A DNA stretch of 64,000 bases. Source: Candidatus Liptonbacteria bacterium. GTDB lineage: Bacteria > Patescibacteriota > Minisyncoccia > UBA6257 > 2-01-FULL-56-20. Of the stretch, positions 1 to 64,000 are shown one piece after another (position 1 is the stretch's first letter; the number at the start of each line of letters is the position of its first letter). The stretch is from positions 12,507-76,506 of the forward strand of contig JACQKW010000013.1 of the NCBI GenBank assembly GCA_016204385.1. Reading direction: 5' to 3'. The position numbers and the translations under genes are program-made. A model generated the notes under the pieces. The model was not told the origin of the DNA. It worked only from the letters and a program-made list of their open reading frames with translations, and ran no database searches.

Positions 1-486
1 AAGTATTGCGGAAATCTCGCCGTACGAAAGCTCGGCGACGTACCGCAAGCGAAACAGTTCCTGCTCATATTCGTCGAGTGTTTTCATAAACTCGTTGAGG
101 TGTTTGGTTTCAAGCGCGTCCTCATACTGGCGTTCCGGGTTATGCGTCGCAATCGCCTCCACTTGGGCCATTTCTCCCACGTCAGAGAATGCATACTCCC
201 GTTTGTGCCGGAAATGATCGGTAACGGTGTTCCGCGCAAGCTGCCAGAACCATACGGCAAAATTTCCGCGCGAAGGATCGAACAAATCAATCTTCGTGAC
301 AAGCTTCAGGAAGATCTCCTGTGTGAGGTCTTCGGCATAATCTCTGCGGTGGAGGCGGTTCACGCAAAAGCCGTACACCTTTTCGACGAGTTCCCGATGG
401 AGCGTGTCCGCGGCGCGCGAATCGCCTTTTTTCATGCGCATCGCGAGCCTGCTTAATTTGTCGGTGATAAAAATTCGGCCTTTCAT
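1..486 (-). CDS. RNA polymerase sigma factor, sigma-70/ECF type (C-terminal part runs off left edge)
   Basis: Own translation of the minus strand from ATG at 486-484: MKGRIFITDKLSRLAMRMKKGDSRAADTLHRELVEKVYGFCVNRLHRRDYAEDLTQEIFLKLVTKIDLFDPSRGNFAVWFWQLARNTVTDHFRHKRE...LFRLRYVAELSYGEISAIL. The frame is open to position 1, so it is absent from the ORF track (no stop). Sigma region 2 and the start of region 4 are recognisable. Confidence 0.7.
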   Translation of the reverse strand, partial: MKGRIFITDKLSRLAMRMKKGDSRAADTLHRELVEKVYGFCVNRLHRRDYAEDLTQEIFLKLVTKIDLFDPSRGNFAVWFWQLARNTVTDHFRHKREYAFSDVGEMAQVEAIATHNPERQYEDALETKHLNEFMKTLDEYEQELFRLRYVAELSYGEISAIL

Positions 487-599
487 AAAAGATACGCGCT
501 GCAATTGGGGTCATTGCCCGTATATTCGCACAGTCCACTATACCGCACGCAGGAACATCCTTTCAACCTCCGTCTCGTGTGATACTATAGTAAAGAAAT

Positions 600-1889
600 A
601 TGGCATACCGCCGCATGACATTCCGAAAAACCGCGGTTCTCGCGCTGTTCATTGCGATTTTCGTCATCGTTTCGCTTGCGCCGCACGGCGCCCGCGCGCA
701 GTTTGAGAGGACGCAAATTGAAGTGCAGACGCTCTCTGCCGTTCTGTCTCGACTCAAAGAGCGCGTTCGTGAGCTTCGGGCAGAAATTTTGAAGGCGCAG
801 TTGGATGTGCGCTCTTCGCCCCCTGTTCCTGCCGCCGCGGCGAACCCAACGCCGAGCATCGCAGAGAAACTCGCGCGGCAGTTGCGGATCGGAGCGCAGG
901 GAGAGGACGTCCTAATCCTCCAGGCGCTCCTTGCGGCAGATTCCGGAATCTATCCCGAAGGGCTTACGACGGGATACTTCGGCACGCTCACCGAAGCGGC
1001 AGTAGTACGGTTCCAGTCGAGAAACGGGATATCTCCCATCGGACTCGTGGGGCCGCAGACCCTCGGAGCGCTGAACGAAATCCTAAGAAAGAATGAATTT
1101 TTATTCAGGTTCGATGATTCTTCTCGAACGCCGCTCTGCGCAATCGTGCCCGGAGGGAACATTCCCGAAGGATGGAGGCGAACGCGCGAAGGAGGATTGC
1201 ATGTCGTGCCGGTGTGCGGAATGCCTCCTCTCGCAGCCACGAATGAAAAAGAGGTACTGCGCACACCCTCCCCCGCGGGTTCCGGAACGACAACCGTTGA
1301 TATCTCCCCTCCTTCCATCGAAGGAGTGCGCATTGAACCCGGGCCTTTCCATGCCACGGTGAGTTGGACGACGAATGAGCCCTCTGATTCGCGCGTAGCG
1401 TACGGCGAAACCGTGACGTACGGATTCTCCACGGCGCTCCTTTCAATACTCCGCACGGGCCATTCGCGCACGCTCACGGGGCTGAATGCGAGCACCACGT
1501 ACCATTTTGAGATCCACGTGCGGGATGCGCGAGGAAACGCCACATCGTCCCCGGACCAGGCGTTTACCACTGCGGACCTTCCCCCGCCAGACACCGCGCC
1601 GCCGCTCATCCGTGATGTGAGCGTGAGCGCAAGTTCGACCACTGTGAGGATTTCATGGTTTACCGACGAGGTGGCATCGAGCCGGATATACTATGCGTCC
1701 GCAACAAGCTCGCTCGACCTTGCCGCGACGAGCACGCGGAGGGTGATACGCAGCGCGCTCGCCACCGATCATTTCTTCGATATCACCGCGCTTCAGGCAA
1801 GCAGTACATATTATTATGTCATCGAATCCTCTGATGCGGCGAATAATATTTCAACCTCGACTACGCAGTCATTCCGCACGACGGATTGA
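600..1889 (+). CDS. secreted protein with peptidoglycan-binding domain and FN3-like repeats
   Basis: N-terminal signal/TM (VLALFIAIFVIVSLAPHGARA). PG_binding_1-like segment (LILQALLAADSGIYPEGLTTGYFGTLTEAAVVRFQSRNGISPIGLVGPQTLGALN). Two repeats of the type ATVSWTTNEPSDSRVAYG / VRISWFTDEVASSRIYY. Confidence 0.65.
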   Translation: MAYRRMTFRKTAVLALFIAIFVIVSLAPHGARAQFERTQIEVQTLSAVLSRLKERVRELRAEILKAQLDVRSSPPVPAAAANPTPSIAEKLARQLRIGAQGEDVLILQALLAADSGIYPEGLTTGYFGTLTEAAVVRFQSRNGISPIGLVGPQTLGALNEILRKNEFLFRFDDSSRTPLCAIVPGGNIPEGWRRTREGGLHVVPVCGMPPLAATNEKEVLRTPSPAGSGTTTVDISPPSIEGVRIEPGPFHATVSWTTNEPSDSRVAYGETVTYGFSTALLSILRTGHSRTLTGLNASTTYHFEIHVRDARGNATSSPDQAFTTADLPPPDTAPPLIRDVSVSASSTTVRISWFTDEVASSRIYYASATSSLDLAATSTRRVIRSALATDHFFDITALQASSTYYYVIESSDAANNISTSTTQSFRTTD

Positions 1890-2019
1890 GTTTTTCTGAT
1901 GTTCCCGCGTGCCCCCGCACCGAACGCCGGAGCATGAAAAGAGTCTTACGAAACGATACGCCGCAGAAGATGGCGACGGTTTCGGATAGATGTTTCTCCG
2001 CATTAGGTGTGGGGGTTGA

Positions 2020-2052
2020 CCCCTCACTTATGGCTTATGCATAAGTGAGGGG
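2020..2052 (+). terminator. 13-bp-stem hairpin downstream of 600..1889
   Basis: cccctcacttatg (2020-2032) pairs with cataagtgagggg (2040-2052). It is flanked by ggttgac direct repeats and followed by a weak T-run. Confidence 0.4.
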
Positions 2053-2119
2053 TTGACTCGATTTTTATAGATGGTATACTTTTTGCACGTCGAATAGGTA
2101 TGCCCCGCGTGGGCGTTTT

Positions 2120-2566
2120 TTGTTGGAAAATATGGCTTTAACTATACTGATAGTGCGGCTTTTCGCGCTGTTACCGCTTATACCGGTGAGCGTGCAAGGC
2201 ATTCCCGGAATGATCGGTGCGGATTTACAAGAACAAGCTGCATTCCCGGAAAATGCCCTAAAGAGCATGCGTATCGTGCACGTCACCGCATATTCGAGCA
2301 CTCCGGAGGAAACGGACGATACCCCGTTTGTAACCGCATCGGGTACCGCGGTGCGCGACGGCGTGATTGCGGCGAATTTTCTCCCGTTTGGGACAAAAGT
2401 CCAAATTCCCCGGCTCTTCGGTCAGAAGTTATTTGTCGTCGAGGACCGCATGCACCGGCGAAAGGAAAATTTCGTCGATATATGGATGCCGGCGAAATCC
2501 GACGCACTGCGATTTGGCATTCACGAAGCGGAACTCATTATCCTCGCGGACGGAGAGGGAAAATGA
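2120..2566 (+). CDS. 3D domain-containing protein (RlpA/MltA-like double-psi beta-barrel)
   Basis: HVTAYSSTPEETDDTPFVTASGTAVRDGVIAANFLPFGTKVQIP...VVEDRMHRRKENFVDIWM matches the 3D-domain pattern. N-terminal signal-like segment present. Confidence 0.75.
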   Translation: MLENMALTILIVRLFALLPLIPVSVQGIPGMIGADLQEQAAFPENALKSMRIVHVTAYSSTPEETDDTPFVTASGTAVRDGVIAANFLPFGTKVQIPRLFGQKLFVVEDRMHRRKENFVDIWMPAKSDALRFGIHEAELIILADGEGK

Positions 2567-2592
2567 ATAACCGCACCGCAGAGCGGTGCGGC
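2562..2592 (+). terminator. hairpin overlapping the stop codon; exact 31-bp copy at 30896..30926
   Basis: aatgaataaccgcaccgcagagcggtgcggc with a 9-bp stem ccgcaccgc/gcggtgcgg. A second hairpin ccccgca/tgcgggg plus T-run lies at 2626-2648. Confidence 0.5.
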
Positions 2593-2641
2593 ATCGCACC
2601 CGATCTGCGGGGAGCGGCTTATTCACCCCGCACCTGCGGGG

Positions 2642-3187
2642 TTATTTTGTTGATTGCATAATGAAATACGGAAGGAAATTGCGCGGCTCGAACGAGACGT
2701 GAACGCCGCCGAATACGTCCGCAAGCATAGACGCCATAAGGAACGAGTGCTGATAGAGAAGCATAAGGCCGCCGGTTTCGAGCGCGCGATGGGAGCGTTC
2801 CACCAGTTCCCTGCGCGCCTGGGGCGCGAGAAACGAGAAAGGGATTCCCGAAATGATCGCGTGAATCTTTGGAAGGCCGAGCGCGTTCAGATTTTTTGAC
2901 ACGTGCACCACGTCCGCATCCAGGGATACGAGGCGCTTGTCCTCGATGCGCCGGAGTTCGGAAAGCAATTCCTTATTTTTTTCAATCGCGACGAGCTTGC
3001 CGTCCGGCGGGAGCGCACGCAGAAGGTATTTTGTGATGACGCCGTCACCCGCGCCGTATTCCACAATGTATTTGCACCCGGGTTTGATCTCGCGAGAAAC
3101 CCTTTCGCATACAAATTTTGAGCTTTTGCTTAGTGCCGCAATATGCGGATCCTTCAAGACGGATGTAATAAATTTTCGGTACGTCAT
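2642..3187 (-). CDS. class I SAM-dependent methyltransferase
   Basis: Motif I-like VEYGAGDGVITKYLL followed by an acidic residue after beta-2 (LVAIEKN). Size and layout resemble small rRNA/phospholipid N-methyltransferases. Confidence 0.7.
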   Translation of the reverse strand: MTYRKFITSVLKDPHIAALSKSSKFVCERVSREIKPGCKYIVEYGAGDGVITKYLLRALPPDGKLVAIEKNKELLSELRRIEDKRLVSLDADVVHVSKNLNALGLPKIHAIISGIPFSFLAPQARRELVERSHRALETGGLMLLYQHSFLMASMLADVFGGVHVSFEPRNFLPYFIMQSTK

Positions 3188-3202
3188 ATTCGTGCGTTTT
3201 GA

Positions 3203-4585
3203 TTATATCATAGATTGAATACCTCGAAGTTTTTTGTGATAGGTGATCGCAAAGCGGTGCGCTTCGTCGCGGACGCGGATGAGCGTTCTTTTCTCTACGC
3301 CCTTGGGGATTATGCCGATTATGTCGTTACGTTTCCGCTCCGGGCCTTTCGCGATGCCGATCACAGGAATTTTAAGGCCGGCCTCGGAGAGCACGTGCTT
3401 CGCCGCATTTACCTGTCCCCTGCCGCCGTCAATCAAAATGAGATTCGGAAGCGGCCACCCTAAATCGCCGTGGGCGATCGGGTGTCTGAACCGCCGCCGA
3501 AGCACTTCTTTGAGCATTCCCACATCGTCCGATTTCTGGATTGTCCGAATTTTGAACTTGCGATACTCGTTTTTATCGGGCTTGTCTCCTCTGAAAACCA
3601 CCATCGAGCCCACCGCGGACGTTCCGGAAATGTTCGAGATGTCATAGCCCTCGATGCGATAATGAGGAGTGAGAATTGAGAAGTGAGTAGTGAGCTCGTT
3701 GTCGCCGATTAAGGCAACATCCTGAATGTGCTGTAGCGCAAAAATCTGGCGGCGAATTGTTTCCGCTTTTTCAAATTCAAGCGCTTTGCTCGCCGCCTTC
3801 ATTTCATGTTCAAGCGACGTGAGGATCATCCCCTTTTTGCCGCGAAAGAACAGCTTGAGATTCTTGATATTCTTTGCATACTCTTTTTGGTTTATCGCAC
3901 CCACGCACGTGCCCGGGCAAAGCCCGATTTCATATTCAAAGCATGGCCGCCTTCGGCTCTCATAATGCGAATCTTCGAATGTGTGCGAATGCTGCCTGCC
4001 CGACTTTGCCTGAGGCAAACTCAGGCGGGCGGGCGAATTGCGAATCCACCGATTGTCGACTGGCAGATTTGGATGAGTACCATAAGGGAAAATTCGCCGC
4101 ATGATTTTGAGCGCCTCGCGGATGCTCCCGGCCGAAGTAAACGGTCCATATCTCTCCCCTGCCGGTTTGGACTTGCCTGCCTGCCCAAGGCCCCGCATTT
4201 GCGGAGCCTCGCCTTTGGCGGGGCGTGGCCGATAGACATGGCCGCGCACAAGGAGGACGCGCGGAAACGCTTCTTTCGTGAACTCCACATAGAGAAAACT
4301 CGTGTCGTCTTTCTCGCGGACATTGTAGGGCGGCTGGTGCTTCTTGATGAGTTCCGCTTCAAGAATAAGCGCCTCGATTGCCGTGTCGGTTTTCTTATAC
4401 TCGATCTTTTTAATTTCGCGTACGAGCTTTTGGATGCGGTAGTCGTGTGGGCGCAGAAAATAGCTCGACACCCGCCGCCGCAAGTTTCCCGCTTTGCCGA
4501 TGTAGAGAATTTTGCCTCTCTCGCCCTTCATGAGATAAACGCCGGGCGAAATAGGCAATTTTTCATAAAGAGTTTTCATGTTCAC
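3203..4585 (-). CDS. uvrC: excinuclease ABC subunit C (short form, no C-terminal HhH2)
   Basis: GIY-YIG N-terminus (PGVYLMKGERGKILYIGKAGNLRRRVSSYF), UVR-like helix (LEHEMKAASKALEFEKAETIRRQIFAL), and an endonuclease domain ending RDEAHRFAITYH. Contains repeat-derived in-frame inserts (see findings). Confidence 0.88.
   Translation of the reverse strand: MNMKTLYEKLPISPGVYLMKGERGKILYIGKAGNLRRRVSSYFLRPHDYRIQKLVREIKKIEYKKTDTAIEALILEAELIKKHQPPYNVREKDDTSFLYVEFTKEAFPRVLLVRGHVYRPRPAKGEAPQMRGLGQAGKSKPAGERYGPFTSAGSIREALKIMRRIFPYGTHPNLPVDNRWIRNSPARLSLPQAKSGRQHSHTFEDSHYESRRRPCFEYEIGLCPGTCVGAINQKEYAKNIKNLKLFFRGKKGMILTSLEHEMKAASKALEFEKAETIRRQIFALQHIQDVALIGDNELTTHFSILTPHYRIEGYDISNISGTSAVGSMVVFRGDKPDKNEYRKFKIRTIQKSDDVGMLKEVLRRRFRHPIAHGDLGWPLPNLILIDGGRGQVNAAKHVLSEAGLKIPVIGIAKGPERKRNDIIGIIPKGVEKRTLIRVRDEAHRFAITYHKKLRGIQSMI
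3667..3694. repeat. 4 x 7-bp tandem NNNTGAG repeat inside uvrC
   Basis: gagtgag aattgag aagtgag tagtgag. It encodes LTTHFSILTPH on the minus strand. Confidence 0.7.
3988..4045. repeat. palindromic element B, copy 1 (in frame inside uvrC)
   Basis: aatgctgcctgcccgactttgcctgaggcaaactcaggcgggcgggcgaattgcgaat. About 96% identical to 62400..62454. Internal dyad cctgagg/ctcagg and outer gcctgcccg/cgggcgggc. Confidence 0.85.
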
Positions 4586-4653
4586 TATTTTACCTGTTCC
4601 TCACAAAAAACAAAAAAATCCGAACTATTTCCTGTGACAACCTTGAGGCGGCG

Positions 4654-4692
4654 TACTGTCCTGTTTGACGACCGTTCAGTAGGACAGTAATT
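4654..4692. repeat. hairpin element F, copy 1
   Basis: tactgtcctgtttgacgaccgttcagtaggacagtaatt with an 8-bp stem actgtcct/aggacagt. Paralogous to 9578..9616. Confidence 0.7.
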
Positions 4693-4734
4693 TATAGAAA
4701 TAAGAAGGAAAAAGCCTCAAAACGAGGTTCAAGA

Positions 4735-4764
4735 TAAAAAAGACCGCCCGAGGAGGCGGTCTTT
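4735..4764. terminator. bidirectional intrinsic terminator after the giant gene
   Basis: aaaaaagaccgcc-cgaggag-gcggtctttt: A-run, 7-8-bp GC stem, T-run. Confidence 0.7.
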
Positions 4765-4781
4765 TAATGCGCATTACGTTT

Positions 4782-7700
4782 CTACCGTTCGTACATTTTC
4801 CAGTTCCCGAGCATGATCTGTCCGATGCTCGTGTCCTGCCACACGACATCCCAACCCCTCAACGCAGTCGGCGATAAAGGATCGTACCTCAAGATCGTTG
4901 GCGGCGATGGCAGCGTTACGCTGAGCGGAAGGTTGGTCCCGGGGTTCACGACAATGATTTCGTCTTTTGTGTCGGGCCCAACCACAAGCGCGATCAATTC
5001 TGCTCGAAGTCGGGCCTCCTGCGCCGCTATTTTCCCTAATTTTTGGTCCTCATTCTTTTTGTCCTTTGCATCGGTTGAGCTTATAAGCGCGCTCAATTCC
5101 GCTCGAAGTCGGGCTTCCTGCGCCAATAGTTTCTCTAATTTTTTGCCCTCATTCTTGCCGTGTGTTTCATTTTGTCTGCCGTTCTTCCCTTTTCCATTCG
5201 AGTCGAGCGGAGTGCCGAGCGTTTCTTCATCGGGCGGCGGCGGCGCGAACACATTTGGCCTTGTGTTGGGCGCGTTCACATTCCCTGCGTAGAGACGGTC
5301 GCCGGAGCGGAGTTGGTGGACGCCAAACATGCTCCCTTCAAGAGGCCCGGTAAAGTATTTGAGCGACCACGTGCTTGAGGGAGCATTGAAGTTTTGCGCA
5401 TGCAGGAATGACGGATTATGGCTTATCAATTCGTCTACCCCGTCCCCGTCAATATCCGCAGAGAGAAAAGCATCTTCTAAACTGTGGCCTGTCACGCCAA
5501 GATTCCATGACCCGATTGTACCGAACACGCGAGGTGTAACGAGGCGGTCTGGACTGTCGTTCCACTGCGTGACCCAATCGTTGAATGCAGTATTGAAGTT
5601 TTGGATCTGTGCGTTTGTGCCGTCGTTCACACCATCTCTATTCTGGTCACCGTCACGACCTTGAAATATGTTTAGGAGGCCTATGGTCGAAAAGAGACTT
5701 TGGGTGGACGTTGCTGCATCAAGATTCAGAAAGTTGAACTGATCTCCGAATCGAATCGGCCAACTTGATTCGTTTCCACATCCTCGTGGGCTACATACGC
5801 TTGAAGCCGTCAGCTGATGCGAATACCTTGCCATTTCCTGCCAAGGATCTGCTCCACCTCGGAAGCGGATAATGCTTGCCTCGGAAATTCCGCCTGCTCC
5901 CGGGGAGAAGCGCTCGCGAGCATTATTCCCGATATAAGGATACATGATGAGCATTTCCTCCCGCTCGTCCGGCTCGTTCCCGAAATTCCCGATATTTCCA
6001 AATATGATCATGTCCGTGGGATGCAGTTTCCACGGGCCCAGCATGCCGCTAATAATGCCGCTCACGCTGTCCCGGTTATCCCACACGGTTTCCCACGAAT
6101 AGGTCGCGGTCGCGCAGTCAAACCCGCCGCTCCGGAAGATTTTCTGGAGCATGGCGCGCGCCGGAGTCCCCGCGCTTATGCTTAAAAGTTCTGCTCTCCC
6201 CTCAAGCGCGAAGAGCCGCGTTTCGGGCAGGAAGAACCGGTCGCCCTTGTCTATCGTCCACGCGCCAAGCGAACCCTGTCCTTGCGAAATGACATTCCAG
6301 ATACCGTCCCTGAATTGCTGAACCATGAATTTTTTCGTCATCGTGTTTACGGTGAGCACCTCGTTTCCGCATCCGGTCATGTCGCCCACGAGCACGATGT
6401 CGCTTGACGGTATTTTCCCTTTGTCGGCATAGGTTCCGTCGCTCCACAACAGCTTATTAGAAAATTCTTCCTGCGAAGTGAACCTGTCCAATTCGTTGAA
6501 AATAAAAGCTTCGGTCGAGGTTGGGGGCCTCACGCCGGCGGTAAAGACGTGTTCCACATTAACTGGCTCGTACCAAATGGCGTCAAACGGGGAGTTCGAT
6601 TTGACGTTCGGATCCATTTGGAATCCAAACTTCGATTGGTCTTCCGGCGCGTACCAGATGTCGCTTGGGACGGTTTGCGGTCCTGCTACGCCATACTCAA
6701 CCTCAGTAACCCATCCGTAGCTTATTTCTTTCCGGGTGGTGACATTTTCGGTGACCGAACTTGTGCCCGCCGCTTCATAATTCAATGCGCTAAAGAGAGG
6801 GATAAACGGGCTGTGATCGAGCTGAGATGTGATATTGCACGGCGGCCCGTTTTCGCATCTCAACATAGCTGGAGCCGTTGAGTTGTTGAACTTATCTTTA
6901 AGCTTTCGCGCCGCAAAGGTTGAGCCGCCGGGGATCATATCCAAATCCTGCCATCCGCTTAAAATTTCATATTCGTAAGATAAATATAACGATCTGCCTA
7001 TGGGAATTCGTATAGGAGGACCAAAGGGATCTAAGGGATTTGGAATTATGATAAACCCGGCTGGCTTTGTTACCCACGCATCGAGAATTCTCTCTCCCGC
7101 AGTTCTCGAAACCCCTTCGGTTCGAGCATCAATATCAAGGCCGTACCACAAGCTTCTGAAAGTGATGGACTCGAGATGTTCAAACGTTCGGGCAAGAAAG
7201 TCGTTAGATTGCTTTACTACATTATCCTGGGTAAGTCCCTGGCCGCTCCCCTGCGACATCGCCACCTTTCGCAGTTTCTGCGGCATACCGGTGCCGCCGT
7301 TTAACGCCCTCACCTCGTCGTAGAACCTGGAGTGATAGCTATCCGGGAATACCAAGCCGGTATTGTAGTGCCGCCGGAGCAGTTCCTTTGCCGCTGGGCT
7401 GTTGATGGCAATGCGGAACGGTATTGCGTCGTCGTTAAATTGCGAGAGGAAATCGAAAAGTCCCTGCAAGCTCACGGGAATGTGGGCGCCCACAAACGGG
7501 CCGTCAATCGCGATCCAGAGGCCCGTGTGGTGGTCTATGTTCTGCCCCTCGAGCTTCGCCAAGGCATAGCGCGTAACCTGCGTGCCCATCGAACCCGCCA
7601 TTACGATAGCCCGCTGGTTTTCATATCCCGGCTTCATGGTAAGCCACGGCTTGGGAAGATGAATGTTTTTCAAAATCTCCATAAGCGCAAATGCATTCCT

Positions 7701-9338
7701 CTGGATAAAATCCTGGCCGTTCGCGTAATCCACGAGAAGAACGTCATACCCTTTGTCACGCATCTTGTTGACGGTCGGTTCCAGATCGCGGTACAAAGTG
7801 GTTGGAGTCCTGTTCTGCTCTATGTCAAAGCCGTCCACAAGAATGACTAAATTTTTTACAAAGCAACGGTCGGGATCAAAAACAGGTTTCCGATACGTCG
7901 CAGGATAGATGCGCGTGTTTAAAATGCCGGAGGCCGTGTTGCCCAAGTAGTCAGCGTAGAGAGGGCCGGTTACTTTAGGATCCTCTCGTTCTTGGTCATG
8001 AATTCCCAGCCAATCGATTACTTGAGACAAGTCGGCGATGGTGTAGCGGTAGGGGGCAAAGAATACCGGCCAAGGAATTTCGGCTGAATTCCACCACGGA
8101 GGAGTGCTTGTCGCATTAAAGAACGCTCCGGCGCTTGTCTGCGGCGGCCACTCCGCCTCTGGCCACCATACTGGCCTCACCTTAGGAAACTTTCCCTGAA
8201 GAAGCTTTGGAATGCTGCAATCGGTTCCCCTGTTCCCGCCGGGCGGCGGATAGTAATCAACGGTACCCACCGCGTATCGGACTTGGCCATCAATGGTTGC
8301 GCGGATGTGATAGGTGAGGTGCGCCACCATAGTGACGCCTGGCGGCGCCTCTTGCACGAATGTTGCCCGGGACATGTCCCACGGATATTTTTGATCGAGT
8401 TCAACGGGGATAAACGTGTCCGGACTAATGCCGTCTCCGCGCGGCACGCCGGGAAATCTGATGGCAAGGTCAGTAACCGTCTTTGAAGCCGGGTTCTTGA
8501 TTGCAAACTGCGATGGCAGTGAAAAAAGCAGGTAGTTTCCGATCGTGCCGTCGGCCTTCTCATTCAAAAATCCTGTGCCGAAGAAAAGAGAGGTGAGCGG
8601 CGTGGTTGAACTCGCGGGAGTTTCTTTGACATAAGAAATTCTCCCGTCTCCGCGAACCCAATTCTTCTGAAAATCTTGATTGAAAGGAGTGCTTGTTGGA
8701 TATGGAGTCCCGTCTTCATAGAAAAGACTTAGGCGGCCGTTCGTAAAATCCTCCGGATTGAGTTCGTTGTAGTCTATGGCGCCGATCGCGATTGGATTCA
8801 CGCCGCCCTCGACGATCGGCTGCGCCGCCAATGCAAGATTATCCGCCTTCGGCAGGAGATTTTCATTCGTAAACGCACTCCTCCGAAGATCCCCGTACGC
8901 ATTCCGAAGATCGGAGTGGGAAAGCTTGATAGCTTCAAACGTCTGTGGCAAACCCTCGGTCGCAATGCCATTCGCCTTCTTTACGAGGTCCGTATATAAT
9001 ATCGAACCCATGTCAAGCAGGATGCCGGTCCCGATCTTCGCCGCAGGATAGTTTTCATACGTTTCTCTAGTGTTATCTCGAAACGTCGGCAGCGGGCCTT
9101 GGTTCCCTCCACCAAACGGGTCTAGGTTATCACCAGGGTTTTTGATTATCGGCGTCGTGCCGCCGATGGGAAAATCTATGGGCGGTTCTGCACAGTTATC
9201 GAGGAGAGCGCAGTTGTCGCCCGGAAATTGGGCGTACGCGACAAATGCGAACAGAAAAACGGCAAGCGTGGCAAAGCTCGCCGCAAGAATTATCTGTAGC
9301 TTTTTTCCGCCGACCCAGCTTGTAAGATGAGGCGACAT
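4782..9338 (-). CDS. giant secreted protein (~1518 aa) with lipase-like alpha/beta-hydrolase core, FG-GAP/VCBS-like segment and C-terminal coiled-coil repeats
   Basis: Signal anchor KKLQIILAASFATLAVFLFAFVAYA. Nucleophile-elbow-like AGSMG in RAIVMAGSMGTQVTRYAL. DIDGDGVDELI calcium-binding/FG-GAP-like motif. 33-aa tandem repeat (AQEARLRAEL...). The ORF-track start at 9392 lies in repeat DNA; the start at 9338 (MSPHLTSWVGGKK) is preferred. Confidence 0.75.
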   Translation of the reverse strand: MSPHLTSWVGGKKLQIILAASFATLAVFLFAFVAYAQFPGDNCALLDNCAEPPIDFPIGGTTPIIKNPGDNLDPFGGGNQGPLPTFRDNTRETYENYPAAKIGTGILLDMGSILYTDLVKKANGIATEGLPQTFEAIKLSHSDLRNAYGDLRRSAFTNENLLPKADNLALAAQPIVEGGVNPIAIGAIDYNELNPEDFTNGRLSLFYEDGTPYPTSTPFNQDFQKNWVRGDGRISYVKETPASSTTPLTSLFFGTGFLNEKADGTIGNYLLFSLPSQFAIKNPASKTVTDLAIRFPGVPRGDGISPDTFIPVELDQKYPWDMSRATFVQEAPPGVTMVAHLTYHIRATIDGQVRYAVGTVDYYPPPGGNRGTDCSIPKLLQGKFPKVRPVWWPEAEWPPQTSAGAFFNATSTPPWWNSAEIPWPVFFAPYRYTIADLSQVIDWLGIHDQEREDPKVTGPLYADYLGNTASGILNTRIYPATYRKPVFDPDRCFVKNLVILVDGFDIEQNRTPTTLYRDLEPTVNKMRDKGYDVLLVDYANGQDFIQRNAFALMEILKNIHLPKPWLTMKPGYENQRAIVMAGSMGTQVTRYALAKLEGQNIDHHTGLWIAIDGPFVGAHIPVSLQGLFDFLSQFNDDAIPFRIAINSPAAKELLRRHYNTGLVFPDSYHSRFYDEVRALNGGTGMPQKLRKVAMSQGSGQGLTQDNVVKQSNDFLARTFEHLESITFRSLWYGLDIDARTEGVSRTAGERILDAWVTKPAGFIIIPNPLDPFGPPIRIPIGRSLYLSYEYEILSGWQDLDMIPGGSTFAARKLKDKFNNSTAPAMLRCENGPPCNITSQLDHSPFIPLFSALNYEAAGTSSVTENVTTRKEISYGWVTEVEYGVAGPQTVPSDIWYAPEDQSKFGFQMDPNVKSNSPFDAIWYEPVNVEHVFTAGVRPPTSTEAFIFNELDRFTSQEEFSNKLLWSDGTYADKGKIPSSDIVLVGDMTGCGNEVLTVNTMTKKFMVQQFRDGIWNVISQGQGSLGAWTIDKGDRFFLPETRLFALEGRAELLSISAGTPARAMLQKIFRSGGFDCATATYSWETVWDNRDSVSGIISGMLGPWKLHPTDMIIFGNIGNFGNEPDEREEMLIMYPYIGNNARERFSPGAGGISEASIIRFRGGADPWQEMARYSHQLTASSVCSPRGCGNESSWPIRFGDQFNFLNLDAATSTQSLFSTIGLLNIFQGRDGDQNRDGVNDGTNAQIQNFNTAFNDWVTQWNDSPDRLVTPRVFGTIGSWNLGVTGHSLEDAFLSADIDGDGVDELISHNPSFLHAQNFNAPSSTWSLKYFTGPLEGSMFGVHQLRSGDRLYAGNVNAPNTRPNVFAPPPPDEETLGTPLDSNGKGKNGRQNETHGKNEGKKLEKLLAQEARLRAELSALISSTDAKDKKNEDQKLGKIAAQEARLRAELIALVVGPDTKDEIIVVNPGTNLPLSVTLPSPPTILRYDPLSPTALRGWDVVWQDTSIGQIMLGNWKMYER
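4986..5160. repeat. 2 x 99-bp tandem repeat inside the giant gene
   Basis: aagcgcgatcaattctgctcgaagtcggg... at 4986 and aagcgcgctcaattccgctcgaagtcggg... at 5085. Period 99 bp = 33 aa. Confidence 0.8.
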
Positions 9339-9382
9339 GTGAGTATGTGGAGAGCATAGTGCGGGGGGCTTAGGGGTGTCAA

Positions 9383-9521
9383 ACCCCCACACCTAACGTG
9401 GAGGTGTATTCACCTCGAAGCCCACACAATTCTTCACTACTCGTTGTTTTGGGGCATACCCTGTTTCAAGCAGATAACGCAGAATACCTTTTGCTTCGCG
9501 CTCCCCGTTAGGTGTGGGGGT
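9383..9521. repeat. 16-bp perfect inverted repeats flanking a 107-bp segment upstream of the giant gene
   Basis: acccccacacctaacg (9383-9398) and cgttaggtgtgggggt (9506-9521). Confidence 0.85.
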
Positions 9522-9577
9522 CAAATCACTGCAGTACGCGTCTCCAATCTCCTCCTTTTTCTTGCATTCCGCCATTC

Positions 9578-9616
9578 TATTGTCCTGTCTGACGGTCGTT
9601 CAATGGGACAGTAATT
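9578..9616. repeat. hairpin element F, copy 2
   Basis: tattgtcctgtctgacggtcgttcaatgggacagtaatt. About 81-88 bp further on it is followed by an aaaaaagaccgccc terminator-like hairpin (9667-9698), the same layout as copy 1. Confidence 0.7.
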
Positions 9617-9723
9617 CGCGTTACGGCAACAACGGAGGTGCTCGGTTGGTGACGCGGCCGGCAACGAAAAAAAAGACCGCCCGGGGTTCGGACGGTCGGG
9701 ATGCGATGAAGCGCAGGGCTTCG

Positions 9724-10116
9724 CTAGCTGGTGGAGCTCACTTCCCGCGGCGCGGGATACGGCGCGGGCTTCTTGTCCACCCACTGGAAGACCGGTGGTG
9801 GGGTCATGGCGAACAGGTACGTCCTCACGTCGCCGTCGCGGCGCCGGAGAACCACGTAGTGAGTATCCCCATACACCACCTCCTCGCCGATGGTCTCGTA
9901 GATTTCGTTTGGCTTGAGGAATCTCGTTGCCATCGGGATTCCCAGCGCTGCCCGCTTTTGCCTCTCTTGAGCAAACGGGAGAGAAAAACAACCGGCGAGC
10001 GCGAATAGTATGCCGATAGCGAACTCGAGTTCGTTATCTGCCCTAACAGTCGTTGTGCCCGCAAGAAACAGAAGCACGAGCGCGAGCAATCCGAAGAAAG
10101 ACCCATCTTTTTTCAT
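9724..10116 (-). CDS. small secreted protein, unknown function
   Basis: Signal peptide MKKDGSFFGLLALVLLFLAGTTTVRA. SD-like GAGAGGTG upstream of the ATG. Confidence 0.55.
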   Translation of the reverse strand: MKKDGSFFGLLALVLLFLAGTTTVRADNELEFAIGILFALAGCFSLPFAQERQKRAALGIPMATRFLKPNEIYETIGEEVVYGDTHYVVLRRRDGDVRTYLFAMTPPPVFQWVDKKPAPYPAPREVSSTS

Positions 10117-10255
10117 TTTTCACCTCTCAAAGAGCAAGGGGAAGCACCATTGCTTCGAACGCATTATACCACCCTCTTAATCTCCTGTCAAATTCTACTC
10201 AAATCGTATCATTCAACAATTCGCGCGAATGGTTCAGAGTAAGAAATGGCTTTGC

Positions 10256-13009
10256 TTATTTCAAAACTCGTCTCAAATACTCGCCCGTAAAACTCTCCTT
10301 TTTTCTTGAGATCTCCTCGGGCGTCCCGGCGGCGACCACTCTGCCGCCCTTGTCGCCTCCTTCGGGACCAAGATCAATCACCCAGTCGGCGGTTTTGATC
10401 ACATCTAAATTGTGTTCGATTACGACCACCGTATTTCCGCGCTCGACGAGCCGCTGGAGGACTTTGAGTAAATTGTCTACGTCCGCAAAATGGAGTCCGG
10501 TTGTCGGTTCATCAAGTAAATAAAGCGTTCTCCTCGTGTCACGTTTTCCAAGCTCCGCCGAGAGCTTGATCCTCTGCGCCTCTCCGCCCGAGAGCGTGGT
10601 GGCAGATTGGCCGAGTTCCAAATAGCCCAAGCCCACGTCTTCCAAAATGCTCAAGCGGTCGTGGAGATGCGGGATATCTTTAAAGAATTTCACCGCTTCC
10701 TCGATTGTGAGTTTTAGGATATCGTAGATGTTTTTACTTGCGCTCCTATCTTTCGAAGAAAGATGGGAGGGTGAATACTCTACTTCAAGCGTCTCGCGGT
10801 CGAAACGCTTGCCTTTGCACACTTCGCATTCCACGTAGACCGTCGGCAAAAAGTGCATTTCTATCGCGATATAGCCGTGCCCCTCGCAGTTCTCGCACCT
10901 GCCGCCCGGGACGTTGAAGCTGAACCGCCCGGGTTTCCAGCCGCGCACGCGCGCGTCCTCGGTTGAGGCAAAAAGCTCGCGGACAAACGTCCACGCGCCC
11001 ACGTAGGTTGCCGGATTCGAGCGCGGCGTGCGTCCTATGGGCGACTGGTCAATGTTGATGACGCGGTTAATGTACTCGGTGCCGAGAATCGCATTGACTG
11101 AGGTTGGTCTGTGCCGCCCCGACGCTCCAGTCGGGGTCCCGACCCCGCGGTAGCGGGCGTCGGGATTGAACTTGTTTGCAAGCGTCTTAAAAATCACATC
11201 GTAGACCAAGCTCGATTTTCCCGAACCCGAGACGCCGGTCACCGCCGTAAGGCGCCGCAAGGGAACATCCACGTTGATATTCTGCAAATTATTTGCCGTG
11301 GCGCCTTTCACTTTTAGAAAATCATGTCCGCCAGCTGGCGGATTCGCGACCTTCCGCCGCTCTTTCGGCACTTCGATGAACTGGTGGCCGCGAAGATAGT
11401 CGAGCGTGAGCGAATTGTTCTTTTTTACATCCTTAATGATTTCTGGGATTGTTCCCTGCGCGATGATTTTCCCGCCGTGCACTCCCGCACCCGGCCCGAT
11501 ATCCACCAAATAATCGCTCTTACGGATGGTCTCCTCGTCGTGCTCGACCACGATGATGGTGTTCCCGAGGTCGCGGAGCTCGTGGAGCGTCTTGATGAGT
11601 TTCGCGTTGTCCTTTTGGTGGAGGCCTATGGTCGGCTCGTCCAAAATATAGAGCGTTCCCACGAGCCGCGAGCCGATCTGCGAGGCGAGCCGGATGCGCT
11701 GTGATTCTCCGCCGGAGAGCGTCCCCGCCCTCCGTTCGAGCGTGAGATAATCGAGCCCCACGTCAATCATGAACTTCAGACGGTTTTTTATCTCGCGGAG
11801 CGGTGTTTCCGCAACAAGATAGCGGCCCGTTGCCGGTTGGCCGCTATCTTGTTTAAAACCCAGCGGTTTTAACCCGCTCTCCGCCGGTTGGCGGATCGCT
11901 TTTCCGCCACGGGAAAACTCCCGTTTTCCCGACCCCTTTCCCTCGTCTCGTAATTCTTCGAATTTCGATCCGCCTTCCTTAAGCTGTGCTTCGAGCTTAC
12001 CGAAAAACTCATGCGCGTGCGCGATCGAAAATTCCACCACGCTTGCGATATTCTTCCCGTCAATTAATACATTCAAGCTCTCTTCGCGCAAGCGTTTTCC
12101 GAGGCATGCAGGACAGATCTTTTCCGACCATATTTCTTCCGTGCCAAGCCCGTGGCACGTTTGGCAGGCGCCGTAGGGGCTATTGAAAGAAAAAAGGCGC
12201 GGTTCGATCTCGGGAAACGAAAAACTGTCCTGCGGGCAGGTGAATTTTGCTGAAAGAGAAATTTCGTCGTCCGTAATGATCGTTACCACGTCATTTCCAT
12301 ACTTAAGGGCGGATTCTATCGCTTCCGCTAATCGAAGCCGGTTGTCCTTGTCTTTATAATCCATACCTGACGGAATGCGATCCACCACAAGCTCTATCGT
12401 GTGCTGTTTGTACCGCGAGAGTTCTATGCGGTCGCGGAGCATGTGCATTTTTCCGTCAATCCGCACCTCGCGGAATCCGGCGTTCAGGAAATCGTAGAGC
12501 ATCTGGTAGTACTCCCCCTTTCTGCCCCGCACGGCAGGGGCGAGAATGAGTAAGTTTTTTCCTGATTTGTTCTTTCCTGCGATATCAATAACGGCATCCA
12601 CGATCTCCTCGTTCGTCATCTTTTTGATCTCCCTGCCGCATTTTGGGCAGAACGGTTTCCCGAGGCGCGCAAAAAGCACGCGGAGATAGTCGTAGATTTC
12701 GGTGATCGTCGCGACCGTCGAGCGCGGATTGTGCGAGTGGCTTTTCTGGTCTATGGAAATCGAGGGCGAGAGGCCTTCTATTTCGTCCACGTCCGGTTTG
12801 TCCAAGCGTCCCAAAAACTGCCGCGCGTACGCCGAGAGCGATTCGATGTAGCGCCGCTGGCCTTCGGCGAAGATCGTATCGAACGCCAAGCTCGATTTCC
12901 CCGAACCGGAAAGCCCCGTAAAGACGATCATCTTGTCGCGCGGGATTTCAAGATTGATGTTCTTTAAATTGTGCTCGCGTGCGCCGCGGATTATGATTTT
13001 ATCCTTCAT
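10256..13009 (-). CDS. uvrA: excinuclease ABC subunit A
   Basis: [20 protein letters not shown] start. Walker [24 protein letters not shown] and a second [11 protein letters not shown]. Zinc modules CPKC...CQTCHG and CENCEGHG...CEVCKG. ABC signatures LSGGE. The ORF-track N-terminal extension (to 13108) was rejected. Confidence 0.95.
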
Positions 13010-13101
13010 GAACGATGAAAACTCCCCTCCGAGCCGCCTAGTAGGGGGGTACAGAAGAAGTGTAACGCGTAATTTTAAAAAATGCAACGATCTGCAAACA
13101 T

Positions 13102-13133
13102 TTAACAATTCCTACGATCGTAGGAATTGTTAA
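13102..13133. repeat. perfect 32-bp palindrome with ACGATCGT core
   Basis: ttaacaattcctacga|tcgtaggaattgttaa, about 95 bp upstream of the uvrA ATG. Confidence 0.9.
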
Positions 13134-13366
13134 TATTCATTCGGTCTGGCATGGAGTATTCGCGGGCGCCGCGAATAAAGAAAATGCCCGCGCTTGCGCA
13201 CGGGCATTGAAATTCGCATCGAAGAGCGCGCTATTCGATATGCCAACGCCTGGATTTTATGGTCCGGCGAAGTCGACCCCCTAAACTCCGGGGTGCTCCA
13301 CAAGGGTTGATCTTATCTCTCCCGTGGTGGCGTATCGAACGGCTGCTCGACCGATGTTCTTTCGTT

Positions 13367-14287
13367 TCAGGGTACTGCGACTGGCCTTGACCTCGTGGTC
13401 TCGTCTACGCCAGAAAGCTCTTCGTGGGCTCCGCGGAGATGGCGTTCGAGATTATGCGCAAGGAGCATCCGCTCTTTGCAGAGCGGGCACCGGTAATGCA
13501 TCTCGGGCTTGCCTTCCGGATCTGTGCGCGAAAACGTGTCGAATTCGAAGGCGTACCATGCGCCGTTAAACATGATGGTGGCAGTCCTCGGTCCTTTGAG
13601 GAGCACCTCGTTTTCTCGCCCGTTTTCGCCGCGGCGTTTGCCGAGCACGAACATGCCTGCGCCGACGAGGAACACGAGCAACACGCTTGCGCCCGCGAGC
13701 CAGAAGTTGTTCTTGCGGAGAGCGGTAATGCGCGAGAGTTCAGCCACTAATGCGGCAAGGCGCTCGTCGCGATCGGTGATCTGCGAATCCTTAAGCGCCA
13801 CGGCTTCGCCCTGCGCCTTTCCGATCTTTTCGAGCTCGCCTCGGAGCGACGCTATTTTGCCTTCGAGCTCCTGCGCGCGCGTTTCTAGCTGCGCTGATTT
13901 TCGCCGCTCGTGGTCGAGTTCTTCGGTGAGCGCGATGACGTGGTTCACTCTCTCCCTTCGAGCGGAAAGACGGTCACGCGCCATGATGAGCCGGGATGTT
14001 TCGGCAATCTCCGCTCCGGGTTCCCTATAACAGGGCAACGGAACCGTGATTTCGGCACCAAGCGGCAAACGCCGCAGGTTCTGCTCCGGCGGGATGCCGG
14101 AGATGCGGATCACCGCCGAGAGCCAATCCATGCTGCAGCCATTCCGTTCGAGCGCCTGTGTAATGCCTTCGCCCTCTTGGAGCTTCATCACGATGGTTCG
14201 GGAACCCTCGCGCGCGGACGAGTGTCCGAAGGCGCTCACGAAACAGGCAGAGAGCAATGCCAAAATCCTTAATGCGGACCGCTTCAT
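13367..14287 (-). CDS. membrane-anchored coiled-coil protein with C-terminal zinc-finger-like motif
   Basis: Signal MKRSALRILALLSACFVSAFG. Long coiled coil (ELDHERRKSAQLETRAQELEGKIASLRGELEKIGKAQ). TM WLAGASVLLVFLVGAGMFVL. C-terminal CPLC...HNLERHLRGAH. SD GGGAGGG before the ATG at 14287. Confidence 0.55.
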   Translation of the reverse strand: MKRSALRILALLSACFVSAFGHSSAREGSRTIVMKLQEGEGITQALERNGCSMDWLSAVIRISGIPPEQNLRRLPLGAEITVPLPCYREPGAEIAETSRLIMARDRLSARRERVNHVIALTEELDHERRKSAQLETRAQELEGKIASLRGELEKIGKAQGEAVALKDSQITDRDERLAALVAELSRITALRKNNFWLAGASVLLVFLVGAGMFVLGKRRGENGRENEVLLKGPRTATIMFNGAWYAFEFDTFSRTDPEGKPEMHYRCPLCKERMLLAHNLERHLRGAHEELSGVDETTRSRPVAVP

Positions 14288-14552
14288 TTCCCACCCTCCC
14301 TTCCTTGTGCCGTTCATCGGCGACAGGTTTTAACTTCAGTTCACTCTGAAACGTGGTTGATATTCCGTTTTCAATGTGCCAAACGAACGACTGGAAAAGT
14401 AGCATTTCGCACGATGCGTGTCAATCCTTCGACTATGTTCAGGATTGACCTGGATTTTATCCCTCATCTTTAATTAACGACGTCCGACGTCGTAATGTGG
14501 AAGTGTTTCACTTTTCCTGCTACACCGCAGCACTTTCGCGGAAAGTGCTGGG

Positions 14553-16667
14553 TCAGGTTTTATGGCTAAGAATTCTTCGCTGTTGGCTTGAATTCTTAGA
14601 CAAAGCCCTTATTTCATCGCGAAGAATCGCCGCTAATTCGAAATCCAATTGCCGCGCCGCTTCCTTCATCTCGCGTTCTTTTTTCTTTATGAGTTCGGCA
14701 ATTGCGGTTTTTGATTTCGGGAGTGGTTTTGTCTCAAGCGCAAGAATTTCGTCAATATTCGGCAGTATATCCTTTATCTCTTTTTTGATCGTCGTGGGCG
14801 TGATGCCGTGTTTCTTGTTGTACTCAAGCTGGAGTTCTCTTCTACGCTCGGTTTCATCTATCGCGCGCCGGATGGAGCCCGTGATGTGGTCGGCGTAGAT
14901 CAGGACTTCTCCCGCTACGTTTCGCGCCGCGCGGCCGATGGTCTGGATAAGCGACGTCTCGCTCCTTAAAAATCCTTCTTTGTCGGCGTCCAAAATCGCC
15001 ACAAGCGACACCTCGGGCAAGTCCAACCCCTCTCGGAGAAGGTTCACTCCCACAAGCACGTCAAATTCCCCTTTCCGCAAGCTCGTCAAAATCCGTATCC
15101 GGTCGAGCGTTTTTACGTCGCTGTGAAGATAGGTCACTTTCATTTTTCCCAATAACTTACCATCGTGACGATCGTTAGGATGGTAAGTTGAGAGATATTC
15201 TGTTAAGTCCTCGGCCATTTTCTTTGTGAGCGTTGTGACAAGCACTCGTTCTTTTTTCGCCACGCGTCCCTCTATTCGCGGTATCAAGTCATCCACCTGT
15301 CCTCGCGCGGGGCGCACGGTGATCTTCGGGTCCACAAGGCCTGTGGGGCGGATGATCTGCTCCACGATCTGCCCTAAGCTCGCTTGCCCTGAGGTACTCG
15401 AATGGGTTGAAGGGTCGCTCTTTTTTCGCTCGTATTCCGAGGGCGTTGCCGAGGTATAGATGATCTGCCCGACCCGCTCGCCGAATTCCTTAAAGGTAAG
15501 AGGGCGGTTGTCGGCGGCGGACGGCAGTCGAAAACCGTATTCGATGAGGGTTTTCTTCCGCGAGGCGTCTCCGGCATACATGCCGTTTAACTGCGGCACG
15601 GTCACATGCGATTCGTCAATTACCGTAAGAAAATCGGCTTGCCCTGAGGTACTCGAATGGGTCGAACGGGGGAAATAATTAAGCAATGTCTCCGGCGGTT
15701 CCCCTGCGGCGCGGCCGGATAAGTGCCGTGAATAATTTTCGATGCCGTGGCAGTAGCCGACTTCCTTCATCATGGCGATATCGAACTTTGTGCGCCGCTC
15801 GAGGCGTTCCGCCTCAAGAAACAGTTTCTTGTTTTCAAAATACTTCAGCCGTTCTTTGAGCTCTTCTTTAATTGCCGTGATCGCGCGCTCCCGCTCAAGC
15901 GGAGGCGTGATGAAGTGCTTTGCTGGCGCGATATAGATTTCTGACACCGTCGGGGTTTTCTCGGGAACAAAACCTTTCACGGGGTCAATCTCATAAATTT
16001 TCGTTATCACGCCGTTCTTGAGTTCAAAATTATAAATCACTTCCCTGTCCGGAGGCATTACTTCCCAATTGTCGCCGCGGAGTCGGTACGTGCCGCGCTT
16101 GAGGTCGCTCGTCGTGCGCGTAAATTGAAGCTCAATGAGCTTTCGGGCAAATTTCTTGCGGTCAATCCTGTCCCCTACTTTGAAATGGAAAATGTTTTCC
16201 GCATAGACCTCCGGCGCGCCTAAACCGTAGATGCAGGAAACGGACGCCACCACGATCACATCAGGCCGCGTAAGGAGCGCGGTCGTCGCCGCATGCCGGA
16301 GCTTGTCTATCTCGTCGTTGATCATCGCCTCTTTCTCGATATACGTGTCGGTCGTCGGCATGTACGCCTCCGGCTGGTAGTAGTCGTAGTATGAGACGAA
16401 ATAGTTCACGGAATTGTTCGGAAAAAGCTCGCGGAATTCGTTTGTAAGCTGGGCGGCAAGCGTTTTGTTGTGCGCGATCACGAGCGTGGGTTTCTGAATC
16501 TCCGCGATCACGTTCGCGACCGTAAACGTCTTCCCGCTTCCGGTAACCCCAAAAAGCGTCTGGTGCCCATAACCCTTCTTAATGCCTTCCACGAGCGCGC
16601 GAATGGCTTTCGGCTGATCACCCGAGGGTTTGAATTTTGAGATTAGTTTGAATGACTTTTGTAACAT
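14553..16667 (-). CDS. uvrB: excinuclease ABC subunit B
   Basis: [22 protein letters not shown] start. Walker [15 protein letters not shown] box ([11 protein letters not shown]), helicase motifs, C-terminal UVR domain ([13 protein letters not shown]). Carries two identical 26-bp in-frame inserts. Confidence 0.95.
15155..15188. repeat. imperfect 34-bp palindrome with ACGATCGT core inside uvrB
   Basis: acttaccatc-gtgacgatcgttag-gatggtaagt. Encodes [13 protein letters not shown] on the minus strand. Confidence 0.75.
15382..15407. repeat. 26-bp exact direct repeat, copy 1 (in uvrB)
   Basis: gcttgccctgaggtactcgaatgggt. Encodes THSSTSGQA. Confidence 0.9.
15637..15662. repeat. 26-bp exact direct repeat, copy 2 (in uvrB)
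   Basis: Identical 26-mer 255 bp from copy 1, also in frame (THSSTSGQA). Confidence 0.9.
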
Positions 16668-16700
16668 CTCTATACGGCAAAAACCGCCTGCGTCTTGGGA

Positions 16701-16750
16701 TGCAGGGGTACTGCAAAAGAAATTGTAGACTACTTGAACCAAGAAATCAA
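16701..16750 (-). promoter_or_regulatory. putative uvrB promoter (TTGATT-17-TACAAT) with TGCAG-N5-CTGCA dyad at the predicted start site
   Basis: Minus strand: TTGATT (16750-16745), 17-nt spacer, TACAAT (16727-16722). The dyad TGCAGTACCCCTGCA lies at 16715-16701. Confidence 0.5.
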
Positions 16751-16771
16751 CGTGATAAAAGGGGCTCGAGA

Positions 16772-16798
16772 AACAGCCCCCGCCGGGCGGGGGCTGTT
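16772..16798 (-). terminator. GC-rich hairpin after 16809..17675
   Basis: aacagcccccgcc-ggg-cgggggctgtt; short T-run on the minus strand. Confidence 0.5.
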
Positions 16799-16808
16799 AT
16801 CCTCGATG

Positions 16809-17675
16809 CTATCGCGTCCGTATTCGTATCTTCCCTTGAAGGTCGCTGATCTGCTCCAAAATCTTCTTGATCTGGTCTCGAATATTTTGAGCTTCCTCCT
16901 CGCGCAGTCCCTTTCCCTTGATCTCCACGCGGAGTTTGCCGCGATCTTTCTCGTCTTTGTCCTCGTCCTTTATCTTAATTTCAACGCGGATTCTCGGCCG
17001 TTCGCGGGCAATGCTGAAGTTCCTGACCACATGGGCTCTCACCACGAGCGAAATGTTTTCGTCAACAGCCCCCTGCACGCTCACTTCGTCGCCAACCTGA
17101 ATTTGATTTATATCAAAACGGTCAAGTTCGCGGCCCTCACGGAAAACGAGCTCGGGCAAACCGCTCGTGTCAATCGTCCAGACAATTCCGAAGACCTTGG
17201 CGGTAAAGGAAGTACTCGCCACGCTCTGCACAATCATCCCGCGGCCCAAGAACCGGCCCGCAGGATTAATCTCGAGCTTCCGCTCCTTCACCAACGGTCT
17301 CGGCCCCACGGGCGGCGTCGTTGTTGCCGCAGGAAGAGTGGTAATTGTCGCGGAACAGCTCGCGTTCACGGTGCTTGTCGCGGAATCATTCACGCGGACC
17401 GCGGCTTGCTTGGTGCCGGTGGTGTTATAGGTAAACACAACCGTGCTTGATGTGCCGCTTGCATCGCCTGACCAGAGGAAAGCATGGGGCAACACGCCGC
17501 CGCTTGCGGCCGCATTCCAGGTTACCATGTTCACGTTCACTGAACCGGAGCACGAAGCGCTAAGAGGAGCCGGATTCGTGCTTGTCGAATTCTGGGCAAA
17601 AGCGAAAGAGCCAAGAAGCAAAAGGCTTATCGCCCCGATTCCGCCCAGTTTCGCCAATGTATTGCTACTCATCAT
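16809..17675 (-). CDS. secreted protein, unknown function (charged C-terminal helix)
   Basis: Signal/TM LAKLGGIGAISLLLLGSFAFA. Beta-rich middle. Lys/Glu-rich C-terminus (RIRVEIKIKDEDKDEKDRGKLRVEIKGK). Start at MMSSN preferred. Confidence 0.5.
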   Translation of the reverse strand: MMSSNTLAKLGGIGAISLLLLGSFAFAQNSTSTNPAPLSASCSGSVNVNMVTWNAAASGGVLPHAFLWSGDASGTSSTVVFTYNTTGTKQAAVRVNDSATSTVNASCSATITTLPAATTTPPVGPRPLVKERKLEINPAGRFLGRGMIVQSVASTSFTAKVFGIVWTIDTSGLPELVFREGRELDRFDINQIQVGDEVSVQGAVDENISLVVRAHVVRNFSIARERPRIRVEIKIKDEDKDEKDRGKLRVEIKGKGLREEEAQNIRDQIKKILEQISDLQGKIRIRTR

Positions 17676-18528
17676 TTTTCGGAAATTCCTTTCCTTCACG
17701 TTTTTGTTCGACCTTTTGGGTTTCATCCTTTTGTTTGCCGCGGTTATCGTCGCTCGTGTCCTTTTCCTTAATTTCGGGAGATTTTATTTTTTCTTTCAAT
17801 TCAATGATTTGCCGTTCCAACGAATCATCGTTTTCCCGAATCACCGGAAGGCATTTCTTTTCGAATTTGAGTATGAATGAAGGGTTTTCTTTGAGAATGC
17901 TCTCGATTCCCTCGATTTCGCTCCTTAAAATTCCCTGGAATGATTCGCAGACTGCCTTCCGTTTGTCGTTTCCTCTTTTCTCTTCCCTCTCGTCTTCGCG
18001 TTTGCCCGATTTCAAACGTATTGTCCGAGGAGAAGAAGTGGAAACCGCTTCGGGATCTGCAGAAACTGAACTCGTGGCGAACGCAACGGTACGTGCGGGT
18101 TCGCCGTTCAGGGCGGCGAGCGATTCCCGCAGTTCTCCTTCGAAATCTGATTTCAGCGTGAGGATTTTTGGATTTTCCGGCGCATCCGATTCAAATGTTT
18201 TTATCTCCTCGAGCCTTCGTTCGGCGAATTTGAGATGAAGAGAAGGTTTTCCAAGATCGCTGGTGAGCGCCAGATCCACTGCTTCCTTAGAACGTTTTAG
18301 GGGATACAGGATGCTCTCCGGACCAACATTCCTTTCGTCCGCATACACCGCTCCCCCGCTCACGATGATCATTATCGCCACGCCGCTCGCCAAGCCCTGC
18401 AGAAAATATCTGAACGCAGAATGAGGGCGGCGCTCCCCCCTGAATTTCTGGTCAAACGCCGAAAGAAAGACGTTTTTTGAATGCTCCACAAATTCCTTCC
18501 GTGGTGCGTATATTTTTTTCAAATTCAT
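17665..18528 (-). CDS. membrane protein, DUF5667-like (unknown function)
   Basis: N-terminal cytoplasmic segment, one TM (FLQGLASGVAIMIIVSGGAVYA), and helical repeats typical of small CPR anti-sigma-like proteins. The assignment is from memory only. Confidence 0.45.
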   Translation of the reverse strand: MNLKKIYAPRKEFVEHSKNVFLSAFDQKFRGERRPHSAFRYFLQGLASGVAIMIIVSGGAVYADERNVGPESILYPLKRSKEAVDLALTSDLGKPSLHLKFAERRLEEIKTFESDAPENPKILTLKSDFEGELRESLAALNGEPARTVAFATSSVSADPEAVSTSSPRTIRLKSGKREDEREEKRGNDKRKAVCESFQGILRSEIEGIESILKENPSFILKFEKKCLPVIRENDDSLERQIIELKEKIKSPEIKEKDTSDDNRGKQKDETQKVEQKREGKEFPKNDE

Positions 18529-18620
18529 CGAAATAATTTATTCATGAAAAGATACGCAGTAGAAGCAATAACGTTACAGCCCTCAAAAAGGCTGATTATT
18601 CGAGCATTCGCGCACGACGG

Positions 18621-19820
18621 TTACTCGCTCTTGCGCCCAACCCGATAAATCACTCCCGCCTTGTCGTCGGAGACATAGAGCGCCTTGTCCGGGCCGATCA
18701 CGAGGTCAACGGGCCTGCCCAATGCGCCCTCGGATGTGAGCCAGCCGGAGATAAAATCTTCCGACGGGAATCCGCCATCGAGCGTTCGATCTACTTCGTC
18801 CATATCGAAATGCACGACCTTGTACCCCACGGGTTCGCTCCGGTTCCACGAACCATGGTATGCGACGAGCAAATCGTTCCAGTATTCATTGGGCCATGCG
18901 GGTGATTCGGGAATAAATACGAACCCCAATGGTGCCACGTGCGCCGGAAGATCCATGAAACTCGGCGTCTCAAACGGTTCCATGCAAGGATTTCGTATAT
19001 AGGTGTTCTTGTCAAAATCAGCATCATGAATGTTCTTGCCGTAGCAAATGGGCCATCCGTAATTTTTTCCCTCCTCGATGATATTTACCTCGTCAGGAGG
19101 AATATCGTCCCCGATCAAATCCCGTCCCATATCCGTTCCCCACATCCGCCCTTGCGCGTCCCAATCGAAAAACACGGTGTTCCGAAGCCCGCGCGCGAAC
19201 TCCCGAAAATTACTCCCATCCTCATCGGCCGTAAAAATCTTCGCTCGGCGTTCGTCCCCTTCATTGCACACATTGCATGACGATCCGATGGACACGTATA
19301 GCTTTTTGTCGGGTCCAAATTTTATGGTGCGGGTGAAATGTCCTTTGCCCGACGGAAGGTCAATGATTTTATGAAGCGTATCCTCCGAATATGTTCCCAC
19401 TCGCGACACTTTATCTTCCTCTGCGATATAAAGAAGGAAAACATTGTCCGGAGCGAACGCAAGCCCGTGCGGATTTTTCAAATCCAGAAAAACGGCGTTT
19501 TGGCTTTGCACGGCGCCGCTTTCTTTGTCGATTTCAAGAAGCGACACGGTGCCTTCCGACGTTTGGCTCACCCACATGTTCCCGAACGAATCAAACGCCA
19601 TCACGCGTGCACCCGGCAAATCTTTCGCAAAGATTGATACTGAAAAACCGCGCGGCAGCGTGAGCGGAATTCCGCCCGCCTCGATAACCTTCGTGATGTC
19701 CCCGGGCGGGGGCATAATTGCCGGCCCAATGCCTCGGAGATGCGAGAAATAAAACGAGGCGGCCAAACCTGCTCCCAATAAAGCAAACGCTATTGCGGCG
19801 GCGAGTATCGCATTTCTCAT
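18621..19820 (-). CDS. PQQ-dependent sugar (glucose/sorbosone) dehydrogenase family protein
   Basis: Beta-propeller motifs PHGLAFAPD, LYVSIGSSCNVCNE, NYGWPICYG, HGSWNRSEPVGYKV. Signal anchor from MRNAILAAAIAF. Confidence 0.8.
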   Translation of the reverse strand: MRNAILAAAIAFALLGAGLAASFYFSHLRGIGPAIMPPPGDITKVIEAGGIPLTLPRGFSVSIFAKDLPGARVMAFDSFGNMWVSQTSEGTVSLLEIDKESGAVQSQNAVFLDLKNPHGLAFAPDNVFLLYIAEEDKVSRVGTYSEDTLHKIIDLPSGKGHFTRTIKFGPDKKLYVSIGSSCNVCNEGDERRAKIFTADEDGSNFREFARGLRNTVFFDWDAQGRMWGTDMGRDLIGDDIPPDEVNIIEEGKNYGWPICYGKNIHDADFDKNTYIRNPCMEPFETPSFMDLPAHVAPLGFVFIPESPAWPNEYWNDLLVAYHGSWNRSEPVGYKVVHFDMDEVDRTLDGGFPSEDFISGWLTSEGALGRPVDLVIGPDKALYVSDDKAGVIYRVGRKSE

Positions 19821-19827
19821 TTTGCAT

Positions 19828-20046
19828 CTACCCCTTTCGGAGAATCTTCTGCCAAAAGAGCGGATGGTCAACGATGATCTCGCTTATGAATGCAAACGGC
19901 AATGCGACGAAGAAGGCGACGAACACGACCCGCAAATCGAGCGTTGCATCGGTCGCAAAAGAGATCGCAATCAAATCTTCGATAGTGCCCATCAGCAACC
20001 CGACGATCAGAAATTCCATCAGCCGTAATTTGTTCAAGTGGCGCAT
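19828..20046 (-). CDS. small 2-TM membrane protein
   Basis: Hydrophobic segments MEFLIVGLLMGTIEDLIAISF and VVFVAFFVALPFAFI. No clear SD. Confidence 0.4.
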   Translation of the reverse strand: MRHLNKLRLMEFLIVGLLMGTIEDLIAISFATDATLDLRVVFVAFFVALPFAFISEIIVDHPLFWQKILRKG

Positions 20047-20052
20047 TTGCTT

Positions 20053-20589
20053 TTAGTTCGGTTTTGACCTTTTTGGATCATTCACTTCCGGTGTGAATTT
20101 AACCTGTCCGCCGAAAATAAGATCCTTCACCCGTTCCGGGTGCGGAATTTGGCGTATCACGAATTGGCGATGTTCCCCTGCAGTTTGCACATGGAGGTCA
20201 CCGAATTTGAGCAGCGTGGGAATGATGCCGCGCACATCAATGCTTACGTCCTGGATGCGCTCGAGCCTGAACTCGGAGATTTCCCTGCTAAACAGGTGGT
20301 GCTGCTCGACGGCAATAATGCGGCGGTCGGTGACGATCCAGAGATCTAAATAGTAATTTGTCCACACCACGAAAAACCCCATCCATAACAAAAGGTACCA
20401 GACGGCAGTGAGAAATACCCCGAACGAGAGCGTTTTTAGGTTCACGAGCGCCTCGAACCCCCCGAGAACACCGAGAAGAACGAATGGTATGAACGCGAGC
20501 ACAAGAATAAGGAGCGATTCGAGAAGAAGCGCGTACCAATGGCGCCGCACTTCAAGAAGGACAGTTTCGTCCGAGGGAATAGTGATCAT
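20053..20589 (-). CDS. PH-domain (bPH_2/YdbS-YdbT-like) membrane protein
   Basis: Two TM helices followed by LWIVTDRRIIAVEQHHLFSREISEFRLERIQDVSIDVRGIIPTLLKFGDLHVQTAG. Confidence 0.7.
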   Translation of the reverse strand: MITIPSDETVLLEVRRHWYALLLESLLILVLAFIPFVLLGVLGGFEALVNLKTLSFGVFLTAVWYLLLWMGFFVVWTNYYLDLWIVTDRRIIAVEQHHLFSREISEFRLERIQDVSIDVRGIIPTLLKFGDLHVQTAGEHRQFVIRQIPHPERVKDLIFGGQVKFTPEVNDPKRSKPN

Positions 20590-20978
20590 CGCGCGAATAG
20601 AAAAAGCGAAAACGCCATGAGAATGAGAAGCATAGCGGATACGGTATAAAAGATCCTGCGCATTTTCTTGATTTCGCTTCGGAGGGGAATGAGGTCAAAT
20701 TGATGCCAGTGATATCCTAAAATGAGCACCGCGATGAGGTACAGAAAGAGAATCACGGAGAAGCCGAGGATAAGGATCCCCGGCGGCGTTCTTGCCGCAA
20801 TCTCATGAAAAGAGAGCGATACTCCCATGCCTCTCATTGTAGCGGCGGGAGGCGAAAAAATGAAGACTCCGCTCCTCGCCGCCCGAGACCCGCCGGTATG
20901 AGCGGGATTAAACGGACAAAGAACGCCGCCCGCGCTCACGAATTTATTGTAGAGCGGAAGCGCTTCGACGGCGCTCAT
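20586..20978 (-). CDS. membrane protein, unknown function
   Basis: Two C-terminal TM helices; start/stop overlap with neighbouring genes suggests an operon. Confidence 0.4.
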   Translation of the reverse strand: MSAVEALPLYNKFVSAGGVLCPFNPAHTGGSRAARSGVFIFSPPAATMRGMGVSLSFHEIAARTPPGILILGFSVILFLYLIAVLILGYHWHQFDLIPLRSEIKKMRRIFYTVSAMLLILMAFSLFLFAR

Positions 20979-20987
20979 CCATTGGAC

Positions 20988-22550
20988 TTACGTGATCTCC
21001 TCCCGCTTCGTCTTGATAAACCCCCTAAAATTTTCCACAAACTCGATGAATAATTGGAACGGCAGTTCAAGGATCACGTTGAAGATGATGACGAGGATGT
21101 TTACCTTCGCGAGTCCCGCGAGGATCCATTTCCCGATCGTGACGAGCGGCATGCTCACGACTTCCAAAAGAAAGGCGAGAAAAGAACCCTTCCGCTCTTC
21201 GAGGCTTATCTCTTTCGAGCGGTTATTGACCTTGACGCCGGCCGCGGCGACAAGCGACGTGAAGAAAACAAAAATGATTATGTTCGCAATATTAAAGGAG
21301 AGCGCGAGGAGCAGCTTTGAGAGAAAATAGAGCACGACGAAGAAGATGCCGAAATACGAGAACCGCGCGATGGATTCTCCGAGCGACATCCTTCTCCTCG
21401 GGGGTTTTACTGCATATTTCTTCTGCGACTCTTCGGATAACGCGTTCCGCATCTCGTTCACGACCAATTCTTCGTTCCGGGCAGACGGCATTCGTATGGA
21501 CAGGACGATGATGAGCATGAGGAACGGCGGGAACGCGATGTTCACGAGCGTGTTTGCAAGGGAAAAGCCGCCGAAGAGGTATGTCTCAATCGGGATCTCA
21601 ACCGCAAGGGCAACCGCGATCTTCGAGAGGAAAAAGGATACGACGCTGAAAAACGCAAGGCGGGTGAGCCGTGACCGCTGCCTTCGGTATCTGCGCCGAT
21701 AGTGGTGGCGCGCCTCTGCCTCGCGAGCCTCCTCGCCGTCAAGGATTTTTTCCGCATCTCCCGCGCTGTTCGCATCCTCGATGATATCGCCCACAATAAA
21801 GAACACCGTATTGTAATGGTTGCATAACTTGAAGAACGCGGGCGCAAGCGGGTGCGCAATCAGTTTCTCGATATGCGCCTTAATCCCGGGGAGCTCGCCC
21901 GCAACGCGAGGGCAGTCTTTTTCCTGCATGGTATGCCAGTCGGGATAGACGAACTTGAAAAGGCGGTAGTGAAGCTGGTCCTTGTCCACCTTGAGAAGGG
22001 CTTTCTGGATCGCAATAAAAAGCTGTGCCTCAATGTCCTCGCGCGGGTACCGGCTCCCGTTCATTGAAAGACGGTCCTTGAGTGAGACGAACATCAGGTC
22101 TGAAATCAACTTGTCCTTCGTCGGAGGGAAAAGGCTTTCTTCGATTGCGTTTACGGTGATCTTCGTGAGCCACTCAACAATCTCCTCTTGCTCGGTGTGC
22201 GCGAGCACGCATCCTAAATTATCGATGAGCCGCTGCACCTCCTGGATCTTCGCCTCCGGGACCGCGTCGTTTGAAAGATGTCCCGAACGGATGATCTCTT
22301 TAATGAGCGGTTCCGCAACGTTCCCGTCTTTATGGATAAACAGCCGCCGTTGAAGGACGCGGTCAATGAATTTTTTTCTGAAAAGATGCTCTTCCTGATA
22401 ATCAACGAGGTTCCTTACTTTCTCGTAAAAAACCGCCACTTGAGACGCGATCTCGTCAACGTGGATTTTAGGCATATCCTCGCCCGGGACGCTTTCCTTG
22501 CGGGAGGCAAAATAGCCTCGAAGAAGCTCTTTTATAGGCTCATGAAGCAT
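20988..22550 (-). CDS. large multi-pass membrane protein, unknown function
   Basis: 520-aa ORF with a soluble helical N-terminal half and at least 5 TM helices in the C-terminal half. Confidence 0.55.
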   Translation of the reverse strand: MLHEPIKELLRGYFASRKESVPGEDMPKIHVDEIASQVAVFYEKVRNLVDYQEEHLFRKKFIDRVLQRRLFIHKDGNVAEPLIKEIIRSGHLSNDAVPEAKIQEVQRLIDNLGCVLAHTEQEEIVEWLTKITVNAIEESLFPPTKDKLISDLMFVSLKDRLSMNGSRYPREDIEAQLFIAIQKALLKVDKDQLHYRLFKFVYPDWHTMQEKDCPRVAGELPGIKAHIEKLIAHPLAPAFFKLCNHYNTVFFIVGDIIEDANSAGDAEKILDGEEAREAEARHHYRRRYRRQRSRLTRLAFFSVVSFFLSKIAVALAVEIPIETYLFGGFSLANTLVNIAFPPFLMLIIVLSIRMPSARNEELVVNEMRNALSEESQKKYAVKPPRRRMSLGESIARFSYFGIFFVVLYFLSKLLLALSFNIANIIIFVFFTSLVAAAGVKVNNRSKEISLEERKGSFLAFLLEVVSMPLVTIGKWILAGLAKVNILVIIFNVILELPFQLFIEFVENFRGFIKTKREEIT

Positions 22551-22957
22551 GGAAAAAGGGGCTTTAAAACCCCGTTCTTATTATAACATCCCATGCCCTC
22601 CGTCAATAGTTGCCTGAATTCCAAGCAGAACAGACGCTCTGCGTCTGTTCTTACGCTTCTCCCCTCTCTCCGGGAGCAAGGATCTGGTAAGACCCTATAA
22701 AAGCTTTGAGAAGCTTGTACACTCCTTGAAATTCGTCTCTGCGATCAATTCGTATCATTGTGCCGTATATTTTTTTCTATCGGTTCGCGCTGCGGCACCT
22801 CGCTAAATATCGTCGTACGAGGAACGAATAAGATCTTCGAGACGCCTTGTAAGGAGTCCTTGCAAGTATGCAATTTTGTATGCGCTCATTCGCTCTTTCT
22901 ATGCTTATTTTTCGGGCAGTTCGACCAGGCCGCCCTCCATTCACGCAGACACTTCCA

Positions 22958-22988
22958 TAAAAAAAATGTTCCGCCTCGAGGGGAACAT
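22958..22988 (-). terminator. intrinsic terminator (minus strand)
   Basis: Minus strand: ATGTTCC-CCTCGAGGC-GGAACAT followed by T8. Confidence 0.7.
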
Positions 22989-23173
22989 CCACAACATATG
23001 CACGGGTTATCGAGAACTTATCCAGACCGCATATCCCATGTCATTGATACAACGCGTATGAATCCTGCGCTCACTGTGTAGAGAGTGGGCAAAGCTTGTA
23101 TGGGTGTGAGGGTGTGCCCCCGCACCCATGTACTTCCCGACATGAAAACAGCTTCGAAAAAACTTAGCCGCTC

Positions 23174-23821
23174 TCATATCTTCGACAAGGGGCATAGTGA
23201 ATGGGTGTGGGGGCGTGCGGGACAATATTTCCGTCCGTAGTCAATCAAGCGATACGTAAAGTCAAACCACTCTTTTTTCGGCAAAATCTTCATTAAATCC
23301 TGCTCGATTTTATTTGGGTCTACATGGTTTGTAAGTCCCAGTAATCTCGAGAGCCGGCGGACGTGGGTGTCTACCGCGATTCCTTCCACCACGCCGTAGG
23401 CATTCCCGAGTATCACGTTTGCGGATTTTCTCCCAATGCCGGGAATGGCGAGCATCTCATCCATTGTTTTGGGAAGCGTGCCGTGAAATTTATTTTTCAC
23501 CACTTTTGCCGCGGCGAGGATATTTTTCGTCTTCGCGCGGTAAAATCCGGTCGGGCGCACATCGCGCTCAAAAATTTTAGGTTTCGCACGCACGTAATCG
23601 TCGAGTGTTCGATATTTTTTGAACAGCGTTTCGGTAACCTCGTTTACCTTCTTATCCGTGCACTGCGCGGAGAGCACCACCGCGACCAAAAGTTCCCAGT
23701 GAGTATTGTATTTCAAAACAATTCTTGCGCCCGGCAAAAGTTTTTTGAGGAGGCGGACGATTCGCGTTGCTTTCTTTCTTCGCGAAACGAGCACGCGCTC
23801 CAAAACCTTTTTTTTCTCCAT
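23174..23821 (-). CDS. nth: endonuclease III (HhH-GPD) with atypical C-terminus
   Basis: LVAVVLSAQCTDKKVN. HhH LLAIPGIGRKSANVILG. Catalytic region VDTHVRRLSRLLGL. The C-terminus YCPARPHTHSLCPLSKI has only 2 of the 4 canonical Fe-S cysteines. Confidence 0.85.
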   Translation of the reverse strand: MEKKKVLERVLVSRRKKATRIVRLLKKLLPGARIVLKYNTHWELLVAVVLSAQCTDKKVNEVTETLFKKYRTLDDYVRAKPKIFERDVRPTGFYRAKTKNILAAAKVVKNKFHGTLPKTMDEMLAIPGIGRKSANVILGNAYGVVEGIAVDTHVRRLSRLLGLTNHVDPNKIEQDLMKILPKKEWFDFTYRLIDYGRKYCPARPHTHSLCPLSKI

Positions 23822-23830
23822 CGGCGCGAA

Positions 23831-25222
23831 TTAAATCTTCTCGAGTAATTTAATGAGGAGCCGCATCGGCGCGCCTGCCGCGCCTTTCGATAAAAATTCC
23901 CCCTCGATCGCCGTCATGCGCGGCGCGATGTCAATGTGGACCCAAGGATATTTCTTCGCGAACGCATAAAGGAATACTGCGCCCAGCACGGCACCTCCGT
24001 ATCGCGATCTGCGAATATGATCGTTCGCAATATCGCCAAATGTTCCTTTGATATCTTCCTTATACTCGTCCCATAAGGGCATTGGCCAGACGTAATCCCC
24101 GCTTTCTTCGCCGAGTTTACGGACGAGGTGTTCCAATTTCTCGTCTTTTGTAAAAATTGCCGATGCGCGCTCACCAAGCGCCACCACCGCGGCGCCGGTC
24201 AAGGTCGCCACATCAACAACCAATCGCGGCTTGTATCTTTCCGCATAGGTAAGCGCGTCTGCGAGGATAATCCTGCCTTCCGCGTCAGTATTCAAGACCT
24301 CGATCGTTTTCCCTGACATTGATCGGAGCACGTCGCCCGGGCGGTAACTCGAGCCGGACGGCATGTTTTCCACGGCAGGAATGAGGCCGATTACATGCTT
24401 TTTAAGGCCTAATTTTGCCGCGAGCACCGCGGTGTGGATCACCGCCGCGCCCCCGGACATATCAAGATGCATATCGCTCATTCCTTCTGTTGATTTGAGA
24501 TTCAGGCCGCCGGTATCAAACGTAACCCCTTTTCCCACGAGCACGATCGGCTTGCCTGGCACGCCGCGGTATTCGAGAATGATGAATCTCGGCTCTTCGC
24601 TCGAGCCCTGCGAGACCCCGAGAATCGCACCCATCTTAAGTTTCTTGATATCTCTCACGCCGAGGATCTTTACTTTCACCTTCGTGCCTCGCGCCGCTTT
24701 CTTCGCCTCGTCCGCGAGAATCGTGGGCGTCATCATCCCGGCGGGGGTATTCGCTAATGCGCGGCATGCGTTTACTTCCTCGCCGATGCGCTGTCCCCGG
24801 ATAAATGCATTCCGCACCGCGCGGTCAACGTTTCCCGTGACTATGACCGTTTTCACAAAACGCCAGCCGTCGGGAGGGGGTGTTTTATAGGAAACGAATT
24901 CGAAGTTCGCCATTTCAAAATTCGTCGCAATGAGTTCTGCGGCATCGGTGCGGGACAATTCCAAATGCGGGAGAAGAAGATCGTCAAAGCGGAATCTAAA
25001 TATCGCTATCCGGTGCGCTTTTGCAATCGTGACTATCTTGCGAAGGAGGTTGAGGTAGTGCCGGCGGCTGACCTGTTCTTTCCCGATTCCTACCGAGAGC
25101 ATTTTTTTTCCGCTTGGGAGGCGCACAAGCGAACTTTCTTCAGCCGCTTCAAATTGTATCGAAGCAACTTTATTTTTTTTATGAAGCTTTTTTGCAAGGA
25201 CAAATTGGATCTTCTTATGCAT
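23831..25222 (-). CDS. pepA: leucyl aminopeptidase (M17)
   Basis: NTDAEGRIILADAL signature, VGKGVTFDTGG, DMSGGAAV. Confidence 0.9.
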   Translation of the reverse strand: MHKKIQFVLAKKLHKKNKVASIQFEAAEESSLVRLPSGKKMLSVGIGKEQVSRRHYLNLLRKIVTIAKAHRIAIFRFRFDDLLLPHLELSRTDAAELIATNFEMANFEFVSYKTPPPDGWRFVKTVIVTGNVDRAVRNAFIRGQRIGEEVNACRALANTPAGMMTPTILADEAKKAARGTKVKVKILGVRDIKKLKMGAILGVSQGSSEEPRFIILEYRGVPGKPIVLVGKGVTFDTGGLNLKSTEGMSDMHLDMSGGAAVIHTAVLAAKLGLKKHVIGLIPAVENMPSGSSYRPGDVLRSMSGKTIEVLNTDAEGRIILADALTYAERYKPRLVVDVATLTGAAVVALGERASAIFTKDEKLEHLVRKLGEESGDYVWPMPLWDEYKEDIKGTFGDIANDHIRRSRYGGAVLGAVFLYAFAKKYPWVHIDIAPRMTAIEGEFLSKGAAGAPMRLLIKLLEKI

Positions 25223-26069
25223 TGGCGTGTTGCGATGTGCGAATCATTATATTCTTTTTTTGCCTCGTAAGAAAGCCCTCGTGCGCAAGCTCTGCGAGCG
25301 CGAGAGAGATTTTTCCCGGAGATTCATCGAGCAATGCCGCGATCTTCTCTTTGCGCATCGAGCGGGATTTGAGAAGCAGCGCGACGATCTTTCCGCGAAG
25401 TTCGCGAGTTGAGCCCGAAAAACGCGGCTGTGTTCTGTGCAGTGCGCTTTTCCTGTTGGGATTTACTCCACTCCTCCCAAGCATTGCCCCGTAATCCATG
25501 AGCGCCGAGTACCACTCCCGGGGATTGCGCCGGTCCATGGTTCGCGAGATAAGCGGGAAAATTTCCTCATCGCGTACTTTTCGCTGGTGCGGGAAAAAGA
25601 AATGGATAAACGTGCGCCGTATATTCGTTTCAATGAAGGGTGCGGGGATATTGAATGCGAATGCCGCGATTGCGCCGGCGGTGCCCGGCCCTATCCCCGG
25701 CAGTTTCTCAAGCACTCGCGGGTCGTGAGGAAGCCTGCCGCGGAAGCGGCCCGCGACGATCCCGCTTAGTTTTTTAAGCCCGAGCGCGCGGCGGTTATAC
25801 CCCAATCCCCTCCACGAAAGAAGAATACTGCGGGGAGAAGCCCGAGCGAGAGATTGAAAATTCGGAAAGCGCTTAATGAAGCGGTGATACGTTCGAAGCA
25901 CCCGCGAGACCTGCGTTTGCTGAAGCATTATTTCCGAGACGAGTATCCGGTAAGGGTTTTTTGTGTTGCGCCACGGGAGATTTCTTCCGTGGCGCAGGTA
26001 GTGGCTGCGAATCGCTTTTTTGAACCTTGCGATTGCCCGGATCGGCACATTCCCTCGTGCCTTATTCAT
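25215..26069 (-). CDS. HhH-GPD DNA glycosylase, MutY/EndoIII-related, no Fe-S cysteines, C-terminal wHTH-like tail
   Basis: LPWRNTKNPYRILVSEIMLQQTQVSRV is MutY-like. HhH LPGIGPGTAGAIAAFAF. No Cys cluster and no NUDIX domain. Confidence 0.75.
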   Translation of the reverse strand: MNKARGNVPIRAIARFKKAIRSHYLRHGRNLPWRNTKNPYRILVSEIMLQQTQVSRVLRTYHRFIKRFPNFQSLARASPRSILLSWRGLGYNRRALGLKKLSGIVAGRFRGRLPHDPRVLEKLPGIGPGTAGAIAAFAFNIPAPFIETNIRRTFIHFFFPHQRKVRDEEIFPLISRTMDRRNPREWYSALMDYGAMLGRSGVNPNRKSALHRTQPRFSGSTRELRGKIVALLLKSRSMRKEKIAALLDESPGKISLALAELAHEGFLTRQKKNIMIRTSQHANA

Positions 26070-26604
26070 CGCGCCAATGCAACGGAAATTGTTCCACTAT
26101 CGTGTAATCCGCGCCCCCCGGCGATAGGTGCGATTCCATAAGCCGGAACGATGTAACGTCGTCGCTCCAGTCCACTTCTTGGGACAGCCGTTGTATCGGA
26201 AACGAACGAAATTCCTCCAGTCGAAACCGTGCGAGCGTAAGGTGGAGCGTAAACGGCCGTGGCTCGGGATGGATTCCCAGAGCCGCGGCAATCCCGTCTC
26301 TTAGGGCGACGATACGGTGCGGCGTATCGCCTTTTGCCCAGACAAGCCGAGGAGATCTTTGAGAGGGGCCGAACGAAACCTTCTTAAATTCAATTTGAAA
26401 CGGTTTTGCGTGATTTTCAAGGGATTGAAGCGTTTCTACTAAGCGCCGTACGTTCCCTTCGTACCATGGAGGGATGATCGTTATGTGAAGGTTTTTAGAA
26501 GAAAGCCATCGCACCGGGAGGCGTGAGTAACGCTCTTTCCATGCATTGATAACCTTCGCGAGCTCGTGAGATATCCCAAGCGCGACAAAAACTCGCCTCT
26601 TCAT
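26062..26604 (-). CDS. thpR: RNA 2',3'-cyclic phosphodiesterase (2H family, LigT/ThpR)
   Basis: Two HxTx motifs: NLHITIIPP and FTLHLTLARF. Confidence 0.85.
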   Translation of the reverse strand: MKRRVFVALGISHELAKVINAWKERYSRLPVRWLSSKNLHITIIPPWYEGNVRRLVETLQSLENHAKPFQIEFKKVSFGPSQRSPRLVWAKGDTPHRIVALRDGIAAALGIHPEPRPFTLHLTLARFRLEEFRSFPIQRLSQEVDWSDDVTSFRLMESHLSPGGADYTIVEQFPLHWRDE

Positions 26605-26682
26605 TGTACATTCATCGTATCACGAAAATCCGCTCGGAAAATAAAAAGAAGGGAGTTTGGGGCTCCCTTCTCAACACACGCG

Positions 26683-26934
26683 TTACATCAGCGGTTCGGG
26701 TGTCGGCAGATCGAGGAATTGCCGTATGCGGTCCTCCTTGCTCACCTGTCCTTGGCCCATTACATCTGGGACGAGAGGTTTCATAAGCCCTGTATACATA
26801 TAAAACAGGAGTTCGCAATTCGAACATTTGAACCTGGACGTGGATCCCCTCGCCTCCTCTATCGTTTCGAGCAAGGTTGAGCTGCACTTCGGGCAACACA
26901 CGCAAAACACTTTTGCTTTCCTTGTGTCGCTCAT
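26683..26934 (-). CDS. small zinc-ribbon protein
   Basis: CCPKC...CSNC. SD GGAGG 7 nt upstream of the ATG. Confidence 0.55.
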   Translation of the reverse strand: MSDTRKAKVFCVCCPKCSSTLLETIEEARGSTSRFKCSNCELLFYMYTGLMKPLVPDVMGQGQVSKEDRIRQFLDLPTPEPLM

Positions 26935-27007
26935 GGGAAATCCTCCGTATAAAACTGATTATGCCGTACTGATCAAATAATAGTACAGTTACCGCGAAAC
27001 GCAAGCA

Positions 27008-27040
27008 AAAAACAAAAAACCCGGGCTATACCGGGCCTTT
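27008..27040 (-). terminator. intrinsic terminator after the RRM gene
   Basis: cccggg-ctata-ccggg hairpin flanked by an A-run and a T-run. Confidence 0.7.
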
Positions 27041-27046
27041 CGTTTT

Positions 27047-27370
27047 TTACCAGTTGCTTCCCTGGTTTCCGAAGTCGCCCCGGCGGTCATACCCGCCGCC
27101 TTCTCGGCGAGGGGGCCGCTCTCCCATTGGGCGAGCTTCGTTTACCGTAAGCTTGCGGCCGTCCAGCTCTTTTCCATTCCACATCTCGATGGCTTTCTTA
27201 GCGTCCTCTTCAGACACCATTTCGACGAAGCCAAAGCCCTTATGGTACCCCTTGAGCTTATCGTACTTGATCTCCGCGGACTCAACGCCGCCCGCCTGCG
27301 CGAACGCAGACTTAAGCGTGTCGAGCGTCGTGTCAAAGGACATGCCGCCTACAAATAATCTTTTTCCCAT
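27047..27370 (-). CDS. RNA-binding protein (RRM/RNP-1)
   Basis: RLFVGGMSF (RNP-2) and KGFGFVEM (RNP-1). Gly/Arg-rich tail. Confidence 0.9.
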   Translation of the reverse strand: MGKRLFVGGMSFDTTLDTLKSAFAQAGGVESAEIKYDKLKGYHKGFGFVEMVSEEDAKKAIEMWNGKELDGRKLTVNEARPMGERPPRREGGGYDRRGDFGNQGSNW

Positions 27371-27524
27371 TTCCTCTGCTCAATTCAAATTTAGTAACGC
27401 GTGGAAACCGACCCTCCCCCTCGATTTTCGAAAATTGTTTATTTTCTAAAAACCTGCTGAGATACTTGCCACGAAAAGAGTATACCATATAGGGCGGAAT
27501 TGCACAAGCCCCACTACTCTCGCA

Positions 27525-27908
27525 TCACTTCAGCCATTCCTTGGGAGACTTCGGCCATCCGACGAGAAGAAGAAGCGCAAGCGGCGCTCCCCAGTTCGCC
27601 CAGCGTTCTACGAAGTCCCACACCGGCATTCCGACGATGGGCCGAAGGAGCGCGGTCCAAAATCCCCAGAATACCATCCAGAGAAGCGCAATTCTTATCG
27701 GTTTCACAAGAATCAGGATCGCGAGCGCAATATCCATGATCCCTATGATAAGCAGAAGTTGTTTTGCGATTCCCGGATCTGCGACTCCGAACTGCGCAAA
27801 CCAGCTTATCCAATCCTTCTTTCCCTGAACCGCAAAGACGCCATGGCCGATGAACTCGCCGGCAACCGCGATCTTAAGAACCCACTCGATTATTTTCTGA
27901 TTATTCAT
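27525..27908 (-). CDS. DoxX-like membrane protein
   Basis: Four hydrophobic helices, about 125 aa, WxxW-rich. Confidence 0.55.
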   Translation of the reverse strand: MNNQKIIEWVLKIAVAGEFIGHGVFAVQGKKDWISWFAQFGVADPGIAKQLLLIIGIMDIALAILILVKPIRIALLWMVFWGFWTALLRPIVGMPVWDFVERWANWGAPLALLLLVGWPKSPKEWLK

Positions 27909-28140
27909 GTGGTGATGTTTTTCTAAACTTTTGAATCAGGGAGTAGGCGGTGTAAGCCAACGAGGCCCATAAAAGAATGCTCAAAATCACCGCAAACCAG
28001 TGTCCGTGTTCAATGTGTTCGAACGGAAGAAACTCTTGTAATTGTTGACCTACGGTTTCGGATCCCTCTTCGTGCGCGCCGTTTGCTATTGCAACCAATG
28101 GGAGGGCGAAACTGCTTATTGCAATAAGATATTTTTTCAT
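27901..28140 (-). CDS. small exported His-rich membrane protein (copper-module associated)
   Basis: Signal MKKYLIAISSFALPLVAIANG, HEEGSE/HIEHGHW, and a C-terminal TM. Confidence 0.45.
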   Translation of the reverse strand: MKKYLIAISSFALPLVAIANGAHEEGSETVGQQLQEFLPFEHIEHGHWFAVILSILLWASLAYTAYSLIQKFRKTSPHE

Positions 28141-28209
28141 GCAATTTTTTGTTTATGGTTTGATTGATAACTTGCTTGCCGACCAACAAGCAATTCTCTT
28201 TCTTTAGTA

Positions 28210-29286
28210 TTATTCCAGACAACATGGTTTATATCCTTCATAAAAGAACGGGATAACCATGCCCGCAGACGCATGATGCACGTGGTGACAGTGAAAAAGC
28301 CACACCCCGGGGTTATCAGCCACTATCTCGATATCGTAGCGCTCGCCGGGAAGCACCGGGAGATTATCTCTCATTTGTTGAGCGATTTGAGGTACTGGAT
28401 TCCCATCAATCGCCACCACTTTGAAGGAGTGGCCGTGGGTGTGCATGGGGTGGATTTCTTGAGTCCCGGCGTTAATAAGCCGAATCAAGACACGCTCTCC
28501 TTCTTTGACCATGAGAGTTTCCGTATCCGGGAAAACGCGGCCATTGATAGTAAAGATATTATAATTTGGCATTTTGTGGACATGTTCTCCTTCTCCTTCC
28601 TCTGCATGATCAAGCGCCCCATTTGATCCGTCTGGATTGATTTCCCATTCATCCAGCATATAGACGTACTCTCGGTCGTATTTTTGAGGATTTTTTGATT
28701 CAATAATGAACGCTCCATAAAGGCCCATGTCCAACTGAGTGACTGCGTCTACATGGGAAGAACCATGAGTATGGTAAAAGTGCGTACCGGCATTTTTGGC
28801 AGTAAACTCATACGTAAACGTTTCTCCGGGCTTAATGGGGTACTGCGTGAGTCCGGGCACGCCGTCGGCTTTGTTTTCTACATGCACCCCGTGCCAATGG
28901 AGAGAAGTGCCGACCGGCAAATTATTTTTTACTACCACCCGCACTTTATCGCCTTCAGTAACGCGAATTTCCGGTCCGGGAACTTGACCGTTGTATGCCC
29001 ACGCATGGACGAATTTGCCTGTCCCGAGCGCAGTCGAGGGGCCTTTGGCGTATTCCCATCGAATTTCATCGAGAGTGAGCTCGAATTCTTTTATCCCGTC
29101 TTTTGTGGTCGGCGCAAAAGCCGTCCTGGTACTTGGCGTTTTAAGCGGTAGTTTCTCAAGATTGGCAGTAGAGGAATGCGGCGTGTCATGATTTTTTTCC
29201 GAGGTCTGATTTCGAGAAACAGAAACGATCCCGACAACGAGCGCGAGCGCTATTATAATACCGATGAAGATTTTGATGTCCCGCAT
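28210..29286 (-). CDS. multicopper oxidase
   Basis: Copper ligand motifs HWHG, HTHGSSH, HPMHTHGH, HCHHVHHASAGM. Confidence 0.85.
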   Translation of the reverse strand: MRDIKIFIGIIIALALVVGIVSVSRNQTSEKNHDTPHSSTANLEKLPLKTPSTRTAFAPTTKDGIKEFELTLDEIRWEYAKGPSTALGTGKFVHAWAYNGQVPGPEIRVTEGDKVRVVVKNNLPVGTSLHWHGVHVENKADGVPGLTQYPIKPGETFTYEFTAKNAGTHFYHTHGSSHVDAVTQLDMGLYGAFIIESKNPQKYDREYVYMLDEWEINPDGSNGALDHAEEGEGEHVHKMPNYNIFTINGRVFPDTETLMVKEGERVLIRLINAGTQEIHPMHTHGHSFKVVAIDGNPVPQIAQQMRDNLPVLPGERYDIEIVADNPGVWLFHCHHVHHASAGMVIPFFYEGYKPCCLE

Positions 29287-29289
29287 AAA

Positions 29290-29619
29290 TTATTTATTTT
29301 TCCAAAGCTCGCGGAGAATCCGGCATGGTTCCACGATCCTCGGATCAGTGATTGTATAGTTGGCATTGAGCCCGTCTCTACGCACGGTGACCAGCCGCGC
29401 GTGGCGCAAAAGTGCTAAATGTTGGGATACATTTGCTTTCGGCAAGCTAAGGATTTCGATCAGTTGCTCCACGGTGCGTTCCCCGTACTTTTTGAGTATA
29501 TTCAAAATTTCAAGCCGTTTAGGATTGGCAAGGATTTTATATATTTCTGCATTTCGCTCGTAGGTTGTTTTTGGAAATGGAGATTTCACCCCGTTAGAAA
29601 TTTTTGCTGTAGTAGTCAT
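29290..29619 (-). CDS. ArsR/SmtB-family metalloregulator
   Basis: ILANPKRLEILNILK...VSQHLALLRHARLVTVRRDG. Confidence 0.85.
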   Translation of the reverse strand: MTTTAKISNGVKSPFPKTTYERNAEIYKILANPKRLEILNILKKYGERTVEQLIEILSLPKANVSQHLALLRHARLVTVRRDGLNANYTITDPRIVEPCRILRELWKNK

Positions 29620-29670
29620 ACCTAAATTATTGACCCGTTTGTAACGATGTATAATTTCTAACGGGGTTTC

Positions 29671-29686
29671 ATAGTTTCGAAACTAT
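29671..29686. promoter_or_regulatory. perfect 16-bp palindrome, candidate ArsR operator
   Basis: atagtttc|gaaactat, 52-67 nt upstream of the arsR-family ATG. Confidence 0.5.
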
Positions 29687-29787
29687 ACTGCAATAGTATA
29701 TCAAACCAACCATTCCGGACAATAGTATAATATCCACACTCCCCTTCGAGAATCGGCCGCTCGCTCACCGAGGTTATTCGAGGCATG

Positions 29788-30792
29788 TTATTTCACCGTG
29801 TGAAACGGCTTTCTCACGATAAAATTGCGAATATTTTCTATCGTCATGTGTAAAATTCGTTCGAGCGCTTCCTGCGAGTTGAACGCATTGTGCGGGGTGA
29901 TAAGCACATTCGGCATTTTCATGAGGATATGGTTCTCTAACATCGTGCGGAGTTCCTGTTCTTTTGGATGCGCCTCACGCAGGTAGAACACCTCGTCTTT
30001 CGATTCCCCTTCCTCTTCGAGCACGTCGAGCCCCACGCCTGCCAAGATTCCCTCTTGGAGCGCGTTCACAAGCGCCTCCGTCTCCACAATCGCGCCCCTC
30101 GCGGTGTTCACGAGGTACGCGCCTTTTTTAACTATGCGGATGTTCTTGCTATTGATGAGATGATGCGTCTTTTCGTTGTGTGGAGTGTGAAGCGAGAGTA
30201 TGTCTGAAGTTTTGAGAAGTTCCTCGAATGTTACGTACGCGAGACTATATTCTTTGGCAAATTTCTTGTCCGGCACCGGATCGTATGCAATCACGTTCAT
30301 GCCAAAACCATTTGCGATTTTGACCATTTCTTTTCCGATTCTGCCCGTGCCGATGATGCCGATTGTTTTCCCCTTGAGATCCGTCCCCCGAAGACCCGTG
30401 AGCGAAAACGAGCCGGTTTCTTTGATTTGGTCAATGCCGTGGTAGATTTTCCGCGTGAGGTTCAGGATCAGGCCGAACGCAAACTCCGCGACGGTGTTGT
30501 CGCCGTAGCCCGGAACGTACGCGACCGCAATCCTCCGCTTTTTGCACTCTGCGGTGTCAATGTGATCGTAGCCCGTCGAGCGGGTGGTGATGAATTTCAA
30601 ATTCGGAAAGCAATCGAGAACCTTCTTGTCTATCCTCGAATCAACGAATACCGAAAGAATCTCAAAATCCTTTGTGACCGGCAGGCACAAGGACGTGATC
30701 TTGTCTTTTGTAATGAAAACATCAGCGCCAGGAAAAGATTTTCTGATCATCGCCTCTTCCCACCCCTCGATTTCGAAAAACGCGAGTTTCAC
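29788..30792 (-). CDS. D-isomer-specific 2-hydroxyacid dehydrogenase (D-lactate dehydrogenase-like)
   Basis: NAD motif GIIGTGRIGKEM. Catalytic region NTARG...PH. Confidence 0.85.
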   Translation of the reverse strand: MKLAFFEIEGWEEAMIRKSFPGADVFITKDKITSLCLPVTKDFEILSVFVDSRIDKKVLDCFPNLKFITTRSTGYDHIDTAECKKRRIAVAYVPGYGDNTVAEFAFGLILNLTRKIYHGIDQIKETGSFSLTGLRGTDLKGKTIGIIGTGRIGKEMVKIANGFGMNVIAYDPVPDKKFAKEYSLAYVTFEELLKTSDILSLHTPHNEKTHHLINSKNIRIVKKGAYLVNTARGAIVETEALVNALQEGILAGVGLDVLEEEGESKDEVFYLREAHPKEQELRTMLENHILMKMPNVLITPHNAFNSQEALERILHMTIENIRNFIVRKPFHTVK

Positions 30793-30895
30793 GACTTACA
30801 GTATAACAGATAAATCACCAATTAGTTGCGCAGCCGGGTTTTACGGAAAATGAGCCACATTCTTGCGTACCGGAATGGAGTTATCGTGATGTAGA

Positions 30896-30926
30896 AATGA
30901 ATAACCGCACCGCAGAGCGGTGCGGC
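30896..30926. repeat. exact second copy of the 2562..2592 hairpin
   Basis: aatgaataaccgcaccgcagagcggtgcggc, 31/31 identical. Confidence 0.9.
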
Positions 30927-31070
30927 CCGCTCCGCCGGAGCTTCAACGAGGCGAGCAACGCGGCGAGGTATTCTTGCGGACGAAACAATAAAAAGACCCT
31001 CGGCGCGATGTTGCCACACCGAGGTGAGCAAACTTTCGGCTCTCTTTCGGGGTTTCTTTAGATATCACGC

Positions 31071-31114
31071 TCCCTCATATCGGCCTATTCGTACGAATAC
31101 GCCGATATGAGGGA
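31071..31114. repeat. 44-bp near-perfect palindrome
   Basis: tccctcatatcggcctattcgt|acgaatacgccgatatgaggga (one mismatch). Core ATTCGTACGAAT. Confidence 0.9.
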
Positions 31115-31171
31115 ATACAATATTATTTTGAGGATACAGCAAGGGGCTTGCATCTCCTCTCTCGCGGGGTA

Positions 31172-31831
31172 TTACGACATATGCAAAAGAAGCTCGGGTG
31201 TTAACTCGCGAAAATTTCCTATTATTACGTCGGCTTCCCGGAGATCCGAGGCATCGTGCGATGTGGTGATACCGATACACCGCGTACCCGCAGCTTTTGC
31301 AGATAACACGCCATTCCGCGAATCTTCTATCACCGCGCAGTCCGAGGGCGGAATTTTAAGAAATTCCGCCGTTTTTCGGTAGGGTTCAGGGTCCGGTTTT
31401 CCTTTTTTTACATCTTCCGCAGATAGTACCAATTCAAAATACTGCTCAAGTTCATACGATTTGAGCACGAGGTCAATTTCGCGGCGCGTCGCGCTTGACG
31501 CGAGCGCAAGGCGAAATCTTTTTTTGAGTGATTTTATCGCTTCGATCACGCCGGGAAACGGCCGGTTTTCTTTGTAAAAGAGATCAAGATACAAATCGGC
31601 TTTCTCTTTGAGCAGAGACTGAAGCGAGAGCGAAAGACGGTGTTTTTCCATAAAACTGCGGAATCCATCCGCATCGGTCCTTCCTCCGAAGAATACGAGA
31701 TACTCTTCGTGGCCCAACTTCGCGCCGTGCTTCTCAAGCACTTCCCGAAACGCATGCTCGTGCACATGCTCGTCGTCCACGATTACGCCATTCATATCGA
31801 ATATAACCGCGCGGATCATAGAGGAGCCCAC
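31172..31831 (-). CDS. HAD-family hydrolase (beta-phosphoglucomutase-like)
   Basis: VIFDMNGVIVDDE (motif I), LASSA (II), GKPDPEPY and EDSRNG (III/IV). Confidence 0.85.
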   Translation of the reverse strand: MGSSMIRAVIFDMNGVIVDDEHVHEHAFREVLEKHGAKLGHEEYLVFFGGRTDADGFRSFMEKHRLSLSLQSLLKEKADLYLDLFYKENRPFPGVIEAIKSLKKRFRLALASSATRREIDLVLKSYELEQYFELVLSAEDVKKGKPDPEPYRKTAEFLKIPPSDCAVIEDSRNGVLSAKAAGTRCIGITTSHDASDLREADVIIGNFRELTPELLLHMS

Positions 31832-32271
31832 TGCGATTTCCGTCGCACGCCTGCAAATTCTTCCAACTTTTTTCTCACGAGCAGCAAGAATTTATTCTGT
31901 TCAAAACCGAGTTTTATCTTTTCAAGCTCGCAGACGCTCATCCACCGGATGGCCTTCCCTTCCCGCAGTTCTGGAATCTGATTGTCCTCTATTTTACAGA
32001 TCACAACTCCGACATCTTGCGAGATGTGCGGCAGATGGTTTACCCCAATAAATACACACGCGTCCTCGGGTAATTCCACTCCGAATTCCTCTCGAACTCC
32101 TCGTTTCGCGATCTCCGCAATCTCTTTATCGCCCTCTCTCCCCTCTCCGGGAAAACACCACGTATTTGGATAATACTTTAATTTCTCGTCCCGAAGCTGC
32201 AGCAACATTTTCCCGTCCGGACGCACGAGAATGAACGTGACACCGGTCAATTCTTTACAACTATTTCCCAT
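31816..32271 (-). CDS. NUDIX hydrolase
   Basis: Nudix box GEGREGDKEIAEIAKRGVREEFGVEL. Confidence 0.75.
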   Translation of the reverse strand: MGNSCKELTGVTFILVRPDGKMLLQLRDEKLKYYPNTWCFPGEGREGDKEIAEIAKRGVREEFGVELPEDACVFIGVNHLPHISQDVGVVICKIEDNQIPELREGKAIRWMSVCELEKIKLGFEQNKFLLLVRKKLEEFAGVRRKSQWAPL

Positions 32272-32359
32272 GGCACTTTTGTTACTTCTTGAAATCTAAG
32301 AAATATCACGCGGATTTTATAATACCAATTTGCCCTTATTTTAAGCCATTTTCGGGGTA

Positions 32360-32387
32360 TTGACAAATTCTGTGGGTTTGCTATAAT
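32360..32387 (+). promoter_or_regulatory. consensus sigma-70-type promoter
   Basis: TTGACA (32360-32365), 16-nt spacer, TATAAT (32382-32387). Confidence 0.65.
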
Positions 32388-32393
32388 GGAAGC

Positions 32394-32516
32394 ACAATTA
32401 ATCCTGGGTAGGGCCATAACGGCCTGGCGGTAGGAGGGAGCGATCCAGTAGAGCCGCAGCTCCAAACAATGTCGAAGCCCAATCCGTTCATCCGTTCACG
32501 GTGCGGGCTTTTTTCT
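32394..32516 (+). ncRNA. candidate ~120-nt small RNA of unknown class
   Basis: Lies between the consensus promoter and a hairpin plus T6 terminator (aagccc...gggcttttttc, 32475-32516). Contains no ORF. Internal hairpins GGCC-ATAAC-GGCC and GGAGC...GCTCC. Confidence 0.45.
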
Positions 32517-32549
32517 TACCATTACCCCCCATGACACCTGTTATATTTC

Positions 32550-32882
32550 TTACCGATACCGCATGACTTCTGACTTTTTCGCTCCATACTTTTGCCTCAT
32601 CCACTTCTTATTATCCTCCAACAGCTCTCTGCCGTGCTTATTATCTGGAGCAATAACTAGGTCAAAAGACCACTTTTTATTCTTCAGTTTGACGGGCGTG
32701 TGCAACATAACGACAAAATCCACATCAGCTGGTCTCCGTTTTGTCGAAACGAAACTTCCCATCAGATGCACGGAGGAGATCGGTAAAACTTTCTCAATTT
32801 TTTGTACAACTTTTTCAACGTTCTTCCACATTTCTTTTCGATAGGAAGACTGCAGTAATTTTGGTGGTATTCTACTTCCCAT
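32550..32882 (-). CDS. minimal nucleotidyltransferase-domain protein
   Basis: HLMGSFVSTKRRPADVDFVVML resembles the GS...D.D motif of pol-beta-type NTases. Confidence 0.55.
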   Translation of the reverse strand: MGSRIPPKLLQSSYRKEMWKNVEKVVQKIEKVLPISSVHLMGSFVSTKRRPADVDFVVMLHTPVKLKNKKWSFDLVIAPDNKHGRELLEDNKKWMRQKYGAKKSEVMRYR

Positions 32883-32929
32883 GGCACTTCTTATACTTTC
32901 CGCCTAAGGCGGGGATGCGGGACTCCGCT

Positions 32930-35545
32930 CTATTTTCTATGATGCGATGCATTGATAAGACCGCATTGCTTGTATTTATAGGGTCGTCCATCTGGCCGTT
33001 TCGCTCCGCACGGGCAGGGATCATTGCGTCCGACGCCCTTACCTGCGGCTGAATCGGCAATTCTTTGTGGTTGCGCGCCGCCTGCGTCTGCCGACTGTCC
33101 CACAAACTTAAAGATGTTCATGAAAATCCATCCGTTGAAATTTCCCCAAAAGTTCTGGAACAGGCGGTGCGCTTCGCGCCGGTATTCGACGAGCGGGTCC
33201 TTTTGTCCGTAGGCCCGGAGACCGATTGACTCGGAGAGCGCTTCAAGATCCTCAAGGTGATTCATCCAAAGGAGATCGAGGATTCCGAGCGCGCGCGGGA
33301 GCGTCATGGGATCTAAACTTACCTCGACGCTCCTCCGAGTGATGAGCGAGCGCAATGCTTCCTCCGTGGGCTCTTCCGGCCACTTCCAATCCTTATTTAC
33401 CAGCGACGCTTCCTCAAAAAGCCTTTTTATTTCCTTCGTCCCCTCCTCGCTCCACGCTTCCTCCTCGCCAAACACCTGATTGACCACGCGGTCGAAATAT
33501 CCAAGCGCCGATTCCCCGACAATCTTTGCCAGCTCTCCGCCGCTTGAAATTTCGCGCAAACTCTCGAGGATCTTCTGCCGTTCACGATAAATTGCCGCGC
33601 GCTGTTTATTCAAGACGTCGTCATATTCAAGGAGATGTTTCCGAAGGTCGAAATTCGCTCCTTCAACTTTCGCCTGCGCTTGCTGAACCGCCTTCCCGAC
33701 GATCCCCACCTCGATCGGCTGATCATCGGGAAGATGAAATCGTTCCATAAGGCCCTTGATCCTGTCTCCCCCGAATATCCGCAGAAGGTCATCGTCAAGC
33801 GAGAGGAAAAATTGCGACGATCCAGAATCGCCCTGCCGGCCCGCGCGCCCCCGCAGCTGATTGTCAATCCTGCGCGCTTCGTGGCGCTCCGTTCCGATCA
33901 CGTGGAGTCCCCCGAGTTCGCGAACGCGTTTTGATTCTTCCTCATCCGGAGGATTTCCTCCCAGAATAATGTCCACTCCTCTTCCCGCGACATTTGTCGC
34001 CACCGTAACGGCTTTGAGTTTCCCCGCCTGCGCGATGATCGCGCCCTCGCGCTCGTTGTTCTTCGCATTCAGCACTTCGTGAGGGATTCCTTTGCGTGCA
34101 AGGTACGCCGACATGAGCTCGTTCTTTGTGATCGAAGCGGTTCCCACGAGCACCGGCTGCCCCGCGTCGTGGCGTTTTTTGATCTCCTCCGTCGCCGCAA
34201 GAAACTTCGCGTCTTCGGTTTTATAGATGACGTCGGTCAAATCTTTTCTTATCAGCGGGCGGTTCGTCGGAATGCGTATCACTTCGAGGCGGTACACTTT
34301 ATGAAATTCCTCCGCCGATGTCTGCGCGGTTCCGGTCATTCCGGAGATCTTCTCATACATGCGGAAATAATTTTGGATCGAGATCTTCGCGTACGTGCGC
34401 GATTCTTCTTTCACGCGGACCTTTTCTTTCGCTTCGATCGCCTGATGAAGCCCGCCGCTGTAGCGCCTCCCGTGGAGCAGTCTGCCGGTGAACTCGTCCA
34501 CGATCACGATCTCGTCGTTCTTGACCACGTAGTCTTTGTCTTTTTTGAACAACGCCTTCGCGCGCAAGCTCTCCTCAAGGTAATGGACCAGCCGGATATT
34601 CTGCGGCTCGTAAAGATTCTTTATGCCGATCAGCTTTTCAACTTTCTCGATGCCCTGCTCCGTAATGCTCACCGAGCGCAATTTCTCGTCAACCGTGTAA
34701 TCCGCATCCGCCGCAAGGAGCATTACGACGCGCGCAAACGTCTTATAGTGCTCGCTTGACGCGACATCGGGGGCGGAAATGATGAGTGGCGTCCGTGCCT
34801 CATCGATCAAAATGCTGTCTACCTCATCTATGATCGCGTAATGGTGCCCCCGCTGGACTTGGCCCTCCGTGCTATAGGCAAGGTTGTCCCGCAAATAATC
34901 GAAACCGAATTCGTGGTTCGTGCCGTAGGTGATATCTGCGAGATACGCCTCCCGCCGCGTAATCGGGCGCAAAAATTCCTGCTGGACGAGAAAGCTGCCG
35001 GTCGTGTCGCGCGCCGCGTCAATCTTGTCGCGCTCCGGCTCCGGAATGCGCCATTCGGGATCGTAGAGATACGCGGCGTTCGGCACCAGGCACGCAACGG
35101 AGAGGCCGAGTGCGCGGTAAATCTGCCCCATCCATACCGCATCGCGCCGCGCAAGATACTCGTTCACCGTGACCACATGCGCTCCTTTGCCGGAGAGCGC
35201 GTGAAGGTACGCGGGCGCGACTGCGGCAAGGGTTTTTCCCTCCCCGGTAACCATCTCCGCAATCGCTCCGCGCTCGAGCGCGAGCCCTCCCATGAGCTGG
35301 GCGTCAAAGGGCCTTTGGCCGAGCGTGCGCACCGCCGCCTCCCGGACAAGCGCGAATGCGCGCACCACGGCGTCTTCAGACATCCCGCGTTTCTCTATGC
35401 GGTCTTTGAGCGCAAAACTTTCTTTGCGCAGCGCTTCGTTGTCGAGCTTTTGGATATCAGGTTCAAGGCGGTTCACCCGCTCAACTTCTGCGGCGAAATT
35501 GGAGAGCGTCTGGCGCCCACCAAATTTTTTTAAAAAGCTAAGCAT
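32930..35545 (-). CDS. secA: preprotein translocase ATPase SecA
   Basis: MVTGEGKTL Walker A, DEVDSILIDEARTPLIIS, C-terminal zinc finger CPCGAKRPDGRPYKYKQCG. Start at MLSFLKKFGG preferred over the ORF-track 35563. Confidence 0.95.
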   Translation of the reverse strand: MLSFLKKFGGRQTLSNFAAEVERVNRLEPDIQKLDNEALRKESFALKDRIEKRGMSEDAVVRAFALVREAAVRTLGQRPFDAQLMGGLALERGAIAEMVTGEGKTLAAVAPAYLHALSGKGAHVVTVNEYLARRDAVWMGQIYRALGLSVACLVPNAAYLYDPEWRIPEPERDKIDAARDTTGSFLVQQEFLRPITRREAYLADITYGTNHEFGFDYLRDNLAYSTEGQVQRGHHYAIIDEVDSILIDEARTPLIISAPDVASSEHYKTFARVVMLLAADADYTVDEKLRSVSITEQGIEKVEKLIGIKNLYEPQNIRLVHYLEESLRAKALFKKDKDYVVKNDEIVIVDEFTGRLLHGRRYSGGLHQAIEAKEKVRVKEESRTYAKISIQNYFRMYEKISGMTGTAQTSAEEFHKVYRLEVIRIPTNRPLIRKDLTDVIYKTEDAKFLAATEEIKKRHDAGQPVLVGTASITKNELMSAYLARKGIPHEVLNAKNNEREGAIIAQAGKLKAVTVATNVAGRGVDIILGGNPPDEEESKRVRELGGLHVIGTERHEARRIDNQLRGRAGRQGDSGSSQFFLSLDDDLLRIFGGDRIKGLMERFHLPDDQPIEVGIVGKAVQQAQAKVEGANFDLRKHLLEYDDVLNKQRAAIYRERQKILESLREISSGGELAKIVGESALGYFDRVVNQVFGEEEAWSEEGTKEIKRLFEEASLVNKDWKWPEEPTEEALRSLITRRSVEVSLDPMTLPRALGILDLLWMNHLEDLEALSESIGLRAYGQKDPLVEYRREAHRLFQNFWGNFNGWIFMNIFKFVGQSADAGGAQPQRIADSAAGKGVGRNDPCPCGAKRPDGRPYKYKQCGLINASHHRK

Positions 35546-35552
35546 AATTGAT

Positions 35553-35652
35553 TGTGATGCCAATATGCGAATCTAATGCCAATCTACAAATTGCGAATAT
35601 GGTGTTTTATTCGCAATTCGCAATATTTGCATGAAATTTGTAGATTTGCATC
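35553..35652. repeat. intergenic repeat element A, copy 1 (between hpf and secA)
   Basis: Contains the dyad gccaatctacaaatt (35578-35592) / aatttgtagatttgc (35635-49) and attgcgaat/attcgcaat words. Shares gatgcaaatctacaaatt..atgc.aata..attgcgaata..tagattggcatta with 62368..62487 in the opposite orientation. Confidence 0.75.
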
Positions 35653-35989
35653 ATCTTACACAGCGCGATCGTCGTGTATAGCGGGTTCTGTATTTTTCTA
35701 TTTCTGCTCGAAGTTTGCTTCTGAGGATATCTATCGCGATCCTCAAATCCATTGCCTCGTGGAATGCGCGGAGTATTTTCCCGGGAAGCCGGAGGTCTGC
35801 TTCCGCTCGGAACACGTTTCCTTTGTGGTGATGGCGGGTGGTCCGCGAGACCTCGAGATACACCTCGGCGACCCCCGCAAGGTCAAAACGCCTCACGAAC
35901 TTTGAGAGCCCCCCGATTTTTTCTTCGATATACGCGCGAAGGCTTGGCGTAAGGCCCACGCTGCTCGCTTCGGTGATATGGATACGCAT
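35651..35989 (-). CDS. hpf: ribosome hibernation promoting factor (RaiA/HPF family)
   Basis: MRIHITEASSVGLTPSLRAYIEEKIGGLSKF...FRAEADLRLPGKILRA is typical S30AE/HPF. Confidence 0.85.
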   Translation of the reverse strand: MRIHITEASSVGLTPSLRAYIEEKIGGLSKFVRRFDLAGVAEVYLEVSRTTRHHHKGNVFRAEADLRLPGKILRAFHEAMDLRIAIDILRSKLRAEIEKYRTRYTRRSRCVR

Positions 35990-36078
35990 ATGATTGGGCG
36001 CGAAACTTAAGTATAGAGAAAAGGCACTGATATGTGAAGCTCCGCGGCGTTCTGCGGAGGCGGATAACTATCGTACAA

Positions 36079-36110
36079 TAAAAAACCCGTCCCGCCGTGA
36101 GGCGGGACGG
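36079..36110 (-). terminator. intrinsic terminator (minus strand)
   Basis: ccgtcccgcc-gtga-ggcgggacgg, a 10-bp stem with T6 on the minus strand. It lies 220 nt downstream of the murB stop. Confidence 0.65.
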
Positions 36111-36331
36111 TGCGAGATCAATACAGGATTGCTACCTGCGCGATCGCCGAGACTTTTTCCTCGACACCTTCTTTTTTCGGGACGCTTTTCTTTTCTTTGT
36201 CCCCTTTCTTTTCTTCATCTCGGTGGGATTATTTTGTTATTGGGTTGCCGACCACCACCCCAATCAATCATTGCACGTTATATTGTAAGTATACCACGAA
36301 AAAAATGTTCTGAAAAAAAATTGTGGATAAC

Positions 36332-37261
36332 TTAATCCACGAACTCAACTTCGTGTTCGAGGTCAACGAAAAATTCTTCCTTTACGCGCGTTTGTATGAG
36401 AGAAATAAGCGCGCGAACGTCAGATGCCCTTGCGTCAAACACGTTCACGATGAAATTTGGATGCTTTGGCGAGATCATTGCTCCGCCCAGGGACACCCCT
36501 TTTAGTCCCGCTTCCGCAATGAGATGCGCGGTGGGTATCACGGGAACAGGATCGCTTTTCATCACGCTTAGGACACGATGCAGTTCCGATGCGGGGAACG
36601 ACGAAACCAGTACGTTCTTAAAAATGCTCCCGATGTTCGGATACTCCATCGGATGCCGTACACGGCGGTAGTCGATCTTTTCATTGATCGCCGCTTGTAT
36701 CCGCTCCGGTTCGCCGTGTGAAAGCTTGATCGTCGCGGCAAGAATGATTTCTTTTCCCGGCCTCTCCTTAAAGATGCTCGACCGATACGAGAAACGGCAT
36801 TCTGTATTCATCCTCGACACAACCTGAACTGCATCGGTATCGAAACTTTCAACAGATACCACCACATCCTTGATTTCTCCTCCAAACGCGCCGGCGTTCC
36901 CGCGGATCGCGCCGCCCACGGTTCCGGGGAGTCCGCCCGCCCATTCAACGCCGGTAAGCCCGTGCGCAATCGTATGGTTCAAAAGGTCGTCCATATTCAC
37001 CCCCGCTCCCACGCGAAGCGTTGTTCCGTTCCCCTCGAGCGTGCACAACGCGGGTTTGAGCACAAGGCCGTCAAATCCACGGTCGTTAATCAGCAGATTC
37101 GTGCCGCCTCCTAAAATGAGCAGTTTGTCCTCGCACGCTCCGATTGCGCTACGAAGTTCTTCTTCATTCGTTGGCGCACAAAAATAGCGGGCTCTCCCGC
37201 CGATCTTATAGCTCGAAAATTGGCTTAGAGGAACATTCTCTTGAAACCGCATAAATATCAA
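36332..37261 (-). CDS. murB: UDP-N-acetylenolpyruvoylglucosamine reductase
   Basis: FAD-binding ILGGGTNLLINDRGFDG, GLPGTVGGAIRGNAGAFGGE, and a C-terminal MurB domain. Confidence 0.9.
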   Translation of the reverse strand: MIFMRFQENVPLSQFSSYKIGGRARYFCAPTNEEELRSAIGACEDKLLILGGGTNLLINDRGFDGLVLKPALCTLEGNGTTLRVGAGVNMDDLLNHTIAHGLTGVEWAGGLPGTVGGAIRGNAGAFGGEIKDVVVSVESFDTDAVQVVSRMNTECRFSYRSSIFKERPGKEIILAATIKLSHGEPERIQAAINEKIDYRRVRHPMEYPNIGSIFKNVLVSSFPASELHRVLSVMKSDPVPVIPTAHLIAEAGLKGVSLGGAMISPKHPNFIVNVFDARASDVRALISLIQTRVKEEFFVDLEHEVEFVD

Positions 37262-37649
37262 TTACGCTGCCGCCCCACCCAGCGTCATTTTTTCAAAAAA
37301 TGGTGTTGGGTGGAGCGGCCGTGGTGACCTCCTAAAACTGTTTGTTTTGAATGAGTGCTCTCCGACCGCTCCGCTATCAGTATAGGACGTGCGGAGAGGT
37401 AGGCAAGCAGCTGTGAAAAAAACCCCGCCCTCTCTGCACACGATCGGGGAAGGCAACAGGCGTGTACGGCTGTCCATCGCCAGACTTCCTTACAATCACG
37501 CGCGTAGAGGGCGGGGCCAAACAGAAGGAGGTAAACAGTCTTTAAATGAATACTCAAAGACTATTTGCGCTCATTCGAAGCAAGTATACCACGGCATAGG
37601 TACTCCGGTCAACCCCCCGCCCATGCATAGGCGGGGGGTTGCGTGCCCG

Positions 37650-38267
37650 CTAAAATGGAGCCCGCCTATGCTCCGTATATACAAGATATTTGTATCCGGC
37701 AAAATCGAAGATCATGCCTGCAAAAATGCCTATGACCGCGCCGATATTCGCCCATGCGTTCGGCACTATATGCTCCGGCCGCACGAGTGTGTTCACTATG
37801 TACGAGGCGGTGAAAATATTTATGAACCCGCCAATCCCTGCGACTGCATAGAAAAGGATCGTCTCACGGAGCGAAAGCCTTCGTCCGTGGCGAAACGTCC
37901 AATTCCTGTTCCACAAGAAACTGTTGGTCGTCGCCGCAACGAATGAGACGGTTTTGAATATCGTAAACGTGGCGCCGAATGCCGCGCCGGTCGAGAGGAT
38001 AAGGATGTTTAACACTCCCGCATCCACGAAAAAATTGAGCGTACCGACCGCAGAAAACTTCGCAAATTGGTATACGGGACGCCAAACCCCTCCCAGAAAA
38101 AGCGCGAGGGTAAGCGCAACGGGCGCGAGTGCGGTAAACCCTGCGGCAACGAGAAACCGGAGCGGCGCGGTAGGCTCTGCGATAAGATTGCTCACCATCG
38201 GCTGTGCGAGGATCCCAACCGTAAATCCGATTATGGTTACGAGTAAAAAATCTTTCTCGGTAGCCAT
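37650..38267 (-). CDS. GtrA-family membrane protein
   Basis: FAKFSAVGTLNFFVDAGVLNIL and 4-5 TM helices. Confidence 0.65.
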   Translation of the reverse strand: MATEKDFLLVTIIGFTVGILAQPMVSNLIAEPTAPLRFLVAAGFTALAPVALTLALFLGGVWRPVYQFAKFSAVGTLNFFVDAGVLNILILSTGAAFGATFTIFKTVSFVAATTNSFLWNRNWTFRHGRRLSLRETILFYAVAGIGGFINIFTASYIVNTLVRPEHIVPNAWANIGAVIGIFAGMIFDFAGYKYLVYTEHRRAPF

Positions 38268-38286
38268 GCGGAACCGGATCGCGAAA

Positions 38287-39045
38287 TTATCGGAGCGCGT
38301 ACGTCACGCTCACCGTCACGCGAAGCTCTTCGGTTCCCGGCTCGATCACCGGCGCCTTGGGCGCAGTAAAATCGCCGCCAAATCCGCCCCGCTCGGCGTA
38401 GAACGGGATCGGATATCCGCCCGACGATTCGCTTACATTCAACACGCGCCCTAACCCCACGCCGTTTTCTTTCGCCATCTGCGCCGCTTTCGCGCGCGCT
38501 TTTTGAAACGCTTCGGCGCGCGCTTCGGCAACGTATTTCTCCTGATCGTCCACGGTAAAGTTCACTCCGCTTATTTGATTGATACCGAGCGGCGTGAGGC
38601 CTCCCAGAATCGTGGATATTTTTCCGAAGTCGCGGATTTTTACGGTCACCGTTTGGGTAAGCGTATACCCCGTGATAATGCTTCGTTCCGTATCGGGTTC
38701 GTAGCGGTAATCCGGCGCCAAATTATATCCCGTGGTGCGGATGTCTTTGGCGTCTATTCCTTCTTTCTTCACGAATTCGATCGCAGAATTAATCTTCCTG
38801 TTGTTCTCGTCCGCGAGCGTGTTCGGGTTCTGCCCGCGCGAGACCACCGAGAACGAAAGCTGTGCGATGTCGGGGACCACGTATGTTTTTCCTTCTGCGG
38901 AAACCGAAATGACCCTTGCGGGATGGAACGAATCGCCGAATTTTTGGATCGTGGGCATCACGAAAAAAAGCACATTTGCGATGAGTGCTGCAATGAAAAT
39001 ATTGAGGAAAAACCAAAAATATTGTTTTGTTCTGTCGCTATTCAT
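38287..39045 (-). CDS. SIMPL (DUF541) domain protein
   Basis: N-terminal TM, then ...GYTLTQTVTVKIRDFGKISTILG...AEARAEAFQKARAKAAQMA, typical of the 26-kDa periplasmic immunogenic protein family. Confidence 0.75.
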   Translation of the reverse strand: MNSDRTKQYFWFFLNIFIAALIANVLFFVMPTIQKFGDSFHPARVISVSAEGKTYVVPDIAQLSFSVVSRGQNPNTLADENNRKINSAIEFVKKEGIDAKDIRTTGYNLAPDYRYEPDTERSIITGYTLTQTVTVKIRDFGKISTILGGLTPLGINQISGVNFTVDDQEKYVAEARAEAFQKARAKAAQMAKENGVGLGRVLNVSESSGGYPIPFYAERGGFGGDFTAPKAPVIEPGTEELRVTVSVTYALR

Positions 39046-39785
39046 ACTGCGTATGCGCTCGCCGCGGCGATGATTTTCCTGAATTCCGCGGCGTTCAAGC
39101 TCGCGCCGCCAACCAATGCTCCCGCTATTTCATTATACTCGAATATACGCCGAATGTTCTTGGATGTTACCGAGCCGCCGTACAAAACTTGCAAATCGCG
39201 AAGCGCAAATCGCGAAGCGCACATTTTCTTGATGAAATGAGCCATTGCCGCCGAGTCTCTGGGATTATCGGCTCGGCCGGTGCCGATTGCCCAGAGCGGT
39301 TCGTAGGTAATAACGAGATGTGAGATGTGAGATGTGAGATGTGAAACACCTCCTAAATCTTTCCGGAGCTGGGTTCCCGCGAAACGTTTGGCGGCGGCAA
39401 GGCCTTTTCGGCGCACGGAGATCGGTTCGCCGACGCAGAGGACTACACTAAGCCCCGCCTTGAGGGCCGCGACGACTTTCTTCCCGATCATCTCGTCCGT
39501 CTCATGGAGCCACCTGCGCCGTTCCGAATGGCCGACTATCACATATTCCACGCCCGCTTTTTTGAGCATTTGGGGCGAAACCTCGCCCGTGTATGCGCCT
39601 TGTTCCGTCCAAAACATATCCTGCGCGCCAAGTTTTGCGCGCCTCAAAATCTTTCCCACGGCCTTCAAAAACGGAAACGGCGGACAGATGACAACGCCCT
39701 TCGCGTCGCTCGCACGCGCAAGCCGCACCGCCTCCGTTTCACGAATCGGGTTCAATTTCCAGTTTGCAACAAGCAATTTGGCCAT
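39042..39785 (-). CDS. tpiA: triosephosphate isomerase
   Basis: VANWKLN, VICPPFPFL, GHSERR, YEPLWAIGTG, LYGGSV. Confidence 0.9.
   Translation of the reverse strand: MAKLLVANWKLNPIRETEAVRLARASDAKGVVICPPFPFLKAVGKILRRAKLGAQDMFWTEQGAYTGEVSPQMLKKAGVEYVIVGHSERRRWLHETDEMIGKKVVAALKAGLSVVLCVGEPISVRRKGLAAAKRFAGTQLRKDLGGVSHLTSHISHLVITYEPLWAIGTGRADNPRDSAAMAHFIKKMCASRFALRDLQVLYGGSVTSKNIRRIFEYNEIAGALVGGASLNAAEFRKIIAAASAYAV
39315..39342. repeat. 4 x 7-bp perfect tandem repeat (gagatgt) inside tpiA
   Basis: gagatgtgagatgtgagatgtgagatgt. Encodes SHLTSHISHL just before the YEPLWAIGTG active-site loop. Confidence 0.9.
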
Positions 39786-39880
39786 TTATGGAAATTGTAC
39801 CACATGGTTCGACTCCGCACGCTTGCGTTCTGTTCCCATAACCGTTATTCTCTGTTTTAGCTCCAGGGAGGGATAGCGAG

Positions 39881-40090
39881 ATGAAAATATCACGGATCCG
39901 GCCGATGCGGAATTATTTCAATGTCCGCGACGGAAAGGCCGCAGCGCGGAAAGTCCTTGCCGTGTACCCTAACGGAGACGGCAAGCGGTACGTGCATTGG
40001 CAGGAATGCTTCGGTCAATTTCACACATTCGAGTCCCTGCTTTCGGAATTCGCCAAGTGGGCACAACGAGAGGTCCGCAAAACCGACTAA
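39881..40090 (+). CDS. small protein, unknown function
   Basis: SD GGGAGGGA upstream. Followed directly by an intrinsic terminator. Confidence 0.5.
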   Translation: MKISRIRPMRNYFNVRDGKAAARKVLAVYPNGDGKRYVHWQECFGQFHTFESLLSEFAKWAQREVRKTD

Positions 40091-40120
40091 GCCCGCGCGT
40101 TCGGCGCGCGGGCATTTTTC
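40091..40120 (+). terminator. intrinsic terminator
   Basis: gcccgcgcg-ttcg-gcgcgcgggc plus T5. Confidence 0.75.
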
Positions 40121-40191
40121 TATAAAAAAGGCGCGATTACGATCGCGCCTCACGTGAACCCCCACACCAAGATTGATGGTGGGGTGGTGAA

Positions 40192-40455
40192 TCACTCCCG
40201 GACACACCTCGGCCCTCGAATGCTTCTTTTGATGCTTCTCGCGCCGTAGACGAAAAGGCGCCACACCGCGACGACGCCCACGGCAATAATCGTGCCGCCC
40301 GCGAGCTTTGCCGCGATTCCCTCGAGCTGGTAGAGCGTGTATCCGAAAAACACTACGCCCCCCAGCACGAACTTGCACCCGAAAAAGAGAGCAACTTTCG
40401 AGAGAACCCCTCCCATGTTTTCCCTCCCTCGTAAGAGATGAGTTGCTTCCGCCAT
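40192..40455 (-). CDS. small membrane protein (short version of ORF 40192..40677)
   Basis: MAEATHLLRGRENMGGVLSKVALFFGCKFVLGGVVFFGYTLYQLEGIAAKLAGGTIIAVGVVAVW has 2-3 TM helices. The upstream part of the ORF is GC hairpin DNA. Confidence 0.4.
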   Translation of the reverse strand: MAEATHLLRGRENMGGVLSKVALFFGCKFVLGGVVFFGYTLYQLEGIAAKLAGGTIIAVGVVAVWRLFVYGARSIKRSIRGPRCVRE

Positions 40456-40792
40456 GATACCGCCTTTTAAAAAGCTTAGCAATATTGCCTCTCTCGCACT
40501 GCCCCGAACACCTTGGGGGTTATAGGATTGACCAAAACGCATGCCGGTATAAAATGGAATCCCCACGGGCTTACGCCCGTGGTTCCATCCGTCGCGAGCT
40601 TCGCTCGTCTCGCTCTCATCCCCGCCTTCACAGGCGGGGTCTTCTCGCTTAGGATAAAACCCAGAACACCGCCGCACGCGCCTTTCTCGATAGCCAAGCT
40701 GCGGCGGCGCACGACGCCCAGGACTCCCTTCGTCCTGGGCGATTTATTTCAGTCTGTGCTCCCATCAAGATTTGTCCGCCGCTTTCCAATCA

Positions 40793-40826
40793 TAAAGTCA
40801 TCTTAACGATCGTTAAGATGACTTTA
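40793..40826. repeat. perfect 34-bp palindrome with ACGATCGT core
   Basis: taaagtcatcttaacga|tcgttaagatgacttta. Confidence 0.9.
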
Positions 40827-40895
40827 GTATAAGTTCCGCCGCGGGAAAACTGCTGGGGCAAGCAAAACTGACGCAAGAATCAGTCCGTTTTCTTG

Positions 40896-41145
40896 CAGCG
40901 CATACGGGAATCGAACCCGTGTTCCAACGTTGATCCCGTATAAAAATTTGTGTTGTGTGTACCGCTAACCGGATTCGAACCGGTGTTCCAGCGTTGAGAA
41001 CGCTGTGTCCTAGGCCAGACTAGACGATAGCGGCATAAATCAAGAACACTCTAACACAAATTTTATACGGGACAAGGAACGTGGCGCCTGCCCCGCACCG
41101 AGCTTCGCTCTGGTGCGTGGGTCCTAGCCACTAGACGAATGCGCC
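40896..41145 (-). other. composite locus: tRNA-like 5' part and 3' part separated by an inverted-repeat-bounded insert containing tRNA-Glu
   Basis: The 5' part GGCGCAT-TC-GTCT-AGTGGCTA-GGAC (41145-41121) and the 3' part GAAC-ACGGG-TTCGATT-CCCGT-ATGCGCT-G (40924-40896) have acceptor strands that pair 7/7 with one G.U. The inverted-repeat arms are at 41053-41084 and 40924-40954. Confidence 0.6.
40960..41034 (-). tRNA. tRNA-Glu (anticodon CUC)
   Basis: GCCGCTA-TC-GTCT-AGTCTGGCCTA-GGAC-A-CAGCG-TTCTCAA-CGCTG-GAAC-ACCGG-TTCGAAT-CCGGT-TAGCGGT-A. Full cloverleaf, no encoded CCA. Confidence 0.9.
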
Positions 41146-41236
41146 ATAGCAAAAATACTATAACGTAGTTTTACTACGGGTCAAAGAATTGTGCTGATGC
41201 CAGGCAACCGTACAGAGAGAAATGCCAACCCCGCGC

Positions 41237-41593
41237 TTATGCCCAGCCCAAAGGCTTGTAGCCGCTTGTACGCGGGGCGGAGACAATGAGTATTTCAAGA
41301 GGTTTTTTGCCTGTGTTTATCACCGTGCGCTTCGGTCGAACGTTTACACGGACGAATGTTCCTTCGGAGACAGGATGCTTCTCGCCATCAATCACCGCCA
41401 CGCCCCTGCCGCGCAGGACGACGAAAACCTCCTCTTGATCCCGATCGATCTCGTCATGTTCCGGAATCCGATCGCCAGGCTTGATCGTTACCATGTTCAT
41501 CCCGAATGACTTCAGGTTAAGAGACCTTCGCACAAGCGACCATCTGCCGTTCTTTTTGAATTTTCCCTTCCGTACGATGTGAAACTTCGCCAT
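41237..41593 (-). CDS. cupin-domain protein
   Basis: MNMVTIKPGDRIPEHDEIDRDQEEVFVVLRGRGVAVIDGEKHPVSEGTFVRV (cupin motifs 1 and 2). Start at MAKFHIV preferred. Confidence 0.7.
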   Translation of the reverse strand: MAKFHIVRKGKFKKNGRWSLVRRSLNLKSFGMNMVTIKPGDRIPEHDEIDRDQEEVFVVLRGRGVAVIDGEKHPVSEGTFVRVNVRPKRTVINTGKKPLEILIVSAPRTSGYKPLGWA

Positions 41594-41628
41594 AGATTCC
41601 TCTCTCTTTTTCTTTTCCACTCGTTAGC

Positions 41629-42912
41629 TTACCGCATTTTTATCTCCTCGACAACTTTTTCAAGCTCCATCGCGCGGGAACCTTTGATAAGAATCAGGTC
41701 CCCTTCCTTTATCGTATCTTGCGTCGGGATCCTCGCGTCGTCCGCGATATCGAAACTCAATACTTTCTTTTTTGAAAATCCGTGCGTTACCGCCGCGTCC
41801 GCGATGAACTTTGCCCGCGGCCCCACGGTAATCAGCATATCAACCACGTTCGCGGCAAGCCGCCCCACGCGTTCGTGCGCTTCCATGGCATATTTCCCTA
41901 TCTCGAGCATATCGCCTAAGACGGCAATTTTCCGCTTTCCCGGCAAATCCCGAAGAGTGTCTAACGCCGCGTGCATAGAAAGCGGGCTTGCGTTGTAGGA
42001 ATCGTCGAGGATCATCGTACCTTTTACGCCCGGGAGAATATTCATCCTTCCTGAAGGCGGACGGTAACCCCTAAGCGCCGAGGCCGCCTTTGAAAGCGGT
42101 ATCCCGAAGATGAGGCCGACTGCCGCGGCTGCGGCGGCCGAATATGCCTGGGGTTTTCCGAACGCCCCGTCGATCGCCACCTCCTCGCGCTCGCGCCCGT
42201 GCCGAAGCGTAAATGATATGCCGCGCGGCTTCGCTCCGTCGTTGCGGTATCCGAAACGCGCGATCTGCACCTCCGCGCCCTTGCCAAACCCGAACGCGGC
42301 AAGATGCGCGCGGGTTCGGTTCGCAAGATCCATGACCGTCGGATCGTCTGCGTTTAAGATCGCAAACCCCGCAGCAGGCAGATGTTCAATAAGCCTCGAT
42401 TTTTCTCTCACCAGTTCCTCGTGATCATGAAAAAATTCTATATGCACGGGGACTTCGCCGATCGCGGTTACGATTCCTATATTCGGCTCTGCGATTTCAA
42501 GTAACGCCTTCATGTCGCCCGGCCGATCAACTCCATATTCAAGAATTAGTATCTCGGGGTACGACTGGGATTTTGGAAACAAAAGCCGGAGCGCGGAGAG
42601 CACAAGGACCTTTTTCCAGAATATCGCCTTCCTGACCATGCGCTTTTTCTTTTCCTCGCGAGTCACCAGTTTCCAATCCCGTTCCCTCCACTCGCCCAAC
42701 ACGGTAAGCGCAATGCCCAATTCACTGTTTAAGTTTCCGCGTGAAATTCGCACCCTGCGTTCACCCGAGAGCACGGCGTGAACCGCATATTTCGCGGAAG
42801 TTTTCCCCACGCTCCCCGTAATCCCGATGATCCCCGGGCGATAACGCGCGATCACGCGGCGCGCAAGCGATTTGAGCGCCGCGGTAAGCATCCGCGCAAA
42901 GAATCTGTTCAT
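41629..42912 (-). CDS. murF: UDP-N-acetylmuramoyl-tripeptide--D-alanyl-D-alanine ligase
   Basis: GITGSVGKTS P-loop, Mur ligase middle and C-terminal domains (DDSYNASP, VLGDMLELG-like VLGDMLEIG). Confidence 0.9.
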   Translation of the reverse strand: MNRFFARMLTAALKSLARRVIARYRPGIIGITGSVGKTSAKYAVHAVLSGERRVRISRGNLNSELGIALTVLGEWRERDWKLVTREEKKKRMVRKAIFWKKVLVLSALRLLFPKSQSYPEILILEYGVDRPGDMKALLEIAEPNIGIVTAIGEVPVHIEFFHDHEELVREKSRLIEHLPAAGFAILNADDPTVMDLANRTRAHLAAFGFGKGAEVQIARFGYRNDGAKPRGISFTLRHGREREEVAIDGAFGKPQAYSAAAAAAVGLIFGIPLSKAASALRGYRPPSGRMNILPGVKGTMILDDSYNASPLSMHAALDTLRDLPGKRKIAVLGDMLEIGKYAMEAHERVGRLAANVVDMLITVGPRAKFIADAAVTHGFSKKKVLSFDIADDARIPTQDTIKEGDLILIKGSRAMELEKVVEEIKMR

Positions 42913-44555
42913 TGCGCGGTGATCCGATCCGGAGGAATATCGAAATAGTTCAGCATAAATTCCGAAAGTTCACGGAACGCGGGCACGACGGTCAAGGCCG
43001 CAACGGGTGCGCCTTCCGGATCATCAAGGCGCACAAGGATTGTAAACCGCGGATCTGCGGTTGGCCCGAAACCGACATAGGTGTTGATGACGCGGTCGGT
43101 ATAACCGCCCTTTGCAAAATCCGGTATGAACGCGGTGCCCGTTTTTCCGGCGAGCGAGTATCCGCTTACCTTCGCAACGCCCGCCTTGTCCACCGCGGAT
43201 AGCATCATTTGCGTTACCTGCGCGGCTGTCCTCTGCGAGACGACTCTTTGGACAATCTCCGAAGACAACTCCGCGTTCACGTACGGGCGCATGCGCACGC
43301 CGTCGTTCGCGATCGCCGAGATTGCATTTACGAGCGCAATGGGGGTAACCGCCACGCCTTGCCCGTACGACGCAGTCGCAAATGAAATATCCCTCTCTTT
43401 GGGATTCAAGCGTTTCAAATCTCCCTCCACTTCTCCCGGAAGCCCGATGCCGGTTTTTTCTCCGAAGCCAAAATTTTTTACGTACTCGGTGAACACGTCG
43501 CGGCCGGTCGCCTGTTGCGCAAACACCGCGCCGGTGTTGATTGAATGCTCGATCACCTCGTGCATAGTCACTTTGCCGTACGGACCATGGGAATCGAGAT
43601 CGTAATTCCGTATCGTGCGGCCATTCAGCGTAAGCGTCCCGCGATCCGTGTACGTCGTATCAGGAGTAATTTTTCCCGAGTCGATGCCCGCCGCCATCGT
43701 GATGACTTTGAAGATCGATCCGGGTTCATAGATTGCCTGCACCATCGGGTTCAAGAAATTTTTGATGTCCGCGCGTGAATACTCGTTCGGATCGAAGTTC
43801 TGAAGCGCCGCCATGGCAAGGATCTTCCCGCTTCTTGGCTCTTCTACAATCACGCCTCCTCCGCCCGCTGAATATTTTTGAACGAGGCGCCGAAGGACGC
43901 GCTCCGCTTCGGTTTGGATGTTCGGATCTATGGTAAGCGCAATATCCTCTCCGGGGAGCGGCGGCTTTAATTTTGTCCCGTCAATTTCCCCGGCGGTGCC
44001 CGCGAGACGCCCTTCGTAATATTTTTCGATCCCGTAAAAACCGCGTGCGCCTATCCCCTCGGGTTTCGGCCCCACGTAGCCCAGCACGTGCGAGGCGAGC
44101 GGCCCGAAAGGATAAAATCTTTTGGGCTTTTCGACGACGTAAATACCCTTGATTTTGAGCCGATCCACGGCATTCGCAACCGCAGTGTCGGCTTTGTTCA
44201 CCAGCGACTCGTATTGGCTTTCGCGCTTTGAAAATTTCTTGACAAGTTCATCCGTAGGGATCCCCGCGGCATCCGCCAATGCATGGGCGGCCTCTTCCGG
44301 ATCTTCGATAGCTTTGGGAACCGCATAAATAAGCGGGAAATCCTTATTGATCGCCACGGGAAGCTCGCGTCCGTCCCGGTCGATAAAGGAAATGACGCCG
44401 CGCGTCGCCTCGAGCAGTTCCGGGGCAAAATATCGCGATTCCGCCTGGGCGAAATAGTATTCGCCGCTCGCAAGCTGAACGTCATACAAATGAAAAAGCA
44501 GGTACGCGTAGGCAATCGCGAAAAATCCGGTCAGAATTGAGAAGCGAACTCCCAT
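42909..44555 (-). CDS. ftsI: penicillin-binding protein 2/FtsI-type transpeptidase
   Basis: N-terminal TM. SxxK (GSIFKV), SxN (HSIN), KTG (GKTGTA). Confidence 0.9.
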   Translation of the reverse strand: MGVRFSILTGFFAIAYAYLLFHLYDVQLASGEYYFAQAESRYFAPELLEATRGVISFIDRDGRELPVAINKDFPLIYAVPKAIEDPEEAAHALADAAGIPTDELVKKFSKRESQYESLVNKADTAVANAVDRLKIKGIYVVEKPKRFYPFGPLASHVLGYVGPKPEGIGARGFYGIEKYYEGRLAGTAGEIDGTKLKPPLPGEDIALTIDPNIQTEAERVLRRLVQKYSAGGGGVIVEEPRSGKILAMAALQNFDPNEYSRADIKNFLNPMVQAIYEPGSIFKVITMAAGIDSGKITPDTTYTDRGTLTLNGRTIRNYDLDSHGPYGKVTMHEVIEHSINTGAVFAQQATGRDVFTEYVKNFGFGEKTGIGLPGEVEGDLKRLNPKERDISFATASYGQGVAVTPIALVNAISAIANDGVRMRPYVNAELSSEIVQRVVSQRTAAQVTQMMLSAVDKAGVAKVSGYSLAGKTGTAFIPDFAKGGYTDRVINTYVGFGPTADPRFTILVRLDDPEGAPVAALTVVPAFRELSEFMLNYFDIPPDRITAQ

Positions 44556-44878
44556 TGATCCCCTATTTTGAGATAGTGCGGTTTTGTTTCCTTTACTAAG
44601 TTGCGCTCTCGCGCGAATCGCTCGAGCTCGTCACGGTCAAAAAACGCGAAAAGCTTATCCTTGAGCGCCGCCGTCTCTTCATGGAGCGCATGTAACTCCT
44701 CGCGCTGTGCCGCGGTCGCGTGCGCTGCGTTCACCGTTCCATTATAAAGCATAATAAGCAAAACCACACCGCCGATAATGGGGATAGAAAACAGCAGCGT
44801 CAGTCGTGCGATGAATGATTTATTCTTTTTTGGACTGATGATGGTCATAGTAAAAATAGTACTTAGGAGGTAGAACAT
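44531..44878 (-). CDS. FtsL-like cell-division protein (TM + coiled coil)
   Basis: Position between rsmH and ftsI. TM LLFSIPIIGGVVLLIML followed by a helical region. Confidence 0.5.
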   Translation of the reverse strand: MFYLLSTIFTMTIISPKKNKSFIARLTLLFSIPIIGGVVLLIMLYNGTVNAAHATAAQREELHALHEETAALKDKLFAFFDRDELERFARERNLVKETKPHYLKIGDQWEFASQF

Positions 44879-45804
44879 AGAACTTGTAATGCGCGGAGTT
44901 TCGCGGAGCGGCTGCGGGGATTATTCTCGATCTCGCTCCGGTGTGGTCGTACGGGTTTTTTGGTTAGGACATCCGCAATTCCTTCTCGCTCGAATGCTTT
45001 AAAATAGTTTTTTACGAGCCGATCTTCGAGCGAATGGAAACTGATAATGACGACTCTTCCGTTCCGGTTCATCGCGTTCGGCAGCGCGCGAAGGATCTTT
45101 TCCAAATTTCCCAATTCGTCGTTCACGTAGATGCGCAACGCCTGGAATGTTCTCGTGGCGGGGTCAATCCTGTGCGCTCCGCCGCGGCGGCGGCTTCGCT
45201 CATAATTTCGAGGTAACGCGGCGCGCACGGCATCCGCAAGCTCACCGCTTGTCTCGATTCCTTTCTCTCGGACACGTTCCTTGATCGCTCTCGCGATCCG
45301 CTTTGACATCCGCTCTCCTCCGTACTCACGAATAATTCGGGCAAGCGTTGCTTCGTCTATCTCGCGGAGCACGGTCTTCGCGGGCGTCCGTTCGTCGTTA
45401 TAGGTCATGAGGAGCGGTTCGTCGCGATCAAAGCTGAATCCCTTTCCCGCATGGAGCTGAACGGAAGAGAACCCGAGATCGAGGAGCAATCCGTCCGGCT
45501 TCGGCAATTTTCGCTCCGCAAGGATCTCCGGCAAATCCGCGTAATTTCCTTGCACGAGAATTGCGTTCGTGCGATTTGCCTGCCCCGCAACGAACTCGTT
45601 CTGCTTCGGGGCTGTCTGCGATTCGCTCTTTACGATCATCTCCCTGTCCCAATCCACTCCGAGCAATGTCCCGCTCGGAGAAATATGCTTTACGATTTCA
45701 ATCGAATGTCCCCTGCTCCCGAGCGTCCCGTCAACGATGAACTCGCCGGGTTTCGGATCCAAATATGTGATAACCTCTTTTAAAAGAACGGGAACGTGAG
45801 GCAT
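44863..45804 (-). CDS. rsmH: 16S rRNA (cytosine1402-N4)-methyltransferase
   Basis: HVPVLLKEV, DGTLGSRGHS, LLDLGFSSVQL, SFHSLEDR. Confidence 0.9.
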   Translation of the reverse strand: MPHVPVLLKEVITYLDPKPGEFIVDGTLGSRGHSIEIVKHISPSGTLLGVDWDREMIVKSESQTAPKQNEFVAGQANRTNAILVQGNYADLPEILAERKLPKPDGLLLDLGFSSVQLHAGKGFSFDRDEPLLMTYNDERTPAKTVLREIDEATLARIIREYGGERMSKRIARAIKERVREKGIETSGELADAVRAALPRNYERSRRRGGAHRIDPATRTFQALRIYVNDELGNLEKILRALPNAMNRNGRVVIISFHSLEDRLVKNYFKAFEREGIADVLTKKPVRPHRSEIENNPRSRSAKLRALQVLCSTS

Positions 45805-45865
45805 ATAACTAACAACTTATGACATATGACTTCAACCTCTGACAGTCATCGTTCTACCTCATCAG

Positions 45866-46297
45866 TTAAATGCCTAATTGTCCGAGTTTCTCTGCAATCT
45901 CGTCCGATGCGCCCTCGGTCTTTTGCTTATAGCGCTCCCACGTGGCGTGATCCCAAATCTCAATGCGATTGTAGAGCCCCGCAACCACCACTTGCTTTTT
46001 GAGCCCCGCATATTTGCGCAGATAGTCGGGGACAAGGATCCTTCCCTGATGGTCGAGCTCCACGTCCATCGCGCCCGCAAGCATGAGCCGCGCGAACGCG
46101 CGGGAGTTCGCCTGTGCAAGCGGAAGCGCGACGAGTTTTCCCGCAAGCGCCTCCCACTCTTTGTTCGCAAACACGAATAAGCTGTTATCGAGTCCGCGCG
46201 TGATGATGGCGCCGGCAGTTAATTTCTCGCGGAACTTCGCCGGAATCGCCACCCGACCTTTTGAATCCAGATTGTGTTGGTATTCGCCGAGAAGCAT
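45866..46297 (-). CDS. mraZ: transcriptional regulator MraZ
   Basis: Two SpoVT/AbrB-like repeats: LDSKGRVAIPAKFR and LDHQGRILVPDYLR. Confidence 0.9.
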   Translation of the reverse strand: MLLGEYQHNLDSKGRVAIPAKFREKLTAGAIITRGLDNSLFVFANKEWEALAGKLVALPLAQANSRAFARLMLAGAMDVELDHQGRILVPDYLRKYAGLKKQVVVAGLYNRIEIWDHATWERYKQKTEGASDEIAEKLGQLGI

Positions 46298-46618
46298 AGG
46301 ATTTAGAACTTAGCCATTAGAATTTAGAAAGAATTTATTAGCCCAATGCCATTGATCTAAGTGCGAGCATGTAAGTCCTCACGGTTATTGAGATATCCCC
46401 AGAAACGGGTACTTATACCCATATTTATCCACCATTCCCCACCTACATGTAAGACTACCCCACCATATCAAAAAGGTGCAAAAAACAAAAATCCGCCTTT
46501 CGGCGGAGCGAAATATCCTTTATTCAAGCGAAAAAATTATTTTAGCTATATGAATCTATGCACAAGTTATACACCATGCTATTTTTAAATGTTTTGTTCA
46601 TCGCCATAATATATGACA

Positions 46619-46649
46619 AAAAAAAGAGCCCGTCGTTCTCGGGCTCTCG
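46619..46649 (-). terminator. intrinsic terminator
   Basis: Minus strand: AGAGCCCGA-GAACGA-CGGGCTCT followed by T8. Confidence 0.75.
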
Positions 46650-46925
46650 TTAGGGCTTCCCAAGGACTGCGATGAAGCATTCTCCGCGAGAACTCATGTC
46701 TTCTACTTTCAGGTTGTGCGCTGCGGCAATCATGGTGCAGATGCGTTTTGCGGCGCCTTCGCCAATTGCGCCATCAACCGAGTGAACAATGCCATCGCCG
46801 TCGTCGATCCTAAACGTTGTGCCTCCGCGCGTGAAGCTAATCTCCCCCGTCGTTAATTTCACGTGGATGAAATCGCCCTCTTGAAGCGTCGGTGTCCCGC
46901 CTCGGTCCCGCGCATCGCTCGTCAT
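46650..46925 (-). CDS. small protein, unknown function
   Basis: MTSDARDRGGTPTLQEGDFIHVKL... with SD GGAG upstream. The longer ORF-track start was rejected. Confidence 0.45.
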   Translation of the reverse strand: MTSDARDRGGTPTLQEGDFIHVKLTTGEISFTRGGTTFRIDDGDGIVHSVDGAIGEGAAKRICTMIAAAHNLKVEDMSSRGECFIAVLGKP

Positions 46926-47233
46926 CGCTTTCTCCTCAAAAATTACTGCCCCAACCCTACCACACGTACCCCGACGTTGCAATGGATATTCACGATAAAA
47001 AAATACGCCCGTGTGAGTCCTCTGTCGGAGACCCACACGGGGTCGCTAGTGGTCGATACGCAGACCGAGGGGAACCCCACGAGGGGTCAGGGCGCTCGGT
47101 GCGCGAGTCAGCGACTCTCTGATTATCACCACTATCGAAATCCCGTCAAGTATGGCTATGTGGAATATGCCGCTCCGCTATTCGCTTACTTGTGGTAAGT
47201 TTATCGAACCACTTGTGGTGAGCGTGCCGAACC

Positions 47234-47287
47234 ATTCGTACACCTGCCCGTCTGCCTGCCTCTGACATGGCCTCCGGCGGGAATTAG
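47234..47287. repeat. element C, copy 1 (downstream of cfa)
   Basis: attcgtacacctgcccgtctgcctgcctctgacatggcctccggcgggaattag. About 83% identical to 48494..48547, same orientation. Confidence 0.8.
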
Positions 47288-47323
47288 CCGATAAGGATAT
47301 TAGCGATCGCACTGCGCGGCACT

Positions 47324-48448
47324 TCAGCGTTCCGAGCGGTAACCGCCGGGCGCGCCGCGTTTTGAAAATACTATCTGCCACAACTGCAGTTCACGCGCGC
47401 GAAACGTTCCCGCTGATGCGAGAAGATAATATTTCCACATGCGGTAGAATCGCTCGCCATATTTCTTTTTCAGTGCCGGCCAGCGGGCATCGAAGTTGCG
47501 AAACCATGCCATGAGCGTGGCGTCGTAATCGGCGCCGAAATTATGCCAGTCATCCATCACGAAAAGCCTTTCCGCTGCTTTCCCAATCTGCGCGATTGAC
47601 GGAATCATTCCCACGGGGAAAATATACTTGCGTATCCAGGGATCGGTACTTGTTCTTGAAACGTTGCTCCCGATCGTGTGAAGGAGAAAAAGCCCGCTCT
47701 CTTTGAGGACGCGGCGCGCCGTTTTCATAAACACACGATGGTTTTTGTAGCCCACATGCTCGAACATGCCAACCGACACCACGCGATCAAACAAGCCGCG
47801 AACACTCCGATAATCTTCGAGCCGAATGTGAACCGGGAGCCCGCGGCAGCATTCCGCGGCACGCGCCGCTTGTTCCTTCGAAACGGTCACCCCCGTCACC
47901 TTCGCTCCGTAGCGCTCTGCGGCATACTTCGCGAAACCGCCCCAGCCGCACCCGATGTCGAGCACCTCCATCCCGGGTTTCAAGAAAAGTTTGCGGCAGA
48001 TGAGATCAAGTTTTGCTTCTTGCGCCTCGGCGAGCGTTCGCGCCCCGCCATTCCAATACGCGCAACTGTAGATCATATACGGATCGAGCATCGCGTGAAA
48101 GAGGTCGTTGCCCAGGTCATAATGCCGCTCGCCGATCACAAACGCTTTTGATCTCCGCCCTTCATTCACGAGCAGGGCGGCGAGGCCCAAAAGAATAACG
48201 CGCACGCTCTTCCGCGCCTTCTCTCGAAGCCCGGAGTGTGTAATTTTCTCTATGAGCGTATCAATCGCTCCGCACTCCCACCATCCGTCCATATATGATT
48301 CGCCGAACCCCATGCTTCCGTGCCGAAGCACGCGCGGGTAGAACCGCTCGTCGAGAACCTTGATATCCCACGGATCAGGACCGTCTACTGTGATTCCCGC
48401 GGCCGAGAAAAGCGCCTTAATGACTTTTTTAGAAAACTGGTTGCTCAT
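47324..48448 (-). CDS. cfa: cyclopropane-fatty-acyl-phospholipid synthase
   Basis: VLDIGCGWGGFAKYAAERYG SAM motif, MFEHVG, and a C-terminal CFA synthase pattern. Start at MSNQFSKK preferred. Confidence 0.9.
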   Translation of the reverse strand: MSNQFSKKVIKALFSAAGITVDGPDPWDIKVLDERFYPRVLRHGSMGFGESYMDGWWECGAIDTLIEKITHSGLREKARKSVRVILLGLAALLVNEGRRSKAFVIGERHYDLGNDLFHAMLDPYMIYSCAYWNGGARTLAEAQEAKLDLICRKLFLKPGMEVLDIGCGWGGFAKYAAERYGAKVTGVTVSKEQAARAAECCRGLPVHIRLEDYRSVRGLFDRVVSVGMFEHVGYKNHRVFMKTARRVLKESGLFLLHTIGSNVSRTSTDPWIRKYIFPVGMIPSIAQIGKAAERLFVMDDWHNFGADYDATLMAWFRNFDARWPALKKKYGERFYRMWKYYLLASAGTFRARELQLWQIVFSKRGAPGGYRSER

Positions 48449-48493
48449 CCCGTATTCTTTAATAGATTTTACCTCGCCGCAAACTCCTCGCCT

Positions 48494-48547
48494 ATTCACG
48501 CGCCTGCCCGTCCGCCTGTCTCTGACATGGCCTCTCGCGCGAATTAG
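48494..48547. repeat. element C, copy 2 (upstream of cfa), splitting an ATTCGCGCGAAT-type palindrome
   Basis: attcacgcgcctgcccgtccgcctgtctctgacatggcctctcgcgcgaattag. Confidence 0.8.
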
Positions 48548-48552
48548 AGACG

Positions 48553-48813
48553 CTACAGTAATGACAAAACGTGACGCACGGTTGATTTGTGCATTAACGC
48601 AAGCCGATAGAACATTTGAAGGCTACGCTGATCTTTCTCCACGATATCCGCAGAGGCAAGGAGCGTAAGGTGCTTCGAGGTCGCTTTGAACGAAAGATTG
48701 ATCTTATGAGCGATCTCTGCAACCGGCGCTTCCTGCGTCCGCTTGAGATATTTAAGGATTGCGAGCCGCCGACGGTTTGCAAGCATTTTGAGAGTACGTT
48801 CCAATTCTTTCAT
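48553..48813 (-). CDS. ArsR-family transcriptional regulator (small)
   Basis: LKMLANRRRLAILKYLKRTQEAPVAEIAHKINLSFKATSKHLTLLASADIVEKDQRS. Confidence 0.8.
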   Translation of the reverse strand: MKELERTLKMLANRRRLAILKYLKRTQEAPVAEIAHKINLSFKATSKHLTLLASADIVEKDQRSLQMFYRLALMHKSTVRHVLSLL

Positions 48814-48840
48814 GATTTCCCTATTGTATCATATTCGCCT

Positions 48841-48852
48841 ATTCGCGCGAAT
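48841..48852. promoter_or_regulatory. perfect 12-bp palindrome ATTCGCGCGAAT upstream of the ArsR-family gene
   Basis: Lies within the conserved block tcgcctattcgcgcgaattagagatga, which repeats at 49126-49152. Confidence 0.5.
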
Positions 48853-48878
48853 TAGAGATGATTACAACGTAAGTAAAT

Positions 48879-49097
48879 TTACAGTATTTCAAACGTCTTC
48901 TGTCGCGCGGAAAATCCCGAAATAAGGCGGACCCGCGATAGCGGAACGGCAAAATATTCGGCGAGTGCCTTCGTGATCGCAATATTAGCTTTGCCGTCCT
49001 TTGGAGGGTCCGTGACGGCCACAATATAATTCAAGTCGTCGATCTTTTGGACGCCCGCAACTTTCGCCGACGGCTTGGCCTTCACGAAGATTTTCAT
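48879..49097 (-). CDS. DUF167 (YggU-like) protein
   Basis: MKIFVKAKPSAKVAGVQKIDDLNYIVAVTDPPKDGKANIAITKALAEYFAVPLSRVRLISGFSARQKTFEI. Confidence 0.75.
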   Translation of the reverse strand: MKIFVKAKPSAKVAGVQKIDDLNYIVAVTDPPKDGKANIAITKALAEYFAVPLSRVRLISGFSARQKTFEIL

Positions 49098-49134
49098 AAA
49101 TTTACTTGTGGCGAACTAATCAAACTATTCGCTT

Positions 49135-49146
49135 ATTCGCGCGAAT
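49135..49146. promoter_or_regulatory. second copy of ATTCGCGCGAAT palindrome, upstream of the DUF167 gene
   Basis: ttcgcttattcgcgcgaattagagatga. Confidence 0.5.
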
Positions 49147-49206
49147 TAGAGATGAGAAACGAGACAAAAAGAGGGGGCGGGCAGAATGTTGGAATGTGGT
49201 GGTTGG

Positions 49207-49572
49207 TTACTTGCCGTCCGGATTGTACAGTATCTCAATGTTCGTGCCGTCGGGGTCTACGATGAACGCGATGTATTGCTCTCCGCGGTGGGGGCGCGTG
49301 CCCGGCTTTCCGTTATCTTTCCCTCCGGCCGTAAGTCCCGCTTCGTAGGCACGCTCCACCGCGGCTCTCTCGGGCGCGCGGAACGCCACATGCGCGCCTC
49401 GGGTCACATACTCTTGCATTCGGAGCCAGACGCTCGTGCCCTCGCGTCCCTTGTAGCTTACAAATCCGTCCCCCTCCCTGAACAATTGGTATCCGAGCGC
49501 TCCCAACACCGCGCCATAGAACTTTTTGCTTTGCGCAAGATCGCTCACGCGAAGCGAGATATGGTCAATCAT
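49207..49572 (-). CDS. VOC/glyoxalase-family protein
   Basis: MIDHISLRVSDLAQSKKFYGAVLGALGY...HVAFRA...GEQYIAFIVDPDGTNIE. Confidence 0.8.
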   Translation of the reverse strand: MIDHISLRVSDLAQSKKFYGAVLGALGYQLFREGDGFVSYKGREGTSVWLRMQEYVTRGAHVAFRAPERAAVERAYEAGLTAGGKDNGKPGTRPHRGEQYIAFIVDPDGTNIEILYNPDGK

Positions 49573-49847
49573 ATTATTTCCACGCCGTGAGAGAAGGCGA
49601 AGTGCCCTTTAATCTCTTTCGCGGGTTCTGTGGGTGTGGGATACATCCACGCGGCGTCTTTGTTCACGTCCTTCCCCACCGTTATGTCGTAGTAGTCGCA
49701 CACGCCTTTCCACGCGCACGTGTAGGTGTTACCGCTTTTCGTGAGATATTCCATTTTCACGGAGTCCGGCGGAAAGTAGTGGTTCTTTTCGACCACCACG
49801 GTCTTCTCGCTCTCCGCGATGATCGTGTTTTTCCAGATTGCCTTCAT
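49569..49847 (-). CDS. DUF427 protein
   Basis: NTIIAESEKTVVVEKNHYFPPDSVKMEYLTKSGNTYTCAWKGVCDYYDI. Confidence 0.75.
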   Translation of the reverse strand: MKAIWKNTIIAESEKTVVVEKNHYFPPDSVKMEYLTKSGNTYTCAWKGVCDYYDITVGKDVNKDAAWMYPTPTEPAKEIKGHFAFSHGVEII

Positions 49848-49916
49848 GCGCGTTGCGTGATTCGGAGCGTATTCAAAAAACTAAATTTTTGTATCTTCAT
49901 TATCTTTACCATAAGT

Positions 49917-50017
49917 CCGGGTCGTCCCCGGCTTGGATAGTTACTCGCGTAGCTCTCTCGAGTCGGGGCATTGCCCCTTAATTATCTATACAAGTATAAC
50001 CGATTTTTCAGGATAAA
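49917..50017. repeat. ~100-bp direct repeat, left copy
   Basis: ...cggcttggatagttactcgcgtagctctctcgagtcggggcattgccccttaattatctatacaagtataaccgatttttcagg... matches 53076..53174 at about 85-90%. Confidence 0.85.
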
Positions 50018-50065
50018 TTAAGAAAAAAGTTTCTTTTACTCGCGTTGCGATTGCTGCTACTTTAT

Positions 50066-50743
50066 TTATTGCTTTTTATCAAGGAGAGGTGGTCTGATGA
50101 ATTGTTGTACGTCTGATTTAATAAGTATTCTCTTTACATCTGTCTTCTTGACAAGAGATAGCATGGGGTTTGTTGAGTTTTTTGGATTATTCTCGTCGGG
50201 AATTGAAAATCCAATATATTCGACTTTTTTCTTCTTTCTAATACGGACCCAATCAATAGCGGGGACTAAGTCAGAATCTGAACTTACCACAATGGCTGTA
50301 TCATACTGATTGTCTACCGCCCCCACAATAAGATCAGTAGCAAGTTTAACGTCTATCCCCTTCTCGCGTAACCTTTCAAATCTAATTTTATCGATGCCAG
50401 CCTTACGAATTCTTTGATAATCGACAACACGGCTATCTATTGTTATCTCCTCGAGTCTTGTTTTAAGTTTACTTGTTTTAATTTCCCACTTATCACGCTT
50501 TAAAATAGTGAAAAGAGAGGTTTGTTTTGCCATCGCCTCCTTGCTTCTTGGGTCACCTTCTTTTTCTCGGACGGTACCAACATAAAATCTTTTACCCATG
50601 TCAACAATGATCCGCCCATTCGCCAAAAATTTGGCGAACCCTTCAAAATCGAAACCAGCCTCTTGTACCCCAAGTTTTTTAAGTGCCAAATGGTAAAAGT
50701 TACCTGCATCAATGAGAATCGAGACCCGTTCTTTACTAGCCAT
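50066..50743 (-). CDS. NYN-domain (LabA/DUF88-like) protein
   Basis: VSILIDAGNFYHL...EKGIDVKLATDLIVGAVDNQYDTAIVVSSDSDLVPAI (PIN-like acidic residues). Confidence 0.7.
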   Translation of the reverse strand: MASKERVSILIDAGNFYHLALKKLGVQEAGFDFEGFAKFLANGRIIVDMGKRFYVGTVREKEGDPRSKEAMAKQTSLFTILKRDKWEIKTSKLKTRLEEITIDSRVVDYQRIRKAGIDKIRFERLREKGIDVKLATDLIVGAVDNQYDTAIVVSSDSDLVPAIDWVRIRKKKKVEYIGFSIPDENNPKNSTNPMLSLVKKTDVKRILIKSDVQQFIRPPLLDKKQ

Positions 50744-51110
50744 ATCCCTTAAATTATGCATGAAAATAAAAACCTGCACACTACCTTTCGGCAGGCGCAG
50801 GTGACTTTCATGTCTATGATAGGCATTTATGCCAAAGGGGTCAAGTCGTTCTTGTTAATATTGCTATTTGATCAGTATTTACCTTGCCTTATTCAAGTTT
50901 CCTGGTTACTTGTTACTCCTCCGGGGTGCTTGCCCGCCTCCCTGTCTGCCTCTGGCACGATGGAGGGAGGCCGCCTGCCTGCCGGTAGGCAGGTAGAGTT
51001 TACTCGTGGTGAGTGAAGTCGAACCATTTTCTTGTCCCGTAGTGAATGCTTTGCGTTCTACTACTGGGGTTTGTTGACCAGTTATACATTTTTAAAATTA
51101 CGCCGAGATC

Positions 51111-51995
51111 TCATAATTCCCTCTCCTCTATTTTAAAAGAGTTAAATTGAGCCTTTGGCTCACTCGACCCCCTCGAGGGAATTAGACCTACACTCATCGC
51201 AAGTGGTTCAAGTAGTGGGGCCGGTGTAAAAATGTACGTGCCAGATAAAGTTTGATAGTCCGCGTTTTCCGGCTTATTCGGTAGGTATTTTATATCTAGA
51301 ATTACCCTAAATTGACCGGCAGAAAGAGGGTCGTGTAGTATTCTCGTTTGGATTTCTGATCCCTTTCGAAAACCGCCAGCAGTGGTCAAGCGTATTCTTC
51401 CTGTTCTCTGTTCTTGAATAGGCACCCAATCTTGCCCAACGCCCCGCAGGGCTTTTAGAGTCACAGATGTATAATCGTCATCTCCTATAACGATCTCATA
51501 AAGACCGTGAATCAAAATCACGATATTGCTCACTTCTGTCCCCAAAGGAATAAATTTTAACTCAAAAGTCGATTTAGCGGAGATCGGTTGGTGAAATTTA
51601 AGTAGGCCGGCGGTACTAGTGGTGACTAGTTGAAACAAAGCACGATCCTTACTAAGAGCCGTCAGGCTTGCAAGCCCAAGTTGTTGCCACCTCCCATCTT
51701 CGAAGTTACTCTCGTCTAAAATTTTTGCACTTGATATCAAGTTCTCGGTATGTTCGCCTGCCTGGCTGGAACGATCAATCATTGTAAAGGGACCATATCC
51801 TAATTTTCCAGTTATAAGATACTGCCCAATGAAGTAAATAAAAATCAGAAGCAACACCACTAAGAACACTGGAAGGAATCCTCGTTTTTCTAAGTCGGGC
51901 CCCCACCTTTTCTTAATGATGTCGTAGATGACACCCTGAATCCGCCGCCATAGAAATTCTTTATCGCTTTTCAATTCGGGAATTTCATTACTCAT
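51111..51995 (-). CDS. membrane-anchored protein with beta-rich (jelly-roll-like) ectodomain, unknown function
   Basis: TM LPVFLVVLLLIFIYFIGQYLI. Beta-strand-rich remainder. 4-bp ATGA overlap with the upstream gene. Confidence 0.5.
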   Translation of the reverse strand: MSNEIPELKSDKEFLWRRIQGVIYDIIKKRWGPDLEKRGFLPVFLVVLLLIFIYFIGQYLITGKLGYGPFTMIDRSSQAGEHTENLISSAKILDESNFEDGRWQQLGLASLTALSKDRALFQLVTTSTAGLLKFHQPISAKSTFELKFIPLGTEVSNIVILIHGLYEIVIGDDDYTSVTLKALRGVGQDWVPIQEQRTGRIRLTTAGGFRKGSEIQTRILHDPLSAGQFRVILDIKYLPNKPENADYQTLSGTYIFTPAPLLEPLAMSVGLIPSRGSSEPKAQFNSFKIEEREL

Positions 51996-53050
51996 CGAAG
52001 TAGTTCCCAGGCAGTGCCTCGGATATAAAAATTATCAATAACAACACCATCGCTGTTTTGCCACAACGCTAATCCAACCTGGTCGGATCCTCCATCAGGA
52101 GCCTGAATCCGGTCGTTATCAACATACTCCAGTACTACTTCCGATGCTGAAAACTTAAAGTTTGGATTTACTTGTTCATCAAATTCCAATGGTCGAATAG
52201 CGAGTTGATAAACGAAATCTTTTCGAACAAATCGTGCGTGATAGCGAACCCCGGCTGTCATCTCAAAACTCCTCCCTCTGATTTCTGGTAATTCACTGGG
52301 ATGGTGAAAGAGTATGGTTGCCTTATTGCCTACACCGCCTAACACAAACTCATTACGGGTTGAATTAAGGAAATAAAAAACCAATCCCACACGCTTCCCT
52401 AGAGGAGTAAATTCAAAGTCAACCGTTATATCGCTAGAGAACGGATACAGAAAAGCGAGGGAGCCGTGTTTATATTCAGTAGTTTTTGTTTGTACGAGAA
52501 GCTTCTCGTTATCTACTACAAACCAATCGGCTGGATTACCTTTCGGAATTAACCAAACCTTCGATTTCGTCAGTGGAGTGGTAAAAGAATCCAGATATCC
52601 AATTGTTAAATCAAAATCTAAGCTTTTAGACGATCCTGTTGGTTCAGTATACTCCAACCGCAATTTATATTTTTGTGGAGCTAATGCGTAAGCAGGCTCA
52701 AAAACAACGGAGTCGTCCGCGAAACTTGTTGCCCCGTGGAATTCATTGACCAAAACATTTTCTGAATCATTAATTTGTAGTTGTAGTGATTGAAAATTAA
52801 TAGTTGATCGGAACCTCAAAACAATGTTTGGACGTAGAGTGGTGGAATAAATACTGTTTTGAACCCCCCGGCGTAACAAGACATTATCGACAAAAACCTC
52901 TACTGATTCTTGTGATGGAGTAATTTGTGGACCAACGATCAGTTCCTGTTGTTTGTGATTTGCAAATAACAAAATAACCACCACGGTAGCGAAGACAATC
53001 GCCCCTATCAATAAAATAATCCGGAAATTATTAGGAGTGTGAGATTTCAT
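51992..53050 (-). CDS. membrane-anchored protein with beta-rich (jelly-roll/LamG-like) ectodomain, unknown function
   Basis: TM FRIILLIGAIVFATVVVILLF. C-terminus LALWQNSDGVVIDNFYIRG resembles DUF1080/LamG-type ends (from memory). Confidence 0.5.
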   Translation of the reverse strand: MKSHTPNNFRIILLIGAIVFATVVVILLFANHKQQELIVGPQITPSQESVEVFVDNVLLRRGVQNSIYSTTLRPNIVLRFRSTINFQSLQLQINDSENVLVNEFHGATSFADDSVVFEPAYALAPQKYKLRLEYTEPTGSSKSLDFDLTIGYLDSFTTPLTKSKVWLIPKGNPADWFVVDNEKLLVQTKTTEYKHGSLAFLYPFSSDITVDFEFTPLGKRVGLVFYFLNSTRNEFVLGGVGNKATILFHHPSELPEIRGRSFEMTAGVRYHARFVRKDFVYQLAIRPLEFDEQVNPNFKFSASEVVLEYVDNDRIQAPDGGSDQVGLALWQNSDGVVIDNFYIRGTAWELLR

Positions 53051-53075
53051 TTAATTATTAGGTAAAAAAACTGAA

Positions 53076-53174
53076 CCGGGTTGGCCTCGGCTTGGATAGT
53101 TACTCACGTAGCTCTCTCGAGTCGGGGTATTGCCCCATTAACTCGTACAGTATAACCGATTTTTTGAGGAAAAT
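53076..53174. repeat. ~100-bp direct repeat, right copy
   Basis: ...cggcttggatagttactcacgtagctctctcgagtcggggtattgccccattaactcgtacagtataaccgattttttgagg... Confidence 0.85.
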
Positions 53175-53237
53175 CGAAGGGGAACACTGTGGATAACTTT
53201 CGGTTTTCTTTCGGTATCCTCGTTTTATAATAATACT

Positions 53238-54683
53238 ATGGTCACCAAAAAACAAAAACAAATTTGGGATTTTGTTCAAAAATTTCTTTCCCAAAAAGGA
53301 TTCTCTCCCACCCACGAAGAAATAAGAAAACATTTCAAACTTCGGGCTGTTTCAACGGTTGCGCAGCATATTAAAGCACTAGAAAATAAGGGGCTTATTG
53401 CCAAACAAAGCAATCAAAGACGCGGTATTGAAATCACAAAATCAGAGCCGTTAGTAAAAATTCCCCTCCTCGGCACAATTAGTGCGGGTCAACCCATAGA
53501 AGCAATTCAAGACAAGGAAATGATCGCTGTTCCTAAGAGCAAAATTCCTCCTTCGTCAGAAGTTTATGCTCTCCGGGTAGTCGGCAGTAGTATGGTTGAT
53601 GAAAATATAAATGATGGGGACATTGTTTTGGTCCGCCAACAAGCAACAGCAGAGAATGGGCAAAAAGTTGTAGCTCTTATTGATAACCACGATGCGACAC
53701 TAAAGAAGTTTTATAAAGAGCGAGGGTATGTCCGTTTGCAACCAGCAAACAAAACTATGGAGCCGCTTATTTTCCGAAACGGGCGGGATATTTCAATACA
53801 AGGGATAGTGCTTGATGTTATTCGCGAGGAGGGAAATTCTAAGATTCAATTATCAGAGGAATATAAAGAATCGGGAAGGAGTCTATTACAAAATGCATAT
53901 TATAAAAAGCAGGGATTTATTCTGTATCATGGAAATTCTTTAGGTATCCTATCTAAACTTCCGGAAGCTTCCGTAGATATGATTTTTTCAGATCCTCCGT
54001 ACAATCTTTCAAATGGAGGGTTTACTGTCCACGCGGGTAGAATGGTTAGTGTTAATAAAGGTGAGTGGGATAGAAGTAAGGGATTTCAGGATGATTACGA
54101 CTTCCATTACAATTGGCTCGCGGCCGCTAAAAGGGTTTTGAAGCCTGGTGGTAGTTTATGGGTTAGTGGAACCTATCATTCGATTTACCAATGCGGTTAT
54201 GCACTTCAGGCTCTTGGCTACCATATTTTGAATGACATCTCGTGGTTTAAGCCCAATGCGGCGCCAAATTTAAGTTGTAGATTTTTCACGGCGAGTCATG
54301 AAACTTTAATATGGGCGAGGAAAGAAAAAAAAGGAAAACATATTTTTAATTATAAAACGATGAAAGATGGGATTTGGAATGGAGACTTTCTCAAAAAACC
54401 TAATATGCAAATGCGTTCAGTGTGGGCTATTGGAACTCCAAAACCAGAAGAAAAAAAATTTGGCAAACATCCAACCCAAAAACCTTATGAACTATTGAAG
54501 CGCATTGTTCTTGCCAGCACTAACAAGGGAGATTTAATTATTGATCCTTTTACCGGTAGTTCAACAACGGGCATGGCGGCATATCTCCAAAACAGAAATT
54601 TCATCGGTATCGATACCGAAAAGAAATATTTAGATTTATCTATCAAGAGATTGGAAGATCTGAGTAAAAGATCTCTAGTATAG
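53238..54683 (+). CDS. LexA-like repressor (wHTH + S24 peptidase) fused to beta-class N6A/N4C DNA methyltransferase (CcrM/HinfI-like)
   Basis: Residues 1-200 contain the LexA DNA-binding domain (THEEIRKHFKLRAVSTVAQHIKALENKGLI), the cleavage site ISA83-G84QP, GSS117M and ATLK155KF. Residues about 230-481 contain FSDPPYNL (motif IV) followed by IIDPFTGSSTTGMAA (motif I), i.e. beta-class order. TATAAT (53226-53231) ends 7 nt before the ATG, so the transcript may be leaderless. Confidence 0.85.
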   Translation: MVTKKQKQIWDFVQKFLSQKGFSPTHEEIRKHFKLRAVSTVAQHIKALENKGLIAKQSNQRRGIEITKSEPLVKIPLLGTISAGQPIEAIQDKEMIAVPKSKIPPSSEVYALRVVGSSMVDENINDGDIVLVRQQATAENGQKVVALIDNHDATLKKFYKERGYVRLQPANKTMEPLIFRNGRDISIQGIVLDVIREEGNSKIQLSEEYKESGRSLLQNAYYKKQGFILYHGNSLGILSKLPEASVDMIFSDPPYNLSNGGFTVHAGRMVSVNKGEWDRSKGFQDDYDFHYNWLAAAKRVLKPGGSLWVSGTYHSIYQCGYALQALGYHILNDISWFKPNAAPNLSCRFFTASHETLIWARKEKKGKHIFNYKTMKDGIWNGDFLKKPNMQMRSVWAIGTPKPEEKKFGKHPTQKPYELLKRIVLASTNKGDLIIDPFTGSSTTGMAAYLQNRNFIGIDTEKKYLDLSIKRLEDLSKRSLV

Positions 54684-54685
54684 AC

Positions 54686-55258
54686 TTATTTATAGCCGGG
54701 CATGGCTGCCTGAAGTACTTCGGTATAATGCAGTTTACCGTCAACATAATCACGTAAGGTCATAAGAAGATCGCGAAACATGTACGCCCCGAGGTTTATT
54801 TTTTCATTCTTACAAAAAAGTTCAATAACCGTTGCTACATAATCAAGAGAAAGAGTGTAGTTCTGCTCTATATAGGAATACTTTGAGATAATAATTTTAA
54901 CGGTCTCAAGTTGATAACCATTTCGTTCTTCAACCGAAGAAAAAGGCGTAGCGGCGTTGTAGTAGTTAATATAATATTCAACAATCTCTCTTACTTCTTT
55001 ACGATACTGTGGAATTTTGAGGAGCAAATCCACAACCCAAAATGTATGGGTGGGTGGCCTAAGTACCTTATCTGATCCGGGAATTAAAATCTTAACAACA
55101 AAATCAAGTTTTGGATTTATCCCACGACTTCCTTGAAACAGTCCTATTAACGTTCCATCTTTAGTTTTATAGGTCAGAAAGGCTTCGGCTTTAGGCCTAA
55201 GCTGTTTTAGATTGGTACCATCGTAATATTTTGAATTATAGACTGAGTTTGTGGGCAT
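54686..55258 (-). CDS. hypothetical protein in R-M-like module
   Basis: 190-aa ORF, tail-to-tail with the methyltransferase (2-bp gap) and 3 bp after the upstream nuclease-like ORF. No motif recognised. Confidence 0.5.
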   Translation of the reverse strand: MPTNSVYNSKYYDGTNLKQLRPKAEAFLTYKTKDGTLIGLFQGSRGINPKLDFVVKILIPGSDKVLRPPTHTFWVVDLLLKIPQYRKEVREIVEYYINYYNAATPFSSVEERNGYQLETVKIIISKYSYIEQNYTLSLDYVATVIELFCKNEKINLGAYMFRDLLMTLRDYVDGKLHYTEVLQAAMPGYK

Positions 55259-55261
55259 TGT

Positions 55262-55894
55262 TTATTTCTTGGGAATTGGTAGGCCGAGAACTTTTAGTGG
55301 TAGCATGTGAAAATAATAATTACAGCCGACATCACTGATAAAACTTAGTGTATCTTTATATTCTGGTTTCTTGAACCAATCACTTAATATATAGATAAAT
55401 TCAACATCAATCTTGAGTAATTTAAAAAGTTTTTGATACTGTCTCTTTTTAAAATCACAGGTTTGTAATTTTTCATCTACGGAGCCGGCGACCTCTTGAA
55501 ATTTCATCTCTATAATGAATACCTTCCTTTGGTTTTGTACATAAAGCGCTTCGTCTGGAAGTAACTTTTTTGAGAGGACCGTTTTATAATCAACCCCACG
55601 CTTTTCAAGGAAACGATAGAGTTTGTTCTTGCCGATACTCTGAGCTACCTTTTCGCCATCGTAAAATATCGAATCACCCTGCACAGAATATCTGGGTGTC
55701 TTAGCAAATACTAAAAGTAAATTAACCCGTTCCTCAAAATCCAGCCCAACGCGCGTACTTGCTCCCCCAATGCCATCTTTAATCATTTTTTTGTCATTAG
55801 AAATTCTGGTTTTTAACTTGGAATCTGACGGAACAGAAAGTATTGATTTTTCCAGTCCTCCCTCCTTCGTGTAAAGCTTCGAACGAGCAATCAA
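55262..55894 (-). CDS. putative PD-(D/E)xK restriction endonuclease
   Basis: LLPDEALYVQNQRKVFIIEMKFQ fits PD...(D/E)xK. Adjacent to a methyltransferase and AT-rich like the rest of the island. Confidence 0.5.
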   Translation of the reverse strand: MIARSKLYTKEGGLEKSILSVPSDSKLKTRISNDKKMIKDGIGGASTRVGLDFEERVNLLLVFAKTPRYSVQGDSIFYDGEKVAQSIGKNKLYRFLEKRGVDYKTVLSKKLLPDEALYVQNQRKVFIIEMKFQEVAGSVDEKLQTCDFKKRQYQKLFKLLKIDVEFIYILSDWFKKPEYKDTLSFISDVGCNYYFHMLPLKVLGLPIPKK

Positions 55895-56125
55895 CCTTTA
55901 TCGTTTCCCATCTTCGACCGCAAGCCGTTTGCCGACCCCGTACCAAAGATTATGCCTTGCTACGGGGTAAACCTTCCTGCTCCGTCCATAATGCGGCGGG
56001 ACAGGTTCGTACGTACGGATTTACGTACTTATCATCGCTCTCGGTGGAGATTTTTTCAAGTCTCCTTAGGCATGGCGATAGACCGAAAAAAAAGAGCCCC
56101 GTAGGGCTCTCGGACGAGGGCATGT

Positions 56126-56284
56126 TCACACGTCAAGCGATTTCACGAGGTTCGCGAAAAGCTGCACGCATGCCGTGTGAACATGGAAAAGAACGTTGCT
56201 CTGATCGTGCGGAGCGTATATCGCGACCGTGCGCTTGCCCTCCACGGGATCCGACTTCTTACACAGCACGCAATTTCCAGTCAT
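56126..56284 (-). CDS. small Cys/His protein (short version of ORF 56126..56710)
   Basis: MTGNCVLCKKSDPVEGKRTVAIYAPHDQSNVLFHVHTACVQLFANLVKSLDV. SD GGAGA upstream. Terminator hairpin gagccc-cgta-gggctc downstream (56086-56111). Confidence 0.3.
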   Translation of the reverse strand: MTGNCVLCKKSDPVEGKRTVAIYAPHDQSNVLFHVHTACVQLFANLVKSLDV

Positions 56285-56498
56285 TCTCCGTCTCCTCTCA
56301 AAGATTTCTGCCTGTACCCTACCACATAGTGTTTTTGGTTGTAAAGAAACCGTCGCCGCAGTAAAAATCAACGCAATGAAGCCCTCGGACATAGGGCTTT
56401 TGGGCCGTCGCCTGGAGCAGAAAAATTGTGTGGCAGGCAAGTTTGATTCGACTCTGTATTGTGATACTATAATCTTGGACGTAGGAAGGGAGGATCTC

Positions 56499-56702
56499 AT
56501 GGGCGATCCAGGAGAACCCGGATCAGCGTCGAGGGAAATAATTAGAGTTTCTCTCCTCGCGGGACGTGGTATGGCAGTATGCACCTGCAACGCTCCTTCA
56601 GGTGCTGACGACATGGAGCATGCACCCGATTGCTCGGTCAGGACCTCGTTCGAGCGAGCCAGGGAGATCATGAGAGAGGAAAGAGAAAGACGGGAGAGAT
56701 AG
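56499..56702 (+). CDS. small protein, unknown function
   Basis: SD GGGAGG 6 nt before the ATG. Upstream TTGATT...TATAAT promoter-like pair (56445-56476). Arg/Glu-rich C-terminus. Confidence 0.35.
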   Translation: MGDPGEPGSASREIIRVSLLAGRGMAVCTCNAPSGADDMEHAPDCSVRTSFERAREIMREERERRER

Positions 56703-56847
56703 AGGAGCACGGCAATTCAGGGTTGCGAAGTTCGTTTCACTCAAGCTCGGCAGTCGTGTCTGATTGCTGGGCTTTTTCTTTTTCTTCTCTTTTGGGCCGG
56801 TTTTTGAAGTATTAAAAAAACCGCTCGGCGGGCGGTTAGAGCGGATT

Positions 56848-57150
56848 TTATTTCACGCGCCTCCTTTTCTTCAACGAATAGGCTCCAAAGCCAATCAAGC
56901 CAAACCCTAAAAGATAACCATCCACAAAAACCGGCATGACCGGCTGACTACAACCCGCGAGGGCGCAAATCTCCGGCGAAGGTTTTTGCGTCGACGGAAG
57001 CCCCGTGATAAGCAATCTTGGTGCCAGCCGCACTGTGTCGCTCCCGCAACTGCCGCAACCTACTTCAATACGATTTCCCCCTAATAGAAAGCTAGCAACA
57101 ATTACCGCTATCCCAAAAACAATGAAGATGTATAGAAAAAGCTTGTTCAT
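56848..57150 (-). CDS. small membrane protein with N- and C-terminal TM and KKRRRVK tail
   Basis: SD GAGGAG. The C-terminus PVMPVFVDGYLLGFGLIGFGAYSLKKRRRVK resembles a sorting-signal architecture. Confidence 0.55.
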   Translation of the reverse strand: MNKLFLYIFIVFGIAVIVASFLLGGNRIEVGCGSCGSDTVRLAPRLLITGLPSTQKPSPEICALAGCSQPVMPVFVDGYLLGFGLIGFGAYSLKKRRRVK

Positions 57151-57217
57151 ATTTACTCCTCAAGAATACCCCTTTTCTGCCACTTTTTGAAGCACAAAAA
57201 AACCGTGAGCTTCTGGC

Positions 57218-57625
57218 TCACGGTTGTGTCGGCTGTGTTTTCTCGAAGGACACGCCCCATCCGATTCTGCGAAAGAGATCCACTACAAAGACGACGAACT
57301 GCTTCGCCGATTTCAGGGGCAGGGTTGCGTCTTCGCGCACGCTCACGACCTTTGTGACGCAGTCACCCATCCCGAAGGGATAGGGTTTCCCCTTCTCCTC
57401 GTAGATAAGCGAGAACATTGAGAAGCCCCGGCCGCGGCTTACGCGAACTATTCCCCCTTCCAGTCCCGAAAATTTCTCTTGTGCAATGGCGGTGAGGAGA
57501 GCGCCGAGCGCCTCGGCGAAGGGTTGTGCAAGCGCGGCTTCGTTCATGTAGGCCTGAAGTTCGCCGAGATGAAACGAGGGATTGCCCGGCACGGCGGGAA
57601 GAAGCTTCACGGTAACCTCTCTCAA
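57218..57625 (-). CDS. hypothetical protein (TTG start)
   Basis: AAGGAGG 7 nt upstream of TTG at 57625. 135 aa. Confidence 0.5.
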   Translation of the reverse strand: MREVTVKLLPAVPGNPSFHLGELQAYMNEAALAQPFAEALGALLTAIAQEKFSGLEGGIVRVSRGRGFSMFSLIYEEKGKPYPFGMGDCVTKVVSVREDATLPLKSAKQFVVFVVDLFRRIGWGVSFEKTQPTQP

Positions 57626-57816
57626 TGGAATTCCTCCTTATGTGTTGTCCGATTCACTGATTCCATAAAAGCAGAGATGGTTCAAAAAATCAATCTCCCG
57701 TAATGCTTCAATAGCTCGGAACCATTACGGCACTCTTTACATCACTTCGATTGCGTTGTATGGTAAAAGTAGTTTCTTGAAGTCTCAATAAACAAGAGTC
57801 GAAAGGGGGTGGTATC

Positions 57817-58017
57817 GTGTCTCAGGGATTTGGAACGGTCAAGATCAACCTTGGTGGTTTCCTTGTCCACACGAAAGGAGATGTCGAAATAAACTATGAC
57901 TACAAGGGTAGGGTGGACAGCGTGAATGGCTCGGCTCGGGTCGAATATGACCACCTTGGAAGAATAACGAGCGTGGAGTGTTCTGACGATGCGGAGATCG
58001 TTGTCGTCAACGCTTAG
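57817..58017 (+). CDS. small protein, unknown function (GTG start)
   Basis: SD AAGGGGGTGG upstream. 66 aa. Confidence 0.35.
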   Translation: MSQGFGTVKINLGGFLVHTKGDVEINYDYKGRVDSVNGSARVEYDHLGRITSVECSDDAEIVVVNA

Positions 58018-58133
58018 CTTGTTTTCCTCACTATGCGTTGACATTTCCGTGCGCGCCGTCTACGATACAATCAGCACCTATTGAAAGGAGAGGTGCGCAA
58101 CATACGGAAGTGGAGAAAGGAGGGGGAAACACC

Positions 58134-58313
58134 ATGTCACGCAAGTACATCGGACCGCGCAACAAGAAAGGCAACCGGCCGTTCGTGAGTACTTCGCACG
58201 AGGGTTTCGGCCACGGACCGCGCGACAAGCGGGTCTACCGCGAGAACCGCGGCGGGTTCGGCACGGCAACACGCCGGCGCTACGATTCAACGAAGGGCCG
58301 GTACGTGAAGTAG
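58134..58313 (+). CDS. small basic protein, unknown function
   Basis: AAGGAGG before the ATG at 58134. MSRKYIGPRNKKGNRPFVSTSHEGFGHGPRDKRVYRENRGGFGTATRRRYDSTKGRYVK. Confidence 0.4.
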   Translation: MSRKYIGPRNKKGNRPFVSTSHEGFGHGPRDKRVYRENRGGFGTATRRRYDSTKGRYVK

Positions 58314-58683
58314 CTCCACCAGAGAACCACCATGATGCCGCGAGAGAAAGCGCGGCACCCGTGTACCACCGGCGCGTGATTAAGGAGCACGCGCCGCCGG
58401 TGTACCCACATACAGCGCTTGGCTCGGAATCATGAGTCCATGCAACACCTAGAGAAATAGGGATATCGTGACGCCACGAATGTTCCGGCGCGACACCATA
58501 GCGCCCAATGCGGCAGGCGTAACCGGCGCGATCTAGGGCGCCGCAGAAGCAGCACTTCACCACCACTAATGCGCACGCGTGCGCACGTTCCAAAGGCCTC
58601 ACCGCGAACACCAATGCGGTGAGGCTTCAGTCATTTTTAGGAGCTTATATCAGACGTTCCCTTTCGCCTAATGCAGGAACTCG

Positions 58684-58944
58684 CTAAAACTGAATAATAT
58701 AAAACCCTTTCCTTTCGATAAGCTTCTTCTGTCCGTAGTCGTTCAAGCGGAATTTTCTAACATACTTCGCTTTTTTCCGCAATTCGCGGCCAGTGTATTT
58801 TTTGGTTTTCGGATTCCACTCGCGGAGCACGAGGGTGTCCCCGCTCTTCACGCGAAAATCCGCCACGCGGAACTCGAATTTTTTCTTCCCGCGCTTCACG
58901 TCGTGAAACCACTTCGGCCAAATTTTTTTGGTTATGGTAGCCAT
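58684..58944 (-). CDS. ASCH/DUF3850-like domain protein
   Basis: KKFEFRVADFRVKSGDTLVLREWNPKTKKYTGRELRKKAKYV. Confidence 0.6.
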   Translation of the reverse strand: MATITKKIWPKWFHDVKRGKKKFEFRVADFRVKSGDTLVLREWNPKTKKYTGRELRKKAKYVRKFRLNDYGQKKLIERKGFYIIQF

Positions 58945-58988
58945 ACTTGTTATTATCGCCTTTCCCACCCTGTGTGGCAATCACCGGC

Positions 58989-59378
58989 TTATCTATCTCC
59001 TTCCTTTGTTCCGCTATGCCACGCGATAACTTCCTTGATATTCTCCGGCGACTTCGGGAAAAAGATTGGCAGGCCGTTCGCGCGCGCCCATTCTACTTCG
59101 CGCCGCGCGCCCAAGGATTTCTCCCAGCCGGGAATTGCAAGCACCGCGTCGGCAACATTTTTCAAGAACTCGAAATCGAGATCGTAATAGAATTGTTCGG
59201 GCGCGCGGCTCCCCTTCTCGTGGTGAAGCGAGGTGTGCGAATGCGCGCAAAAAAATCCTATCCCTGCGTTCGCAAGCGCCACGGTATACTTCTCCGCGTG
59301 TTCGACGTTTTTTGCTTTGTATTCCCTGCTCCCGTCGCCGCCTGTGCTCAAAGGCCCCGCGATAAATATAATTTTCAT
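58989..59378 (-). CDS. DUF4406 / nucleoside 2-deoxyribosyltransferase-like protein
   Basis: MKIIFIAGPLS...ADAVLAIPGWEKSLGARREVEWARANGLPIFF. Confidence 0.6.
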   Translation of the reverse strand: MKIIFIAGPLSTGGDGSREYKAKNVEHAEKYTVALANAGIGFFCAHSHTSLHHEKGSRAPEQFYYDLDFEFLKNVADAVLAIPGWEKSLGARREVEWARANGLPIFFPKSPENIKEVIAWHSGTKEGDR

Positions 59379-59721
59379 CCCGCGCGAGCCCTTCTTCGAG
59401 GCAGATAACTTATCGTGCATACCCGGTAGTAGAAACTCGATCTAGGGTTCCCCTGTAACAAGACCTTTTTGAAAATACATGTTGAGATTACTCGTCTCTA
59501 TGTCATTTCTGAAACTTCCCCGCTCGACAACGAAAATCGAGTTTTCACTACCGGGCATACCGTGAAGTATAGCATCTTGTTTTTATGCTCTCCACCGAAC
59601 GAGTGCCACGCGCACTGCCCGGTTTTTTTTCCGAGCGTCGAATACAAAGCGGCGAACAGGACACGGGGCAAAAAAACCGCCCCTTCTGCGGAAGGGGCGT
59701 ACGTTGGGCTGAAACGCCGGA

Positions 59722-59991
59722 TCAGCGCTGGGCGCCCCGGACAAAGTTCGCTGGCACTTGGACGGGCTCCATCCGCCTAAGACGATCGCGCTCCATTGCG
59801 CGCCAATCCTCATCCGGAATTGGTGATGACGAGCGCTGAGGCGCGCCTTCGAGCGGCACCGCAAACTCGCCGTGCGTAATGCAGAAAAGAATGCGCTCTC
59901 CTCGTTCGGCTTCATCCCGCACGCGGGTGACGTCCGGATAGTAGCACCCGCACACCGATGATTTCTGCCCCACAAAATACGGTCCGGGCAT
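59722..59991 (-). CDS. hypothetical protein
   Basis: GGAGG SD 7 nt upstream of the ATG. 89 aa. Confidence 0.4.
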   Translation of the reverse strand: MPGPYFVGQKSSVCGCYYPDVTRVRDEAERGERILFCITHGEFAVPLEGAPQRSSSPIPDEDWRAMERDRLRRMEPVQVPANFVRGAQR

Positions 59992-60261
59992 TGTGAATCC
60001 TCCTTCCTGTAAATTTGTTCTACGAAAAAAATATCATACGGATTGCTTTAATTCAATAGTGTTTATTAAAGAGGACTGCGCCTCGTCTTTGCAGCTCTTT
60101 GTGCGAATTAAAAATAAAAAAACGGGGGCCGTCCAATGAATCTGGACGAGCCCCCTTTGTGCTACTTCTTCCTATCTTCTCACCGCGAGCGTGCAGTTTC
60201 CACCTCCCGCGCGGTGCGGTGAGATCCGGCCCCCGCATAGCCGCCTCGCCTTCGGTCAGCT

Positions 60262-60786
60262 TCAGGGAAAACCCCTCCAAAAAACAACATAGATCATCAA
60301 CGCCGCAATTACGCACATGGCAATGAGGAGGAAGTTTTGAAGGTCCTCCGGCAACGGGAGCAGCGACCTGGGCACTTCGCGGCTCTTGGCCACGACGAGA
60401 GGCCGGAGCGATCCAAGGCGAACACTCTCGGAAACGATCTTTAGGGGCTTGACCCCCTGGAGCATCTCGCCCGGCTTGGTCAAAACGACGATCGTGCCAT
60501 CTTCCTTATCGAAGATGCGCCCCGGCTCCTTGAGGAACGGATTTGCCCCGAGAATACGTCTCAATTTCACTTGGTCGTCGAGGCAAACGCACGGGAGCGT
60601 CGAGAGCGTGTCGCCCGGCTGGACGACGTAGCCATGCGCTCCGAAGATCTGGTCGGAGGCGGACATCCAGACGCCCAAGAAAATCAGGCACGACACTGCA
60701 AACGATTTCTTCACCGTGCACCCTCCTTTAGGATTGCCCCACGTTGCGGGGGAAAACAGGAAAAAAGTTGTCAAACCGAATGCCAT
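60262..60786 (-). CDS. LysM-like exported protein with C-terminal TM
   Basis: YVVQPGDTLSTL is LysM-like. Signal-like SFAVSCLIFLGVWMSA. C-terminal TM FLLIAMCVIAALMIYVVF. The exact start is uncertain. Confidence 0.45.
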   Translation of the reverse strand: MAFGLTTFFLFSPATWGNPKGGCTVKKSFAVSCLIFLGVWMSASDQIFGAHGYVVQPGDTLSTLPCVCLDDQVKLRRILGANPFLKEPGRIFDKEDGTIVVLTKPGEMLQGVKPLKIVSESVRLGSLRPLVVAKSREVPRSLLPLPEDLQNFLLIAMCVIAALMIYVVFWRGFP

Positions 60787-60817
60787 CTAAATTACATAGC
60801 GTCTATTTCTATATGTC

Positions 60818-60967
60818 AAGCGTTCGTAATGGTTCAATAGCTTGGAACTCCGACGTTTCGGTCGGAGTCCGACCTCGCATCCTGCGAGCGTCGGGCCTCT
60901 GACCTGTCGCGTGTGAACGGAGCGCTCTGCTATTGAGCTCCGACGTTGCAGTCGGGGCTAAACGCCC
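60818..60967 (-). pseudogene. tRNA-Val-like gene interrupted by CCGAC/GTCGG hairpins (D stem 10/11 and anticodon loop 37/38), T arm not recognisable
   Basis: GGGCGTT-TA-G[CCCCGACTGCAACGTCGGAG]CTC-AATAGCA-GAGC-G-CTCCG-TTCACA[58 nt, 60911-60854]T-CGGAG..., aligned by eye to the intact tRNA-Val. Confidence 0.6.
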
Positions 60968-60969
60968 GG

Positions 60970-61041
60970 TGCGCGTTGCAGGGATCGAACCTGCCACCTC
61001 TCCGATGTGAACGGAGCGCTCTGCCACTGAGCTAAACGCGC
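60970..61041 (-). tRNA. tRNA-Val (anticodon CAC)
   Basis: GCGCGTT-TA-GCTC-AGTGGCA-GAGC-G-CTCCG-TTCACAT-CGGAG-AGGTG-GCAGG-TTCGATC-CCTGC-AACGCGC-A. Confidence 0.9.
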
Positions 61042-61307
61042 ATTCTTATTTTTCTCTCTTTGATAATCTTCTCAAGATAATCTCTTCTTTTCAACTTCTT
61101 GAGCTTTTTTTCAACGCTACGTGCCACTTCAATAGTCGAAAACTCTTGAGAGAATACGAGACGAAGCTCACCAAACCGCTTCGTTGACCAAGTAAAACCG
61201 CCTCTGTGGTGCCTAAATCGCGAACGCAAGTCCGTAGTGCTACCAACATACAATCTCTTGTCTCGCAAACTTTCCAAGATATAAACGTACCCGGTCATAT
61301 ATAGCAT
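61032..61307 (-). CDS. stand-alone GIY-YIG nuclease-domain protein (~90 aa)
   Basis: GYVYILESLRDKRLYVGSTTDLRSRFRHHRGG...E. Its stop overlaps the first 10 nt of tRNA-Val. The ORF-track extension to 61415 is hairpin DNA. Confidence 0.75.
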   Translation of the reverse strand: MLYMTGYVYILESLRDKRLYVGSTTDLRSRFRHHRGGFTWSTKRFGELRLVFSQEFSTIEVARSVEKKLKKLKRRDYLEKIIKERKIRMRV

Positions 61308-61321
61308 TTCAACCGACTGAG

Positions 61322-61365
61322 CCCCGACGAGCTCTGCTGTCGGGGCCCCGACGGTAACGTCGGGA
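61322..61365. repeat. two tandem CCGAC/GTCGG hairpins
   Basis: ccccgac-gagctctgct-gtcgggg (61322-61345) and ccccgacg-gtaa-cgtcggga (61346-61365). Same family as 60848-60867, 60868-60895 and 60938-60957. Confidence 0.8.
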
Positions 61366-61394
61366 CTACACGCGCTCAACTTCACCATCGTAAA

Positions 61395-61426
61395 CAAAAA
61401 AGCGCTTTTCTGCAAAGCGCTTTTTT
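61395..61426 (-). terminator. bidirectional intrinsic terminator after rplL
   Basis: aaaaaagcgcttt-tctgc-aaagcgctttttt. Confidence 0.8.
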
Positions 61427-61430
61427 GAAT

Positions 61431-61802
61431 CTATTGCAGTTCCACCTTTGCTCCCGCGGCTTCGAGCTTCTTTTTCATCGCCTCCGCTTCTTCTTTCTTT
61501 ACGCCTTCCTTTACCGTCTTCGGCGCGCCGTCCACGAGATCCTTTGCCTCTTTGAGGCCCAAAGTTATCACTTCGCGGATTGCTTTGATCACCTCGAGCT
61601 TTTTGTCGCCGGATGTCTTCAGGACCACCGTAAATTCGGTTTTCTCCTCAACGGCCGCTCCTCCCGCGCCTGCGCCTGCGGCAACCGGCGCCGCGGCGGA
61701 GATGCCGAATTTTTCCTCAAGCGCTTTTACAAGCTCGGAGAGGTCCTTTGCGGAAAGCGCTTCGATCTTCAAAATAAGATCTGAAAATTTTGCGTCTGAC
61801 AT
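61431..61802 (-). CDS. rplL: 50S ribosomal protein L7/L12
   Basis: ...[52 protein letters not shown]. Confidence 0.95.
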
Positions 61803-61810
61803 AGTTCTTG

Positions 61811-62362
61811 TTATTTATTTTGTTCGACCGTTTGATTCCCGACCGTCCCTGCATCGCCGCGCGATTGCGGAGCGGGTTGGTTACTCTTTTCCTTGAGGAC
61901 ATAAAGGAACGAGCGGATGGGCGCGGCGAGCATCCCCAGGAGCTGTGCCAGGAGCACTTCGCGCGGGGGCAGACTGCCGACCGCGATCACTTCCTCGGCG
62001 GAGAGGTAAATGTTCCCCTTGAGGTCATAGCCGCCCAAGATTTTTTCTTTCTCAATCCCCAGCTCTTTCATCGTGCGGTACACCACTCCCGCCCCCTGCT
62101 CGATGTCCGGCGCAAATACCGTCCCAAGGGACACTTTGTGCTCTCCGGCGTTAAATTCCATTCCCTTTTCCTTGAGAAGGACTCCTAAAAGGCGCTTCTT
62201 GATGACCATAAACCGCGCGCTTACATTCCGCGCCGCTTGCCGGATCCGCCGGAGCTGTTCGGACGAAACTCTCGTAAAATCCGTGAAGATCAAAAATGAA
62301 CTCTTCTCAAGAAGCTCTTTCCCTTTTTTTAGTTCTTCCTGTTTTTGCGCTTTTGTTTTCAT
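61811..62362 (-). CDS. rplJ: 50S ribosomal protein L10
   Basis: Position directly upstream of rpl[38 protein letters not shown] matches the L10 pattern. Confidence 0.88.
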
Positions 62363-62367
62363 GCTAA

Positions 62368-62487
62368 GCGTGATGCAAATCTACAAATTTTATGCCAATA
62401 ATGCCTGCCCGACTTTGCCTGAGGCAAGCTCAGGCGGGCGGGCAAATTGCGAATACGGATTAGTGATCATTAGATTGGCATTATCAT
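62368..62487. repeat. repeat element A copy 2, with element B (62400..62454) nested inside
   Basis: gatgcaaatctacaaattttatgccaata[B]cggattagtgatcattagattggcattatcatc. The B core is gcctgcccgactttgcctgaggcaagctcaggcgggcgggc. Confidence 0.8.
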
Positions 62488-62661
62488 CAACAAAAAACGG
62501 CCCTTCCAAAGACCGTTCAGCTAACTCTTAGCCCATTAGCTATTCGCCATAAGCTATCTGCCAGCTTCCTCGGCGGGGTTTGCGCAGTGCTTCGATCCAC
62601 AAAAAAACTGCAACCCGCGGTCTTCGGAATTGGCTTTAGTATACCTCCTGCCCTGCTCTTG

Positions 62662-63975
62662 TCAAGTTCCGTCGTAATGCCCTTCAAACAGCGTACGGGC
62701 GAGTTTTGCATATCTGCCGCCCGACCGCGCATGCACAAACACATTCGTCCGTTTATCATAGCGGTACTCACCCCGCCACGTTCTGAAATGCTCTGCCACG
62801 CTCCGAACGGATTCAATGATATACCTGACCTCGCGGTCCGTCATTGTGGGATGAACCGAGATCCGAATGAATCCCGGCTTGAGCGACCAGTCCCCCCGGT
62901 CAAGCCTGTCGGTTATTGTTTTCGATTTCTTCATCGAAATGTGGAACAGATAATGTCCGTAGGTCCCCGCACATGCGCAGCCGCTTCTTGTCTGCACGCC
63001 AAAGCGATCGTTTAGCAATGCGGTGCCAAGATTATAATGCAGTCCGTCTATGCAAAACGAAAAAATTCCGAGGCGATCTCGAACGTCGCCCGCGAGTATC
63101 GTAAGGCCGGGGATGCGCCGAAGGCCGCGAAAGAGCATTCCGACCAATTCTTTCTCGCGCGCCATAAGATGCCCTATTCCCATTTCTTCTTTTAATCGAA
63201 CAGAGAGGGCAGCTTTGATCGTGCCCAAAAACGGCGGCGTTCCCCCGTCTTCTCTCTGTTCAATATCGGAAAAATAGCGCTGTCTTCCCCACGGATTGGT
63301 CCATACGACGGTTCCCCCTCCCGGCTGATCCGGAATTCTGTTCTGATAGAGCCGAGAGTCGAATATGAGGATACCCGGGGTGCCCGGGCCGCCGAGAAAT
63401 TTATGCGGAGAAAAATAAATCGCGTCGAGTTTCTCCGCGGAATCCTTTGGATGCATATGTATGTCCACGTACGGCGCGGATGCCGCAAAATCCACAAAGC
63501 ACAATCCGTTATTCGCGTGCATCACCTTCGCGATTTTGTGGTAGCGCGTGCAGATGCCCGTTACGTTCGAGCACGCGGAGACCGCCGCAATTTTCGTTTC
63601 GCGGTTCTTGTATCGCGCGAGAAGCGCTTGTAAATGATCGAGGTCAACGTATCCCTCCCTGTCGGGACGTATACATTCGACGTCCGCGATTGATTCAATC
63701 CACGTGGTATGGTTCGAATGATGTTCGAGATGCGTCACAAATACGACCGGCTTTTTTCGACCACGAAGCTTCATTCCGCGGCGGTATTGCTCCGGCACGC
63801 GGAGCCCCAAGATCCGCTGAAATTTGCATACCGCGCCCGTCATTCCGGAACCAGTCGCAAGCAACACATCTCTCGGGCCGGCGCGTACATGACGTTTGAT
63901 GATTTCCTTCGCCTCACGGTATGCCTCCGTCATCACGCTCCCCGTCACGGTCTCCTCGGTATGCGTACTCCCCAC
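62662..63975 (-). CDS. class V aminotransferase / cysteine desulfurase-family PLP enzyme
   Basis: ATGSGMTGA, HHSNHTTW, and the PLP lysine in FSPHKFLGGPGTPGILIF. The true N-terminus may lie beyond the window edge. Confidence 0.8.
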   Translation of the reverse strand: MGSTHTEETVTGSVMTEAYREAKEIIKRHVRAGPRDVLLATGSGMTGAVCKFQRILGLRVPEQYRRGMKLRGRKKPVVFVTHLEHHSNHTTWIESIADVECIRPDREGYVDLDHLQALLARYKNRETKIAAVSACSNVTGICTRYHKIAKVMHANNGLCFVDFAASAPYVDIHMHPKDSAEKLDAIYFSPHKFLGGPGTPGILIFDSRLYQNRIPDQPGGGTVVWTNPWGRQRYFSDIEQREDGGTPPFLGTIKAALSVRLKEEMGIGHLMAREKELVGMLFRGLRRIPGLTILAGDVRDRLGIFSFCIDGLHYNLGTALLNDRFGVQTRSGCACAGTYGHYLFHISMKKSKTITDRLDRGDWSLKPGFIRISVHPTMTDREVRYIIESVRSVAEHFRTWRGEYRYDKRTNVFVHARSGGRYAKLARTLFEGHYDGT

Positions 63976-64000
63976 CAGGGGGCCAAATTGCTCAATTATC

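What the first reader, a model, noticed from the sequence alone, without database searches (positions are those of the whole stretch)
3950..4080. Intergenic palindromic element present in frame inside uvrC (RPE-like)
A 58-bp segment of uvrC (3988-4045) reads aatgctgcctgcccgactttgcctgaggcaaactcaggcgggcgggcgaattgcgaat. It is about 96% identical to an intergenic element nested in the rplJ upstream region (62400-62454).

Its flanks in uvrC (tgcgaat, attcgca words) resemble the intergenic repeat family A.

It is translated as part of an insert of about 40 aa (THPNLPVDNRWIRNSPARLSLPQAKSGRQHSHTFEDSHYES). The insert lies between the conserved RRIFPYG and RRRPCFEYEIGLCPGTCVG blocks, where other UvrC proteins have a short Cys-containing linker.

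A second GC-rich insert (RPRPAKGEAPQMRGLGQAGKSKPAGE, about 4150-4240) contains the related gcctgcctgccc motif.

This is the pattern known from Rickettsia palindromic elements (selfish repeats tolerated in frame in protein genes). It would be new for this kind of genome.
Basis: partly seen in the sequence, partly recalled or inferred. Interest (0 to 1): 0.65.

Follow-up and report, generated by a model that had tools for sequence, protein, structure and literature searches.

The report
Palindromic repeat element inside uvrC
A DNA-repair gene (uvrC) of an ultra-small CPR bacterium carries, in frame, a ~114-base palindromic repeat that also occurs between genes, showing that these streamlined genomes tolerate repeat DNA inside essential proteins much as Rickettsia does.

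Summary
Window 3984-4045, inside uvrC, and 62393-62454, upstream of rplJ, share a 62-nt block at 92% identity. The 41-nt hairpin core differs at one base, with 0 matches expected by chance.

The uvrC segment is a composite element of about 114 nt (3962-4076). It has two parts:
- **Family A arms.** An AT-rich palindrome of TGCGAAT/ATTCGCA words. The family is widespread in CPR/Patescibacteria: 87 stretches in species-representative genomes against about 0.07 expected. It sits in frame in Fpg, UvrA, MurC, MurD, DnaX, TopA and Wzy proteins, and also lies directly upstream of start codons.
- **GC hairpin module.** A rare ~39-nt module nested at the family-A centre. Three copies are known. The third is identical and lies intergenically in another Parcubacteria lineage.

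UvrC orthologues have an 11-13-aa linker at this site. Many carry different repeat families there instead. Two genes that are 90% identical differ completely at both variable sites, which indicates fast turnover. AlphaFold gives no confident structure for the inserts.

No transposase, target duplication or known RNA family was found. The second GC-rich insert is not demonstrably related. The element works like Rickettsia palindromic elements but belongs to new families. I found no prior report for CPR.

The parts
3203..4585 (-). uvrC coding sequence (460 aa from GTG; the database entry starts at M3 and is 458 aa). It has GIY-YIG, UVR and RNase H-like nuclease domains and no (HhH)2 domain.
   Evidence: ORF list, Pfam, 100% match to a Candidatus Liptonbacteria UvrC. 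All columns invariant across 30 orthologues are kept.
3962..4076 (.). Composite palindromic element in frame in uvrC, about 114 nt or 38 codons. In gene sense it reads: decayed family-A left arm (CATCCAAATCTGCC...), GC hairpin module, then well-preserved family-A right arm (...GCATTCGCACACATTCGAAGATTCGCATTAT).
   Evidence: Orthologue DNA comparison. nhmmer profile of family-A arms places the right arm at 3962-3995, E 2.6e-10. Terminus AGATTTGGATGA at 4065-4076, compared with consensus AGATTYGCATYA, was read from the sequence.
3984..4045 (+). 62-nt block shared with the rplJ-upstream copy at 92% identity. The surrounding arms are only 42-51% identical.
3995..4034 (+). GC-rich hairpin module of about 39-40 nt: a 9-bp GC stem including one G-T/G-U pair, a 6-nt bulge ACTTTG, a 7-bp stem CCTGAGG/ACTCAGG (uvrC copy; in the rplJ-upstream copy the last pair is G·G) and a 5-nt loop. 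It is translated as ...SPARLSLPQAKSGRQ... on the minus strand.
   Evidence: RNA fold -32.6 kcal/mol, z -4.4. Boundaries come from the filled versus empty comparison of L001 and L100. Frames.
62371..62489 (.). Intergenic composite copy: a family-A palindrome (TGATGCAAATC...GGCATTATCATCA) with the GC module at its centre. It lies in the rplJ 5' leader and ends 8 nt before the rplJ ATG (62362, minus strand).
   Evidence: I1; z -3.5; identical in two other assemblies. Context.
62403..62443 (+). GC hairpin core of the intergenic copy. Its single difference from the uvrC copy is A to G in the loop.
35555..35653 (.). Family-A palindrome without a GC module. It fills the gap between the stop of the hpf-like gene and the secA start, ending 9 nt before the secA ATG at 35545.
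   Evidence: (z -3.4).
4175..4240 (-). Second insert, at site 1 of UvrC: about 22 extra residues (HVYRPRPAKGEAPQMRGLGQAG) compared with the 10-aa baseline GKxKPxGxRY. Its origin is unresolved and it is not shown to be part of the element.
   Evidence: No other copy and no significant fold.
62483..62645 (-). Context: a sub-threshold match to the ribosomal protein L10 leader, directly 5' of the intergenic composite element on the rplJ transcript.
   Evidence: Rfam RF00557, 34.1 bits against a gathering score of 44, E 5e-4. Promoter-like site at 62665-62638 and terminator-like hairpin at 62518-62495.

Best explanation
The uvrC segment is a copy of non-coding repeat DNA that landed in, or was recombined into, the stretch encoding a length-tolerant linker of UvrC. 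That linker joins the GIY-YIG nuclease domain to the Cys-rich/UVR region. The copy is kept because it is 38 codons long, has no stop codon in the frame used, and encodes a hydrophilic, unstructured peptide.

The element has two tiers. The outer tier is family A, an AT-rich palindrome of TGCGAAT/ATTCGCA words. It is a repeat found across CPR, in gene-to-gene gaps, in 5' leaders and in frame in many housekeeping proteins. The inner tier is a discrete GC-rich hairpin of about 39 nt. It sits at the centre of a family-A palindrome in all three known copies, always immediately 5' of C(G/A)AATT, with no target duplication.

Shown:
- Repeat status and the nesting of the two tiers.
- In-frame status, and the existence of insert-free orthologues.
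- Turnover at the site.
- Occurrence across several lineages.

Inferred:
- The element has a selfish, mobile origin.
- The GC module arrived later than the arms.
- The GC module spreads like a REP or IS200/IS605-type hairpin, acted on in trans by an enzyme that was not found, or by gene conversion between family-A copies.
- The peptide has no required function.
For: **Repeat and hairpin**
- Repeat beyond chance.
- Strong hairpin, z -4.4.

**Two tiers of different age**
- Sharp identity step between copies: block 92%, arms 42-51%.
- Third copy (L001) has an identical 45-nt core. It lies in an intergenic family-A element of a lower-GC Parcubacteria lineage related to Yanofskybacteria.
- The L100 arm GCGATGCGAATTTAC|GAATTCATGCGAATGATGCGAA compared with L001, which has the 39-nt module at the bar, is an empty versus filled pair.

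**Family A is a real repeat family**
- 87 stretches in GTDB species representatives against about 0.07 expected, nearly all in CPR.
- The uvrC arm is the best window hit of a profile built from those copies.
- In-frame copies in Fpg, UvrA, MurC, DnaX, TopA, MurD and two Wzy proteins.
- Other copies lie just upstream of start codons.

**The site is an insertion hotspot**
- The baseline linker is 11-13 aa. At least 14 of 120 orthologues carry family-A peptides and 6 carry another repeat family.
- Carriers are scattered on the tree.
- P0014 and P0022 are 90% identical in DNA yet entirely different at both variable sites.

**The gene is intact and the sequence is real**
- All invariant residues are kept.
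- Both inserts have pLDDT below 50 and no secondary structure.
- Independent assemblies confirm both copies.
Against: - Only three copies of the GC module are known, and only one is coding. Scans of species-representative genomes, viral contigs and 680 kb of CPR loci found no more.
- No transposase, integrase or HUH enzyme is encoded in the window.
- No target-site duplication was found for either tier.
- No autonomous parent element is known, so mobility is inferred only from distribution.
- Family-A sequence at the same codon position in several orthologues, with very similar right arms, could partly reflect shared descent rather than independent insertion.
- Low pLDDT also covers the conserved Cys motif (170-230). 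It therefore shows lack of confident structure, not proven surface exposure.
- There is no transcript or protein evidence that the full-length product is made.
Confidence: 0.8

Rival explanations
1. The GC module spread between pre-existing family-A copies by homologous recombination or gene conversion, not by transposition. On this view the uvrC family-A element is old, and the hairpin was copied into it from the rplJ-upstream copy or the reverse.
For: - The 62-nt high-identity block is flanked by family-A words that could serve as homology.
- No transposase and no target duplication were found.
- Family-A is present at the same uvrC site in other lineages.
- The copy number is low.
Against: - The homology arms are short and only 42-51% identical beyond the block.
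- An identical module occurs in a different lineage and genomic context. That still needs horizontal movement.
- The insertion point is the same short motif in all three copies, which suits a site-directed enzyme at least as well.
Confidence: 0.25
2. The GC hairpin is a functional structured RNA or protein-binding site, for example a regulatory hairpin of the rplJ leader. Its presence in uvrC is a by-product or has a regulatory role there.
For: - Very stable hairpin.
- Near-perfect sequence conservation across two lineages, with the only substitution in the loop.
- One copy lies in the rplJ 5' leader, next to an L10-leader-like structure.
Against: - No Rfam family matches.
- No T-run, so it is not an intrinsic terminator.
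- Its orientation relative to transcription is opposite in L001 and in the two window copies.
- It is always embedded in a repeat element rather than at a fixed distance from a gene.
- With three near-identical copies there is no covariation to test.
Confidence: 0.1
3. The segment is ordinary lineage-specific UvrC linker sequence, and the similarity to intergenic DNA is secondary or coincidental.
For: - The linker is variable in length in this clade.
- Several orthologues share the ...HSHxFVDSHY... peptide.
Against: - A 62-nt match at 92% has zero chance expectation.
- The same module lies in an intergenic palindrome in another organism.
- The arm matches a repeat family with 87 stretches elsewhere.
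- Insert-free orthologues are interleaved with carriers.
- The insert peptide has no homologue among 1.84 billion representatives.
Confidence: 0.03
4. Assembly or binning artefact, or uvrC is a decaying pseudogene.
For: - The genome is a metagenome-assembled genome.
- An independent contig breaks inside the hairpin.
Against: - Independent assemblies reproduce the intergenic copy exactly.
- They also reproduce the junction from the element into the 3' part of uvrC.
- The ORF is intact with all invariant residues and all three domains.
- The 5' junction was not independently confirmed.
Confidence: 0.03

Closest known systems
Rickettsia palindromic elements (RPEs)
   Same: - Small palindromic repeats of about 100-150 bp in reduced genomes.
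- Present in both non-coding and coding DNA.
- Inserted in frame in unrelated housekeeping genes without destroying them.
- Several families coexist.
- The encoded peptides fall in permissive regions (PMC10969869, PMC1166351).

Here family A is in frame in UvrC, UvrA, Fpg, MurC, MurD, DnaX, TopA and Wzy, as well as in intergenic DNA.
   Different: - A different phylum (CPR/Patescibacteria) and unrelated sequence families.
- The element here is two-tiered, with a GC hairpin nested in an AT-rich word palindrome.
- Copy number per genome looks much lower: three family-A elements in 64 kb, compared with hundreds of RPEs per genome.
- The same two UvrC sites are hit repeatedly by different families, with rapid turnover.
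[quoted passage not shown] ERIC, Correia, QMITE
   Same: - Short and non-autonomous, with inverted-repeat arms and no ORF.
- Multi-copy.
- Occasional in-frame intragenic copies (PMC10969869, PMC2759123).
   Different: - No target-site duplication was detected.
- No parent IS with matching ends is known.
- The arms are built of reiterated 7-nt words rather than a single terminal inverted repeat.
REP sequences with RAYT enzymes, and IS200/IS605-type palindrome-associated elements
   Same: - The GC module is an imperfect GC-rich hairpin of about 39 nt.
- It is inserted without target duplication next to a short fixed motif.
- This is how hairpin-recognising Y1/HUH transposases behave (own knowledge).
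   Different: - No GTAG head in the module.
- Only three copies are known, one of them inside a gene.
- No Y1/HUH gene in the window.
- It targets another repeat element rather than extragenic DNA in general.

Membership tests
Rickettsia palindromic elements (RPE-1 to RPE-10) | Sequence homology to one of the RPE family consensus sequences, in Rickettsia or Rickettsiales | not testable with these tools
   No RPE models or Rickettsia genomes are available here. The host is Candidatus Liptonbacteria, and the family-A pattern hit almost only CPR genomes. I do not file it as an RPE.
Rickettsia palindromic elements (functional class) | Palindromic repeat present in both non-coding and coding regions | tested here: met
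   Family A has 89 copies. About 19 lie in long ORFs and 8 were confirmed inside known proteins; the rest are intergenic. The GC module has 1 coding and 2 intergenic copies.
Rickettsia palindromic elements (functional class) | In-frame insertion that leaves the host protein's conserved domains intact | tested here: met
   The uvrC ORF is intact with all invariant residues and three Pfam domains. In the Fpg host, the N-terminal domain model of 117 positions spans 149 residues.
Rickettsia palindromic elements (functional class) | Inserted peptide lies in a surface or loop region compatible with the fold | tested here: inconclusive
   In the AF2 model, residues 118-137 and 170-230 have pLDDT below 50 and no secondary structure. 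This is consistent with disordered linkers, but the low-confidence stretch also covers the conserved Cys motif.
MITE | Terminal inverted repeats, small size, no transposase ORF | tested here: met
   Family-A copies run T[AG]ATGCxAATCTACxAAT...ATTxGTAGATTxGCAT[TC]A and are 53-164 nt long. They fold as long palindromes, z about -3.4.
MITE | Target-site duplication flanking the element | tested here: not met
   Flanks of 21 well-delimited copies show no direct duplication. Only a conserved T follows the right end.
MITE | Related autonomous IS with the same ends | not tested
   No transposase in the 69 window ORFs. The rest of the genome and other genomes were not screened.
REP / RAYT | Imperfect palindrome of 20-40 nt | tested here: met
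   GC module of about 39 nt; hairpin -32.6 kcal/mol, z -4.4.
REP / RAYT | Conserved GTAG head, high copy number, extragenic location, RAYT gene in the genome | tested here: not met
   - No GTAG in the module.
- Three copies known.
- One copy is intragenic.
- No Y1 transposase domain in the window; the whole genome was not available.
IS200/IS605-type palindrome-associated elements | Insertion without duplication next to a specific short motif | tested here: inconclusive
   All three copies sit immediately 5' of C[GA]AATT, and the L001 versus L100 comparison shows at most a 1-nt ambiguity. However, n = 3 and the motif is common in family A.
Intrinsic terminator | GC hairpin followed by a T-run | tested here: not met
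   No T-run follows the hairpin on either strand. The only terminator-like site is at 62518-62495, outside the element.
Known structured RNA (Rfam) | Match to a covariance model | tested here: not met
   No family matches the element at gathering or E<=1 level apart from noise. The L10-leader hit is adjacent to the element, not on it.

The most novel reading that the evidence does not exclude
CPR bacteria carry a phylum-wide system of AT-rich word palindromes (family A). These repeatedly colonise and replace each other at permissive loops of essential proteins and at positions 6-13 nt upstream of start codons. A second-order GC hairpin parasitises the centres of these palindromes and moves between Parcubacteria lineages. 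It would be an element that targets another element, mobilised by a hairpin-recognising enzyme not yet identified. Family-A ends might also act as portable translation-start or promoter contexts.
Probability: 0.3. Interest if true: 0.75.

Novelty: new member of a known kind. Interest (0 to 1): 0.6.

Why it matters
CPR/Patescibacteria genomes are about 1 Mb and are regarded as streamlined and poor in mobile DNA. This finding points the other way in four respects.

- They harbour a widespread family of palindromic repeats that sit in frame inside core replication, repair and cell-wall proteins. This parallels Rickettsia, the textbook case, in a completely different reduced-genome lineage. It suggests that tolerance of coding palindromes recurs in small genomes under weak selection.
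- It explains many odd, low-complexity 'inserts' and length differences in CPR proteins, which complicate annotation, alignment and phylogeny.
- It gives markers for very recent genome change: sister genes 90% identical differ at these sites.
- It gives a concrete search target, a hairpin module with a fixed insertion motif, for an unknown mobilising enzyme.

Tried and rejected
- **GC core in species-representative genomes.** Exact-pattern scan found 0 hits, so this MAG is not in that set.
- **GC core in viral contigs.** 0 hits.
- **Insert peptide against 1.84 billion representatives.** Exhaustive HMMER with the 41-aa peptide gave only two hits, both unrelated repetitive proteins and therefore spurious.
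- **Four open frames of the core, concatenated.** The word-index protein search returned nothing. It did not even retrieve the source protein, so this is a weak negative.
- **Target-site duplications around family A.** None found.
- **GC-rich centres in other family-A copies.** None of 27 has one.
- **Second insert as a related palindrome.** Rejected: 10-nt match only, fold z -0.8 and -1.7.
- **Single ancestral insertion in UvrC.** Rejected by the tree and by the P0014/P0022 pair.
- **Known RNA family or terminator.** Rejected.
- **Transposase in the window.** None.
- **Independent contig with full-length uvrC.** Look-ups with both start variants found no record. Only the 3' junction could be confirmed.
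- **A fuzzy-regex search.** Timed out and was replaced by BLAST.

Full report
**1. Observation**

The window comes from a Candidatus Liptonbacteria genome (CPR/Parcubacteria). The uvrC product is 100% identical to a database entry of that name. uvrC is 3203..4585 on the minus strand and encodes 460 aa. It has GIY-YIG, UVR and RNase H-like nuclease domains and no (HhH)2 domain.

- 3984-4045 and 62393-62454 share 62 nt at 92% identity.
- The 41-nt core differs at one base, and 100 shuffles gave no match.
- The core folds into a very stable hairpin: -32.6 kcal/mol, z -4.4 on the + strand. It is slightly weaker on the minus strand because one stem pair is G-U.
- In uvrC the segment is read in frame as part of aa 170-210, window 3956-4078.

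**2. Anatomy: two tiers**

The two window copies align beyond the shared block, but identity drops sharply. It is 92% in the block and 42-51% in the arms.

The arms are made of TGCGAAT/ATTCGCA-type words arranged as a long imperfect palindrome. The rplJ-upstream copy (62371-62489) and a third element at 35555-35653 fold as long palindromes, z about -3.4. The 35555-35653 element has no GC core. In the uvrC copy only the right arm is well preserved.

A profile built solely from copies in other genomes ranks the uvrC right arm (3962-3995) as the best hit in the whole window, E 2.6e-10. The uvrC insert is therefore one composite element of about 114 nt (3962-4076). It consists of a family-A palindrome with a GC hairpin at its centre.

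**3. The GC module**

One scan of JGI metagenomes found a single further copy, L001. It is intergenic, downstream of a pilO gene. Its genome has lower GC (44.7% against 51.4%), and its PilO is closest among named genomes to Yanofskybacteria. The 45-nt core is identical to the uvrC copy and is again nested in a family-A element. Its orientation relative to the flanking genes is opposite to that of the window copies.

Contigs carrying the closest pilO orthologue (L100, L101) have a family-A palindrome whose left arm reads GCGATGCGAATTTAC|GAATTCATGCGAATGATGCGAA. L001 has GCGATGCTAATCTAC, then the 39-nt module, then the same 23 nt. This gives three conclusions.
- The module is a discrete insertion of about 39 nt.
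- It has no target duplication beyond one ambiguous C.
- In all three copies it lies immediately 5' of C(G/A)AATT.

No other relatives were found in species-representative genomes, viral contigs or 680 kb of CPR loci. None of 27 well-delimited family-A copies elsewhere has a GC-rich centre.

**4. Family A is a CPR-wide repeat found in and out of genes**

A 28-position pattern for the right arm gave 87 stretches in one-genome-per-species data, where about 0.07 would be expected (my own estimate from the pattern's information content). Nearly all are in CPR MAGs of many classes, and often several occur per genome.

Of 89 copies, most lie where only short ORFs are possible. About 19 lie in stop-free stretches of 200 aa or more.

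| Locus | Host protein (Pfam) |
|---|---|
| L008 | Fpg |
| L024 | UvrA |
| L025 | MurC |
| L034 | DnaX |
| L042 | Topoisomerase I |
| L073 | MurD |
| L023, L045 | Two Wzy-type O-antigen ligases |

In these proteins the element is read as 'NANLQIYAN(D/T)xN' or 'SRHSHTFVDSHY'. Both frames are hydrophilic. The hydrophobic frames appear only in read-through upstream of true start codons. This suggests that selection filters which insertions survive.

**5. The uvrC site is a hotspot with turnover**

Among 120 Parcubacteria UvrC orthologues the linker between RIFPxSxH and RPCF(D/E)YE is 11-13 aa at baseline.
- At least 14 orthologues carry 30-50-aa family-A peptides.
- 6 carry another family ('PSTELRTG...LYPERSRR').
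- Some carry yet others.
- A second site after the GIY-YIG domain behaves in the same way.

DNA of P0006, P0013 and P0048 shows family-A palindromes at the very same codon position. Their right arms are nearly identical to the window's, and they have no GC module. P0026 has an 11-aa linker.

On an insert-masked tree the carriers are scattered among insert-free sequences. P0014 and P0022 are 90% identical in nucleotide sequence across the gene. Even so, they have completely different sequence at both sites, including a GC-rich palindrome of about 105 nt in P0022.

This rules out a single ancestral protein segment. It shows replacement on a much shorter timescale than gene divergence.

**6. Is the gene functional and the sequence real?**

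The ORF keeps every column that is invariant across 30 orthologues. In an AlphaFold model (mean pLDDT 72), residues 118-137 and 170-230 have pLDDT below 50 and no secondary structure, while the nuclease domains are confident.

Two independent assemblies are identical to the window across the rplJ-upstream element. Another assembly starts inside the hairpin and is identical through the right arm into uvrC. A break at that point is what a repeated palindrome would cause. The 5' junction could not be checked.

**7. What it is not**

- No Rfam family matches the element.
- No T-run follows the hairpin, so it is not a terminator.
- None of the 69 window ORFs has a transposase, integrase or HUH domain.
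- Family A shows no target duplication.
- The second GC-rich insert of UvrC (about 4175-4240) shares only a 10-nt word with the core, has no other copy and does not fold significantly. Its origin is open.

**8. Mechanism**

Best supported (confidence about 0.8): repeat DNA entered a length-tolerant linker of UvrC. It persists because it is a multiple of three, stop-free and hydrophilic in the frame used.

The GC module is a younger, discrete insertion at the centre of family-A palindromes. How it moves is inferred, not shown. One possibility is a REP or IS200/IS605-like hairpin acted on in trans. The other is gene conversion between family-A copies, combined with horizontal exchange.

**9. Comparison and novelty**

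Functionally this matches Rickettsia palindromic elements. Those are small palindromic repeats that invade coding and non-coding DNA of a reduced genome and are fused in frame to unrelated genes (PMC10969869, PMC1166351).

It is not a member of those families. It also lacks the target duplications of classical MITEs and the GTAG head, high copy number and RAYT gene of REPs.

Four full-text searches of open-access papers and bioRxiv found no description of such elements in CPR. That library is incomplete, so prior description cannot be excluded.

I rate it a new member of a known kind, of moderate to high interest.

Noticed in passing
window 53238-54683 (+): A single ORF combines a LexA DNA-binding domain, the S24 self-cleaving peptidase domain and an N6/N4 DNA methyltransferase domain. 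This would be a LexA-methylase fusion.
   Followed up: no
window 49917-49977 and 53076-53136: 61-nt direct repeats (92% identity) bracket a 3.1-kb segment holding a NYN-domain gene and two genes without Pfam hits. The segment lies directly next to the LexA-methylase gene. The repeats may be att-like ends of a small island.
   Followed up: no
window 47234-47287 and 48494-48547: A 54-nt repeat (83% identity, containing CCTGCCCG) lies on both sides of a cyclopropane-fatty-acid-synthase-type methyltransferase gene (47324..48499). Both copies are intergenic.
   Followed up: partly
window 35555-35653, 62371-62489; L100 2640-2735; L032, L033, L092: Family-A palindromes repeatedly end 6-13 nt upstream of start codons (rplJ, secA, pilB, pth, rplC, galU) with no obvious Shine-Dalgarno sequence between. 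The 35555-35653 copy also supplies the TGA stop of the preceding hpf-like gene. The ends may act as a start-site or promoter context.
   Followed up: partly
window 62483-62645 (-): Sub-threshold L10-leader match (34 bits against a gathering score of 44, E 5e-4). It is preceded by a near-consensus promoter (62665-62638) and followed by a terminator-like hairpin (62518-62495). The composite element is inserted between this leader and the rplJ start.
   Followed up: partly
window 3203-4585 and 120 orthologues (P0001-P0120): All Parcubacteria UvrC orthologues retrieved are 380-484 aa and end after the RNase H-like domain. They lack the C-terminal (HhH)2 DNA-binding domain of canonical UvrC.
   Followed up: no
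UvrC orthologues P0007, P0013, P0022, P0025, P0041, P0079, P0082, P0104; L073 (MurD): Other repeat-derived peptide families recur in frame. 'ERTQINADNFRRKSA..SQRKSA', 'KRLAPSL...ERSAQFSAG' and 'PSTELRTG...LYPERSRR' occur at the two UvrC hotspots. 'INADK / QRKNQHKSA' occurs in a MurD that also carries family A.
   Followed up: partly
window 4654-4692 and 9578-9616; 9383-9403 and 9501-9521: Hairpin-containing repeats flank the 1536-aa gene 4782..9392, which has no Pfam domain. One of them lies between that gene and uvrC.
   Followed up: no
window 25652-25671 (-): Weak family-A arm match (E 3e-3) inside an HhH-GPD glycosylase gene (25215..26069). It may be a decayed in-frame remnant or chance.
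   Followed up: no
L022, L032, L041, L048, L055, L060, L065, L066, L068, L069: Several genomes with family-A copies are labelled 'uncultured Gammaproteobacteria' in their record titles, although the element is otherwise confined to CPR. This may be mislabelling of MAGs or a wider host range.
   Followed up: no

Follow-up and report, generated by a model that had tools for sequence, protein, structure and literature searches.

A probable MITE-type element, one of a family with shared terminal arms, lies upstream of a giant orphan gene in a Candidatus Liptonbacteria genome

The closest described counterparts of the element considered here are the Correia elements (CREE) of Neisseria, the pneumococcal RUP and the enterobacterial ERIC/IRU sequences, which resemble it in being short (≈65–160 bp) and non-coding, with terminal inverted repeats of ≈20–26 bp and short target duplications, and in occurring as dispersed intergenic copies that form long hairpins, often beside promoters. 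Short inverted repeats around a short segment upstream of a surface-protein gene are also the layout of a different class of elements, the invertible switches, exemplified by fimS in Escherichia coli, the Mpi-dependent invertons of Bacteroides and the cwpV and flgB switches of Clostridioides difficile; Mpi is a master invertase that acts on an inverted-repeat consensus common to several loci. Further likenesses are found in the REPIN/RAYT system (inverted conserved units, a variable spacer, a hairpin and intergenic copies) and, with respect to a 4–5 bp duplication, in the IS1380 family (including ISEcp1) and the Tn3-derived TIMEs. The genomes of the candidate phyla radiation (CPR)/Patescibacteria are small, and mobile DNA is believed to be scarce in them. 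The stretch analyzed here, referred to as the window, comprises 64 kb of a metagenome-assembled genome (MAG) of Candidatus Liptonbacteria, a CPR bacterium, and the original prediction from its sequence was that an inverted repeat upstream of a giant gene was either an invertible promoter switch or a miniature inverted-repeat transposable element (MITE). We find that the MITE half of that reading gains from arms shared with other short elements, enriched flanking repeats and no credible coding capacity, whereas the switch half is weakened by the lack of a promoter-like site within the segment and of a recombinase domain in the window, by a single observed orientation and by family interiors that are too short for a promoter.

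The predicted perfect 16-bp inverted repeats enclosing 107 bp are indeed present, with ACCCCCACACCTAACG at 9383–9398 and its exact reverse complement at 9506–9521, and form the perfect 16-base core of somewhat longer arms. The full inverted repeat consists of 21-nt arms (9383–9403 and 9501–9521) that are complementary at 20 of 21 positions, with one mismatch, and are spaced 97 nt apart. A search of the window with the 16-mer, allowing up to three mismatches, returned four matches against 0.16 expected, and perfect 16-nt inverted repeats within 200 nt are found at three loci in the real window and in 0 of 60 Markov-simulated windows; these comparisons confirm that the inverted repeat upstream of the giant gene is real and far above chance. 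The outermost A/T pair (9383/9521) belongs to 5-bp flanking direct repeats, TCAAA, located at 9379–9383 on the left and 9521–9525 on the right, which constitute a putative target-site duplication; the chance of a 5-mer flanking match at this locus is 0.0016. The MITE-like element proper is thus the 137 bp from 9384 to 9520, running from CCCCCACACC... to ...GGTGTGGGGG, with a left terminal inverted repeat CCCCCACACCTAACGTGGAG at 9384–9403 (plus strand) and a right terminal inverted repeat at 9501–9520 that reads CCCCCACACCTAACGGGGAG on the minus strand. Removal of the element with one copy of the direct repeat gives a reconstructed empty site that reads ...GCAGTGATTTGACACCCCTAAG... on the minus strand. 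As a single strand, the element folds into one long hairpin of −58 kcal/mol (z = −6.3).

The giant gene encodes 1518 residues on the minus strand (4782–9338; HY435_01325) and starts at an ATG that is also the NCBI start, with a GTG alternative start at 9392; the gap between the arm and this ATG is 44 nt, in keeping with the predicted location of the repeat upstream of the gene. Its product carries an N-terminal signal or anchor segment (KKLQIILAASFATLAVFLFAFVAYA) and has only a weak LCAT/lipase-like match in Pfam, over residues 573–622. On the other side of the element, and also on the minus strand, a gene for a 130-aa protein (9724–10116) is followed by an intrinsic terminator at 9665–9697. 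Both the giant protein and the 130-aa protein are orphans, each matching only itself in a database of 5.8 billion clusters. The wider neighborhood contains uvrC, uvrA, and uvrB on the same strand within 14 kb (3203–16742), with the giant orphan gene between uvrC and uvrA. The window also harbors four perfect or near-perfect palindromes of 32–44 bp (13102–13133, 15154–15189, 40793–40826, and 31071–31114), three of which are centered on ACGA|TCGT; one overlaps the start of uvrA, one is inside uvrB, and one is near tRNA-Glu. These palindromes resemble operators and are possibly a repair regulon signal. A separate 481-aa open reading frame at 53238–54683 (plus strand), which combines LexA DNA-binding, Peptidase_S24, and N6_N4 DNA methyltransferase domains, is an unusual LexA-type repressor–methylase fusion.

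A sigma-70-type consensus scan of both strands over 9200–9800, in which sites are defined by consensus match only, identified only two promoter-like sites, both on the minus strand. The proximal site, TTGACA-18 nt-TATGCT (9353–9382), has 10 of 12 consensus matches, ends 15 nt before the giant-gene ATG, and sits just outside the element on its giant-gene (downstream) side. Its −35 box consists of the target duplication, which reads TTTGA on the minus strand, followed by CA, and the sequence suggests that the TTGACA hexamer predates the insertion and survived it; the putative promoter at the giant gene would stay intact because the duplicated target regenerates TTGACA. The distal site, TTGAAC-18 nt-TAGAAT (9574–9603), lies upstream of the element, and its −10 box overlaps the ATG of a 60-aa open reading frame discussed below. 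The same scan found no promoter-like site inside 9404–9500 on either strand, so that the earlier failure to find a −35/−10 pair within the segment holds, with both sites outside it.

These results bear directly on the possibility that a site-specific recombinase, perhaps encoded at a distance, flips the 97–107 bp and thereby switches the giant surface-protein gene on or off. Inverted repeats do bracket the segment, and the geometry fits, with perfect repeats directly upstream of a gene for a large secreted protein; it is also general knowledge that one master invertase can serve several loci with a common inverted-repeat consensus, as Mpi does in Bacteroides. However, the promoter-like sites on both strands are confined to sequence outside the segment, and a Pfam search (E ≤ 10⁻⁴) of the ≈57 open reading frames of the 64-kb window, ≈15 of which have no match of any kind, revealed no Phage_integrase, Resolvase, or other recombinase domain, which agrees with the prediction that no recombinase is nearby. 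Two independent Logan assemblies from different runs (L001 and L002) are 100% identical to the window over 5505–10862 with contigs that run through the repeat, and the orientation of the segment is the same in all three assemblies. The runs SRR12113383 and SRR12113384 contain this locus at 100% identity. Moreover, target-site-like flanking duplications are not expected of an invertible segment, the interiors of family members described below are as short as 25–27 nt, too short for a −35/−10 pair, and other copies adjoin tRNA, murB, ECF sigma factor, and similar genes rather than genes for surface proteins. We regard a promoter switch at this locus as very unlikely.

The arm motif ACCCCCACACCTAAYGNGGAG occurs beyond the 9383 locus, and this wider distribution underlies our preferred reading of the locus as a MITE. 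The family-defining terminus is (A)CCCCCACACCTAAYGNGGAG; the left arm of the 9383 copy, with its flanking A, fits the family consensus ACCCCCACACCTAACGNGGAG at all specified positions. Public collections were scanned with CCCCCACACCTAAYGNGGAG or a close variant, which returned two MAG contigs (L003 and L004) and 15 metagenome contigs, and no match among viral contigs. An inverted partner arm is found 25–91 nt from the matched arm in L003, L004, L006, L013, L017, L018, and L019, and these contigs harbor eight complete elements, two of them in tandem in L019; one further element, in L016, is truncated by the end of the contig. Outside the window, elements are thus known from two further MAGs and from six contigs of metagenomes. 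The remaining nine matches (L005, L007–L012, L014, and L015) are single arms without a partner, in coding or low-complexity sequence, and we estimate that about this number is expected by chance. Look-ups of window proteins in an assembly index yielded nothing beyond short Logan contigs with the same sequence as the window, and no further copies there, and when the elements were compared with plasmids and phages by BLAST, matches did not rise above chance level.

Two definite copies are found in the 64-kb window, at the 9383 and 1911 loci. The second, decayed member spans 1911–2016 and retains an intact right arm (ACCCCCACACCTAATGCGGAG; 1996–2016, minus strand) and a degenerate left arm (GCCCCCGCACCGAACGCCGGAG). 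The right arm of this copy and the left arm in L017 agree at 21 of 21 positions, as do the left arm of the 9383 copy and the arm in L016 (21/21). A third candidate at 23117–23213, which matches the 1911 copy at its left end (13/13) and over a short part of the interior, was rejected: its right arm is the native coding sequence of endonuclease III, colinear with solved homologues to the stop codon, the region contains a local duplication of ≈45 nt, and only ≈13 nt are common to this sequence and the arm consensus. A half-site at 40159 was treated as chance or a relic. The endonuclease III gene itself (nth; 23174–23821, minus strand) has a TGA exactly at the position of the expected fourth Fe–S cysteine and a His in place of the second cysteine, and the sequence at 23071–23216 includes a degenerate ≈45-nt copy of the nth 3′ end ≈100 nt downstream; between this copy and the original lies an inverted CCCCCGCACCCAT arm. 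This 3′ region could represent a decayed Fe–S loop, a local rearrangement, or both.

Family elements range from 65 to 137 bp, with interiors of 25–97 nt that are mostly unrelated between copies; a short form of 65–66 bp (L003, L006, and both elements of L019, a and b) has in common a 25–26-nt loop, TGCTGGTNNNAACGCNCNAGGNATTN. All copies are intergenic. The L004 copy follows tRNA-Gly and precedes an ECF sigma factor gene, that in L006 is found directly at a stop codon, those in L003 and L019 lie between divergent genes, and that in L017 is upstream of murB. L017 and the window are syntenic (secA ... murB), and since the MurB proteins of the two are only 56% identical, the arms are conserved across clearly different organisms. 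A conserved hairpin upstream of murB is followed by the element in L017, but in the window this hairpin stands without a family element, a weak hint of presence/absence. The hairpin itself, ≈65 nt in length (GGAGCGG...AATGAGTG...CCGCTCC; 37313–37373 in the window and 10100–10165 in L017), has no match in Rfam and is a candidate cis-regulatory element or small RNA. The window contains in addition a set of G+C-rich inverted repeats with arms that start ACCCC or CAACCCC (37423–37516, 37610–37641, 2019–2058, and 29588–29667), among them CCCCGCCCTCT.../...AGAGGGCGGGG enclosing 50 nt; these may be terminators or further palindromic families. Finally, a small GIY-YIG domain protein of 118–127 aa (61032–61415, minus strand), which adjoins tRNA-Val at 60968–61041, may be the remnant of a homing endonuclease.

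The flanks of these elements bear on how they spread. With the element taken as CCCCC...GGGGG and expectations derived from local k-mer frequencies, direct repeats specific to each copy flank 5 of the 10 complete elements: three exact 5-mers against 0.017 expected (TCAAA at the 9383 copy, TTTAC in L004, and TAAAA in L018) and two 4-mers against 0.064 expected (TGAA in L003 and TAAA in L006). Copy-specific flanking duplications are a signature of transposition, from which we infer that the elements have transposed. The other five copies, including that at 1911–2016, have mismatched arms and lack a flanking repeat; absence of flanking repeats from half of the family is expected for older insertions, yet it weakens the case. 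The 9383 element also has other attributes of a MITE, in that it possesses terminal inverted repeats in addition to the target-site duplication, is small and non-coding, and belongs to a set of multiple dispersed copies. No autonomous partner with matching termini was found in the window or beside other copies, and no transposase domain was detected in the ≈57 open reading frames of the window (Pfam, E ≤ 10⁻⁴) or beside other family copies.

The same flanks help to distinguish the family from two other kinds of palindromic element. Two inverted, conserved units of ≈21 nt with a less conserved spacer between them, capable of forming a long hairpin, correspond to the geometry of a REPIN, and the tandem pair of elements in L019 and the exclusively intergenic location of the copies would also suit a REP/REPIN-like or IS200/IS605-derived palindromic element (PATE) moved as single-stranded DNA by an HUH (Y1) transposase such as a RAYT. 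Such elements insert without target duplication, however, whereas copy-specific repeats of 4–5 bp are enriched here; furthermore, the single arms are not self-complementary and so are not palindromic REP hairpins, and Pfam identifies no Y1 transposase or RAYT domain in the window, all of which makes this origin distinctly improbable. A solitary, integron-type attC-like site, with R′′ = ACCTAAC and R′ = GTTAGGT, is suggested by sequences within the arms that fit the attC consensus RYYYAAC and GTTRRRY, and by a length of 65–137 bp with conserved ends and a variable middle. Against this, pairing extends 8 bp past the R boxes and is continuous at the place where the stem of an attC site is interrupted by an unpaired central spacer and by extrahelical bases, AAT/ATT replaces the near-invariant AAC/GTT in several members, the window has neither a cassette array nor an integrase (Pfam), and flanking duplications are present; we consider an attC-like identity extremely unlikely.

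A further question is whether the hairpin is kept by selection, as a cis-regulatory leader, an RNase III or other processing site, a transcriptional insulator, or a small RNA, rather than by transposition. The single-strand fold is very stable, as noted above, the arms vary very little between hosts whose MurB identity is 56%, the loop of the short form is conserved, and transcription from the distal promoter-like site would pass through the element. The pattern of substitution argues otherwise: an RNAalifold consensus of six short forms is a stem only, with an unfavorable covariation term of +0.72, and substitutions at most of the variable pairs disrupt pairing without a compensating change, while the arm mismatches fit neither strand consistently as G–U pairs. 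Nor is there a match in Rfam at gathering or permissive thresholds, and the unrelated interiors of most copies, the heterogeneous genomic contexts, and the copy-specific flanking duplications, which point to insertion, are difficult to reconcile with such a role. We therefore think a functional hairpin maintained by selection alone unlikely. That distant hosts have near-identical arms could also be due to a host function of a different kind, in which a hairpin module is shared across Parcubacteria, the 21-nt arms are kept for a host or trans-acting protein, and the 9383 copy modulates or phase-varies the giant surface protein. Candidates for the protein that uses the arms would then be a recombinase encoded at a distance, which inverts or excises the segment, and a factor of the nucleoid or of RNA processing; we judge this reading to be quite unlikely.

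The MITE reading also accounts for a spurious gene call in the region. The 60-aa open reading frame (9393–9575, minus strand) starts 54 nt outside the element, runs through it, and stops at a TAG that the distal arm provides. Neither a Pfam match nor a homologue besides itself among 1.84 billion protein representatives was found for it, its codon usage is intermediate and uninformative, and the NCBI annotation does not include it, the locus tags 01325 and 01330 being adjacent. We judge this open reading frame to be fortuitous, a by-product of the insertion; the original prediction had regarded it as fortuitous as well, and the lack of homologues and of an NCBI annotation sustains that view.

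Considered together, we think it probable that the 9383 element is a MITE, mobilized in trans, that makes 4–5 bp duplications at T-N-A-A-like sites and inserted against a −35 box, leaving it intact. The proposed course of events is that a transposase encoded elsewhere would bind both ends of the element and direct its insertion into A/T-rich sites of the T-N-A-A type, with duplication of 4–5 bp; the 9383 copy would have inserted immediately next to the −35 box in the putative promoter of the giant gene. The family is present in this Liptonbacteria genome as well as in other uncultured bacteria, among which at least one is a syntenic relative. For the giant gene, the insertion is most likely neutral or mildly modulating, and any effect on expression is one that we infer from the arrangement of sites: upstream sequences may have been displaced, or a long hairpin may form in a read-through transcript from the distal promoter-like site. 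If the MITE reading is correct, near-identical ends at 56% MurB identity would mean that some transposase is active, or was recently so, and has been exchanged among lineages, and the arm motif offers a sequence tag with which to find it. On this reading there is also no need to claim phase variation of the giant surface protein, an attractive idea but one that lacks support.

Comparison with known systems sets the family apart in several respects. The family ends begin with a run of C, and the IS1380 family, listed in the ISfinder tables with ends of the form 'Cc' and direct repeats of 4–5 bp, would be a candidate source; Tn3 ends, in contrast, read 5′-GGGG inward, as opposed to 5′-CCCCC here. 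No IS1380- or Tn3-type transposase was found, and the IS1380 assignment is only a lead. Relative to the fimS, Mpi-dependent, and cwpV/flgB switches, the 9383 element lacks an internal promoter-like site and a recombinase in the window and has a single orientation in three assemblies, and its family has flanking duplications and, in some members, interiors too short for a promoter. Relative to REPIN/RAYT systems, the family differs in its flanking duplications and non-REP arms, and a RAYT domain was not detected in the window. The Correia, RUP, and ERIC elements remain the nearest in organization. From these the family is distinguished by its terminus, CCCCCACACCTAAYGNGGAG, by a 4–5 bp A/T-rich duplication where Correia and RUP elements duplicate TA, by interiors that are mostly unrelated between copies, by the absence of a known cognate insertion sequence, and by a CPR/Patescibacteria host; promoter, terminator, or RNase III effects are a feature of the Correia elements. 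The literature searched contains nothing relevant on the arm sequence or on MITEs in CPR bacteria, and with no match in Rfam either, the family appears to be undescribed. The kind of element, a MITE-type insertion, is an ordinary one, and the family is a new member of it.

Follow-up and report, generated by a model that had tools for sequence, protein, structure and literature searches.

The window (the whole 64-kb stretch of DNA analysed; coordinates are given on its plus strand) carries uvrB on the minus strand at 14553–16667, with a probable start at MLQKSF inside a mechanically called open reading frame (ORF) that extends to 16742. It also encodes uvrC (3203–4585) and uvrA (10256–13108), as assigned by Pfam. 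A homologue search returned UvrB proteins of Patescibacteria/Liptonbacteria as the best matches to the window UvrB (73–79% identity), several of them named Candidatus Liptonbacteria, and UvrB structures in the PDB match the protein with E about 2.5e-240.

The 26-mer GCTTGCCCTGAGGTACTCGAATGGGT (coding sense ACCCATTCGAGTACCTCAGGGCAAGC) has exactly two occurrences in the window, both within uvrB, at 15382–15407 and 15637–15662. Allowing up to three mismatches gave no third match in the window, and none is expected from shuffles. The similarity of the pair stretches to 33 nt (31/33 identical), and their starts lie 255 nt apart. The two copies share one reading frame, that of uvrB, and encode the same 10-residue peptide, so that exact search and ORF translation agree on the two identical in-frame segments reported in a preliminary description of this DNA. 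Its reading of their perfect identity as the trace of a recent copying event also stands. Because two direct repeats are present, uvrB would be exposed to a 255-bp in-frame deletion, and the pair predicts this specific loss-of-function event.

Compared with solved UvrB structures (9gy7_E and others), the window protein has three extra segments of 10, 14 and 12 aa, and the gaps fall at exactly the places where the two segments had been said to be missing from reference UvrB. The 10-aa segment, at site 1, directly follows YFPR, and the 14-aa segment is that of site 2. The third, 12-aa segment sits between YL and KVTYLHSD and corresponds to a third in-frame insert of 12 codons, a palindrome of 36 nt at 15154–15189 (unstranded) with 18-nt arms that are 89% complementary and a single occurrence in the window. 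A palindrome had been noted here at 15155–15188; it is confirmed, with the slightly larger extent given.

The earlier placement of the inserts within conserved regions, on the other hand, does not hold. UvrB is otherwise very conserved, but in an alignment of 120 homologues no columns vary more than those at sites 1, 2 and 3. These are three hypervariable loops whose insert-free minimal forms are YFPDDFLT, YERKKSKQIVEQ and YLEEKKIKV, and the inserts found there in other lineages range from 6 to about 45 residues. In an AlphaFold model (mean pLDDT 78), the window inserts appear as low-confidence coil between confident strands. Site-1 inserts of relatives often end in S-G-Q-A-D; at site 2, some lineages have DPSTGSGQ, DPSTHSGQGQ or DPSINSGQGQ and others Q-ACPEPSRG or Q-ACPELSKG, and site 2 is empty in the closest relative (P0001). 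Site 3 of another relative (P0003) includes LRQAQGE.

Empty, forward and reverse insert states are scattered across a neighbour-joining tree of the UvrBs. Protein-level conservation in diverse UvrBs, which the preliminary description had set against its own reading, is thus found in part: related peptides do recur in the clade, but only as a polymorphism of presence/absence and orientation. The inserts adorn tolerant UvrB loops and leave the helicase motifs undamaged. Judging from this variability, their effect on UvrB is probably neutral, and they probably have no function of their own.

Architecture of the two insertion sites

The 26-mers are best described through a 24-nt unit, 8 codons long, whose consensus is CCCTTCGACAAGCTCAGGGCARGC. 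At site 1, the unit occupies 15637–15660 on the minus strand (coding sense CCATTCGAGTACCTCAGGGCAAGC), within the 26-mer at 15637–15662, and is enclosed by a 10-codon insert at 15636–15665. A partial tandem duplication of 9 nt, CGT TCG ACC, lies at 15660–15668 on the same strand, overlaps the first base of the unit and derives from the 5′ part of that unit.

We compared these sites at the DNA level with 11 related uvrB loci. One of them, L086, reads CCC CAT TCG ACA AGC TCA GGG CAG GCC GAT at site 1 and carries the canonical 21-mer TTCGACAAGCTCAGGGCARGC exactly, a sequence that matches a repeat familiar from translated metagenome proteins. Relative to this single unit, site 1 of the window is 9 nt longer, as is that of a second relative, L084, whose insert matches the window in length and architecture at about 70% identity. 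Because the L084 insert shares both the length and the 9-nt duplication, site 1 is old and vertically inherited, and its architecture predates the split between the window lineage and L084.

Site 2 has a nested structure. A 24-nt copy that matches the site-1 unit at every position occupies 15382–15405 on the minus strand (within the 26-mer at 15382–15407) and splits an older, degenerate unit into a 5′ half at 15406–15414 (coding sense CCCTTCAAC) and a 3′ half at 15369–15381 (coding sense GAGCTTAGGGCAG), both also on the minus strand. In coding sense the site therefore reads GACCCTTCAAC / CCATTCGAGTACCTCAGGGCAAGC / GAGCTTAGGGCAG. With the nested 24 nt taken out, what is left is CCCTTCAACGAGCTTAGGGCAG, which is identical to the canonical CCCTTCGACAAGCTCAGGGCAG at 19 of 22 positions; the rejoined outer blocks encode DPSTSLGQ, equal in length to the DPSTGSGQ common in relatives.

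Both window copies carry three private substitutions (GAGTACCTC against the canonical GACAAGCTC) that are not found in the orthologous site-1 units of L084 and L086. Since these substitutions are shared, the site-2 copy was most likely templated by site 1 or by an unseen identical master. The arrangement implies that one 24-nt insertion into an older unit would account for site 2 and that the nested copy would be recent. It is formally conceivable that site 2 instead grew from an ancestral DPSTHSGQGQ, the form found in P0030, by two separate gains of 9 nt; this parse would take two events and would not account for the unit-like GAGCTTAGGGCAG.

Relatives hold related units at the same positions. 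Site 2 of L081 (GAC CCT TCG ACT CAC TCA GGG CAA GGG CAG) is the positional homologue of site 2 in the window, and with the site-1 insert of L084 it speaks against the earlier suggestion of two new insertions. Inserts of the ACPEPSRG type at site 2 are exactly 8 codons long and contain the unit in reverse complement; reverse-complemented, they align with the forward, PSTxSGQA type (CCCCCGACTCGGCTCGGGGCAGGC in L084 against CCCTTCGACTCACTCAGGGCAAGG in L081). Between two uvrB genes with 92% nucleotide identity (P0025 and P0074), site 2 differs by a clean 24-nt indel, and a further indel of 30 nt at a fourth site carries another variant of the unit. Of the matches to a 15-nt core in 795 kb, with up to two mismatches allowed, five fall at these uvrB sites and just two at other places, and a weight-matrix scan found unit-like copies outside uvrB in relatives' contigs L083 and L207.

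A dispersed 24-nt repeat family

Membership of the 26-mer in a widely dispersed 24-nt family goes beyond the first reading of this DNA. The window 26-mer is identical at 23 of 26 positions to a copy in a viral contig (L112), and it begins and ends where the unit does. The exact 26-mer has no match in the genome and metagenome collections, from which the source genome is apparently absent, nor does the viral collection contain its 21-nt core. Across the collections searched, the window variant is known from its two uvrB copies alone.

The canonical unit is far more common. At least 120 metagenome contigs, produced by many projects and assemblers and spanning 32 to 70% GC, contain the 24-mer exactly, some of them as tandem arrays with a 24-nt period. 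In viral contigs, the canonical 21-mer has 23 exact matches and a 17-mer 114; the copies have unrelated flanks and a sharp 5′ edge (CCC), and some stand in tandem with the same 24-nt period. In a logo of 107 unit copies, CCC opens the sequence and GCRRRC closes it. Matches in cultured phage and plasmid collections were weak throughout, and one of them, in a Pseudomonas phage (TFDKLKAG), is probably due to chance; the reverse-orientation UvrB variant has no match in viral contigs.

As 24 nt make 8 codons, the unit never shifts the frame. Five of its six frames are free of stops (PFDKLRAG, PSTSSGQA, LRQAQGR, ACPELVEG and PALSLSK), and the sixth carries a TGA. When the unit was deleted in silico from 98 metagenome singletons, it proved in 46 to lie within a frame with 50 or more open codons to either side; PSTSSGQ is the commonest frame among these 46 (18 cases) and the stop frame is depleted (3 cases). 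Host proteins include a GyrA from a contig of 43% GC, in which the unit adds 8 residues that GyrA in the PDB lacks, and, from a contig of 32% GC, a protein that we interpret as an HsdS-like restriction specificity subunit. A vector, adapter or assembly origin of the 24-mer was considered and rejected, given that diverged copies occupy orthologous positions in different lineages, that the stop frame is depleted in ORFs (3/46), and that the contigs come from many projects and assemblers.

The window itself holds a third member of the family. The copy CCCTCGACTGCGCTCGGGACAGGC, at 29017–29040 on the minus strand, encodes GPSTALGT in the frame of a multicopper oxidase gene (28210–29286) and scores 19.3 bits with a position weight matrix, against a shuffle threshold of 16.2. 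We judged this insert on homologues, as the PDB alignment ended short of it: GPSTALGT is missing in 58 of 60 multicopper oxidase homologues, the closest (88% identical) included, and present in one that is 84% identical. At the DNA level, it is a clean 24-nt indel relative to an 87%-identical gene.

Direct repeats of 2–6 nt flanking the unit are no more frequent than expected among 136 copies, so that no target-site duplication is indicated, and clean unit indels leave a junction ambiguity of at most 1–4 nt. Shuffled sequences fold as well as the window copies (z = 0.2 to 1.4), in which no hairpin is significant, so that a stem-loop mechanism like that of repetitive extragenic palindromes finds no support in these copies; the stem of the consensus is 4 bp (CCCT/AGGG only), and the reverse-orientation ACPEPSRG variant has a 6-bp stem that is not significant either (z = −0.28). 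Rfam gave no relevant match in the uvrB region or in eight unit-carrying loci, a Pfam scan of 20 window ORFs detected no transposase, and literature searches returned nothing relevant on the peptides and DNA strings of the unit and nothing on in-frame repeats in the Candidate Phyla Radiation (CPR). In 16 of 132 singletons, the unit forms the loop between host-specific inverted repeats. Its landing places would comprise essential genes (UvrB, GyrA), the loops of host hairpins and older copies of itself.

Origin of the uvrB copies

We consider it likely that each 26-mer is one copy of the unit in a tolerant UvrB loop, that site 2 was recently copied from site 1, and that the inserts are neutral. 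On this model, 24-nt units would have inserted into UvrB surface loops tolerant of additional residues and, translated in the PSTSSGQA-type frame, would give short loops rich in Ser, Thr and Gly. Both loops already contained units in the ancestors of the window lineage, and the site-1 unit gained the internal 9-nt duplication that is common to a relative. More recently, the site-2 copy would have been made from the site-1 copy 255 bp away, probably through template switching or through ectopic repair with the shared TTCRAC as priming site, or alternatively by whatever insertion machinery moves the unit family.

Plain intragenic gene conversion, by which short-tract recombination would have homogenised two paralogous inserts of equal length with no DNA added, seems unlikely. 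It would fit the presence of related units at both sites in relatives, and an identical tract of 26–33 nt at a distance of 255 bp is within reach of short-patch conversion. Site 2, however, is 18–24 nt longer than the forward-orientation insert of any relative, and replacement would overwrite the old 3′ half GAGCTTAGGGCAG, which is instead kept beside the new CTCAGGGCAAGC. Simple conversion, one of the two routes offered in the preliminary description, accordingly fails at site 2, where exactly 24 nt were added within an older unit and both of its halves were kept. It is quite improbable that, instead, two independent recent insertions arrived from a master copy of the window variant elsewhere, each landing after the TTCRAC of a resident unit. 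Both window units do follow a partial unit ending in TTCRAC, close relatives differ by clean presence or absence of unit length, and exact 24-mers over genomes of 32–70% GC imply recent spread; yet the site-1 architecture and its 9-nt duplication, common to L084, mark that copy as old, and no other copy of the variant turned up within the 64 kb or in the public collections searched.

Many lineages have related peptides in these same UvrB loops, PSTSSGQA is the commonest frame of the unit in ORFs, and Di Nocera et al. speculated that insertions of repetitive extragenic palindromes (REPs) in repair genes alter protein activity (PMC3733652), all of which would suit loops kept by selection for UvrB as flexible linkers or as modification or interaction sites. 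Such a selected protein feature is nonetheless very unlikely, given that the same loop can hold the unit in opposite orientation, with the unrelated peptide ACPEPSRG, that site 3 holds it in another frame (LRQAQG), that genes with 93% protein identity differ in its presence, that site 2 is empty in P0001, and that the loops are modelled as low-confidence coil. Finally, the source is probably a metagenome-assembled genome, in which one copy might stem from misassembly across a short repeat. We regard such an artefact as extremely improbable: the copies are in frame within unique, conserved UvrB flanks, relatives hold homologous inserts there, and a repeat of 26 nt is shorter than the k-mers usually employed by assemblers.

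Tentatively, the 24-nt unit may be an undescribed, promiscuous mini-insertion whose exact sequence is now spreading among unrelated bacteria and phages of 32–70% GC, a reading to which we give less than even weight. The lack of terminal repeats and of a target duplication, together with no known transposase among the 20 window ORFs scanned, would suggest a new mechanism of insertion, either templated or targeted to hairpin loops. If such a mechanism operates, the nested uvrB copy would be a fresh event produced by it.

Relation to known small repeats

The closest precedent is provided by the GTAG- and CGTC-tagged REPs of Di Nocera, De Gregorio and Rocco (2013, PMC3733652), with which the uvrB finding works alike. 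Within genes, single REP units of about 24 nt encode 7–9 residues in several frames and orientations; they lie in uvrA, uvrB-like genes, uvrC, uvrD, recB, polA and dnaE2, the decorated repair genes are often the only decorated genes of their genome, and a UvrB-like ORF of Rickettsia conorii has two single REP units at different sites (PMC3733652). The 24-nt unit agrees with REPs in size (20–40 bp) and in its many dispersed copies, three in the window and at least 120 metagenome contigs. It departs from them in other respects: it has no stable stem-loop, whereas REPs have stems of 5–13 bp, and no GTAG or CGTC end tag appears in the 24-nt unit among 107 copies. REPs go together with RAYT, a Y1 tyrosine transposase; none was seen in the 20 window ORFs scanned. 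REPs are also species-specific, in contrast to an exact 24-mer common to contigs of 32–70% GC.

Rickettsia palindromic elements (RPEs), the subject of Ogata et al. in 2000, are reportedly selfish elements that sit in frame at surface-exposed, tolerant positions of proteins that stay functional. RPE-1 is 100–150 bp long, clearly palindromic and confined to Rickettsia. The unit resembles RPEs in lying in frame at tolerant protein positions but differs in its length of 24 nt, in being barely palindromic and in its occurrence in very different genomes, with a Patescibacteria host in the present case.

[quoted passage not shown] The 24-nt unit has neither the terminal inverted repeats nor the target-site duplication nor the length. 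Bacterial MITEs in genes, for example in Coxiella, illustrate that small non-autonomous repeats can add residues to proteins, as described in two reports (PMC5896051, PMC10969869). A tandem or slippage repeat does not match the uvrB case either, where the copies are 255 bp apart with unique, conserved sequence between them. In-frame decoration of genes by small repeats is a known kind of event, and the 24-nt unit differs from the REPs and MITEs described.

For uvrB itself, the outcome is mostly reassuring, the repeats being decorations of tolerant loops. More widely, one exact 24-nt sequence recurs in frame across UvrB, GyrA and a restriction specificity subunit, with a variant in the multicopper oxidase. 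Such a unit can mislead alignments, domain boundaries and phylogenies and can generate spurious “hypothetical proteins”, and it provides a dated marker for insertions that occurred recently. The unit would matter more if it turned out to be a mobile entity not yet described. Should it move by a new mechanism, no smaller self-propagating insertion would be known, and the frequent decoration of DNA-repair genes, a question raised by PMC3733652, would be explained.

The window also contains larger palindromic elements. An element of 62 nt at 3984–4045 (minus strand; repeat family D3) lies in frame inside uvrC, where it encodes IRNSPARLSLPQAKSGRQHSH, and a second copy at 62393–62454 (unstranded) is apparently intergenic. 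A core shared between the 26-mer and the uvrC/rplJ element had been proposed, but direct comparison of the two is not significant (shuffle p about 0.15). Against the canonical unit, the uvrC element gives a shuffle p of 0.014 and is possibly a related, dimer-like form, and the second copy matches at 18 of 23 positions (shuffle p = 0.002); the 26-mer and the uvrC/rplJ element each resemble the same canonical unit.

Further insertion hot spots in UvrB

The third in-frame insert in uvrB of the window, 12 codons long, coincides exactly with a 36-nt palindrome (15154-15189) whose 18-nt arms are 89% complementary around the centre ACGATCGT, and this position constitutes a third indel hot spot of UvrB. 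Relatives carry other modules there, e.g. GGERSRTT, which in other lineages is also found at site 1, one of the two loops holding copies of the 24-nt unit. A fourth hot spot, at FELRD^G, is seen in the uvrB encoding the homologue P0074, where a 30-nt insert (1304-1333 of its locus, L206) contains the unit variant CTCTCGACAGAGCTCGGGGCAAGC and encodes the peptide LSTELGASGT; a 92%-identical gene lacks this insert.

The 24-nt unit in other genes, arrays and hairpins

Within the multicopper oxidase gene of the window, a clean 24-nt unit (29017-29040) encodes GPSTALGT. This unit is absent from the closest homologue (88% identical) and present in a more distant one (84%), a distribution that suggests precise loss or recombination. 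In L285, one and the same sorbosone-dehydrogenase-like ORF carries the canonical unit as DPSTSSGQA and, further along, MDSTGSPQGED, a peptide almost identical to that at site 1 of UvrB from the related locus L084 (MDSTGSPQAD). In L212 (1914-2081), L224, and L230 the unit is repeated in tandem, in arrays reaching 7 copies, with a period of 24 nt (22-23 nt in L230) and A/G variants distinguishing the copies.

In many high-GC contigs (L211, L257, L272, L284, L287, L303, and others), inverted repeats enclose the exact 24-mer and a TCT directly after it, which together make up the loop. These repeats are host-specific and their stem sequences differ (e.g. GGACAGCCG/CGGCTGTCC and GAGCGGGCA/TGCCCGCTC); overall, such stems flank 16 of 132 copies, compared with 2 in controls. 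The recurrence of the 24-mer as a loop between differing, host-specific stems hints at insertion into hairpin loops.

A 62-nt palindromic element is present in two copies with 92% identity to each other, one in-frame within uvrC (3984-4045) and the other apparently intergenic (62393-62454). Because its halves resemble the canonical unit, the element may be an inverted dimer belonging to the same family.

Other features of the window

Between uvrC and uvrA lies a minus-strand ORF of 1536 residues (4782-9392) with no Pfam match. It contains an internal repeat (4986-5057 and 5085-5156, spacing 99 bp), and near-identical 39-nt hairpin-like repeats are located on both sides of it (4654-4692 and 9578-9616).

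The stretch at 52-56 kb has a GC content of 0.39, compared with ∼0.52 in the remaining window, relative to which it looks foreign. Within it, a plus-strand ORF (53238-54683) encodes a LexA DNA-binding domain and S24 peptidase fused to an N6/N4 DNA methylase. Two 61-nt direct repeats (49917-49977 and 53076-53136), 92% identical and 3.1 kb apart, lie on the margin of this low-GC stretch and could be the borders of an inserted element.
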